Positions 1 to 32,000 of a DNA stretch of 32,000 nt are shown piece by piece. The DNA comes from Breznakia sp. PF5-3 (GTDB lineage Bacteria > Bacillota_I > Bacilli_A > Erysipelotrichales > Erysipelotrichaceae). The DNA is taken from positions 1-32,000 of the forward strand of contig NZ_JAQFIQ010000007.1 of assembly GCF_029504745.1 (NCBI RefSeq). Direction: 5' to 3'. A model generated the notes under the pieces. The model did no database searches. It saw only the letters and a list, made by a program, of their open reading frames with translations, and was not told the DNA's origin. How positions within the stretch are numbered: position 1 is the first letter of the stretch; every line of letters starts with the position of its first letter. The translations under genes and the position numbers were made by a program.

Positions 1-99
1 AAACGAATCTATTATCTATTAATTAGAGTGTAAATGCAATCGATATTGAAGGCGATGCTTCTGTTTGATTACATTACATATTATACGAGGAGGAAGTTT

Positions 100-507
100 A
101 TGAGTGAAAAGGAAAAGCGTATAGAACCAACTGAAATCGATGTAGAAAAGATGTTAGGTGATAGTTATGCTATATGGCTACAACTTTGTGAACATCATGA
201 AAAGCTTGATAATATATCATATGAATGGAAAATGTATACTAAAAAAGTAGGTTGGACAATGCTTATTAAGCAAAAGAAGAGAACATTATATTATATGATT
301 CCTAGCCTAGATAAATTTATGGTTTCTTTTGTATTTGGTGAACGTGCTGTACAAGTGATAAGTGAAAGTGAAATTGACAAAGCTTTAATTGAACAACTTT
401 TAAATGCAAGAAAATATATGGAAGGTAGAGGATTGCAGGTTGAAGTGGAAAATAATCATATGCTTGATGATATCATTCATCTGATTCAAATTAAAATAGA
501 GAATTAA
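100..507 (+). CDS. DUF3788-like small protein
   Basis: ORF 34..507. The internal ATG at 100 follows AGGAGG (89-94), so the upstream 22 codons are probably not translated. The pattern EWKMYTKKVGWTMLIKQKKRTLYYMIP...FVFGERAV resembles DUF3788 family proteins, recalled from memory. Confidence 0.5.
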   Translation: MSEKEKRIEPTEIDVEKMLGDSYAIWLQLCEHHEKLDNISYEWKMYTKKVGWTMLIKQKKRTLYYMIPSLDKFMVSFVFGERAVQVISESEIDKALIEQLLNARKYMEGRGLQVEVENNHMLDDIIHLIQIKIEN

Positions 508-582
508 ATTACATTATGTGAATGTGTATAGGAGATAGAGAAATAATGATATAATACTCTTAATAATAAGGAAGGTGAAGAT

Positions 583-1839
583 ATGAAAATAGGTTATGCA
601 AAAGTTGATATTACTCCAGATGTGGGAGTATCATTAGCTGGTTACATAGAGGATAGAAAATCAGAGGGTATACATTCACCATTATATGCAAAAGCATTGG
701 TCTTAAAACATTGGCGTAAAACCTATCTTTGGTTATCGCTTGATTTAATTGCAATTGATCATGTGTTTTTAGTGCGTTTCAAAGAAGAATTGAAAAAACA
801 TCATTTTCATTTTGAAGATATTGAAGTCTTTGCAACACATACCCATTCAGGGCCATGTGGAACATGCGAAGTAGGTGCATTTGCAGATGTTTTTGGTGAA
901 GTTGATCATGAATATATAAAGCAAGTAGCCATCAAAAGTGTACATGCAGTAAAAGAAGCGATGATGGATTTTGGGAAATTCAAACTAAGTATTGCCCAAA
1001 GTGAGTTGAAAAATTTTGCGACAAGTCGACATAATAAAGATATTTTAATTCCCAATACATTAACGACGATTTTGTTTACTAGAGATAAAAAGAAAGAAGA
1101 TATTTTACTTTATCATTTTGCATGCCATCCAACGGTATTGCATCATGAGAACAAGGAAATTTCTTCTGATTTTGTAGGTTGTATCGAAGAACGTTTAAAA
1201 GAACAATATTCAAACGTAATGTTCTTGAATGGATCTTGTGGAAATATAAGTACTCGTTTCACAAGAAAAGAATCTAGTTTTGAGGAATTGGAAAGATTGG
1301 CATCGGTAGCAGTAAAACAAATTTCCACTACTTTAAAAACAAGCAAACCAATCGAGATAAATAAATATAAGGCATATCATTATACTTATGATTTAAAAAA
1401 ACGTGAATTGGAAAGTGAAGTAGAAGCAAAGCAAAAATTGGATGAAACAAAAGCAAAGCTTGAAGCTGGAATCAAGGAAGGCTTAACACCACAGGCATTG
1501 CGATTATTAGAATCATATTATGAAGGTGCACAAGCAAATTACCGCTTAATCATACATGATGATGGTGCACCATCATCAGAAATTCATTTGGCGATTATTC
1601 AATTTGGTGATTATTATGTGGTTTGTGTTCCTGCTGAATTGTTTCATTCATTAGAAGAAAAAATTGAATGTGATCATTGCATAGTGATTAATTATGCAAA
1701 TGGATATCATGCGTATATTGCAGATCAAGAAGCTTATGAACAGGAATATTATGAATCGATGATGAGTTATTATGCATCAGGAGAGGGTGAAAAGATGATT
1801 GCATATATCAATCAAAAATTAAAGGAATTGCATACATAA
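583..1839 (+). CDS. neutral/alkaline ceramidase-like N-terminal-domain hydrolase (uncharacterised bacterial family)
   Basis: 418-aa ORF with RBS AAGGAAGGTGAAG upstream. The N-terminus MKIGYAKVDITP..GVSLAGY and the HTHSGP motif are typical of bacterial neutral-ceramidase-superfamily proteins. Confidence 0.5.
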   Translation: MKIGYAKVDITPDVGVSLAGYIEDRKSEGIHSPLYAKALVLKHWRKTYLWLSLDLIAIDHVFLVRFKEELKKHHFHFEDIEVFATHTHSGPCGTCEVGAFADVFGEVDHEYIKQVAIKSVHAVKEAMMDFGKFKLSIAQSELKNFATSRHNKDILIPNTLTTILFTRDKKKEDILLYHFACHPTVLHHENKEISSDFVGCIEERLKEQYSNVMFLNGSCGNISTRFTRKESSFEELERLASVAVKQISTTLKTSKPIEINKYKAYHYTYDLKKRELESEVEAKQKLDETKAKLEAGIKEGLTPQALRLLESYYEGAQANYRLIIHDDGAPSSEIHLAIIQFGDYYVVCVPAELFHSLEEKIECDHCIVINYANGYHAYIADQEAYEQEYYESMMSYYASGEGEKMIAYINQKLKELHT

Positions 1840-1840
1840 A

Positions 1841-1866
1841 GAGAATGGAAACATTCTTTTTTTTGT
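1841..1866 (+). terminator. rho-independent terminator
   Basis: GAGAATG-GAAA-CATTCTC-like stem (gagaatggaaacattc) followed by a T8 run directly after the stop codon. Confidence 0.7.
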
Positions 1867-1955
1867 AAAAAATGAAAGGGGATAAGAAAAAAGAGTCATT
1901 TGCTTGGCATTCTATAAATTTGCGATAGAATAAAAATTATAAGGAGGACTTTAAG

Positions 1956-3944
1956 ATGAACACACAAGATCAAATGATAATTGATACCTTACGCATGCTA
2001 TCTATAGATATGGTTGAAAAAGCAAATTCTGGACATCCAGGAATGCCGATGGGTGCAGCACCAATAGCATATACATTGTTTTCTAAGAATATGAAAGTGA
2101 GCCCCAATCATCCTGATTGGTTTAATCGTGATCGCTTTGTGTTATCAGCAGGCCATGGTTCAGCCTTACTATATAGTATTCTGCATCTGTATGGATATGG
2201 TCTTTCAATAGTGGATTTGAAAGCCTTTCGACAACTTCATAGTAAGACACCTGGACATCCAGAGTATCGTCAAACCAAAGGTGTTGATGCCACAACAGGA
2301 CCACTAGGACAGGGGATTGCTATGGCTGTAAGAATGGCATTGGCAGAACATCATTTGGCTGCAAAATATAATAAAGAGGATATATCCGTGATTGACCATT
2401 ACACATATGCTATTTGTGGAGATGGAGATTTAATGGAAGGAGTTGCTAGTGAAGCTGCTTCCTTGGCAGGACATTTACAATTGGGAAAGTTGATTCTTTT
2501 ATATGATTCCAATGATATTTCCTTAGATGGAGATTTAGCGATGTCTTTTTCAGAGGATGTGAAAAAACGTTTTGATGCATATCATTGGCAAGTGTTACAT
2601 GTAGAAGATGGGAATGATGTCGATGCGATTGATGAAGCAATCAAAGCAGCCCAAAAAGAAACCAGACCTACCTTGATTGAAGTAAAAACAACCATTGGAT
2701 ATGGTTCCCCAAATAAAGGAGGAACGGCGTTGAGTCATGGTTCACCTTTAGGGCAAGAAGAGGTAGCATTGGTAAGAGAAAAATATGGTTGGAAATATGC
2801 ACCTTTTGAAGTTCCTAAAGAAGTTAAGGAAGTACTTTTAACGTATCCAAGAGCAGGAAATCAAGAGGTAGCGCAGTGGGAAGCAACCCTTCAACAATAT
2901 AAGGAAAAATATCCAGATGATTACAAGGAGTTAAAACGAGTAATCCAAGGTGTGTTGCCAAAAGATTATGATGCATTCTTACCAAATTATCAAATTGAGG
3001 ATGGCAAAATTGCAACACGTAGTGCTTCAGGAGCAATCATTAATGCACTCGCTGAAAAAGTTCCCGAATTCTTTGGTGGTTCTGCAGATTTAGGTGGATC
3101 TAATAAAACGTTTATAAAAAAAGAAGGCGCTTATCGTAACACAACGCCAAAGAATCGTAATATTTGGTATGGGGTTCGTGAGTTTGGAGAAGCAGCAATG
3201 ATGAATGGAATATCTTTACATGGTGGTTTAAAACCTTTTGGGGCAACTTTCTTTGTGTTCTCTGATTATATGCGGGCAGCCATTCGTCTAGCAGCACTTA
3301 TGCAATTACCAGTAATTTATGTATTTACACATGACAGTATTGCGGTTGGTGAAGATGGTCCTACCCATGAACCAATTGAACAACTTGCATCTTTAAGAGC
3401 AATGCCTAATTTAAATGTCATTCGTCCTGCGGATGCAAAAGAATGTGTAGCAGCATGGAAAGAAGCAATGACAGCTACACAACCAACAGCACTTATCTTA
3501 TCACGTCAGCCATTACCTATTTTAGATGTAAAACAAGAAGTTATAAATAAAGGTGTTAAAGCTGGTGCTTATCTTGTTCGTAAAGCGAAAAAACAAGCAG
3601 CAGCAATTCTTATTGCAACGGGTTCTGAAGTAGCTTTGGCATTGGATGTTCAAAAGGAATTGTTAGATAGAAACATTGATGTTAGTGTAGTGAGTATGCC
3701 AAGTTGGAAAAATTTCAAATCCCTAAACCCACAAGAGCAAGAACGATTGTTACCAAAAGATTCTATTAAAATATCGATTGAGGCAGCTTCTACCTTAGGC
3801 TGGCATGAGTTTGTAGGAGATAGAGGGTTAGTGATAGGGTTAGATCATTTCGGTGCTTCAGCACCTGCAAAAGACATATTTGAAGAATTTGGTTTTACAG
3901 TACCTAAGATTACCAATCGTATTATTACTCATTTAAGAAAATAA
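1956..3944 (+). CDS. tkt: transketolase
   Basis: 662 aa with RBS AAGGAGG. Contains [12 protein letters not shown] and the TPP-binding motif GDGDLMEG...N. The length and C-terminal domain are typical of Tkt. Confidence 0.95.
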
Positions 3945-3968
3945 AAAAGGATGCATCTGCATCCTTTT
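3945..3968. terminator. bidirectional rho-independent terminator shared by tkt (+) and csp (-)
   Basis: AAAA-GGATGC-atct-GCATCC-TTTT. A-run and T-run flank a perfect 6-bp GC-rich stem between the convergent genes. Confidence 0.75.
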
Positions 3969-3979
3969 GGTCTTTTGTC

Positions 3980-4180
3980 TTATACAACTTCAACATTTAT
4001 TGCTTTATCACCGCGAGTATCTGTTTCAATATCAAATTTCACGTAATCGCCTTCTTTTAAAGATTTGAAACCTTCACTTGCAATACCTGAGAAGTGAACG
4101 AATACATCTTTACCTGCGTCGGTAGTGATAAACCCAAAACCTTTTTCATCGTTAAAGAATTTTACTTTTCCTGATTCCAT
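3980..4180 (-). CDS. csp: cold-shock protein (CspA family)
   Basis: 66 aa with RNP1 KGFGFI and RNP2 VFVHF motifs. GGAGG RBS upstream on the minus strand. Confidence 0.95.
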
Positions 4181-4258
4181 TATTAAGACCTCCTAACTAT
4201 AATATAAGAAGTCTAAACCCAAAATGCTTTGATCAAAGTACAACTTAATTACGTGATT

Positions 4259-4287
4259 ATAATAACATAAGTTCATCTGATAAGCAA
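4259..4287 (-). promoter_or_regulatory. putative sigma-A promoter of csp with ~70-nt 5' UTR
   Basis: The minus strand reads TTGCTT-N17-TATTAT, preceded by TG (TGtTATTAT). A long leader is typical of csp genes. Confidence 0.4.
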
Positions 4288-4329
4288 ATTATTTCGTTTT
4301 ATGTATAATTAAAGAGAAGGAGTATTGCA

Positions 4330-4596
4330 ATGAAAACATATAAATTTGAAGCAGTTATTAAAAAGGTACCTGACATTGATGGTGCTTATGTGGAAATACC
4401 ATTTGATGTGAAAGCAGAATTTAATAAAGGTAGAGTTCCTGTTCATGCTACCTTTGATGGTGAACCATATGATGGTAGCTTGGTTAGAATGAAAACAGTA
4501 AACCATATTATTGGAATTCGTAAAGATATTCGTAAAAAGATAAATAAGCAACCTGGGGATAGGGTGCTTGTAACCCTTGTGGAGCGTAGTAAATAG
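4330..4596 (+). CDS. DUF1905 domain protein
   Basis: 88 aa with RBS GAAGGAG. Starts [10 protein letters not shown]..., and [10 protein letters not shown]...G.VPV..TFDG.PY.GSLV is the DUF1905 beta-barrel pattern. Confidence 0.6.
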
Positions 4597-4607
4597 GAGA
4601 AGATAAA

Positions 4608-4880
4608 ATGAAAATACAAAGAAAAACAAAAGCTATCATCTATGTAGATGAACATGGAAAAGAACTAGCAGCATTAGAGTATAAAGAACATCAAAATGTA
4701 TATTATTTGATGAGCACCTATGTGGATCCTTCACTACGAGGACAAGGGATAGCAGGGAAACTATTAGATGAACTTATTGTCTTGTTGGAAGAAAAGGGAG
4801 CAACGGCTTCACCAGTGTGTTCTTATAGTGTTTCTTGGTTTCAAAAACATCCTGAATACGAAAAATATTTGAAGAAGTAA
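4608..4880 (+). CDS. small GNAT-like N-acetyltransferase (YjdJ-type)
   Basis: 90 aa with RBS AGGAGAAG. PSLRGQGIAGKLLDE matches GNAT motif A (R/Q-x-x-G-x-G/A). Confidence 0.6.
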   Translation: MKIQRKTKAIIYVDEHGKELAALEYKEHQNVYYLMSTYVDPSLRGQGIAGKLLDELIVLLEEKGATASPVCSYSVSWFQKHPEYEKYLKK

Positions 4881-4920
4881 AAAAGTCATAATGCTTAATT
4901 AATAGGCATTATGACTTTTT
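4881..4920. terminator. bidirectional terminator between GNAT (+) and aconitase (-)
   Basis: AAAAGTCATAATGC ... GCATTATGACTTTTT. Perfect 14-bp arms flanked by A-run and T-run. Confidence 0.8.
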
Positions 4921-4922
4921 CT

Positions 4923-6839
4923 TTATTCGTTAGTATTCTTTATATGATTTAATGTTCCACCAGCTTTGATAAGCTCAATATCTAAGTTACTTAGATGATG
5001 GTCTACAAGATATTGTTTATCCTTTGTAGTATTTAAGATTTGGATTGGCTTTCCAACTTCTAAGTGATCTAAATCATTGATGTGTAATTCATCCATTTCA
5101 TCAATTGTATCGTAATCTATTTCGTTTTGGAAAGTTAAAGGTAAGATTCCAAAATTTATAAGGTTTGCACGATGGATACGAGCAAAGCTTTTCGCTATAA
5201 CAGCTTTAATTCCCAAATACATTGGTGCTAATGCTGCATGTTCTCTTGAAGAACCTTGTCCATAGTTATGACCAGCAACAATATACCCTCCGCCATACTC
5301 TTTACATACATCATGGAAATCAGCTTTGTTATTCATAAAGATAAATTCTGATATCTTTTCAATGTTTGAACGATATGGTAATACTTTTGCACCAGCAGGA
5401 GCAATATGATCAGTTGTAATATTATCTTCTACTTTAATCATAACCCGTTTATGAATTTTATCATCCAATGGATTATTAATTGGCAATGGTTTAATGTTTG
5501 GTCCACGAACGATTTCTTTGCTCTTATCACAATCTGGTTTAATGATCATAGAATCATCAATCATGAATGTTTCGGGCTCTTCAACGATTTCAAAATCAAA
5601 TTTACGAGGATCACTAATAACACCATTGATAGCACTTACAGCAGCTACTTCTGGTGATACTAGACATACTTTTGCACTTAAAGTACCACTACGTCCATAG
5701 AAATTACGATTGAAGGTTCTAAGGGATAAAGCATTGGTAATTGGAGATTGTCCCATTCCAATACATGGACCACATGTTGATTCTAAGATTCTAGCTCCAC
5801 TTGCAATCATATTGGATAAAGAACCATTTTTGGTAATCATTTGTAACACTTGTTTACTACCAGGACTAATTACTAGACTGACATTAGGATTTACAGTGTT
5901 GTTCTTTAAAATATTACCAACTGTTGTAAGATCTAAATATGATGAATTGGTACAAGATCCAATTGCTACTTGATCAACCTTTAAGCCTTCTACTTCACTA
6001 ATGTTTTGTACATTATCAGGAGAATGAGGCATTGCAATCATTGGTTCTAGTGTGTTTAAATCAATTTCATAAGTTTCATCATAAACTGCATCCTCATCTG
6101 CATGTAATTCCACATATACATCTTCACGATGTTGTTTTTTAAGAAATTCATAAGTTACTTCATCACTTGGAAAGATGGATGTTGTTGCTCCTAATTCAGC
6201 ACCCATGTTACAGATTGTAGCACGTTGAGGAATGGTTAATGAGCGTACTCCATCACCTGTATATTCAATGATCTTACCAACTCCACCTTTGACACTCATA
6301 AGTTGTAATACTTTTAAGATGATGTCTTTACTAGATACACCTTTTGATAGCTTTCCACTTAGTTTTACATTTACAACTTTTGGAGCGGTAAGAAAGAATG
6401 GTCTTCCTGCCATGGCACAAGCAACATCTAAACCACCAGCACCCATAGCGATACTACCAACACCACCAGCGGTTGGTGTGTGTGAGTCACTTCCTAATAA
6501 TGTTTTTCCTGGTGCTGCAAAACGTTCTAAATGAACTTGATGACAGATTCCATTTCCTGGTTTTGAAAAATAAATACCATATGCATTTGCCACCGTTTGT
6601 AAATATTTGTGATCATCTGCATTTTCAAAACCACTTTGTAAGGTATTGTGATCCACATAACTGATAGATAGATCCGTTTTTACTTTATCGATACCCATTG
6701 CTTCCAGTTGTAGATAAGCCATTGTACCTGTTGCATCTTGGGTTAATGTTTGGTCAATTCGAATTCCAATTTGTTCTCCTTTTTTATAAGATCCTTCAAC
6801 TAAATGATCTTTTAAAATTTTTTCGCAAAGTGTTGCCAT
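4923..6839 (-). CDS. acn: aconitate hydratase (short ~640-aa type)
   Basis: 638 aa. Carries the Fe-S ligand motifs DSHT, GSCTNSS and CGPCIGMGQ, plus a C-terminal swivel domain (GHNYGQGSSREHAA). AAGGAGG RBS upstream. Confidence 0.9.
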   Translation of the reverse strand: MATLCEKILKDHLVEGSYKKGEQIGIRIDQTLTQDATGTMAYLQLEAMGIDKVKTDLSISYVDHNTLQSGFENADDHKYLQTVANAYGIYFSKPGNGICHQVHLERFAAPGKTLLGSDSHTPTAGGVGSIAMGAGGLDVACAMAGRPFFLTAPKVVNVKLSGKLSKGVSSKDIILKVLQLMSVKGGVGKIIEYTGDGVRSLTIPQRATICNMGAELGATTSIFPSDEVTYEFLKKQHREDVYVELHADEDAVYDETYEIDLNTLEPMIAMPHSPDNVQNISEVEGLKVDQVAIGSCTNSSYLDLTTVGNILKNNTVNPNVSLVISPGSKQVLQMITKNGSLSNMIASGARILESTCGPCIGMGQSPITNALSLRTFNRNFYGRSGTLSAKVCLVSPEVAAVSAINGVISDPRKFDFEIVEEPETFMIDDSMIIKPDCDKSKEIVRGPNIKPLPINNPLDDKIHKRVMIKVEDNITTDHIAPAGAKVLPYRSNIEKISEFIFMNNKADFHDVCKEYGGGYIVAGHNYGQGSSREHAALAPMYLGIKAVIAKSFARIHRANLINFGILPLTFQNEIDYDTIDEMDELHINDLDHLEVGKPIQILNTTKDKQYLVDHHLSNLDIELIKAGGTLNHIKNTNE

Positions 6840-6865
6840 ATATGTCCTCCTTTATTTTGATACCT

Positions 6866-6874
6866 ATTATATCA
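6866..6874 (-). promoter_or_regulatory. extended -10 promoter for aconitase
   Basis: The minus strand reads TGaTATAAT ~20 nt upstream of the RBS. It sits inside the ATTAT-atc-ATAAT palindrome. Confidence 0.45.
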
Positions 6875-6903
6875 TAATTTTTCTTAGTTTTTTTAATGAA
6901 TAA

Positions 6904-6912
6904 TGGTATAAT
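6904..6912 (+). promoter_or_regulatory. extended -10 promoter for citrate synthase/icd
   Basis: TGgTATAAT ~30 nt upstream of ATG 6944. It is embedded in the perfect palindrome ATGGTATA-atc-TATACCAT (6903-6921). Confidence 0.45.
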
Positions 6913-6943
6913 CTATACCATATAAACTTTGGGGGTGAGAAAA

Positions 6944-8284
6944 ATGAACGATTGTATTAAGCAATTTTTTGAAAAAACAAAAGAAATAGGGAAAATTGAA
7001 AATCATTTATACAAAGAATATTCAGTGAAAAACGGTCTTCGTAATGAAGATGGTACAGGTGTTCTTGTAGGTCTTACAAAGATCAGTGATGTAGTTGGAT
7101 ATTGTCGCGAATGTGATACCAAAGTAGATATGCCAGGAGAATTATATTATCGTGGGATTGATGTTAAGGATATCATTGCAAATGCATCAAAGCGCAATGC
7201 TGATGTATTTGAAGAAGTATGTTTTCTAATTTTGTTTGGATATTTACCAAATGTAGAAGAATTTGAAATCTTTAAAAACGAATTGCATAAAAAATATGCA
7301 TTACCAAAAGGCTTTTTAGAAAATAAAATATTGCGTTCACCAACACATAATTTAATGAATAAACTGCAACAGGATGTTTTAACATTATATGCATATGATA
7401 AAACACCAGATGATGTAAGTGTTGATCATATTCTTGATCAAGGATTGCATATTGTATCAAAGGTACCAAGTTTGATCTGTTATAATTATCAAAGTAAGAT
7501 TCATTATTTTGATGAACAGAGTATGTTTATTCATCATGTTGATCCAAGCTTATCATTTGCGCAAAATATTTTACAAATGATTCGTCCTGATCGCAAATTT
7601 ACAGATATAGAAGCAATGGTTTTAGATATTGCACTAGTGTTACATGCAGACCATGGTGGAGGAAATAATTCAACTTTTGTGAATGTTGTAATGTCAAGTA
7701 GTGGTACCGATATTTATTCTTCATTTGCGGGAGCGATAGGTTCTTTGAAAGGTCCAAAACATGGAGGAGCAAATTTAAAAGTTTGTGGTATGATGGAACA
7801 AGTAATCGAAACGATAGGGTATAGTGAAGATGAAGATGAAATCAGAGCGATTATCAAGCGTCTATTAAATAAAGATTTCTATGATCAAAGCGGTCTTGTC
7901 TATGGAATGGGACATGCTGTTTATACGATTAGTGATCCACGTAGTGAAGTTTTATGTGATGCAGCTTATAAACTTGCTAAAGAAAAGCAGATGCTAAAAG
8001 AATATAAATTTTATAAACGTTTTGAAGAAGTTGCCAAAGAAGTTATCTATGAGCATAAAGGAATTCGTTGTTCTAGTAATGTGGATTTCTATAGTGGATT
8101 TGTTTATGAAATGCTGAATATTCCTAAAGATATGTATACCTTATTATTTGTTTGTGCAAGAACGATAGGTTGGTTAGCACATAATATTGAAAGTCAATTG
8201 TATAGTGGTAAAATCGTTCGTCCTGCAACAAAATATGTTGGCGAACTACAAGAATATGTAGAACTAGAAAAAAGAGGAGAATAA
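6944..8284 (+). CDS. citrate synthase
   Basis: The ORF track starts at TTG 6929, but ATG 6944 follows GGGGGTGAG. Motifs HADHGGGNNSTF, GPKHGGAN, GMGHAVY and DFYSG are citrate-synthase active-site signatures. Confidence 0.9.
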   Translation: MNDCIKQFFEKTKEIGKIENHLYKEYSVKNGLRNEDGTGVLVGLTKISDVVGYCRECDTKVDMPGELYYRGIDVKDIIANASKRNADVFEEVCFLILFGYLPNVEEFEIFKNELHKKYALPKGFLENKILRSPTHNLMNKLQQDVLTLYAYDKTPDDVSVDHILDQGLHIVSKVPSLICYNYQSKIHYFDEQSMFIHHVDPSLSFAQNILQMIRPDRKFTDIEAMVLDIALVLHADHGGGNNSTFVNVVMSSSGTDIYSSFAGAIGSLKGPKHGGANLKVCGMMEQVIETIGYSEDEDEIRAIIKRLLNKDFYDQSGLVYGMGHAVYTISDPRSEVLCDAAYKLAKEKQMLKEYKFYKRFEEVAKEVIYEHKGIRCSSNVDFYSGFVYEMLNIPKDMYTLLFVCARTIGWLAHNIESQLYSGKIVRPATKYVGELQEYVELEKRGE

Positions 8285-8286
8285 AA

Positions 8287-9285
8287 ATGAAAAACATTAC
8301 AGTATTAAAAGGCGATGGAATCGGTCCTGAAATTTGTAAAGAAGTTGTTCGTATTTTAGAAGTATTAAATTTAGATTTAAACTTTGAACTTCATGAAGTT
8401 GGTGAAGCATGTTATGAAAAAACTGGAGCTTTGATTCCTCAAAGTGTATTTGATTCTATTGAAAAAAATAAAGTGGTATTAAAAGCACCAATTACAACAC
8501 CTATTGGTAAAGGGTTTAAAAGTTTAAATGTACAATTACGTAATAAATATGATTTGTATGCGAATATTCGCCCTGCAAAATCAATGCCAAATGTGAAAAC
8601 ACCATTTGAAAATATTGATATTATTACATTTAGAGAGAACACAGAAGATTTATACATTGGACAAGAAGAAATGATTGATGAAAATACAGTTCATGCGATT
8701 AAGCTTATTACAAGAAAAGCAAGTGAGAGAATTATTCGTGCAGCCTTTGAATATGCAATTAAAAATAATCGCAAGAAGGTAACTTGTGTTCATAAAGCAA
8801 ACATTTTGAAGCAAAGTGATGGAATGTTCTTACGTATCTTTAATGAAATAAAAGCAGATTATCCACAAATTGAAGCAAACGATATGATTGTTGATAATAC
8901 ATGTATGCAATTGGTTATGAGGCCAGAGCAATTTGATATTATGGTTATGCCAAACTTATATGGTGATATCGTATCGGATCTAACAAGTGGTTTAATTGGT
9001 GGGTTAGGGTTATTGCCTAGTAGTAATTTAGGAGATGACTTTGCAATGTTTGAAGCAGTACATGGAAGTGCTCCAGATATTGCAGGACAAAACAAAGCAA
9101 ATCCAATCGCTTTATTATTAGCAGCATGTTTAATGTTGGATTATTTGGGATATGAAAAAGAGGCAGGTGCAATCCGCAATGCAATCGATGAAGTCTTGAT
9201 TGAAAATAAAGTCAGAACGGCTGATTTAGGTGGTACAAGCTCAACAACTGAATTTGGGGATGCGATTATCGCAAAACTAGCATAA
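8287..9285 (+). CDS. icd: NAD-dependent isocitrate dehydrogenase (isocitrate/isopropylmalate dehydrogenase family)
   Basis: 332 aa. LYANIRP, FRENTEDLYIG and NLYGDIVSD are beta-decarboxylating dehydrogenase motifs. The gene starts 2 nt after the citrate synthase stop, with the RBS inside it. Confidence 0.8.
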   Translation: MKNITVLKGDGIGPEICKEVVRILEVLNLDLNFELHEVGEACYEKTGALIPQSVFDSIEKNKVVLKAPITTPIGKGFKSLNVQLRNKYDLYANIRPAKSMPNVKTPFENIDIITFRENTEDLYIGQEEMIDENTVHAIKLITRKASERIIRAAFEYAIKNNRKKVTCVHKANILKQSDGMFLRIFNEIKADYPQIEANDMIVDNTCMQLVMRPEQFDIMVMPNLYGDIVSDLTSGLIGGLGLLPSSNLGDDFAMFEAVHGSAPDIAGQNKANPIALLLAACLMLDYLGYEKEAGAIRNAIDEVLIENKVRTADLGGTSSTTEFGDAIIAKLA

Positions 9286-9286
9286 G

Positions 9287-9318
9287 AAACTTAGGTATTT
9301 AAATACTTAAGTTTTTAT
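9287..9318 (+). terminator. rho-independent terminator after icd
   Basis: AAACTTAGGTATTT/AAATACTTAAGTTT hairpin (one G-U pair) followed by a TTTTATT tail. Confidence 0.65.
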
Positions 9319-9393
9319 TATTTATGAAAACAATAATGAAATATTTGCCTTTTTCTAGTATGATATAAGGTAATAGCAGTTTTTAGGGGGAAC

Positions 9394-10749
9394 ATGATGA
9401 AGAATCGATCATTTTATATATTTGCACTTTCATTAGCACTACCGAGTATCATTCAACAATTGGTTACCAATGTATCACAATTAGTTGATAATTTTATGGT
9501 GGGAAAACTTAATGAAGTATCTATTTCTGGTGTTTCCATTGCGAATCAAGTATTTTTTATTTTTACTGTTGTTGTATTGGGATTAAGCGCAGCAGGCGGA
9601 ATTTTTATTTCTCAGTATCGAGGAGCACAAAACGATGAAAAAGTTACTGAAGTATTCAGAGTTGTATTGATCTTTAATATCATAACTGGAATTATTTTCT
9701 TCTTGTTGATGAATATTATTCCTGAAAAAATCTTATATTTATTTACCGAAGATAAAGCTACTGTTGCAATTGCCATGACATATATGGGATATATCAAATA
9801 TACATTCTTAATTTATTCTATTGCTATTGCAATCAGTGGAAGCTTTCGTTATTGTGGGTTAGTTAAAGTATCCATGTATATTGCAATTATTAGTGTATTA
9901 ACAAATGTTTTCTTCAATTATTGTTTCATTTATGGAAACTTAGGATTTCCTAATATGGGAGTATCAGGTGCAGGATTAGCAACCTTGATTGCTCGTATTG
10001 TTGAGGTGGTAATAGCAATTGGTCTTGCTAAGGTATTGGATACACCAATCAAAACTCGAATTAAGGATATGTTTAAGTTTGAACGTTTTATTTTAAAGAA
10101 TTATATAACAAGAGGATATGGGTTGGTAATCAATGAATTCTTTTGGGCTTTTGGTATTCAGATGACCAATGTAATTTTCACCCAACGGATTAGTAGTAAT
10201 ATTGCTGCTTTGAGTATTGCCAATGCAATGATTAATTTAATCTTTATTGGAATGGGTGGAATGAGTGTTGCGATTTCGATTATTGTTGGGAAAAGTCTTG
10301 GGAAAAGTAATTTTGAACAAGCAAAAGTGGATTCAAAGAAATTACTTAAACTCAGTGCTTTTGTAGGACAGAGTTTAGGAATTATCATTTTAATTGTATC
10401 TTATGTGATAACAGGATTTTATGAAATTAGTGATAGTACACGTTCTATGGCACGTCTTATCATTACTATAGCAGCGTGTTTTAGTTGGCTATATTATTTA
10501 AACACAAGCTCTTTTTTCACCCTTAGAGCAGGGGGAGACACCAAGAGTGTCTTGTTGATGGATTCTGGTTTTATGTGGGTAATTAGCATTCCAATAGCCT
10601 TCTTATTTGGTGTTTTACATCTTTATATGCCTCTTCATTATTTTTTGGTTCAACTTCTTGATTTATTAAAATTAGTCGTAGCGAGACATCGATATCGTAA
10701 AGGTGTCTGGTTAAATAATTTGACAATTCATAAGCAAAACAATGCCTAG
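9394..10749 (+). CDS. MATE family efflux transporter
   Basis: 451 aa and polytopic (about 12 hydrophobic segments). The N-terminal P.I..QL......LVD..MVG pattern is typical of MATE/NorM proteins. An alternative start at ATG 9397 has better RBS spacing. Confidence 0.85.
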   Translation: MMKNRSFYIFALSLALPSIIQQLVTNVSQLVDNFMVGKLNEVSISGVSIANQVFFIFTVVVLGLSAAGGIFISQYRGAQNDEKVTEVFRVVLIFNIITGIIFFLLMNIIPEKILYLFTEDKATVAIAMTYMGYIKYTFLIYSIAIAISGSFRYCGLVKVSMYIAIISVLTNVFFNYCFIYGNLGFPNMGVSGAGLATLIARIVEVVIAIGLAKVLDTPIKTRIKDMFKFERFILKNYITRGYGLVINEFFWAFGIQMTNVIFTQRISSNIAALSIANAMINLIFIGMGGMSVAISIIVGKSLGKSNFEQAKVDSKKLLKLSAFVGQSLGIIILIVSYVITGFYEISDSTRSMARLIITIAACFSWLYYLNTSSFFTLRAGGDTKSVLLMDSGFMWVISIPIAFLFGVLHLYMPLHYFLVQLLDLLKLVVARHRYRKGVWLNNLTIHKQNNA

Positions 10750-10860
10750 GTTATAATAAAAAATATAGGTATCAGTTTCATATTGTAGTATAATAAAAAC
10801 AAATACAGAGAAAAATACTTTGCTAGGTTTATATACTTAGCAGGAAGGGAATGTAAGATT

Positions 10861-11304
10861 ATGTTGAAGAAACTAGTATCTAATATGGGGGTTGTTTTAT
10901 ACCCATTATTGTTAGTTGTGTTATTTACAACGTTGATAAAGTTTGACACAGTATCAATTGCAAGGGAGCAAATAAGCTATTTTGATATTGTTGCTAATTA
11001 TGGGATTTATTTCTTAAGTGTATTACTCTTTCTATATGTGTATATGATTCATCGAATTTCATTTTCCTTGTGGAGTGTAGTCATTGGGTTACTTATTTCT
11101 ATTTCGTGTACGATTCCACAATTTATTAAAACGATATCATCATCACTTTATAGCAGTTTATTTCAACAATCAGAAGCAACAATTTTAGTCTTTGGGATAA
11201 CGGTGATCATATATATAGGCTTAATTTTTGTATATATGAAAAATCGTATGAATTATCGAAATAAGACAAATCGTATTGATTTCACAAATTTATATTCTAA
11301 ATAA
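10861..11304 (+). CDS. hypothetical integral membrane protein
   Basis: 147 aa with about 4 hydrophobic segments and no recognisable family. Followed by a terminator. Confidence 0.45.
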   Translation: MLKKLVSNMGVVLYPLLLVVLFTTLIKFDTVSIAREQISYFDIVANYGIYFLSVLLFLYVYMIHRISFSLWSVVIGLLISISCTIPQFIKTISSSLYSSLFQQSEATILVFGITVIIYIGLIFVYMKNRMNYRNKTNRIDFTNLYSK

Positions 11305-11340
11305 TATGCTTGATTTTTATAATTTATAAGCAAAAAAAGG

Positions 11341-11371
11341 ACTTATGTTTTTGAAGAAACATAAGTTTTTT
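11341..11371 (+). terminator. rho-independent terminator
   Basis: ACTTATGTTT-ttgaag-AAACATAAGT followed by TTTTT. Confidence 0.75.
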
Positions 11372-11476
11372 GATGCCATAATTTATAAACTACATAGCAA
11401 ATAGAATTCAGTAAATGTATATTATTATATGATATTTAATGAAGAGTATATTTAGAATAGTATAGAGGTTAAGCAT

Positions 11477-12004
11477 ATGATGTACAATTTAAAAAAAGAA
11501 AATCTAATTGATCAACTAAAAAAATTAAGAAATTTAGAAATGGAGGAAATATGGGAAATAGATGACAAGTTAGATTTTTTGATAGCATTGCAGAATTACA
11601 TTGGTGATAAGTGTCATTATGGGGAAAAGTTATATGAATTAACAAAGGAAGAGCGAGTAGTATTTTTATGTCAGTTATTTCAAATGGAAATTTACCATGG
11701 AAGTTTTACTTGTGCATATTATAATTATGCTGGTAATTTTATGTATGAGTATCCAAAAGCGTTTCGAGCATTGAAAGCGGAAAGTTATGCTGTGTTGATT
11801 GAAAAGGCAAATCAAACCTTCGATGAAAAGTTACCAACCGATATGAATAAAAGGCGTGAGATATTAGAAACATCTTATAATGAACGATTTGAAATGTTAC
11901 TTCAGTATGATTATGCGGTTCATCATCCAATGATTGAAGAAACGTATAACATTATTGAACTTTGCTATGCGTATATTATGGAAAACAAACACTGTTTTAA
12001 CTAA
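11477..12004 (+). CDS. DUF4375 / DMP19-like domain protein
   Basis: 175 aa. L.KEERVVFLCQLFQMEIYHGSF..YYNYAGNF...AF.AL.A resembles the DMP19 C-terminal domain pattern (E..NGGF..ff.N..g), recalled from memory. Confidence 0.45.
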   Translation: MMYNLKKENLIDQLKKLRNLEMEEIWEIDDKLDFLIALQNYIGDKCHYGEKLYELTKEERVVFLCQLFQMEIYHGSFTCAYYNYAGNFMYEYPKAFRALKAESYAVLIEKANQTFDEKLPTDMNKRREILETSYNERFEMLLQYDYAVHHPMIEETYNIIELCYAYIMENKHCFN

Positions 12005-12033
12005 ATAATATATGTGACGTAAACACACGAATA

Positions 12034-12042
12034 TGCTATAAT
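12034..12042 (+). promoter_or_regulatory. extended -10 promoter for the Cof-hydrolase pair
   Basis: TGcTATAAT 22 nt upstream of ATG 12065. Confidence 0.4.
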
Positions 12043-12064
12043 TAGAAGCAATTGAGGTGAACGT

Positions 12065-12883
12065 ATGTATAAATTAATTTGTATAGATTTAGATGGTACA
12101 TTATTGGATACAAGACAACGTATTTCTGCGAAAAACAAAGATGCAATCCGTAAGGCTTTAGATAAAGGCATTGAAGTTGCAATTGTTAGTGGAAGACCAA
12201 ATTGTTTCACGATTCGAGTTATGAATCAGATTTCTGGAAGAATGGGACATATTACATTTAATGGAGCATATTATCGAGTTGCGAATAAAACAAAGCAATT
12301 TCCAATCAATCCAGATACAGTGAAAAAAATTGCGAAATTGGCTAAAAAATATAATGTTCGTGTGTTCTTTAAAAATAAGAATTTATCAATGTGTACAAAA
12401 AGTGATCCAGGAATTTTAGATTATGATCAATTTAAGACACAGACACCATTAAAAGATCAAATGGATATGTTATACAATATTGATGTTGATCAGATTTTAG
12501 AAGAACAAGATATCGATATTTTAAAAATCTTTGCTTGGGATACGGATTTGGATGGTATTCGTAAAATGCGTGAAGAACTTATGAATTTAGATGGTATTAA
12601 CTTATATTTATACGATGAGTATTTTGAAATGTCTAGTGATCAAACTTCTAAAGGAAAAGCGATTCTAAATGTTTGTAAGGATTTAGGGATTAGTGCGAAA
12701 GAAGTGGTTTGTATAGGAGATAATTATAATGATTTACCAATGTTTGAAATTGCTGGTTTAAGTGTGGCAATGGAGAATGCACCAAAAGAAATTAAAGAAA
12801 AAGTGGATAAGGTAACCCTTACCAATGATCAAAGTGGAGTTGCATATGCGATTGAAAACTTTGTGTTGAAGGAGAACAAATGA
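12065..12883 (+). CDS. Cof-type HAD-IIB phosphatase
   Basis: 272 aa. Has the ICIDLDGTLL nucleophile motif, VSGRP, and the C-terminal GDNYNDLPMF...AMENA typical of the Cof subfamily. Confidence 0.85.
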   Translation: MYKLICIDLDGTLLDTRQRISAKNKDAIRKALDKGIEVAIVSGRPNCFTIRVMNQISGRMGHITFNGAYYRVANKTKQFPINPDTVKKIAKLAKKYNVRVFFKNKNLSMCTKSDPGILDYDQFKTQTPLKDQMDMLYNIDVDQILEEQDIDILKIFAWDTDLDGIRKMREELMNLDGINLYLYDEYFEMSSDQTSKGKAILNVCKDLGISAKEVVCIGDNYNDLPMFEIAGLSVAMENAPKEIKEKVDKVTLTNDQSGVAYAIENFVLKENK

Positions 12884-13416
12884 AATATCCAACGGTGAGA
12901 ATCGATAAAATCCCACGAGGATTTAAGCATTGTGAAATAGCAGTTCTTGTTGCTTTTTCTTTTCATGGAGAAGATGCTTATATAGATGGTGAAGAAAAAG
13001 AAGCAAAGGCAGCATATGCAAAATTCATTAAGAAAGAAGTAGTGGAATTGATGGACAGCTTTATGACTATTTTTCGTCCTGTTAATTTCCCATATAAAGA
13101 TAAGTTTATTGTAGCTTTGAAAGATAATGCAAATGAATATCAAGTAAAAGAAATATTAAATAAATTGTTAATCGAAATTGATCATTTTACAGAACATAAG
13201 TTCAAAGTAGAAGCTCATATTTTAAATGGGATGCTTATGGAAAATGATGATCCAACGATATTCAAAGTGAAAAAAGTTGGATTACCACTAGAAGACAGTG
13301 AGGAATATGCGAAAAGTATATTTAAACCAGAAGGGAAAATGGATTTAAAAGAACTTAGCTATATTACACCATATGCGGAATTTAAAGTAACCAAATGGAA
13401 GAAACAAGCAGAATGA
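12880..13416 (+). CDS. hypothetical protein, translationally coupled to the Cof hydrolase
   Basis: 178 aa. ATGA start/stop overlap with the upstream gene. No family recognised. Codon usage and charge look protein-like. Confidence 0.5.
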   Translation: MKYPTVRIDKIPRGFKHCEIAVLVAFSFHGEDAYIDGEEKEAKAAYAKFIKKEVVELMDSFMTIFRPVNFPYKDKFIVALKDNANEYQVKEILNKLLIEIDHFTEHKFKVEAHILNGMLMENDDPTIFKVKKVGLPLEDSEEYAKSIFKPEGKMDLKELSYITPYAEFKVTKWKKQAE

Positions 13417-13417
13417 T

Positions 13418-13443
13418 AAAGCACATGAATTTGTGCTTTTTTT
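13418..13443 (+). terminator. rho-independent terminator
   Basis: AAAGCACA-tgaatt-TGTGCTTT followed by a T run. Confidence 0.75.
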
Positions 13444-13457
13444 ATCTGAACAAAAAA

Positions 13458-13484
13458 TTGGCACTTTTATATTGACAGTGCTAA
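13458..13484 (+). promoter_or_regulatory. CIRCE-like HrcA operator 1 (overlaps the -35 box)
   Basis: TTGGCACTT-N9-CAGTGCTAA versus the consensus TTAGCACTC-N9-GAGTGCTAA (15 of 18 arm positions). Confidence 0.6.
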
Positions 13485-13500
13485 AAAGAAGTATTACAAT
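13472..13500 (+). promoter_or_regulatory. sigma-A promoter of htpG
   Basis: TTGACA (13472-13477), a 17-nt spacer, then TACAAT (13495-13500). Confidence 0.7.
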
Positions 13501-13504
13501 ACTG

Positions 13505-13531
13505 TTAGCACAATTGATAAGCGAGTGCTAA
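13505..13531 (+). promoter_or_regulatory. CIRCE HrcA operator 2 (in the 5' leader)
   Basis: TTAGCACAA-N9-GAGTGCTAA. The right arm is perfect and the left arm matches 7 of 9 consensus positions. Confidence 0.75.
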
Positions 13532-13545
13532 ATGGAGGTAGTAAT

Positions 13546-15444
13546 ATGGCAAGAAAAAAAGCGTTTAAAGCAGAGTCCAAACGATTGATGGACTTGATGA
13601 TTAATTCAATCTATACACATAAAGAGATTTTTCTTAGAGAGTTGATATCCAATGCATCAGATGCAATTGATAAACTTTACTATAAATCTTTAAGTGAAAA
13701 ATTAAGTGATGTAAACCGTGATGAATTTCGTATTGATATTGCGTTAGATAAAAATGAACGTACAATTACCATTAGTGACAATGGTATTGGTATGAGCAAG
13801 GCAGAATTGGAAGAAAACTTAGGAACGATTGCAAAGAGTGGATCTTTTGATTTTAAAGAAAATAATGAAACAGATGAAGATGTTGATATTATTGGTCAAT
13901 TTGGGGTAGGTTTCTATTCTTCTTTTATGGTTGCTGATAAAGTAGAAGTAATTTCAAAACAATATGGAAGTGATGAAGCGTATCGTTGGTATAGTGAGAC
14001 TAGTGATGGATATGAAATTAATAAAATAGATAAAGATACAAATGGTACAATAATCACATTGTATTTAAAAGAAAATACAGATGATGAAAATTATGATGAA
14101 TATTTGGAAAGTCCTACAATTCAAAGATTGATTCGTAAGTATTCGGATTATATTCGTTATCCAATTTATATGGATGTTGAAGAAAGTCGTAAAAAAGAAG
14201 ACAGTGATGAATATGAAACGATTGTAGAAAATAAAGTGTTAAACTCAATGGTTCCCCTTTGGAAACGAAATAAGAGTGAAATTAGTGAAGATGAATATAA
14301 TAACTTTTATATGGATAAATTCCAGGATTATAATCCTCCATTGAAAGTAATTCATACAAATGTGGAAGGAACTGTTTCATTTAATGCATTGTTATTTATT
14401 CCTTCAAAAGCACCAATGAATTATTATTCAAATGACTACGAAAAAGGATTGCAGTTATATTCATCTGGTGTCTTTATCTTAGATAAGGCGAGTGAATTGA
14501 TTCCTGAGCATTTCCGCTTTGTACGTGGACTAGTTGATTCTCAAGATTTATCATTGAATATTTCTCGTGAGATGTTGCAACATGATCGTCAATTACGGGT
14601 TATTGCAAGTCGTATTGAAAAGAAAATTAAGAGTGAGTTATTAAAGATGCTTCGCACGGAAAGAGAGAAGTATGAAGAATTCTGGAATACCTTTGGTATG
14701 CAGATTAAATATGGTGTTTACAATGAGTTTGGAGCTCATAAAGAGCTGTTACAAGATTTATTGATGTTTTACTCGTCAAAGGAAAACAAACTTGTTACCC
14801 TTGATGAATATGTGAATAGAATGCCTGAAGATCAAAAAGAGATTTACTTCATCAGTGGTGATAGCATTGATAAAATTGATAAATTACCACAAGTTGAATT
14901 ACTTAAAAACAAGGAGTATGAAGTATTGTATTTAACTGATGATGTAGATGAATTTGCACTACAAGTATTAGGTACATATAAAGAAAAGCAATTTAAAAAT
15001 ATCTCACAAGGAGATTTAGATCTTGCAAGTGATGAAGAAAAAGAAAAAGTTGAACAAACAGCAAAAGATAATGAAGACTTATTAAAAGTGATTAAAGAAG
15101 CTTTAAAAGATGAAGTAGATGATGTAAAGATATCAACTCGTTTAGTAAGTCATCCAGTGGTTCTTAGTGCTGCAGATGGGATGTCATTTGAGATGGAAAA
15201 AGTACTTAGCCAGATGCCTAATGCAAATCCAACCGGGATGAAAGCAAGTAGAATTCTAGAGATTAATCCAAATCATGAATTGTTTAAAGCATTGCAAAAT
15301 GTATATGCGAACAACAAAGAAGAACTTACTGATTATGCACAGATTTTATATGATCAAGCATTGTTGATGGAAGGCTTTCAAATCAAAGATCCAATTGAAT
15401 ATGCAAATAAAATTGCAAAATTGATGGTAAAAGCAAACAGTTAA
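13546..15444 (+). CDS. htpG: molecular chaperone HtpG (Hsp90)
   Basis: ATG 13546 follows GGAGG; the upstream GTG 13525 extension is unlikely. ELISNASDAIDK and GQFGVGFYS are GHKL ATPase motifs, and the protein is full-length Hsp90. Confidence 0.95.
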   Translation: MARKKAFKAESKRLMDLMINSIYTHKEIFLRELISNASDAIDKLYYKSLSEKLSDVNRDEFRIDIALDKNERTITISDNGIGMSKAELEENLGTIAKSGSFDFKENNETDEDVDIIGQFGVGFYSSFMVADKVEVISKQYGSDEAYRWYSETSDGYEINKIDKDTNGTIITLYLKENTDDENYDEYLESPTIQRLIRKYSDYIRYPIYMDVEESRKKEDSDEYETIVENKVLNSMVPLWKRNKSEISEDEYNNFYMDKFQDYNPPLKVIHTNVEGTVSFNALLFIPSKAPMNYYSNDYEKGLQLYSSGVFILDKASELIPEHFRFVRGLVDSQDLSLNISREMLQHDRQLRVIASRIEKKIKSELLKMLRTEREKYEEFWNTFGMQIKYGVYNEFGAHKELLQDLLMFYSSKENKLVTLDEYVNRMPEDQKEIYFISGDSIDKIDKLPQVELLKNKEYEVLYLTDDVDEFALQVLGTYKEKQFKNISQGDLDLASDEEKEKVEQTAKDNEDLLKVIKEALKDEVDDVKISTRLVSHPVVLSAADGMSFEMEKVLSQMPNANPTGMKASRILEINPNHELFKALQNVYANNKEELTDYAQILYDQALLMEGFQIKDPIEYANKIAKLMVKANS

Positions 15445-15466
15445 AAATAGATGAATTGTATAAAAG

Positions 15467-15507
15467 ACCGTATAAGGCACATAAAAAGTGTGCGTATACG
15501 GTTTTTT
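15467..15507 (+). terminator. rho-independent terminator of htpG
   Basis: ACCGTATA..GCACA-loop-TGTGC..TATACGGT followed by TTTTTT. Confidence 0.8.
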
Positions 15508-15565
15508 ATATACTCGTTAGTGTTAAGAAGAATTTACAAAGAAGTTTTAGTTTTATTAGAGTCTT

Positions 15566-15574
15566 TGATATAAT
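15566..15574 (+). promoter_or_regulatory. extended -10 promoter for the HAD hydrolase-rlmD-GNAT unit
   Basis: TGaTATAAT 20 nt upstream of ATG 15594. Confidence 0.45.
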
Positions 15575-15593
15575 AAAACATGAGGTAATCATA

Positions 15594-16217
15594 ATGATAA
15601 AAAATATAGTCTTTGATATTGGAAATGTACTATTAGAGTTTAAACCAGCTGAGCATTTCAAAGATATTAAAAATGCTAATCAGGTATGTACATATATATT
15701 CAATTCATCCGCATGGGAAGCATATGATTTAGGGTTAAAGTCCTTAGATGAAGTGAAAGCGGAATTAATTATGAATTGTAAAGTGTATAAAAATGAAATC
15801 AATGAACTACTATCACGTTGGACAGAAGTATTAAAACCTAAAGGGACAATTCCCTTTATTAAATTGTTTAAAGAAAAGGGATACTCAGTATATTTATTAT
15901 CAAATTTATCATTGGATGCAGCAAATTATATCGAAGCAAATTTTTCGCTTTTCCATGATGTAGATGGATATGTTTTATCTTATTTGGAACATCAGGTAAA
16001 ACCCAATGCAGAGATTTATAAAACATTAGCAAATCGTTATGATTTGAAATTTGAAGAGACTTTGTTTTTAGATGATTTAAAAGCAAATGTAGAAGCTGCA
16101 AAAGCTTTGGGAATGAAAGTTATCCATTATACAGATGATGTATCTGTGGAAATAAAATTACAAAAAGTATTGAAAGGGGCGGACGATGTTAAGAAAGGAT
16201 CAAATGGTGAATGGTGA
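15594..16217 (+). CDS. HAD-IA family hydrolase
   Basis: The track ORF 15456..16217 includes the htpG terminator. The real start is ATG 15594 (MIKNIVFDIGNVLL) after GAGG. Motifs FDIGNVL, LLSN and FLDDL..NV are the HAD motifs I-IV. Confidence 0.8.
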   Translation: MIKNIVFDIGNVLLEFKPAEHFKDIKNANQVCTYIFNSSAWEAYDLGLKSLDEVKAELIMNCKVYKNEINELLSRWTEVLKPKGTIPFIKLFKEKGYSVYLLSNLSLDAANYIEANFSLFHDVDGYVLSYLEHQVKPNAEIYKTLANRYDLKFEETLFLDDLKANVEAAKALGMKVIHYTDDVSVEIKLQKVLKGADDVKKGSNGEW

Positions 16218-17550
16218 AATAGAAGCTATTCAACCAAACGGATTAGGAGTGTTTATGTATAAGAAGGACAAACTTTTCATGAAGTATGTTCTAAAAGGTG
16301 AGAAGGTAAGTGGGAAGGTAGTTAAAAAAATACGTGATGGGTATTTGGCAGAACTGGTACAAGTACAAAAACCATCTAGTATCAGAACAAAAGTGAAGTG
16401 TTCATATTTTCAAAAATGTGGAAGTTGTAATTATTTGCATATGTTATATCCATTTGAATTAAAACAGAAGACAGAAGCGGTGAAACAACTTGCAAACAAA
16501 GGTAAAATAAACATTAACGTTCATAATTGTGAAGGTTTAGAGGAACCTTATGCATATCGTAATAAGTTGGCACTAACATTTACAAAAAATAGAAAAAATG
16601 ATGTTATTGCTGGGTTTTATGAACCACTATCTCACAAGGTGGTAAACATCGATAAGTGTTTGTTGCATGATGATGCAACAAATACATTAATCAAGGATAT
16701 TAAGGAAGTTGTAAAGAAGTGTCGTTTAGATATCTATGATGAGAATAAGCGCACTGGTTTTTTGCGTCATGTATTAGTGCGTGAAAATACAGATAAAAAA
16801 TTTATGGTGACATTTATAACAGCTGAAAAAGAATTTAAAGGAAAGAAGAAATTCCTTCAAGAGTTGTTGAATAGGAATGAACATATCGAAGCAGTTGTAC
16901 AAAATATAAACAATCGTAATACGAGTGTTCTTTTAGGTAATCAAGAATATGTACTTTATGGAAAAGGATATTTCTATGATACACTTTGTGGCTTAACTTT
17001 TAAGATATCACCGAAGTCTTTTTACCAAATCAATCATGAACAATGTGAAAAACTATATGATAAAGCATTGTCTTTATTGGATTTAAAAGGTGATGAAGTA
17101 ATTGTTGATACATATTGTGGTATTGGAACGATTAGTTTATTAGCTGCTCAAAAAGCAAAGCGTGTGATGGCAGTAGAAGTAAACAAGGATGCCATTAAGG
17201 ATGCAAATATAAATAGAGAATGTAATCATATTGATAATATTGAATTTTTTGCCCAGGATGCAGGAGCATTTATGCAAAAGTTAGCAAGTGAAAAGACAAT
17301 GGTGGATGTAGTAATTATAGATCCAGCAAGAGATGGGTGTGATGAGAATTTCTTACAAGCCCTAACAAAGTTGAAACCTAAAAAAATAGTGTATATCTCA
17401 TGTAATCCAGAAACTCAAGTACGTGATCTTAAATATTTATCTAGACAGTATACGTATAAAGACATGTATCTATTTGATATGTTTCCAAAGACAAGTCATG
17501 TAGAGAGTGTAGTGTTGATGACGAGAGATAATCAAAGGAGAGATTTATGA
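16186..17550 (+). CDS. rlmD: 23S rRNA (uracil-C5)-methyltransferase, RlmD/RumA family
   Basis: 454 aa. Has an N-terminal TRAM-like domain, the Fe-S motif CSYFQKCGSCNYLHM, the SAM motif DTYCGIGT, and the catalytic ISCNP. It overlaps the HAD gene by 32 nt. Confidence 0.9.
   Translation: MLRKDQMVNGEIEAIQPNGLGVFMYKKDKLFMKYVLKGEKVSGKVVKKIRDGYLAELVQVQKPSSIRTKVKCSYFQKCGSCNYLHMLYPFELKQKTEAVKQLANKGKININVHNCEGLEEPYAYRNKLALTFTKNRKNDVIAGFYEPLSHKVVNIDKCLLHDDATNTLIKDIKEVVKKCRLDIYDENKRTGFLRHVLVRENTDKKFMVTFITAEKEFKGKKKFLQELLNRNEHIEAVVQNINNRNTSVLLGNQEYVLYGKGYFYDTLCGLTFKISPKSFYQINHEQCEKLYDKALSLLDLKGDEVIVDTYCGIGTISLLAAQKAKRVMAVEVNKDAIKDANINRECNHIDNIEFFAQDAGAFMQKLASEKTMVDVVIIDPARDGCDENFLQALTKLKPKKIVYISCNPETQVRDLKYLSRQYTYKDMYLFDMFPKTSHVESVVLMTRDNQRRDL
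17497..17522 (+). repeat. direct repeat copy 1 (rlmD 3' end, att-like)
   Basis: CATGTAGAGAGTGTAGTGTTGATGAC is identical to 18037-18062. It encodes HVESVVLMT of rlmD. Confidence 0.9.
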
Positions 17551-17981
17551 TACGAGAAATTATAAATAGTGACTTCGATGAATTAATGAAATTATACACT
17601 CAACTGCATAACAATCCATTTCCAGTGAGAAATAATGAAATGATGGCTTTGTGGGATAACGTAATCAATGATACTAATCATCATATAATTGTTGCTGAAG
17701 AGAACGGAAGAATTGTTTCCTCATGTGTATGTGTGATAATTCCTAACCTAACACGAAACCAACGTCCATACGCATTTATTGAGAATGTCGTAACTGATGA
17801 AGCCCATCGAAAAAGAGGACTTGCAACAGCTTGCTTGAATTATGCTAGAGACATTGCCCTAAAAGAAAAATGTTATAAAATGATGTTGTTGACTGGCTCA
17901 AAGCAAGAAAGCACTTTGCATTTTTATGAGCGAGCAGGTTATAAAAGGAACGATAAAACAGCGTTTATTCAGTGGTTGTAA
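17547..17981 (+). CDS. GNAT family N-acetyltransferase (cargo of the insertion)
   Basis: 144 aa. Its ATG overlaps the rlmD stop (ATGA), and it has its own RBS AAAGGAGAG. Motif A is HRKRGLATACL. Confidence 0.8.
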   Translation: MIREIINSDFDELMKLYTQLHNNPFPVRNNEMMALWDNVINDTNHHIIVAEENGRIVSSCVCVIIPNLTRNQRPYAFIENVVTDEAHRKRGLATACLNYARDIALKEKCYKMMLLTGSKQESTLHFYERAGYKRNDKTAFIQWL

Positions 17982-18036
17982 CATCTATTCCGTCAACACA
18001 ACCCCAAGTATCCGCATTAATTCAATCCACTCACCG

Positions 18037-18062
18037 CATGTAGAGAGTGTAGTGTTGATGAC
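18037..18062 (+). repeat. direct repeat copy 2 (att-like)
   Basis: Identical 26-mer. It is followed by AAAAGGGAAAGCATAA, the presumed ancestral rlmD terminus. Confidence 0.9.
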
Positions 18063-18104
18063 AAAAGGGAAAGCATAATACTTAACAAGTGAGGAGGATG
18101 ATTT

Positions 18105-18758
18105 ATGAGCTCTGAGTGGTCAGATTTGAATAAAACCATGCAAAATCAAATAAAGAAAAAAGATTCTTTTAATGATGGGATTAATACATTGTTAGAATTA
18201 CGCAAGGGGTTGTTGAAGGAAATTTTCAAGTTCAAAGACACTATAAAGAGAAATGATTTTGATAAGATACCATTTATAAATGCAAAGGGATATCACAACA
18301 AGACGATTGTTTATTCACTTTGGCATATTTTTCGGATTGAGGATATCGTTACACATACGTTAATCCAAAAAGATAAGCAAATTTTCTTTGATAAGGATTA
18401 TCAAAAACGAATAAACTCTCCTATCATTACTACTGGAAATGAATTAGTAAAAGAAGAAATTTCTGATTTTTCCAAAGACCTTAACTTGGATGAACTCTAT
18501 CAATATATAGTTGATGTTAACGAAAGTACGATAGAATTGTTAAGAAATTTGTCTTATTCTGATTTGAAAATCCAAATGAGTAATATGGATAAAGAACAAA
18601 TAAAAGAGTTAAAGGTTGTAAGTGATGATGAAAATGCTGCTTGGCTGATTGATTACTGGTGCAAAAAAAATATTAAAGGATTAATTACAATGCCTTTATC
18701 AAGGCATTGGATAATGCATGTTGATGCCTGTTCCAGAATCTTAAAGAAAGTATTGTGA
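18105..18758 (+). CDS. hypothetical protein, possibly DinB/YfiT-like helical bundle
   Basis: 217 aa with RBS GAGGAGG. The His-containing helices LWHIFRIEDIVTH and SRHWIMHVDAC are reminiscent of DinB_2, but the assignment is weak. Confidence 0.35.
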   Translation: MSSEWSDLNKTMQNQIKKKDSFNDGINTLLELRKGLLKEIFKFKDTIKRNDFDKIPFINAKGYHNKTIVYSLWHIFRIEDIVTHTLIQKDKQIFFDKDYQKRINSPIITTGNELVKEEISDFSKDLNLDELYQYIVDVNESTIELLRNLSYSDLKIQMSNMDKEQIKELKVVSDDENAAWLIDYWCKKNIKGLITMPLSRHWIMHVDACSRILKKVL

Positions 18759-18823
18759 AAATGAACAGCTTAGATTTTATAAATATAATATCTACATTAA
18801 TTTCATCAACATTTAAAATTTTA

Positions 18824-18852
18824 TTGACAACGCTTACATTATAAGGTATTCT
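18824..18852 (+). promoter_or_regulatory. putative sigma-A promoter of the PTS/peptidase locus
   Basis: TTGACA (18824-18829), a 17-nt spacer, then TATTCT (weak -10). Confidence 0.45.
18825..18838 (+). promoter_or_regulatory. cre (CcpA catabolite-responsive element) overlapping the -35 box
   Basis: TGACAACGCTTACA fits TGWNANCGNTNWCA at every constrained position. Confidence 0.6.
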
Positions 18853-18873
18853 AACATTGAAGATTGATCGTTA

Positions 18874-18918
18874 GGGTTGTGATTTTTATTTAATAATAGA
18901 AAGCAAGGCCTATCATCC
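18874..18918 (+). promoter_or_regulatory. putative RAT (ribonucleic antiterminator) 1
   Basis: GGGTTGTGA...AAAGCAAGGCCTATCATCC resembles GGATTGTTACTG...CAGGCAAAACC with an enlarged loop. Its 3' half overlaps the 5' arm of the terminator, the classic LicT/SacY arrangement. Confidence 0.4.
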
Positions 18919-18955
18919 AATTAGTAATTGGTTTGATGGTGCATTGCTTTTTTTT
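18901..18955 (+). terminator. leader terminator (attenuator) upstream of EIIA-licT
   Basis: A long imperfect hairpin, AAGCAAGGCCTATCATCCAATTA / TAATTGGTTTGATGGTGCATTGCTT, followed by T8. It lies 25 nt before the EIIA RBS. Confidence 0.75.
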
Positions 18956-18979
18956 GTTAAAAAACAGAGGAGGTAAATA

Positions 18980-19426
18980 ATGGAAATATTATATAGCCCA
19001 GTCAAAGGGTGTGCGATTAAATTAGAAAAGGTGAATGATGAAATGTTTTCACAAAAAATGCTAGGTGATGGAATTGCAGTTATACCAGAAAATGATGAGT
19101 TTGCTTCACCGATTGATGGAGAGATAACACTTGTTTATGAAACGCAACACGCAATTGCAATAAAAACAGAAAAGGATACAGAAATATTGATTCATATCGG
19201 AATCGACACAATGAATTTAGAAGGAGAACCCTTTGACACAAAAGTAAAAGTTGGGGATAAAGTAAAAAAGGGCGATTTATTAACACGAATTAATTGGAGT
19301 ATCATTTTGAAAAAGGGGTTAGAAAAGGTGGTGCCAATTATTGTGTTAAACAAAGAAGTGCAAACAGTGGATAACAATGAAGAAATAGAGATAGAAGTAG
19401 GAGATCCATTGTTAAGTATTGAATAG
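18980..19426 (+). CDS. PTS EIIA component, glucose family
   Basis: 148 aa. MFSQKMLGDGIAV.P, HAIAIKT and ILIHIGIDT (the two conserved His) are EIIA-Glc signatures. Confidence 0.9.
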   Translation: MEILYSPVKGCAIKLEKVNDEMFSQKMLGDGIAVIPENDEFASPIDGEITLVYETQHAIAIKTEKDTEILIHIGIDTMNLEGEPFDTKVKVGDKVKKGDLLTRINWSIILKKGLEKVVPIIVLNKEVQTVDNNEEIEIEVGDPLLSIE

Positions 19427-19447
19427 ATTATATGGAGGTAGCCAAAG

Positions 19448-20278
19448 ATGATTGCAAAGAAAGTTTATAACAACAATATAGTTATGGCAATTGATGAAGA
19501 TAGTAACGAAGTAATTCTTGCGGGAAAAGGGGTTGCCTATGGATTGAAAAAAGGGGATACGATAGATAAACATAGAGTTGAAAAGAGGTTTGAATTAAAA
19601 AAGGATACAAGAACTCGGTTTGGAGAATTGATTCAAGATATACCATTAGATTATGTCATTATTTCAGAAGAAATAATTGCTTATATAAAAGAAAAAAGTG
19701 GTAAGAAAATCAATGATAGTATTTATGTAACATTAACTGATCATATAGTTAATTCTATCGAAAGAATTAAAATGGGAATAGATTTTGATATGACTTTATT
19801 GGTAAATGTAAAAACGTTATATAAAGAAGAATTCAAATTAGCATTGCACGCAGTAGATATGTTAAGAGATTATTTTAAAATTACGTTTAGTGATGATGAA
19901 GCATATTTTATTACTTTGCATATTGTAAATTCTCAGTTTGAATCCAACATGATGGAAATGTATACAATAACATCTATATTAGAAAATATTACGAGTATTG
20001 TTAATCAAAACTTTGATATTGATATAGAGGATAATTATAATTATGATCGTTTTATGACACATTGTAGATTTTTTATTCAAAGGATTATTAATCAAGAACA
20101 CTTTGAGCAAAATAGTGCTTTGAATTATACATTAATGGAATCCGCAAAAGAAAAACTACCAAAGCAAATGGAGTGTGTGAACGAGATTGCTACATATGTT
20201 GAAAAAAAATATGGATATGTAACCAGTGAAGATGAAAAGATGTATTTACTTTTTCATTTAGGAAGATTAACAGAATAG
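19448..20278 (+). CDS. licT: BglG/LicT/SacY family transcription antiterminator
   Basis: 276 aa. The N-terminal CAT RNA-binding domain (KVYNNNIVMA.D....EVILAGKGVAYG.KKGD.ID) is followed by two PRD-like halves (TLTDHI.., FITLHI..). Confidence 0.9.
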   Translation: MIAKKVYNNNIVMAIDEDSNEVILAGKGVAYGLKKGDTIDKHRVEKRFELKKDTRTRFGELIQDIPLDYVIISEEIIAYIKEKSGKKINDSIYVTLTDHIVNSIERIKMGIDFDMTLLVNVKTLYKEEFKLALHAVDMLRDYFKITFSDDEAYFITLHIVNSQFESNMMEMYTITSILENITSIVNQNFDIDIEDNYNYDRFMTHCRFFIQRIINQEHFEQNSALNYTLMESAKEKLPKQMECVNEIATYVEKKYGYVTSEDEKMYLLFHLGRLTE

Positions 20279-20484
20279 AATAGATAATAAACGTATCTTG
20301 GGGTTGTTTGTTTTACTAATTTACCAAATGCGACAATGTATTTAAATACATGGGAATACGTTATTATACATCAAGCAAAAAAAAGGATATATGTAATAGG
20401 AATTGTTTGGTGATTTAAAAATTAGTAGAAAGGGATATGATGAAAGTCCAAGTCATCATACTAGGTTTGAAATAAAATAAAATT

Positions 20485-20514
20485 GGATGGTTACAGTAAG
20501 GCTGGCCAAACCTC
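20485..20514 (+). promoter_or_regulatory. RAT 2 upstream of the EIIBC gene
   Basis: GGATGGTTACAGTAAGGCTGGCCAAACCTC versus the B. subtilis-type RAT GGATTGTTACTGcattcgCAGGCAAAACC. Both conserved halves are present. Confidence 0.6.
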
Positions 20515-20553
20515 TTAATAGTTTTTAATTAATTATTGAGGAGGAAATGAAGA

Positions 20554-21981
20554 ATGAAATATATTGAAATGTCAAAAGTTGTGTTAGAGAATGTTGGGGG
20601 ATTAGAAAATATAAAGTTTGTTGAAAGATGTGCCACACGTTTGCGAATTCACTTCTTTAAAAAATCAAAAGTAGATCTAGAAGCTATAAAAAAAGCAGAA
20701 GGTGTTATGGGGGTAGTTGAAAAAGGGGGACAAATTCAATTAATTATAGGTCCAACAGTTCAAGAAGCTTATACTGATTTTTTAGAAGTATCAGGATTTA
20801 AATTATCAGGTAATGAATCTCCTGTTTCAGATGATAATGAGGAAGAAGAGAAGAACTTCTCTTATTATGTAAATGCATTTGGTAGTTTTGCAGCAGGTGT
20901 ATTTATGCCGATTATTCCAGCTTTGGTTACAGGGGGATTAATTTTATCAATTAAAAATTTATTAGTTAATTACATGGGATTTGGTGTAGACTCTGGAACT
21001 GCACAGATTATGTTAGCAATTTTCAGTGCGGGTTTCTCTATGTTACCAGTTTGGATAGGATATACATTATCAAGTAAATTGAAGATGGAACCTATTATGG
21101 GAGCATTTTTAGGAGCAGTTCTTGTAAGTGGGTCAATAAGTGGAGTTGAAGGACTAGATTTTTTTGGTATTTCAGTTCCGGCAGTTGCTTATGAAAGTAG
21201 TGTAATGCCAATTGTATTTGGTGTTGTTTTTATGTATTTTGTGAATAAATTACTTGTTAAAATCATTCCTGATATGGTAGTTTTCTTTTTAAAACCACTG
21301 TTAACAATGGCAATTGTTGTGCCAGTAACATTAATTGTTTTGGGACCAATTGGAACTGAATTGAGTGGTGCGGTTGGAAACTTTATGGAAGCTTTTATGG
21401 GAGTTGCTGGATGGCTAGCAGTCCCTGTAATTGCAGCTTTATACCCATATATGGTTATGCTTGGATTGGATAAGGCAATTACAGTTATTATGATTGAATC
21501 GATTGCTACAACAGGAGCAGATAATTGGGTGTTAGTAACTGGACTTGTATCAAATTTATGTATTGGTGCAGCAGCATTGGCAGTCGCATTGCATGTAAGA
21601 GATAGAAAACAAAAAGGGCTGGTTGCATCTTTTGGTGTAACTGCACTTTGTGGAGTTACTGAACCTGCATTTTATGGTTCTTTGATTATGCGTCCAAAAT
21701 GCCTTGTTGGAGTTGCAACAGGAGCAATTGCTGGTGGGTTAGTAGCTGGTATCTTTGGACTTCAAAACTACGTTGTAGGAGGTTGCCCAGGATTATTGAC
21801 CGCTTTATTCTTCTTGCCAGAAGATGGAAGTATGGGAAACTTTATTTTATTTTGGATAGTATGTGCAATTTCGATTGTTGTATCGTTTGTTGCAACAACA
21901 TTTATTTTAAAAAGAATGAATAAAGTAAGTGAAACGGAAATTGATATGGTAGGAGAAACTGAAACAGTTACTGCAAAATAA
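20554..21981 (+). CDS. PTS EIIBC component, glucose/beta-glucoside family
   Basis: 475 aa. The EIIB phospho-Cys motif ERCATRLRIHF is followed by a polytopic EIIC domain. GAGGAGG RBS 9 nt upstream. Confidence 0.9.
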   Translation: MKYIEMSKVVLENVGGLENIKFVERCATRLRIHFFKKSKVDLEAIKKAEGVMGVVEKGGQIQLIIGPTVQEAYTDFLEVSGFKLSGNESPVSDDNEEEEKNFSYYVNAFGSFAAGVFMPIIPALVTGGLILSIKNLLVNYMGFGVDSGTAQIMLAIFSAGFSMLPVWIGYTLSSKLKMEPIMGAFLGAVLVSGSISGVEGLDFFGISVPAVAYESSVMPIVFGVVFMYFVNKLLVKIIPDMVVFFLKPLLTMAIVVPVTLIVLGPIGTELSGAVGNFMEAFMGVAGWLAVPVIAALYPYMVMLGLDKAITVIMIESIATTGADNWVLVTGLVSNLCIGAAALAVALHVRDRKQKGLVASFGVTALCGVTEPAFYGSLIMRPKCLVGVATGAIAGGLVAGIFGLQNYVVGGCPGLLTALFFLPEDGSMGNFILFWIVCAISIVVSFVATTFILKRMNKVSETEIDMVGETETVTAK

Positions 21982-21986
21982 TTCGC

Positions 21987-22020
21987 AAAGACTCCTACTA
22001 TAATAGGAGTCTTTGTTTCT
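21987..22020 (+). terminator. intra-locus hairpin / leaky terminator between EIIBC and the peptidase genes
   Basis: AAAGACTCCTA-ctataa-TAGGAGTCTTT followed by GTTTCT (interrupted U tract). Confidence 0.55.
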
Positions 22021-22047
22021 ATAAAAAGCAGACAGAGAGGACTAAAT

Positions 22048-23487
22048 ATGAAAGTTTTAGTTGGAGAATTTGTCACCGAGTCTAATTCAAATGTTCCAAA
22101 TATGTGTGAACTTAAGGATTATGATATAAGCTTTGGTGATGAATGTATAAGAAAAATGAAAATTAGGGATGTATTTGATAAAAATAATATCAAATTGATA
22201 CCTTCTATATATGCAAATGCAGGCGCATCAGGAGTTATAGAAAAAGCTAGTTTTCAATATATTGAAAACTACTTATTAAAAAAGATAAAAAACCATATCC
22301 ATGAAATTGATGGAATTTTTCTAATGCTTCATGGTGCAAGCGAGGTGCAAGGAATAGGTTCAGGAGATCATCATATTTTGAAAGAAATTCGGAGATTGGT
22401 AGGTGAATATATGCCAGTTGCTGTTGTATGTGATCCACATGGAAATCTTGAAAAAGAATATGTAGAAGCAATACAAATTCTTAGAAGTTATCGTGAATCT
22501 CCACACATTGATGCAGATAAAACAATGCATATTGTAGCCCAAATGCTTTGTGACCTTTTAAAAAACCGTAGATCAATGCATGCAATTTATAGAAAATTGC
22601 CATTAATATTGGGTGGTGAGCAAAGTGTGTCAGAGGATGAGCCTGTACATTCAATCAATACATATTTAAATACATTGGAAAAAGATGAAAAAATCATGAG
22701 CGCATCATGGCATGTAGGCTATTTACGACATGATTGCGAAGTTGCAGGTTGTGGAATCGTGATTGTTCCAAGTGACGATAAACATCAAAAATATGCAAAT
22801 CAAAAAGCAGATGAATTAGCAGCTTATGTCTGGAGCAAAAGATATGATTTTCATTATACAGGATTGACGATGTCGTTAGAAGAATCATTAAAATATGCGT
22901 ATGCATTTAAGGAGAAACCATTTTTTATTACTGATTCAGGTGACAATGTGACTTCGGGAGCAACAGGATGGAATACCTACTTATTGGAGAATGTCTTAAA
23001 GACCAATACAGTGAATAAAAAGATTCTTTTCGCTTCTATTTGTGATCCTGATACCTATAATCAATTATCAAAAGTTGAAGATTCAATAATTGATATTGAA
23101 CTTGGTGTTGGTTATGACGAGTTAAGTAAACCAATTCGAGGGAAGGTGAAGATTGTAGGAAATGGAGAACTTTTTGGTTTCATGATGCATGATCCTGATT
23201 CTATTTTCGGACAGTGTGTAACGGCTAATTTCGTGGGTACGAACATTGATGTAATTATTGCAAATACAAATTGGGCGTTGTGTGAACTACAGCAATTTAA
23301 GAAGATTGGAATTGATGTAAAAGATTACGATATTGTAGTTGTGAAACAAGGGTATATATTTCCAGAATTGAAAGCAATTGGTGCGGGGAATGTGATGGCA
23401 TTGACGGATGGTGCAACTCCACAAGATACAGCATCATTAAAATTCAAACGTATTATGAGACCAATGTTTCCGATTGACAAGATATAA
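22048..23487 (+). CDS. M81 family metallopeptidase (MlrC-like; DUF1485 + MlrC C-terminal domain), paralog 1
   Basis: 479 aa. The MKVLVGEFVTESNSNVP N-terminus (compare MlrC G.F.HETNTF), LHGA, CDPHGN, SWHVGY and DSGDN blocks are typical of the MlrC/DUF1485 family. Confidence 0.75.
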   Translation: MKVLVGEFVTESNSNVPNMCELKDYDISFGDECIRKMKIRDVFDKNNIKLIPSIYANAGASGVIEKASFQYIENYLLKKIKNHIHEIDGIFLMLHGASEVQGIGSGDHHILKEIRRLVGEYMPVAVVCDPHGNLEKEYVEAIQILRSYRESPHIDADKTMHIVAQMLCDLLKNRRSMHAIYRKLPLILGGEQSVSEDEPVHSINTYLNTLEKDEKIMSASWHVGYLRHDCEVAGCGIVIVPSDDKHQKYANQKADELAAYVWSKRYDFHYTGLTMSLEESLKYAYAFKEKPFFITDSGDNVTSGATGWNTYLLENVLKTNTVNKKILFASICDPDTYNQLSKVEDSIIDIELGVGYDELSKPIRGKVKIVGNGELFGFMMHDPDSIFGQCVTANFVGTNIDVIIANTNWALCELQQFKKIGIDVKDYDIVVVKQGYIFPELKAIGAGNVMALTDGATPQDTASLKFKRIMRPMFPIDKI

Positions 23488-23501
23488 GGAGGTATAGAAC
23501 A

Positions 23502-24950
23502 ATGAAAATATTAGTTGCAAAGTTTGTTTTAGAAGCTAATGCCAATGTACCAATGATGAGCGATTTAGAAAACACAGCTCTTTCTTTTGGTGAAGAGGCC
23601 CTTACTCATATGCAATTAGGAGATGTTTTTCGTGATGAAGATATAGAATTGATTCCTGTGATTTGCGCAGATGCAGGATGTAGTGGAGTGATGAAAAAGA
23701 AGGCTTTCAATTATATTGAACAGAGTATTTTAGATGCAATCAAAGAAAATCGTAATGAAATTGATGCTATTTATCTTCATTTACATGGAGCAAGTGAAAT
23801 TGAAGATTTAGAAGCTGGATCAGGGGAACATCATTTATTGAAGGAAGTACGAAAAATAGTAGGTCCTTATATGCCGATTGGAATTTCTTGTGATCCTCAC
23901 GGAAATCTTTGTAAGGAATATGTAGAGAGCGCAAACATTATCCGTTCTTTTCGTGAAGCCCCACATACAGATATTCCAGAAACTGTACAATTTGTTTGTC
24001 GTGAATTAGTGAAATTAGTTCGTGAACGAAGAAGGATTACTCCTGTTTATCGAAAATTACCTTTAATTTTAGGCGGAGAACAAACCGTTTCTTTAGATGA
24101 ACCAGTGAAATCAATTAATTGTTTTATGGATGCTTTAGAAGAGGATGAAAGAATTTTAAGTGCATCATGGCATGTTGGGTATATCCGTCATGATACGCCA
24201 GTCGCAGGTTGTGGGATTGTGGTTATACCATGCGATGATAAATATCGTGATTATGCAAATGAAAAGGCAGATGAGCTAGCATCCTTTGTTTTTGATCGTC
24301 GTCATGAATTTCATTACACGGGAATTACTAAACAACCTGAAGAAGCATTGAATATGGCTTTAAACTTTGAAGGGAGACCAGTTGTGATATCCGATTCAGG
24401 TGATAATGTAACATCAGGTTCTATGGGAGTGAATACATTTATTCTTGAACAAGTGATAAGTGTAGAGAAGCTTCAAAAAAAAGTTTTATTTGCATCTATC
24501 CATGATGTGAACACATATCAACAACTAATGAGTTATTCAATTGGTTCTATAGTAACTATTAAGGTAGGAATGGGAATAGATGAATTGTCAAAACCGGTGG
24601 AATTAAAAGTAACGGTTAAATATAAAGGTCGACAAGAAGGAACGCGGATGTATGGTGAAGATGGTGATTATGGAGGATTGGTTAGAGTGTCGGTGGTTAA
24701 TAAACCAATTGATATTGTCATATGCGAAAATAATCATTCCTTTGTTGAGATTCATCAAATTGAAGCATGTGGTTGTAGTTTAGATGATTATGATATTTTG
24801 ATAGTGAAACAGGGATATATTCATCCTGAACTTTTAGAAGCTGGAAAGCTTTGTATTATGTCTTTGACTAAAGGTGCAACACTTCAGGATACATCGGCAT
24901 TAGATTTTAAATTAATCATGCGCCCAATGTTTCCGATCGATAATATATAG
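23502..24950 (+). CDS. M81 family metallopeptidase (MlrC-like), paralog 2
   Basis: 482 aa with RBS AAGGAGG. Collinear with paralog 1 over the full length, sharing roughly half the positions by eye and the same LHGA / CDPHGN / SWHVGY / DSGDNVTSG / MRPMFPID blocks. Confidence 0.75.
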   Translation: MKILVAKFVLEANANVPMMSDLENTALSFGEEALTHMQLGDVFRDEDIELIPVICADAGCSGVMKKKAFNYIEQSILDAIKENRNEIDAIYLHLHGASEIEDLEAGSGEHHLLKEVRKIVGPYMPIGISCDPHGNLCKEYVESANIIRSFREAPHTDIPETVQFVCRELVKLVRERRRITPVYRKLPLILGGEQTVSLDEPVKSINCFMDALEEDERILSASWHVGYIRHDTPVAGCGIVVIPCDDKYRDYANEKADELASFVFDRRHEFHYTGITKQPEEALNMALNFEGRPVVISDSGDNVTSGSMGVNTFILEQVISVEKLQKKVLFASIHDVNTYQQLMSYSIGSIVTIKVGMGIDELSKPVELKVTVKYKGRQEGTRMYGEDGDYGGLVRVSVVNKPIDIVICENNHSFVEIHQIEACGCSLDDYDILIVKQGYIHPELLEAGKLCIMSLTKGATLQDTSALDFKLIMRPMFPIDNI

Positions 24951-24959
24951 GAGATGAAA

Positions 24960-26336
24960 ATGATTGAACTTAAAAGAGTAAAACGGCCAGAGGTTGAGTA
25001 TAATATTCAACCAGTAGAATTGAGTGATGATACGATAAAAGAACGTAAAAATAAAATATTAAAGGGAATGAAATGTGATGATATTGATGTAATCATCATT
25101 TATGCAGATTTAGAACATGGTTCCAATTTTGAATATCTATGTGGATTTTTGCCAAGATTTGAAGAAGCATTACTTGTATTGCATAGTAATGGAGAAGCCT
25201 ATATGGTATTAGGCAATGAGAATTTGAATAAAGCCTCAAAGGCACGCATTAAAGTAAATGCTATTCATATGCCACATTTTTCATTACCTAATCAACCGAT
25301 GGATAATACTAGAAAAGTATCTCAGATATTAGCAGAATGTAAAATAAATCAAGCTAAAAAAATAGGAATTGTAGGTTGGAAGAATTTCACAAATACGATA
25401 GAAGATTACAGTCAATTGTTTGATATTCCATACTTTGTGATGGATGGATTAAAGGAAGTATGTCCTAATGCAAAATTTGTGAATGGAACATATTTATTTA
25501 TTGGTGAAGAAGGAGCTCGTAATACGAATAATGCAAATGAAATTGCACATTATGAATTTGGAGCTACTTTGGCTGGAAATTGTATGTTGGAAGCATTGGC
25601 AGAGTTTGAAATTGGAAAAAGTGAAATGGAGATAGCATCAAGACTTTCATCTTATGGACAAAGGCATAGTGTTGTTACCATTATGGCTGCAGGAGAAAGG
25701 TTTATAAATGCAAATATGTATCCAAGTTCTAATGAGGTAAAACTGGGTGATAAAATATCTATTACAACTGGTTACAAAGGAGGACTTCAAAGCCGTGGTG
25801 GATATGCTGTTAGTGATGAAGAACAACTTCCAATTAATGAAAGAGATTATGTAAATAGAGTTGCTAAGCCATATTTTAAAGCAGTTGTCACATGGTTAGA
25901 AATGATAAAAATTGGAATAGATGGTACAACATTATATAGTGCAATCAATACGGTTTTACCAAAGGATCAATATGGATGGAGTTTAAATCCAGGTCATCTA
26001 TGTGCTGATGAAGAATGGCTATCTTCACCTGTATATCCAAATTCAAAAGAAGAAATCAAAAGTGGAATGTTATTTCAGATTGATATCATTCCGTCAATAA
26101 AAGGTTATGGAGGAGCAAGTTGTGAGAGTGGTGTTGTTCTTGCAGATGCTAATTTACGTGCTGAAATAAAAAGTAAATATCCACAAATGTGGCAACGATT
26201 TGTGAACAGAAGAAAATTTATAATGGAAGAATTGGGAATTGAATTAAATGAAGAAGTATTACCAACAAGTATAGCAACAGCATACTTTACTCCTTATCTT
26301 TTAAACAAAGATAAAGTATTAGCAGTAATAAAATAA
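24960..26336 (+). CDS. M24/creatinase-fold (pita-bread) protein, aminopeptidase-P-like with atypical metal site
   Basis: The track start 24954 abuts AGGAG, and ATG 24960 has 6-nt spacing. The N-terminal creatinase-N-like region (DIDVIIIYA...) is followed by NANEIAHYEFGATLAGNCMLEALAEFEIGKSEMEIASRL, then GD.ISI and PGH, typical of the M24 fold. Confidence 0.55.
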   Translation: MIELKRVKRPEVEYNIQPVELSDDTIKERKNKILKGMKCDDIDVIIIYADLEHGSNFEYLCGFLPRFEEALLVLHSNGEAYMVLGNENLNKASKARIKVNAIHMPHFSLPNQPMDNTRKVSQILAECKINQAKKIGIVGWKNFTNTIEDYSQLFDIPYFVMDGLKEVCPNAKFVNGTYLFIGEEGARNTNNANEIAHYEFGATLAGNCMLEALAEFEIGKSEMEIASRLSSYGQRHSVVTIMAAGERFINANMYPSSNEVKLGDKISITTGYKGGLQSRGGYAVSDEEQLPINERDYVNRVAKPYFKAVVTWLEMIKIGIDGTTLYSAINTVLPKDQYGWSLNPGHLCADEEWLSSPVYPNSKEEIKSGMLFQIDIIPSIKGYGGASCESGVVLADANLRAEIKSKYPQMWQRFVNRRKFIMEELGIELNEEVLPTSIATAYFTPYLLNKDKVLAVIK

Positions 26337-26354
26337 ATGAAAGAGAGGCAAATA

Positions 26355-27773
26355 ATGCGTAAAGATAAATTTTTATGGGGTAGTGCAACTGCGGCATATC
26401 AATGTGAGGGTGCATGGAATGAAGATGGAAAAGGATTAGGGGAGTGGGATGTTTTCTCTCATGAAAGTCCACTCAATATTAATGGAGCAACAGGAGATAT
26501 TGCCTGTGATTTTTATCATCGTTATAAAGAAGATATTGATATGTTAGTAGAAGGTGGACAAAATACATATCGCTTTTCTATTGCTTGGACTAGGATTATT
26601 CCTGAAGGAGTTGGACAAGTAAATCAAAAGGGAATAGATTTTTATAACCGTGTAATAGATTATTGTTTAGAGAAAGGTGTAGAACCTAATATAACATTAT
26701 TTCACTATGACCTTCCAGAGCCGATTGCAAAGGCGGATGGTTTTGGGAATCGAAAAACAGTAGATGCCTTTGTAGAGTATGCAAAAGTATGTTTTACAGC
26801 ATTTGGTGATCGTGTTAATTTATGGGCAACGATTAATGAACCTAGATATTATGCATATTGTACAAATATGGTAGGGAATTATCCACCTAATCATAAAGTT
26901 GATTTTGATCGTTTTTATCGTGTTTTGTATCATGAAATATTAGCAAGCGCAAAAGCAGTAAAGGTATTTCATGATATGAAATTGAAAGGACGTATTGCCA
27001 TTGTTCATGATAATAGCAATGCAGAAATTGCTCCTGGAACTAAAGAACCACAAAAGATTAAAATGATGGCTGATCTATTTTACACTGATTTAGTATTGGA
27101 AACTTCAATCACAGGAAAAATTCCTGGCGCACTGATACCAATGTTAAGAGAAAATAATATTGATACATCGTTTATAAAGTTTGAAGATGCTATTGATTTC
27201 GCAAATGGAAAAATTGATTATTTAGGATTAAATGTATATAATCGTGTTTACTTAACAGATTACAGCGAGGGTGAAACAGAAGTATTCCATAACAATAAAG
27301 GGAAAGGTTCTAAATCAAAGGAAGGGATTCGTATTAAAGACTGGTTTGAAACAACAGATGATATCCATACAAAACGTAATTTATGGGGAAGAGAAATATA
27401 TCCTAAATGTATTTATAATGCACTTGTAGAAATTAAAGAGCTTTATGGAGATATACCTGTTTACATTACGGAAAACGGACACGGAATGTACGAAACACCT
27501 GATGAGAATGGGTATGTTCAAGATGATGAGAGAATTGAAATGATGCAAGGTTACATTGAGTATATGCTAAAAGCTCGTGAAGATGGATGTAATGTCTGTG
27601 GTTATTATGCTTGGTCCACAATGGATTTGTATAGCTGGGTTAATGGATATGAAAAACGATATGGATTTGTGAGGATTGATTTTGATGATCCAAAATTACC
27701 AAGAATTCCTAAGAAGAGTTATTACTGGTTTAAAAATTTAATTCAGGATTTTTATGATCATCACAATGAATAA
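26355..27773 (+). CDS. GH1 6-phospho-beta-glucosidase
   Basis: ATG 26355 follows AGAGAGG; the alternative ATG 26337 overlaps the upstream stop. Contains FLWGSATAAYQCEGA, the acid/base TINEPR, and the nucleophile YITENG. SWVNGYEKRYGFV is the phosphate-binding S/K/Y signature of the phospho-glycosidase subgroup. Confidence 0.9.
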   Translation: MRKDKFLWGSATAAYQCEGAWNEDGKGLGEWDVFSHESPLNINGATGDIACDFYHRYKEDIDMLVEGGQNTYRFSIAWTRIIPEGVGQVNQKGIDFYNRVIDYCLEKGVEPNITLFHYDLPEPIAKADGFGNRKTVDAFVEYAKVCFTAFGDRVNLWATINEPRYYAYCTNMVGNYPPNHKVDFDRFYRVLYHEILASAKAVKVFHDMKLKGRIAIVHDNSNAEIAPGTKEPQKIKMMADLFYTDLVLETSITGKIPGALIPMLRENNIDTSFIKFEDAIDFANGKIDYLGLNVYNRVYLTDYSEGETEVFHNNKGKGSKSKEGIRIKDWFETTDDIHTKRNLWGREIYPKCIYNALVEIKELYGDIPVYITENGHGMYETPDENGYVQDDERIEMMQGYIEYMLKAREDGCNVCGYYAWSTMDLYSWVNGYEKRYGFVRIDFDDPKLPRIPKKSYYWFKNLIQDFYDHHNE

Positions 27774-27783
27774 AAGTATTTGA

Positions 27784-27810
27784 AAAGCAGAAATCATTTT
27801 CTGCTTTTTG
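27784..27810 (+). terminator. rho-independent terminator closing the locus
   Basis: AAAGCAGAAA-tcat-TTTCTGCTTT followed by TTTG. Confidence 0.8.
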
Positions 27811-27899
27811 TATGTTATGTTTGAAATGCTATTTTAAGATGAAAAAATAAATCCGTCTATGGTAAAATAAGGATAATGTAATTTACTTATGGAGGTTTT

Positions 27900-28445
27900 A
27901 TGAAACGATGTAATTGGGCAAACGATGAAGCGATGCATGAATATCATGATAAAGAGTGGGGAAAACCTGTATATGATGATCATGTGTTATTTGAATTTTT
28001 AGTTTTAGAGGGAATGCAAGCAGGGTTATCTTGGGATACGATTTTAAAAAGAAGAGAAACCATGAGAATAGCATTTGATAACTTTGATCCAAAGAAAATA
28101 AAAGCTTATGGTGAAGCAAAAGTTGAACAATTGATGCAAGATAAAGGTGTTATCAGACATCGATTAAAATTGGAATCTTTGAAGATTAATGCTGAGCATT
28201 TTATTGAGATTCAAGAAGAGTATGGAAGCTTTCATAAATTTTTATGGTCGTTTGTAGATAATAAGCCAATTGTAAATAGCATTGTATCGATGGAAGATAC
28301 ACCAGTGGTGTCTAAAGAGGCAGAAGCATTAAGTAAAGCATTACGAAAAAGAGGGTTTAAGTTTGTTGGTCCTACAATCTGTTATGCTTATATGCAGGCG
28401 ATGGGATTGGTAAACGATCATGAAAATGATTGCGATTGGAAATAA
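27900..28445 (+). CDS. tag: DNA-3-methyladenine glycosylase I
   Basis: 181 aa. RCNWANDEAMHEYHDKEWGKPVYDD and LEGMQAGLSW are Tag signatures. Confidence 0.9.
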   Translation: MKRCNWANDEAMHEYHDKEWGKPVYDDHVLFEFLVLEGMQAGLSWDTILKRRETMRIAFDNFDPKKIKAYGEAKVEQLMQDKGVIRHRLKLESLKINAEHFIEIQEEYGSFHKFLWSFVDNKPIVNSIVSMEDTPVVSKEAEALSKALRKRGFKFVGPTICYAYMQAMGLVNDHENDCDWK

Positions 28446-28454
28446 CCTAATTAA

Positions 28455-28494
28455 AGGAATTGATACTGTAAGATACAGAATCAATTCTTTTTTA
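28455..28494 (+). terminator. rho-independent terminator after tag
   Basis: AGGAATTGATACTGTA-aga-TACAGAATCAATTCTT followed by TTTTT. Confidence 0.75.
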
Positions 28495-28587
28495 TATTAG
28501 TTATTATCATTGTTTTCTTTTGATATGGGGAAGTTGTGCATGCTATAAAAACCCTGTATGATGAAGATAAGAAAATGAGGTGTGTTT

Positions 28588-31011
28588 ATGGAAATACGTT
28601 TAAGTGGTGTAAGAGAGAAAAATTTAAAAAATATTTCTTTAACAATTCCCAAAAATAAATTGGTGCTCTTTACTGGTGTATCAGGATCGGGGAAGACATC
28701 GTTGGTAATTGATACATTATATCAAGAAAGTCAAAGACAGTATTTGGAAGCAATTGGATATCAAGGAATTCAAAAACCAGATATTGACTATATTCGTAAT
28801 ACATCACCTGCAGTTGTAATCACGCAAACATCAGCAAACCGTAATCCGCGATCTTCAGTAGGAACGCAAACTAATATTTATACTGATTTACGAATGATAT
28901 ATGAGAAATTAGGAAAACGGAAGTGTCCGAATTGTGGGAATGATATCTATGCATCAAAATGTAAAGAGGAAGTGGAATTTCATGATGGAGATTTTACAGT
29001 TTATATGTACTGTAATATTTGTCAGCATAAAATGCATAAATTAACACGTTCTTATTTTTCTTATAATACCAAAGAAGGAGCATGTCCTACCTGTCAGGGG
29101 CTAGGAGAAGTTTTAGAGATTGATTGGGAATCTGTTATAGATGAATCATTAACGCTTGAGGAAGGTGCGATAAAGCTTTGGAAGCATAAATATAAAGACT
29201 ATCAAATAACTTCTTTTTATAATGCTTTATCACATTTTGAAATACCTTATGAAAAGCATATGAAAGTAAAAAACTTTAGTATCTTACAAAAACAGATATT
29301 GCAATATGGAATTCATGATAAAGATATGCCAGAACGTTATAAAGAAATGGCATTCCCTAAAACCGTAGAAGGTGGGAAGTATGAAGGAATCGCTTCTTAT
29401 TTGTGGAAGAAAGTAAAAGAAGAAGCTTCACGTAATACGTATAAAAGCATGTATTTTAAAAATATGCCTTGTCCAGCGTGTCATGGAGAGCGTTTGCAGC
29501 CGTTGAGTCGTGAAGTAAGTGTTTTGGATACACGACTTCCTGAACTTGTTGAATTATCGATGGAACGCTTGTATGAGTGGCTAAAGAACTTAGAAACAAT
29601 GATTAGTGAAGAAGCCTATGAACTTAGTAAGAATTATATAGAGGATGCAAAGGCAAAGCTTCAAAGAATTATGAAAGTTGGACTTGGGTATTTAACTATT
29701 GATCAACAAATGATTACCTTATCTGGTGGGGAAGCACAAAGGATTAAAATCGCAGCAACCTTAGATTCAGATATCACAGGGATTTTATATATTTTAGATG
29801 AACCAACCGTAGGCTTACATGCAAAAGATACAGATGGAATGATTGCGATACTAAAACAACTTCGTGATTTAGGTAATACCGTTATCGTTGTAGAGCATGA
29901 TATCGATGTAATGAAAGCAGCTGATATAATTATTGACTTAGGACCTGGTGCTGGAGAACATGGTGGTAAGATTATTGGCAAAGGAACTTATCAAGAATTA
30001 CAAGAACAACCGTCATCAATTACAGGACAGTATCTAAAAAATCCAGCAGTGGTAAAGACGATTACACGCTCGCCCAACCAAGGTTGGCTACACATAAAGC
30101 ATGCACATCTACATAATCTTAAATATATTAATGTTGATATTCCTAAACATTGCTTAAGTAGTATTACGGGGGTATCAGGTTCAGGGAAATCTTCTTTAAT
30201 CTTTGGTGTTTTACATGAACAAATGCATCAAGATATGGAAGATTATGATGAAATCATAACCATTTATCATTCCCCAATCACAAGAATGAAACGTTCAAAC
30301 GTTGCAACTTATGCAGCAATCTTTACTGATTTGCGTATGCTATTTGCATCTACAAAAGAAGCTAAGGAACAAGGGTATACAAGTTCTAGTTTTTCTTTTA
30401 ATACCAAAGGGGGAAGATGTGAACATTGTGAAGGTTTAGGATATGTAGAAAGCAATATGTTGTTTTTTGAAAATATCAATGTTGTTTGTCCAGTATGTAA
30501 AGGAAAACAATACACGGATGAAGTATTAAATATAAAATGGAATGGTAAATCGATTCGTGATGTGTTACATATGGAAGTAAGTGATGCACTTCATTTTCTT
30601 AAAGTTCATAAGAAAATAAGTGAAAGATTGCAATTGTTGGAAGATGTAGGACTTGGATATTTGAAACTTGGACAATCGCTTAATACCCTTTCAGGAGGGG
30701 AAGGACAACGCTTAAAACTAGCAAGCGAGTTAATGCAAAACAAAGGAAAACAAAATCTTTATTTAATTGATGAGCCAACAACTGGACTTCACCCATTGGA
30801 TGTGGAAAAATTTATTTTATTATTGAATCGAATTGTTGATTATGGAAATACAGTAATTGTAGTAGAGCATAACCAACAAATTATAAAAGCATCCGATTGG
30901 ATAATTGATCTTGGACCTTATGGTGGAGAACGAGGTGGAGAGCTTATCGCTACTGGAACGCCAGAGGATATTAAGAAAAATAAGAAATCAATCACAGGAC
31001 GATATTTATAG
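28588..31011 (+). CDS. UvrA paralog (class II, lacks the UvrB-binding domain)
   Basis: ATG 28588 follows AUGAGG; the GTG 28582 extension is unlikely. There are two ABC modules (GVSGSGKTS / LSGGEAQR and GVSGSGKSS / LSGGEGQR). Only ~30 aa lie between CPNC and CNIC, where canonical UvrA carries its ~135-aa UvrB-binding domain. Total length is ~807 aa versus ~940. Confidence 0.8.
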   Translation: MEIRLSGVREKNLKNISLTIPKNKLVLFTGVSGSGKTSLVIDTLYQESQRQYLEAIGYQGIQKPDIDYIRNTSPAVVITQTSANRNPRSSVGTQTNIYTDLRMIYEKLGKRKCPNCGNDIYASKCKEEVEFHDGDFTVYMYCNICQHKMHKLTRSYFSYNTKEGACPTCQGLGEVLEIDWESVIDESLTLEEGAIKLWKHKYKDYQITSFYNALSHFEIPYEKHMKVKNFSILQKQILQYGIHDKDMPERYKEMAFPKTVEGGKYEGIASYLWKKVKEEASRNTYKSMYFKNMPCPACHGERLQPLSREVSVLDTRLPELVELSMERLYEWLKNLETMISEEAYELSKNYIEDAKAKLQRIMKVGLGYLTIDQQMITLSGGEAQRIKIAATLDSDITGILYILDEPTVGLHAKDTDGMIAILKQLRDLGNTVIVVEHDIDVMKAADIIIDLGPGAGEHGGKIIGKGTYQELQEQPSSITGQYLKNPAVVKTITRSPNQGWLHIKHAHLHNLKYINVDIPKHCLSSITGVSGSGKSSLIFGVLHEQMHQDMEDYDEIITIYHSPITRMKRSNVATYAAIFTDLRMLFASTKEAKEQGYTSSSFSFNTKGGRCEHCEGLGYVESNMLFFENINVVCPVCKGKQYTDEVLNIKWNGKSIRDVLHMEVSDALHFLKVHKKISERLQLLEDVGLGYLKLGQSLNTLSGGEGQRLKLASELMQNKGKQNLYLIDEPTTGLHPLDVEKFILLLNRIVDYGNTVIVVEHNQQIIKASDWIIDLGPYGGERGGELIATGTPEDIKKNKKSITGRYL

Positions 31012-31014
31012 ATT

Positions 31015-31044
31015 AAAGAATAGCAGAGTAGCTATTCTTTTTTA
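31015..31044 (+). terminator. rho-independent terminator
   Basis: AAAGAATAGC-agagta-GCTATTCTTT followed by TTTT. Confidence 0.75.
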
Positions 31045-31120
31045 TGAAGAAGATAAGGATATCCTTTGTTAGTAAGTTGTTTGTTTAAGAAATCTCATGT
31101 AGAATATAGAAGAGGTTTTT

Positions 31121-31792
31121 ATGAAAAAGAAGATAGCTATTATGTTAGGAATCGTATTGATTATTATCCTTATTATCTTATATTTAGTATTGGATTATTT
31201 ACGAATAATTCCTCGAAAGTATTATGATGCAAAAGATTTTGATATTGTAGAAGTAATAAGTAAAAAAGATGCTGATAAAGATGGTATTGATGATTATCAT
31301 GATATTATGTTGGGAGCAAGAAAAGATGCAGAAAGCAAACCAAACTATCATTCTGCATATTATGAAGGTGGATATCCACCTGAAGACGAAGGTGTTTGTA
31401 CTGACGTTGTCTGGAGAGCTTTTCACCATGCTGGTTATGATTTAAAAGCAATGGTGGATAAAGATATCGCTGAAAATGTAAACCTTTATCCTCGTGTAGC
31501 AGGCCAGCCTGATCCAAACATTGATTTTCGCAGAGTTCCTAATCTATTGGTTTTCTTTGAGCGTAATGCGACATCATTAACTCGTGATCTTAGTAAGATA
31601 GAAGAATGGCAACCAGGTGATATTGTTATTTTTTCAGATTCTCATATTGGAATTCTTTCCGATAAAAGAAATGAAGATGGATTACCTTGGCTTATTCATA
31701 ATGCAAGCCAACCAAATCGTGAAGAAGATACATTAGTAAGATGGAGTAAAAATGAAATTAGTGGACATTATAGGTGGGATGGTGAAAAGTAA
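31121..31792 (+). CDS. DUF1287 domain protein with N-terminal membrane anchor
   Basis: 223 aa. An N-terminal hydrophobic helix is followed by GVCTDVVWRAF..AGYDL and GDIVIF...HIGI, a DUF1287-like (NlpC/P60-related fold) pattern. Confidence 0.6.
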   Translation: MKKKIAIMLGIVLIIILIILYLVLDYLRIIPRKYYDAKDFDIVEVISKKDADKDGIDDYHDIMLGARKDAESKPNYHSAYYEGGYPPEDEGVCTDVVWRAFHHAGYDLKAMVDKDIAENVNLYPRVAGQPDPNIDFRRVPNLLVFFERNATSLTRDLSKIEEWQPGDIVIFSDSHIGILSDKRNEDGLPWLIHNASQPNREEDTLVRWSKNEISGHYRWDGEK

Positions 31793-32000
31793 TGGATGAA
31801 ATAAATTATAGAATCGCTAAAATAGAGGATGCCAAAGATATTACATATCTAACAAATACAAGTTTGGGATATGAAATTTCTGTTGAACAAACGAAACAAC
31901 AATTACTTAAAATTTTAAATAAATCCCAATATATTGTATTGGTTGCAGAAATGGATGGACGAATTGTTGGCTATCTTCAAGGTGGTGATTATGATTGCAT
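31792..32000 (+). CDS. GNAT family N-acetyltransferase (5' partial, runs off the window)
   Basis: TAATG overlap with the upstream stop. MDEINYRIAKIEDAKDI...IVLVAEMDGRIVGYLQG is a typical GNAT N-terminal beta-strand pattern. The gene is truncated by the window edge. Confidence 0.6.
   Translation, partial: MDEINYRIAKIEDAKDITYLTNTSLGYEISVEQTKQQLLKILNKSQYIVLVAEMDGRIVGYLQGGDYDC

Follow-up and report, generated by a model that had tools for sequence, protein, structure and literature searches.

A single acetyltransferase gene between duplicated rlmD termini in Breznakia: a probable integrase-less remnant of an rlmD-targeting prophage family

At the 3' end of the staphylococcal rRNA methyltransferase gene rlmH (orfX), SCC and pseudo-SCC elements are inserted by serine recombinases in such a way that the gene is preserved; direct repeats mark their boundaries, and recombinase-less remnants and composite arrays accumulate there. 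The cassette described here, situated at the end of another rRNA methyltransferase gene, rlmD (rumA), differs from them in its target and in the recombinases concerned, which for SCC are CcrAB or CcrC, and has no sequence relationship with them.

In rumA itself, the GAG codon standing 11th from the end is the target of serine-integrase ICEs (the vanG and ICE-r elements), with GA as the crossover dinucleotide (PMC4120198). The recombinases reported for rumA elements belong to the serine class and not to the tyrosine class, and both direct repeats of 2-21 bp and tandem insertions are described in the literature. ICE-r, the vanG elements, ICESp2905, ICESluvan and CTn5 share with our locus the gene, the codons (HVExVVL) and the replacement of the RlmD C-terminus. 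They are, however, 45-100 kb long and carry a single integrase gene that spans attR and swaps its 3' end with rumA, whereas the prophage relatives of our cassette (L029 and L081) have a non-coding 100-nt arm adjoining the core, and the copy in the window, as we call the whole 32-kb stretch of Breznakia DNA under analysis, has no integrase.

Streptococcal CIMEs and decayed ICEs or IMEs (Pavlovic 2004; Guedon 2017, PMC5704250) lie between an attL and an attR at the site of an integrative-element family and lack integrase and transfer genes, and in both respects our cassette resembles them; accretion may also place them in tandem next to an element that arrives later (PMC5704250), and might do so here. 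Unlike streptococcal CIMEs, it has serine-integrase prophages rather than ICEs for relatives, and it is extremely small (one gene, 0.54 kb), with a cargo that appears to be translationally linked to the target gene. There is also a likeness to integron cassettes, as far as the locus can be read as a promoterless single ORF with a recombination site, placed at a fixed attachment point behind an upstream promoter. But neither IntI with attI and Pc nor an attC hairpin was found, and by homology the site belongs with phage attP arms. According to our analysis this is a known hotspot with a known kind of remnant, and not a new kind of system.

The locus is defined by a 26-mer, CATGTAGAGAGTGTAGTGTTGATGAC, of which the window holds exactly two copies, at 17497-17522 (the attL core, encoding H438-T446 of RlmD) and 18037-18062 (the attR core), both on the + strand. 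The repeat is exact and none is expected by chance: no match appeared in any of 100 shuffled sequences, even with 3 mismatches tolerated. Sequence identity ends abruptly on both sides of the 26-mer, beyond which no alignment between the two copies is possible, and therefore the 26-mer is not part of a longer, degenerate or tandem, duplication of rlmD, an origin that the original prediction had kept as an alternative and that we could rule out. Between the copies lie just an RBS, a 144-aa GNAT gene and 55 nt, and the whole unit of 540 bp occupies 17523-18062. Since the same arrangement is found in independent assemblies, both the NCBI one and the Logan assemblies of SRA runs, it is no assembly artefact.

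The first copy lies in the rlmD gene for the 23S rRNA U1939 methyltransferase (16186-17550, + strand), identified by TIGR00479 (387 bits against a cutoff of 183.6) and PF05958 and, at its C-terminus, by comparison with 120 homologues. The frame terminates as HVESVVLMTRDNQRRDL before the stop and is chimeric, being host sequence through the repeat, with the last 8 codons and the stop (17523-17550, RDNQRRDL) supplied by the element. The second copy opens the displaced original terminus, HVESVVLMTKGKA and stop, which can be read in frame at 18037-18078 on the + strand and is no longer translated within RlmD. It ends in VVLMTKGKA and is followed by a GAGGAGG RBS and by the ATG of a DinB-like host gene (18105-18758, + strand; NF047843 at 29 bits, below the cutoff), which has its own RBS and is probably transcribed in one unit with rlmD and the GNAT gene. 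Joining this terminus to rlmD would restore an RlmD of 450 aa, the modal length of its closest homologues, of which the nearest (P0002-P0008) have 449-452 aa. These readings bear out the original prediction in its description of the repeat, of the closure of the rlmD frame by copy 1, of the in-frame run of copy 2 towards the RBS of the next gene and of the sparse content in between, and they fit its view of copy 2 as the ancestral terminus. No RlmD homologue exceeds 68% identity, and RlmD is the sole member of its cluster. One homologue (P0015) has a tail (KKRDNKRR) like the new tail in the window, yet no cassette lies downstream of it, and it was set aside as a relative.

The cargo is a GNAT N-acetyltransferase (17547-17981, + strand; PF00583, E=1e-18), whose ATG overlaps the TGA of rlmD as ATGA and which has a GGAGAG RBS at 17537-17542. 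Between 16186 and 18758, the rlmD-GNAT junction included, no terminator-like sites were found, and the gene's own RBS and start-stop overlap suggest that the rlmD transcript probably carries it as a second cistron, so that both would be expressed together. The prediction of a drug-modifying enzyme gained no support: none of the NCBIfam models scored above its own cutoff, and the resistance models gave 31.8 bits for AAC(3)-I (cutoff 200), 23.8 for AAC(6') group E (140) and 21.2 for Sat4 (380), while the best PDB match, 2dxq, is an uncharacterised acetyltransferase. Because the protein is not assignable to any resistance family, nothing clinical follows. Identities by codon position with a homologous cassette gene in another contig (L028; 87/95/65.5%) indicate purifying selection. 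The GNATs of Clostridia to which it is 72-83% identical sit in unrelated contexts, and GC3 of the gene is 0.297 against 0.224 +/- 0.035 in other genes (z = 2.1); taken with an RlmD that has no homologue above 68%, the gene looks imported. Homologues with 74-78% identity (L004-L019) were rejected as related insertions, for they stand in ordinary chromosomal contexts with no site and their similarity is limited to the ORF, and so was a GNAT lying 3' of another rlmD (L020), which is unrelated (23% identity).

What remains between the repeats are two short arms. The left one (17523-17546, + strand, read from the sequence) comprises the replacement tail of rlmD and the GNAT RBS, and in L028 the leader of the homologous cassette resembles it and follows an identical GATGAC boundary. 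The right, or P, arm is present in a short form (17979-18036, + strand), from the GNAT stop codon (TAACATCT) to TTAATTCAATCCACTCACCG, and its 55-nt spacer contains no rlmD sequence. Over 50 nt it is 94% identical to L029 10403-10452 (E=6e-16, database of 1 Mb), and an nhmmer profile of the arm finds L081, which was absent from the profile building, at E=1e-11. Full-length arms have two direct repeats, TTCCGTCAAC, about 45 nt apart. The arm of the window is 45 nt shorter than that of a conspecific strain (L110; 8 SNPs in 1181 nt), in which this cassette comes with the full arm of 100 nt. This refuted the idea that the short arm could be a derived trait common to both GNAT cassettes, and the loss is a hint of decay more than of a function being maintained.

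Searches for further copies of the arm gave little. It was found by nhmmer in 0 of 50 related rlmD loci, and the same 50 loci together with 17 rlmD-prophage junctions yielded no further member, only a weak partial match in another rlmD-inserted element (L095). The site scan gave 0 matches in genome_contigs, L029 alone in the metagenome collection and, in viral contigs, initially 0 and then just the contig of L081 itself, and BLAST of phage and plasmid sequences gave no match. We also considered the arm as a remnant of the 3' coding end of an integrase, as in streptococcal rumA ICEs, and rejected this, as stops and indels break the frames and the 5' boundary is fixed; with no integrase in the window and no intact frame in the arm, nothing here corresponds to a large serine integrase that reaches across attR with its 3' end.

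The two relatives are phage-like. L029 is a prophage-like element with the same arm immediately before a displaced rlmD 3' end (HVETVVLLSRY and stop); it encodes two complete large serine integrases (E=1e-137 and 1e-147 against phrog_95) with a shorter recombinase-like ORF between them, a lysin and a Gabija system (GajA 773 bits, GajB 603 bits). L081, which came from a search for relatives of the L029 integrase that was blind to the site, is a prophage that has, besides genes for tail, holin and amidase, an integrase 87% identical to that of L029, and it terminates in the same kind of arm, adjoining HVETVVLLERKGQ and stop. The cargo between the integrases and the right arm varies, being Gabija in one relative and Z1/AIPR/DUF4420/Dcm in the other. 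The integrase genes, which have stop codons of their own, are 4-10 kb away from the site, and serine recombinases are the only ones in the 10-22 kb visible beside it; the link of this integrase family to the site rests on these two elements. Searches with the core pattern and for the attL of L081 found nothing, and the left ends of both prophages were not recovered; the homology of the left arm to a phage P' arm is therefore putative, and so is a step of deletion from an intact element.

The position agrees with that of the described rumA elements. The repeat covers the HVE(S/C)VVL codons, and the GAG codon for E440 (17503-17505, + strand) lies inside it, 11th from the end once the gene is reconstructed to 450 aa. 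Compared with the experimentally confirmed rumA attL of ICESluvan (CACGTGGAGTGCGTAGTGTT), the repeat core is identical at 16 of 20 positions and covers the same codons. By this analogy the GA of the GAG codon is the likely crossover dinucleotide. Dyad symmetry in the reconstructed attP and attB is no stronger than in shuffled sequences and does not fix the point of crossover.

As for the distribution, an empty site was found in none of the nearest genomes, where RlmD is 63-68% identical, the downstream genes are unrelated and no repeats occur, and the two conspecific strains sampled both have the occupied site; the species is absent from the GTDB representative set. In L028 (SRR29082282; a 932-bp contig) a GNAT 83% identical in amino acids lies between two such sites, with an arm directly upstream, and this second arm is compatible with accretion. 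For the ORF that follows the L028 cassette no homologues were found. Other Erysipelotrichales and Firmicutes loci hold, at the same spot, a series of increasingly decayed elements: L095 has an intact integrase and RhuM, L070 a broken integrase and Thoeris, both with serine recombinases, and L079, which lacks an integrase, one defence gene only. Among the ORFs of at least 100 aa in the window no recombinase, phage or conjugation domains were found, tyrosine recombinases included.

We propose that the cassette is an integrase-less, CIME-like remnant that arose by site-specific integration, at the rlmD 3' end, of an element of a serine-integrase temperate-phage family, and from the sequence comparisons we give this reading a probability of about 0.7. 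It is favoured because the 55-nt spacer matches the arms that L029 and L081 have at displaced rlmD ends; direct repeats moreover flank it at the target of an integrative-element family, as judged by repeat, arm homology and codons together, and the GNAT stands alone between them, with no recombinase or transfer genes. The element would have integrated at the HVE codons, its own rlmD-like end (P') replacing the last rlmD codons and giving attL (LMT-RDNQRRDL and stop), while the original end would have been pushed downstream behind the right arm, giving attR (the P arm and LMTKGKA). Of the whole element, only one cargo gene and both att sites would then have been kept. Past the presumed GA crossover, P' agrees with the host B' arm in every one of its first 18 nt, and attL therefore looks like a regenerated attB, at which, on this resemblance, further elements may integrate upstream by accretion; the cassette is possibly also mobilisable in trans by a cognate integrase. 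The original prediction of an att-flanked, integrase-less cassette, decayed or CIME-like, is thus sustained by the homology of the spacer to the attR-side arm of serine-integrase prophage-like elements. Its placing at the rumA/rlmD hotspot held as well, the att codons matching; the kinship with Tn5252-type ICEs had to be given up, the relatives found being serine-integrase prophages.

That kinship would require the same architecture with another recombinase, a Tn5252-type ICE or IME with a tyrosine integrase, for which the 26 bp would be the core and the TTCCGTCAAC repeats arm-type binding sites. A core longer than the 2-21 bp reported for serine rumA elements, paired direct repeats in the full-length arm and reconstructed sites without dyad symmetry would all suit it. 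We nevertheless hold it to be quite improbable, as only serine recombinases accompany the site in the 10-22 kb visible in L029 and L081, the smaller rlmD-inserted elements L095 and L070 carry serine recombinases as well, and rumA targeting in the literature belongs to serine integrases. Much further from the data is an origin unconnected to mobile DNA, in which illegitimate or microhomology-mediated recombination, or else a duplication of the rlmD end on the spot, would have brought the GNAT gene in. It would agree with an arrangement present in every sampled strain of the species with no known empty site, and with a weak compositional signal (GC3 z = 2.1), but it is contradicted by the homology of the spacer to prophage attR arms (E=6e-16; E=1e-11), which it leaves unexplained, by copy flanks that cannot be aligned past the 26-mer, by a position that is the known integrase target codon and by arms that are not common host sequence (0 of 50 related rlmD loci), so that we give it very little credence.

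The decayed remnant must also be weighed against an active mini-cassette, made of a promoterless ORF with a site of 80-100 nt, which a phage integrase acting in trans would excise as a circle and capture at the rlmD end, in an integron-like manner with a regenerated attB, rlmD-proximal arrays and the rlmD promoter. The boundaries are alike in two diverged copies, and L028 reads site-gene-site-ORF. Every site starts at the 5' boundary ACATCT irrespective of the upstream gene, but this may equally be the edge of a conserved phage attP region beside a variable cargo slot, as in L029 and L081. The site is conserved beyond neutral positions (79% against 65.5% at third codon positions of the GNAT gene between window and L028, binomial P = 0.004), P' equals the B' arm over its 18 nt, and in 3 of 3 left arms the RBS and start codon lie within 25 nt of the core. 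However, there is one cassette type only, the GNAT, in two lineages, no array was found beyond the 932-bp contig, and scans for the site added no case from genome_contigs, the metagenome and viral collections giving L029 and L081 alone. Folding of the single strand was not significant for the three sites on both strands (z = -0.2 to -1.5), and the arm of the window lacks 45 nt. We regard such activity as unlikely, and as similarly doubtful its wider form, where the rlmD 3' end would serve in Firmicutes as an integron-like capture platform: prophage serine integrases would insert and excise in trans single-gene cassettes with a phage-type attP arm of 80-100 nt, each insertion would regenerate attB since P' copies B', arrays under the rlmD promoter would grow on the side proximal to rlmD, and the same process would load cargo, defence genes included, into the phage slot.

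Taken as a remnant of an rlmD-targeting prophage, the cassette extends what is known of the rumA/rlmD hotspot, best known from streptococcal and enterococcal ICEs, to serine-integrase prophages in Erysipelotrichaceae-like gut bacteria, and it means that decay at this hotspot can reach one gene wired to a housekeeping transcript. The shared 100-nt arm ties integrase-less islets, with a GNAT here and single defence genes elsewhere, to phages whose corresponding slot is filled with defence cargo, and it suggests a way, by accretion and co-excision, for accessory and defence genes to pass back and forth between phage and chromosome. A duplicated rlmD terminus offers a cheap annotation marker for such islets.

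CATGTAGAGAGTGTAGTGTTGATGAC occurs exactly twice in the window, on the same strand, at 17497-17522 and 18037-18062, while 100 shuffles gave no match even with three mismatches permitted. The first copy lies in rlmD (RlmD/RumA, 16186-17550; 387 bits to TIGR00479, whose cutoff is 183.6, and PF05958), whose TGA overlaps the ATG of a 144-aa GNAT acetyltransferase gene (17547-17981; PF00583, E=1e-18) as ATGA, with GGAGAG located 4 nt 5' of this ATG. The second copy continues in frame to ...VVLMTKGKA and a stop codon (18037-18078), after which come an RBS and, at 18105, the start codon ATG of a DinB-like gene. The identical arrangement is found in the NCBI assembly GCA_029504775.1 and also in Logan assemblies made independently, so it is not an assembly artefact. 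The duplicated 26-mer bracketing a GNAT-only insertion, as originally predicted, is thus confirmed by coordinates, shuffles, ORF calls and independent assemblies. An alternative, that rlmD itself has undergone a longer, degenerate duplication of which the repeat is the recognisable remainder, was ruled out, because identity starts and ends abruptly at the edges of the 26-mer when the 200-nt surroundings of the two copies are aligned.

The present RlmD has 454 aa and terminates as LMT-RDNQRRDL; with the tail that follows copy 2 (LMT-KGKA) swapped in it would have 450 aa, and its closest homologues have 449-452 aa and end 2-5 residues past (L/M)(T/S/L/K) after the conserved HVESVVL motif. This fits the reading of copy 2 as the ancestral terminus. 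The repeat-encoded HVE(S/T/C)(V/I)VL is the most conserved stretch of the RlmD C-terminus among 120 homologues. Replaced C-termini (LLSKLxxxxHIEV...) or extensions of ~100 aa recur in many RlmD homologues (proteins P0034, P0082, P0091, P0100, P0060, P0066, P0075, P0080, P0089 and P0096; loci L038 and L054) and probably arose where the gene became fused in frame to the left end of an integrated ICE, as described for vanG/ICE-r elements. Upstream, a HAD-family hydrolase gene (15456-16217) overlaps the rlmD start at 16186, and this pair is kept in all relatives where the upstream gene was examined (L020-L027, L079, L108-L109), the gene 3' of rlmD being different in each of them. Downstream (18980-27773) lies a PTS/BglG-type operon of unusual gene combination, with EIIA, PRD antiterminator, EIIBC, two tandem MlrC/M81 peptidase paralogues (22048-23487 and 23502-24950), an M24-like peptidase and a GH1 glycosidase.

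The spacer that runs from the GNAT stop to copy 2 (17982-18036) has 55 nt and 45% GC, against 32% in the window. A 932-bp metagenomic contig, L028, holds the closest GNAT homologue (83% aa identity), and both flanks of its gene consist of the same kind of sequence, TAACATC..TCAAC..GCATTAATTCAATCnnCTCACCG, followed by an rlmD-like core ending GTGTTGATGAC; an RBS and start codon stand no more than 25 nt after each of the two sites. A pattern made from the conserved part of the site matched one metagenomic contig, L029, where the arm directly precedes a displaced rlmD terminus (HVETVVLLSRY and stop). Upstream of this arm come a glucosaminidase/amidase lysin, a pair of complete large serine recombinases (E=1e-137 and 1e-147 to phrog_95 'integrase') that enclose a shorter recombinase-like ORF, and finally a Gabija system (GajA 773 bits, GajB 603 bits). 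The window spacer alone, carrying no rlmD-derived sequence, is 94% identical to L029 over 50 nt (E=6e-16 against the fetched loci taken together, a 1-Mb database). A second relative, L081, was found by looking among viral contigs for integrases related to the one in L029, the site itself not being used, and was the sole match with 10 kb of downstream sequence; its integrase is 87% identical to that of L029. It is a prophage with tail endopeptidase, holin and amidase genes, then integrase genes and a cargo of HATPase_c_3, Z1, DUF4420, AIPR and Dcm, and it ends in a homologous arm abutting HVETVVLLERKGQ and a stop codon (nhmmer E=1e-11, the arm model having been built without L081). The slot between integrase and attR arm is occupied by different defence cargo in these two related prophages, Gabija in L029 (6637-10340) and the HATPase_c_3/Z1/DUF4420/AIPR genes with the Dcm methylase in L081 (12753-22075).

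Judging by this homology, 17979-18036 is the attR-side (P) arm known from prophages of one family that integrate at rlmD, and the GNAT gene sits where their variable cargo sits. The homology to the L029 and L081 arms supports the prediction of an att-flanked, integrase-less cassette at the rlmD hotspot, and it replaces the proposed source, a Tn5252-type ICE, with relatives that are serine-integrase prophages.

At several of the fetched rlmD loci, small insertions lie between the gene and a second rlmD terminus, and the window cassette is the smallest member of this decay series. A minimal element of ~2.5 kb (L095, 5286-7830) encodes a large serine recombinase of 445 aa, immediately behind rlmD, and a RhuM-family protein, and its right arm, ..GCTCACCA/CATGTGGAA, shares the CTCACCRCATG motif with the window arm. 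The duplicated rlmD termini of L070 (7096-9900) enclose a serine recombinase gene that is frameshifted and truncated, together with Thoeris ThsB (TIR)/ThsA (Macro), and this duplication extends in degenerate form upstream into the DMFP codons. In Longicatena caecimuris DSM 29481 (L079, 7321-10760) the stretch from the rlmD end to a displaced second terminus, HVESVVLLTKIQK and stop, holds one defence gene of the DUF262 type and lacks a recombinase; the best PADLOC matches of its 1002-aa product are Orf5 and HEC-06. L057 (5145-10215) is an array made by another element family, with two successive displaced termini at 7864 and 10172, a ~50-nt conserved arm of a different sequence family before each (..VKSxTxNxSF/HIESI..), and a cargo of a putative toxin-antitoxin-like gene pair and a DUF285/LRR protein.

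Among streptococcal ICEs, those that have one serine integrase target rumA, form direct repeats of 2-21 bp and swap the gene 3' end on integration (PMC4701971), and vanG and ICE-r elements of several Gram-positive species, frequently in tandem, insert at a GA dinucleotide in a GAG codon, the 11th from the rumA end (PMC4120198). The E440 codon GAG (17503-17505) lies within the repeat and is the 11th from the end of the reconstructed rlmD. The experimentally confirmed rumA attL of ICESluvan, CACGTGGAGTGCGTAGTGTT (PMC4735348), matches the first 20 nt of the window repeat at 16 positions and encodes the same residues. At the attR junctions of the window, L029, L081 and L095 element-derived conservation stops at CTCACC(G/A)CATGTnGA, with host-specific sequence beyond, which is compatible with a crossover at the GA of this motif; dyad symmetry in the reconstructed attP and attB was not above that of shuffles, so the crossover is not independently pinned.

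Among 5.8 billion clusters, no homologue of this organism's RlmD exceeds 68% identity, and the nearest named genomes, Erysipelotrichaceae bacterium MTC7 and Breznakia blatticola, stand at 63%. The GNAT is 72-83% identical to thousands of 144-aa GNATs from Lachnospiraceae, Ruminococcus and other Clostridia, an unusually conserved subfamily (P0123-P0240) occurring in unrelated single-gene contexts; three homologues that were looked up have unrelated chromosomal surroundings, lack the site and are similar in the ORF only. Its GC3 of 0.297, compared with 0.224 +/- 0.035 in the other 24 genes (z = 2.1), is a modest signal of foreign origin. The window and L028 GNATs are mutual closest relatives, and identities of 87%, 95% and 65.5% by codon position point to purifying selection on the protein. 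A drug-modifying role, as originally suggested, finds no support. The comparisons also point to no particular substrate: no NCBIfam model came near its cutoff, PADLOC gave no match, and the best solved relative, 2dxq, is an uncharacterised acetyltransferase. Since no terminator-like site was found between rlmD, GNAT and the DinB-like gene, promoter-like matches across this region were no better than in shuffles, and the gene has the ATGA overlap and an RBS, its likeliest reading is as the second cistron of the rlmD transcript.

Several observations would speak for sites that have retained function. The non-coding sites of the window and L028 share 79% identity, against the 65.5% of GNAT third positions (binomial P = 0.004), and the two cores are identical inside each genome and differ between genomes. 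The usual length of a serine-integrase attB is 35-40 bp, and attL may represent a regenerated attB within this length, because P' and B' agree across the 18 nt that follow the presumed crossover. The simplest reading of L028 is that a further element, bearing a full-length arm, inserted into the attL of a GNAT cassette already in place, a case of the accretion described for CIMEs (PMC5704250). Against this, the same cassette in a conspecific strain (L110, 8 SNPs in 1181 nt) has a full 100-nt arm containing two direct repeats ATTCCGTCAAC; the window arm has lost the 45 nt between them, and L028 has a similar deletion of independent origin; its downstream core is also changed from TGGA to CCCC at the GA position. 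Within the species this indel is polymorphic (L110 688-790, window 17979-18036; compare L028 634-693). The whole 32-kb window is free of recombinase, phage and conjugation genes, and the site family is rare, with no further copies in 185,579 representative genomes, IMG/VR, 50 related rlmD loci and 17 rlmD-prophage junctions. That the rlmD 3' end is an integron-like capture platform is a more novel but unlikely reading, which has as its basis one cassette type and one 932-bp contig. An attC-like mechanism is unsupported, as the sites do not fold as single strands.

We suggest that the cassette is a CIME-like (cis-mobilizable element) remnant at the rumA/rlmD hotspot, whose source family would be a serine-integrase prophage. 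What makes it notable is its minimal size together with the common arm that ties it to phages with defence cargo.

Follow-up and report, generated by a model that had tools for sequence, protein, structure and literature searches.

What substrate would call for three peptidase-fold genes between the transporter and the phospho-glycosidase of a beta-glucoside-type phosphotransferase (PTS) operon? The question is raised by a co-directional set of genes at positions 18824-27810 (forward strand) of a 32,000-nt window, the whole stretch of DNA analysed here, from the insect-gut bacterium Breznakia. By ORF calls and domain searches, the order is promoter and cre-like box, leader terminator, EIIA(Glc), LicT, RAT, EIIBC, two M81 genes, an M24-fold gene and GH1. 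An earlier note on this DNA had proposed a substrate that is both glycosidic and amide-bonded, with glycopeptides, glycocin-like compounds and muropeptides among its candidates; its ORFs, domains and gene order were confirmed by domain annotation, and its gap sizes (14 nt, 3 or 9 nt, and 0 or 18 nt, all at most 18 nt from the first M81 gene onward) were reproduced. With modest confidence, we lean towards a single operon for a small beta-glycoside with an amide-bonded partner, for instance a sugar-bearing amino acid or short peptide.

The sugar-handling parts are complete and their motifs intact, which favours this reading. The EIIA of glucose/beta-glucoside type (18980-19426) matched PTS_EIIA_1 (PF00358, 1.5e-47) and, above its cut-off, TIGR00830, and both His motifs were found. 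It is followed by a LicT/BglG-family antiterminator (19448-20278) with a CAT_RBD domain, two PRD domains and all four PRD histidines, and by an EIIBC (20554-21981; PTS_EIIB and PTS_EIIC) of the Bgl/Scr branch of the glucose superfamily, in which Cys26 sits in ERCATRLR. The last gene encodes a GH1 6-phospho-beta-glycosidase (26337-27773; Glyco_hydro_1, 1.7e-136) with the motifs SWVNGYEKRYG, NEP and TENG. Its catalytic and phosphate-binding residues, including the S..K.Y signature from which a phosphorylated substrate had been deduced, are invariant in 47 distinct orthologues, with variation in some flanks.

Regulatory elements frame these genes. A sigma-70-type promoter (TTGACA-17-TATTCT, 18824-18852) overlaps a cre-like box, TGACAACGCTTACA (18825-18838), which by inspection matches TGWAANCGNTNWCA at 13 of 14 positions; both are kept in B. 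pachnodae, as is the leader terminator hairpin with its U8 run 5' of EIIA (18889-18961; leader fold -33.8 kcal/mol, z -3.9). Of the combined RAT and terminator previously assigned to this leader, the terminator was confirmed and the RAT-like sequence before it was not: no match to the B. subtilis RAT was found with up to three mismatches allowed, and inspection gave no confirmation. The RAT before EIIBC, GGATGGTTACAGTAAGGCTGGCCAAACC (20485-20512), is convincing: compared with the RAT of B. subtilis bglP, inspection reveals a compensatory change from CUG/CAG to CAG/CUG, and in B. pachnodae a single base differs. It is followed by an AU-rich hairpin (20511-20544) that buries the EIIBC Shine-Dalgarno sequence GAGGAGG (20538-20544) and is likewise kept in B. 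pachnodae (20470-20560 folds at -16.3 kcal/mol); as this hairpin has no U-run, no canonical terminator follows the RAT. A search of the entire window against Rfam at gathering thresholds gave no matches.

The junction between EIIBC and the first M81 gene bears on the operon's unity. A 13-bp hairpin with a U-rich tail (21985-22016; -19.1 kcal/mol, z -4.8) is probably a partial terminator or an mRNA-stabilising element. Structural counterparts occur in B. pachnodae (-25.8) and C. innocuum, with none in Lacrimispora, where the gap is 17 nt, or in the enterobacteria. Such a strong hairpin could uncouple the expression of the downstream genes, which counts against a one-operon reading. From its end (22016) to the start of M81-A there are only 31 nt, too few for a promoter, and in other hosts the gap between EIIBC and M81 is 17-32 nt; both features would favour co-transcription from EIIBC into M81-A. 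The operon is closed by an intrinsic terminator (27781-27810; -14.7 kcal/mol, z -4.5), which had been taken for the only strong one; the leader (-33.8) and junction (-19.1) hairpins both exceed it.

The same hairpin, in parting EIIBC from the M81 genes, lends something to the simplest explanation, an ordinary aryl-beta-glucoside/cellobiose operon with unrelated peptidase genes inserted by chance, as does the fact that LicT, EIIBC and GH1 alone make up the canonical module. This explanation is contradicted by the neighbourhood analysis, and we regard it as the least credible of those considered. EIIBC, one to six M81 genes and the M24-like gene, usually with an orthologous GH1, recur as a cassette in Erysipelotrichales, Lachnospiraceae, Oscillospirales and Clostridium, and also in Enterococcus pallens, in a gut organism of high GC content (56%) and in three genera of enterobacteria. 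The cassette was seen in Dubosiella, C. innocuum, C. tertium and Caproiciproducens, in the genomes of 19 further species, and in both sequenced Breznakia species examined; in Enterobacter, Buttiauxella and Serratia it occupies three different chromosomal sites. None of 5,426 complete E. coli genomes contains it. Of 49 metagenome loci centred on M81 and no shorter than 10 kb, a redundant set with many members from the same gut species, 45 had an orthologue of EIIBC, GH1 or the M24-like gene beside M81, and in 33 all three were present. Furthermore, the base composition of the window shows no anomaly. Because the cassette recurs across phyla in rearranged orders and under different regulators (LicT, RpiR or DeoR), chance insertion does not account for the peptidase-fold genes, and the proposal that they function with the PTS and GH1 is supported by an association conserved across orders and phyla. 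GH1 itself, however, does not belong to the minimal unit in the enterobacteria, where the cassette consists of DeoR, EIIBC, M81 and M24-like genes. No further recurring catabolic enzyme was found in the cassette loci, which fits products that are ordinary metabolites.

Within the cassette, the transporter and glycosidase appear specialised. The best NCBIfam match of EIIBC is the beta-glucoside-specific TIGR01995 (362 bits against a cut-off of 614.7), LicT reaches 279.9 bits against a cut-off of 300 for NF046042, and since EIIBC, LicT and GH1 all fall below equivalog cut-offs, they are best regarded as distinct subfamilies. Orthologues of EIIBC within the cassette reach about 420-890 bits at most loci and about 315 at one; the remaining Bgl-type EIIs of the fetched loci reach about 125-270 bits, and judged by such bit scores EIIBC and GH1 form dedicated subfamilies of their own. 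The cassette-specific GH1 subfamily is nearer to LacG/BGL than to BglA-type enzymes.

These properties also bear on muropeptide or amino-sugar scavenging, in which the PTS would import a peptidoglycan fragment, the M81 enzymes would strip the stem peptide and GH1 would cleave the disaccharide. A weak relation of EIIBC to MurP (2.6e-30), RpiR/MurR-type regulators in some cassettes, the cleavage by MlrC adjacent to D-Glu, and the GH20 and RpiR genes that accompany M81 in rhizobia are consistent with this route. Nevertheless, it is very improbable, because the enzyme is a GH1: every residue that binds a glycone with a free 2-OH (Q, H, NEP, TENG) is retained, and we know of no GH1 that hydrolyses HexNAc or MurNAc glycosides. 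In addition, EIIBC scores 362 bits against beta-glucoside transporters and 106 against MurP, and the MurQ etherase and MupG are absent from all cassettes.

In the proposed pathway, amide bonds of the substrate would be cut by the M81 proteins. M81-A (22048-23487; DUF1485, PF07364, 1e-66; MlrC_C, PF07171) and M81-B (23502-24950; DUF1485, 1e-66; MlrC_C) are paralogues with 53% identity, and A-type and B-type orthologous groups recur in other two-copy loci. Residues E11, H95, D129, H131 and H153 of M81-A are invariant and correspond to E56, H150, D184, H186 and H208 of MlrC; both copies, as the earlier interpretation demanded, carry this zinc-site set, which is invariant across homologues. The AF2 model of M81-A matches 3iuu and 7ylq with a TM of about 0.7. 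MlrC is an amide hydrolase (PMC12474180), and a literature search found no paper on any other M81 enzyme. As an independent parallel for the sugar-amide reading, in Rhizobiaceae and Pantoea more distant M81 genes adjoin genes for GH20, RpiR, MFS or ROK proteins; RidA, an imine deaminase, lies beside M81 and GH20 in rhizobia, and distant M81 genes are also found with a MenC-family gene, dipeptide-epimerase-like, and with ABC transporters of Opp/Dpp type.

The third peptidase-fold protein is less conventional. Public annotation starts it at 24960, and an in-frame ATG lies at 24954 (24954/24960-26336); it matches Creatinase_N (1.2e-5) and, below the Pfam cut-off, Peptidase_M24 (2.6e-4). Foldseek neighbours of its AF2 model (pLDDT 78.9) are prolidases, creatinase, ectoine hydrolase and DddP. 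Its ligand positions hold T/S, a variable residue, H346, D375 and E389; the first Asp position is Thr or Ser in all 84 M24-like sequences and the second is not conserved. With both M24 Asp metal ligands missing, it fails as a canonical M24 peptidase and may be no peptidase at all. Of the earlier interpretation, the association of PTS, GH1 and peptidase-fold genes and the M81 residues were supported; a canonical M24 enzyme and, for the enterobacteria, GH1 as part of the minimal unit were not. Moreover, 50 of 80 genome loci of close M24-like homologues (53-63% identical) have no PTS or M81 neighbour, and in a tree of the M24-like family the members linked to the cassette do not form a single clade (they are polyphyletic); both points count against the sugar-amide operon.

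The non-canonical site leads to an unlikely though not negligible explanation, in which the peptidase-fold proteins would perform chemistry such as deacylation, ring opening or lyase reactions on a beta-glucoside that is decorated but lacks any peptide or amino-acid moiety. Creatinase, the ectoine hydrolase DoeA/EutD and the DMSP lyase DddP share the M24-like fold, and MlrC is the sole M81 enzyme characterised in the literature found. Against this stand the full zinc-site set of the M81 copies, the hydrolysis of amides by MlrC itself (PMC12474180) and the Opp/Dpp-type transporters and MenC-family gene beside distant M81 genes.

In a second cassette the M24-like gene stands with an M20 gene of carbamoylase type and an EIICB resembling MalX, and this pairing with another PTS and another amidase may be an independent parallel for sugar-amide catabolism. 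However, the M20 partners fall in the TIGR01879 carbamoylase/ureidohydrolase family (320-395 bits against a cut-off of 204), and one lies within the Holdemania M81 array; by family assignment they would be ureido-hydrolases and not ordinary peptidases, which counts against our reading. Furthermore, neither this cassette nor the enterobacterial one contains a glycosidase, which suits a glycosidase-free linkage better than an O-glycoside. These findings make an N-glycosyl amide or ureide pathway a serious alternative, although its probability remains low. The substrate would be an N-acyl-beta-glycosylamine, for example glucosylurea ('glucose ureide') or a glycosyl-asparagine-type compound; once the PTS had phosphorylated it, M81, the M24-like protein or the carbamoylase would cut at the C(=O)-N bond, on its acyl side, like glycosylasparaginase, the glycosylamine-6-phosphate would decay spontaneously to hexose-6-phosphate and ammonia, and GH1 would serve only disaccharide forms or accompanying O-glycosides. 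The fold shared with creatinase, a urea-releasing amidinohydrolase, and the rhizobial RidA agree with this pathway. C. innocuum carries the cassette, and among gut bacteria it alone has been reported to cleave the bond between sugar and ureide (PMC12046600; PMC9942572); this link is circumstantial, as the species has many other loci. Against the pathway, nearly all Bacillota cassettes have a dedicated, co-evolving GH1, a ureide alone would hardly call for as many as six M81 paralogues, and the abundance of N-glycosyl amides in nature is uncertain.

For the sugar-amide operon, the predicted substrate is most likely a small beta-glycoside bearing amide bonds. Gene identities, phosphorylation and catalytic motifs, regulatory elements and co-conservation are direct observations, from which we infer the substrate class, amidase action on phosphorylated conjugates and the following order of steps. 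EIIA and the dedicated Bgl-type EIIBC would take up the compound and phosphorylate its hexose at C6. The M81 zinc amidases, whose one to six paralogues presumably differ in side-chain preference, would cleave amide bonds beside the phosphorylated glycosyl residue; GH1 would then cut the 6-phospho-beta-glycosidic bond, releasing hexose-6-phosphate into glycolysis, and the creatinase/prolidase-fold enzyme would process the leftover N-substituted amide or dipeptide. LicT and the RAT would provide substrate induction, and cre/CcpA would provide repression, with RpiR or DeoR as sugar-phosphate sensors in place of LicT in other hosts. Since many gut bacteria and some enterobacteria share the cassette, it probably marks an undescribed pathway for sugars bound to amide-linked partners; a literature search, in line with the earlier note, found no described pathway of this architecture.

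Compared with B. subtilis licT-bglPH and E. coli bglGFB, the Breznakia operon shares LicT/BglG with a RAT, a Bgl-type EII, GH1 and cre control. It differs in the three amidase-fold genes between transporter and glycosidase, in a separate, first-placed EIIA, in the sub-cut-off NCBIfam scores of EIIBC, LicT and GH1, and in a RAT followed by a Shine-Dalgarno-sequestering hairpin and not by a U-tailed terminator. With microcystinase MlrC (MEROPS M81; PDB 7ylq), the M81 proteins share the DUF1485 and MlrC_C domains, the fold (TM about 0.7) and the Glu/His/Asp/His/His zinc site, at 16-19% identity to MlrC and 3iuu in Foldseek alignments and 53-65 bits against the MlrC model (cut-off 999); they are encoded in a sugar PTS operon of anaerobic Bacillota from the gut, whereas MlrC belongs to the mlrABCD toxin-degradation cluster. 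The MurP/MurQ/MupG system likewise combines a glucose-family EIIBC, an RpiR-type regulator and a phospho-glycosidase, but in the cassette GH1 replaces MupG, an etherase is lacking, and EIIBC stands much nearer to Bgl transporters.

PTS operons with peptidase genes have precedents in E. coli ypdDEFGH, frvABXR and sgc, which resemble the Breznakia locus in their embedded peptidase-fold genes. These have fructose-type PTS and M42 peptidases, with no M81, GH1 or LicT; ypdDEFGH carries the M42 YpdE and the M24 YpdF, and 5cnx, an E. coli Xaa-Pro aminopeptidase structure that is presumably YpdF, resembles the M24-like protein in fold at only 16% identity. The logic of the proposed pathway would parallel that of the Gfr/Frl fructoselysine/glucoselysine PTS, in which a phosphorylated sugar-amino-acid conjugate yields hexose phosphate and amino acid in the cytoplasm. 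Those systems use mannose-family PTS and SIS-domain deglycases on Amadori ketoamines, unlike the Bgl-type PTS, GH1 and metallo-amidases of Breznakia; the likeness is one of logic. Finally, creatinase and the ectoine EutD/EutE pairs also join a creatinase/prolidase-fold hydrolase to a zinc amidase; the cassette partners are instead of M81 or M20 carbamoylase type, the active-site residues differ, and the link of such a pair to a PTS is new.

The operon at 18824-27810, a single string of co-directional genes, encodes a Glc-type EIIA (18980-19426, +), the antiterminator LicT (19448-20278, +), a Bgl-type EIIBC (20554-21981, +), two MlrC-like metallopeptidase paralogues, M81-A (22048-23487, +) and M81-B (23502-24950, +), a Creatinase_N/M24-fold protein, hereafter M24-like (24954 or 24960 to 26336, +), and a GH1 enzyme (26337-27773, +). 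From M81-A onward the intergenic gaps measure 14, 3 or 9, and 0 or 18 nt, and base composition is even over the whole window. M81-A and the M24-like protein match proteins of Breznakia sp. PF5-3, the strain from which the window derives, with 100% identity. Because Breznakia pachnodae carries the same operon, again with tag downstream, a recent insertion of the locus in one strain is ruled out. On the sugar side, LicT matches PF03123 (2.1e-17) and, in two stretches, PF00874 in Pfam, contains all four PRD regulatory histidines, and reaches 279.9 bits against the NCBIfam LicT equivalog model, slightly below its cut-off of 300. Motif inspection found Cys26 of EIIB and both EIIA histidines intact. 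The best NCBIfam model for EIIBC is TIGR01995, whose cut-off of 614.7 bits is missed with 362 bits, so that the protein is placed in a divergent subfamily. In GH1, the Gln/His motif, the NEP acid/base, the TENG nucleophile and the S..K.Y 6-phosphate motif are all intact, and the catalytic and phosphate-binding residues are invariant in the 47 orthologues compared. Since the enzyme lies nearer to LacG/BGL-type enzymes than to BglA-type 6-phospho-beta-glucosidases and misses every NCBIfam equivalog and subfamily cut-off, the glycone may be either glucose or galactose.

Transcription of the operon is predicted to start from a TTGACA-17-TATTCT promoter (18824-18852, +) that overlaps a 13/14 cre match, both of which are kept in B. 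pachnodae. Folding of the first leader revealed a strong, U-tailed terminator (18889-18961, +); a search with the B. subtilis RAT consensus, allowing at most three mismatches, gave no match, and no RAT was confirmed in this leader. The second leader holds a convincing RAT (20485-20512, +), kept in B. pachnodae, whose stem has undergone a compensatory change when compared with that of B. subtilis bglP. Next comes an AU-rich hairpin without a U-run (20511-20544, +), also kept in B. pachnodae, which buries the EIIBC Shine-Dalgarno sequence. Unlike canonical LicT/BglG systems, the RAT before EIIBC is thus followed by a Shine-Dalgarno-pairing hairpin rather than a canonical terminator, and given this pairing LicT may act on EIIBC translation initiation. 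At gathering thresholds Rfam gave zero matches over the whole window; the RAT is covered by no Rfam family. Downstream, a 13-bp hairpin lies 3' of EIIBC (21985-22016, +; -19.1 kcal/mol) and exceeds in stability the terminator at the end of the operon (-14.7 kcal/mol); the earlier note's claim that GH1 is followed by the only strong terminator is thereby corrected. Structural counterparts occur in B. pachnodae and C. innocuum, and EIIBC and M81 are separated in Lacrimispora and Buttiauxella by 17-32 nt that hold no hairpin. Between the hairpin end and the M81-A start codon there are 31 nt, into which a promoter does not fit, and read-through from EIIBC into M81-A appears the economical reading of this arrangement.

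The genes flanking the operon were annotated as well. Directly upstream, a 217-aa ORF (18105-18758, +) is not matched by any Pfam family; in NCBIfam it shows weak similarity to a mycothiol-transferase (DinB-type) model, at 7.6e-7 and well under the cut-off. Downstream lie tag, encoding DNA-3-methyladenine glycosylase I (27900-28445, +), and an 809-aa UvrA paralogue (28582-31011, +), residues 136-809 of which match UvrA positions 247-937, the usual N-terminal third being replaced; from its sequence it looks like a class II UvrA-like protein. Further away, at 4923-9285, a cluster of genes for aconitase (minus strand), citrate synthase and isocitrate dehydrogenase makes up the oxidative branch of the TCA cycle as far as 2-oxoglutarate, as is usual in an anaerobe.

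M81-A and M81-B are 53% identical and represent two orthologous types. DUF1485 and MlrC_C exceed the Pfam gathering scores, with 225.7 and 118.4/117.1 bits, respectively. For MlrC, the zinc-site and catalytic residues have been reported as Glu56, His150, Asp184, His186 and His208 (PMC12474180); E11, H95, D129, H131 and H153, kept in both paralogues and invariant in the homologue alignment, align with these positions, E11 by motif only. An AF2 model of the M81 protein (pLDDT 79) matched only two PDB entries by Foldseek, 3iuu (E 2e-29) and MlrC itself (7ylq, E 2.5e-25). Orthology to the microcystinase MlrC was rejected, as the two proteins score 53.1 and 65 bits against the NF041767 cut-off of 999. 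The literature searched yielded nothing on M81 enzymes besides MlrC, nor on an M81 gene adjoining a PTS.

The M24-like protein adopts the two-domain creatinase/prolidase fold, consisting of Creatinase_N and a pita-bread C-terminal domain (AF2, pLDDT 78.9). Foldseek aligned the model with prolidases, Xaa-Pro aminopeptidases, creatinase, ectoine hydrolase and DddP with TMt values of 0.6-0.73 and sequence identities of 12-20%; for prolidases, creatinase and DoeA the E values are 1e-17 to 1e-12 and TMt is 0.64-0.73. NCBIfam gave zero matches. The canonical ligand set Asp, Asp, His, Glu, Glu reads here as Thr/Ser, a variable residue, His346, Asp375 and Glu389: the first Asp position is Thr/Ser in 84 of 84 family members and the second is not conserved, while His346, Asp375, Glu389, Glu351/352 and a set of N-domain polar residues are invariant in all of them. 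A canonical M24 peptidase is ruled out by these altered metal-ligand positions together with a Pfam Peptidase_M24 score of 21.3 bits, below the cut-off of 23. It is conceivable, if unlikely, that the peptidase-fold proteins perform non-peptidase chemistry.

The earlier note had proposed a functional link of the peptidase-fold genes to the PTS and treated their neighbourhood in other genomes as its key test; the link is upheld, since the cassette recurs elsewhere. Homologues of M81-A (57-74% identical) and of the M24-like protein (62-75%) sit in the same cassette, with differing gene orders and regulators: EIIA-LicT-EIIBC-M81x3-M24L-GH1 in Dubosiella, EIIA-LicT-EIIBC-M81x2-M24L-...-GH1-RpiR in C. 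innocuum, GH1-EIIBC-M81-M24L-RpiR in C. tertium, LicT-GH1-EIIBC-M81-M24L-EIIA-HPr in Caproiciproducens (M24L denoting the M24-like gene), and four M81 genes, an M20, two M81 genes and GH1 in Holdemania. In Enterobacter, Buttiauxella and Serratia, a DeoR gene stands beside EIIBC-M81-M24L without GH1, at three different chromosomal sites, and a gut organism of 56% GC has DeoR-EIIBC-M81-GH1-EIIC-DUF6198-M81-M24L. Near and distant search modes gave no match to the enterobacterial cassette in 5,426 complete E. coli genomes. Within the fetched loci, most cassette EIIBC proteins score about 420-890 bits against the window protein and other Bgl-type EII proteins about 125-270, and most cassette GH1 proteins score about 510-1040 bits as against about 50-300 for other GH1 enzymes; these gaps mark the cassette EIIBC and GH1 as dedicated subfamilies. 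An insertion of the peptidase-fold genes by chance, to which we assign the lowest likelihood of all, is contradicted by these neighbourhood data.

An alignment scan of species-representative genomes returned 405 relatives of the M24-like protein. Among the best 80 of these 405 loci, 19 belong to the M81/PTS cassette, 11 to a MalX/M20 cassette and 50 to neither. In Lactococcus, the Enterococcus avium group, Yersinia and Kluyvera, close homologues (53-63% identical) occupy unrelated genomic surroundings, and the family tree shows those members that are linked to the cassette to be polyphyletic. The M24-like link being frequent but facultative, it is M81 that serves as the cassette-specific marker. 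A scan of metagenome contigs centred on M81 offers a less biased test: in 49 loci of at least 10 kb, M81 is accompanied by an orthologous EIIBC in 39, an orthologous GH1 in 40 and an M24-like gene in 37, with at least one of the three in 45 and all three in 33, counts to be read with the redundancy of the contigs in mind, as the same gut species stands behind many of them. These loci carry 1 to 6 M81 copies each.

Several variants were also observed. Arrays in which five or six M81 paralogues stand in tandem are found among L001/L002 10001-21449 (Holdemania massiliensis), L113-L118 and L121-L127 (L-numbers denote fetched loci of homologues, with positions counted within each). In the H. massiliensis array a carbamoylase-type M20 is interposed and GH1 follows, and in L123, L126 and L127 LicT and EIIBC lie upstream of the array. 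A DUF6198/YczE-like membrane protein is encoded inside the cassette of C. innocuum (L007:12183-12887) and of the high-GC variant (L141:7257-7964) and may export a released aglycone.

The MalX/M20 loci define a second cassette, consisting of a MalX/PtsG/NagE-like EIICB, M20, an M24-like gene of a monophyletic clade, EIIA and RpiR, without a glycosidase (L044, L045, L050, L051, L055, L058, L061, L068, L076, L077 and L089; for instance L061:8351-11365 and L089:8681-11883). Its hosts are Dielma, Holdemanella, Faecalitalea, Lachnospiraceae and Oscillospiraceae. The M20 proteins of this cassette and of the Holdemania array belong to the TIGR01879 carbamoylase/allantoate-amidohydrolase family (320-395 bits, cut-off 204), a family of ureido-group hydrolases. 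In a Dielma-type variant, a gene between EIIABC and the M24-like gene (L056:8697-9962) is homologous over its full length (23% identity, E 8e-22) to a 418-aa protein of the window (583-1839, +) with a neutral-ceramidase N-terminal domain (Pfam 1.4e-20); judged by sequence, such a neutral-ceramidase-like gene can be a further amidase-fold gene joining the module.

More distant M81 proteins, 22-29% identical, come from Pantoea, Bacillus sp. F19 and rhizobia, the rhizobial ones being about 23-29% identical. In Sinorhizobium (L169, S. meliloti pSymB 515-531 kb) and on a Pararhizobium plasmid (L170), M81 is clustered with RidA, MurR/RpiR, an SDR, a GH20 beta-N-acetylhexosaminidase and an MFS transporter, along with a second M81. 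On an R. leguminosarum plasmid (L173) it accompanies RidA, RpiR, SDR, MFS, a ROK regulator and a D-TA-family PLP enzyme, with no GH20 gene within the stretch examined. The M81 neighbours are a ROK regulator, a ROK-family protein and an Opp-type ABC transporter in Pantoea, and an Opp-type ABC transporter and a MenC-family gene in Bacillus sp. F19. Given this carbohydrate-type company, the pairing of a putative M81 amidase with a sugar module recurs beyond the cassette.

From gene identities, motifs and co-conservation we infer substrate, activities and step order, and we lean towards a mechanism in which the operon degrades a small beta-glycoside whose partner is amide-bonded. EIIA and EIIBC would import this amide-bearing glycoside and phosphorylate it at C6, the M81 paralogues would cleave amide bonds around the phosphorylated glycosyl residue, GH1 would free hexose-6-phosphate, and the M24-like enzyme would hydrolyse the leftover N-substituted amide or dipeptide. 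In Breznakia, LicT/RAT and cre would exert control; in other hosts a sugar-phosphate-sensing RpiR or DeoR would do so. The cassette has no other recurrent catabolic enzyme, consistent with ordinary metabolites as products, for example amino acids, ammonia or urea. Collagen Gal-beta-hydroxylysine, plant Hyp-O-galactosides, insect tyrosine-O-glucoside, pantothenate glucoside and Glc-Asn are not discriminated by the sequence data. Glycocin import was set aside, a glycocin seeming, in our judgement, too large for a PTS permease. Scavenging of muropeptides is very improbable, as GH1 keeps its 2-OH-binding residues and neither the MurQ etherase nor MupG is present.

In the main rival reading, to which a low probability is given, the substrate is an N-glycosyl amide or ureide and would be handled differently: the amidases would hydrolyse the acyl side, the side attacked by glycosylasparaginase in its own substrate, and the resulting glycosylamine-6-phosphate would decay spontaneously. 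Such a substrate accounts for the glycosidase-free enterobacterial and MalX-type cassettes, for the carbamoylase-type partners and for the creatinase-like fold; what speaks against a role restricted to ureides is that GH1 is dedicated and that M81 is present as multiple paralogues. A circumstantial link exists to C. innocuum, a carrier of the cassette: among gut bacteria, cleavage of the bond between sugar and ureide has been reported for this species alone (PMC12046600, PMC9942572). No gene for glucose-ureide splitting was found in the literature searched, and the cassette is a candidate for the genes behind this reaction, on which a clinical breath test relies.

The cassette would give family M81 a second function and would add to the creatinase/prolidase fold a new enzyme family whose active site is non-canonical. 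Its hosts include the common gut bacteria C. innocuum, Holdemania, Dubosiella and Hungatella as well as some enterobacteria, most of the gut metagenome contigs examined in the M81-centred scan contain it, and the literature searched contained no paper addressing its nutrient. The cassette is probably the mark of a class of nutrients that current metabolic maps lack, namely sugars joined to amide-bonded partners and harvested by gut bacteria, and the LicT/RAT, RpiR and DeoR regulators could be used as biosensors for finding the inducer. The bolder proposal that the cassette constitutes an unrecognised PTS route for sugar-amide conjugates, with M81 acting on phosphorylated glycoconjugates, is put forward tentatively and with little confidence; if true, it would provide the first M81 function outside microcystin degradation.

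Altogether, parts of this design have precedents. PTS operons with embedded peptidase genes exist in E. coli (ypdDEFGH, frvABXR and sgc), for which we know of no settled role, and PTS import of sugar-amino-acid conjugates is established for fructoselysine and glucoselysine. We therefore rate the PTS glycoside operon as a known kind, and the conserved, uncharacterised module of putative amidases within it as the new part.
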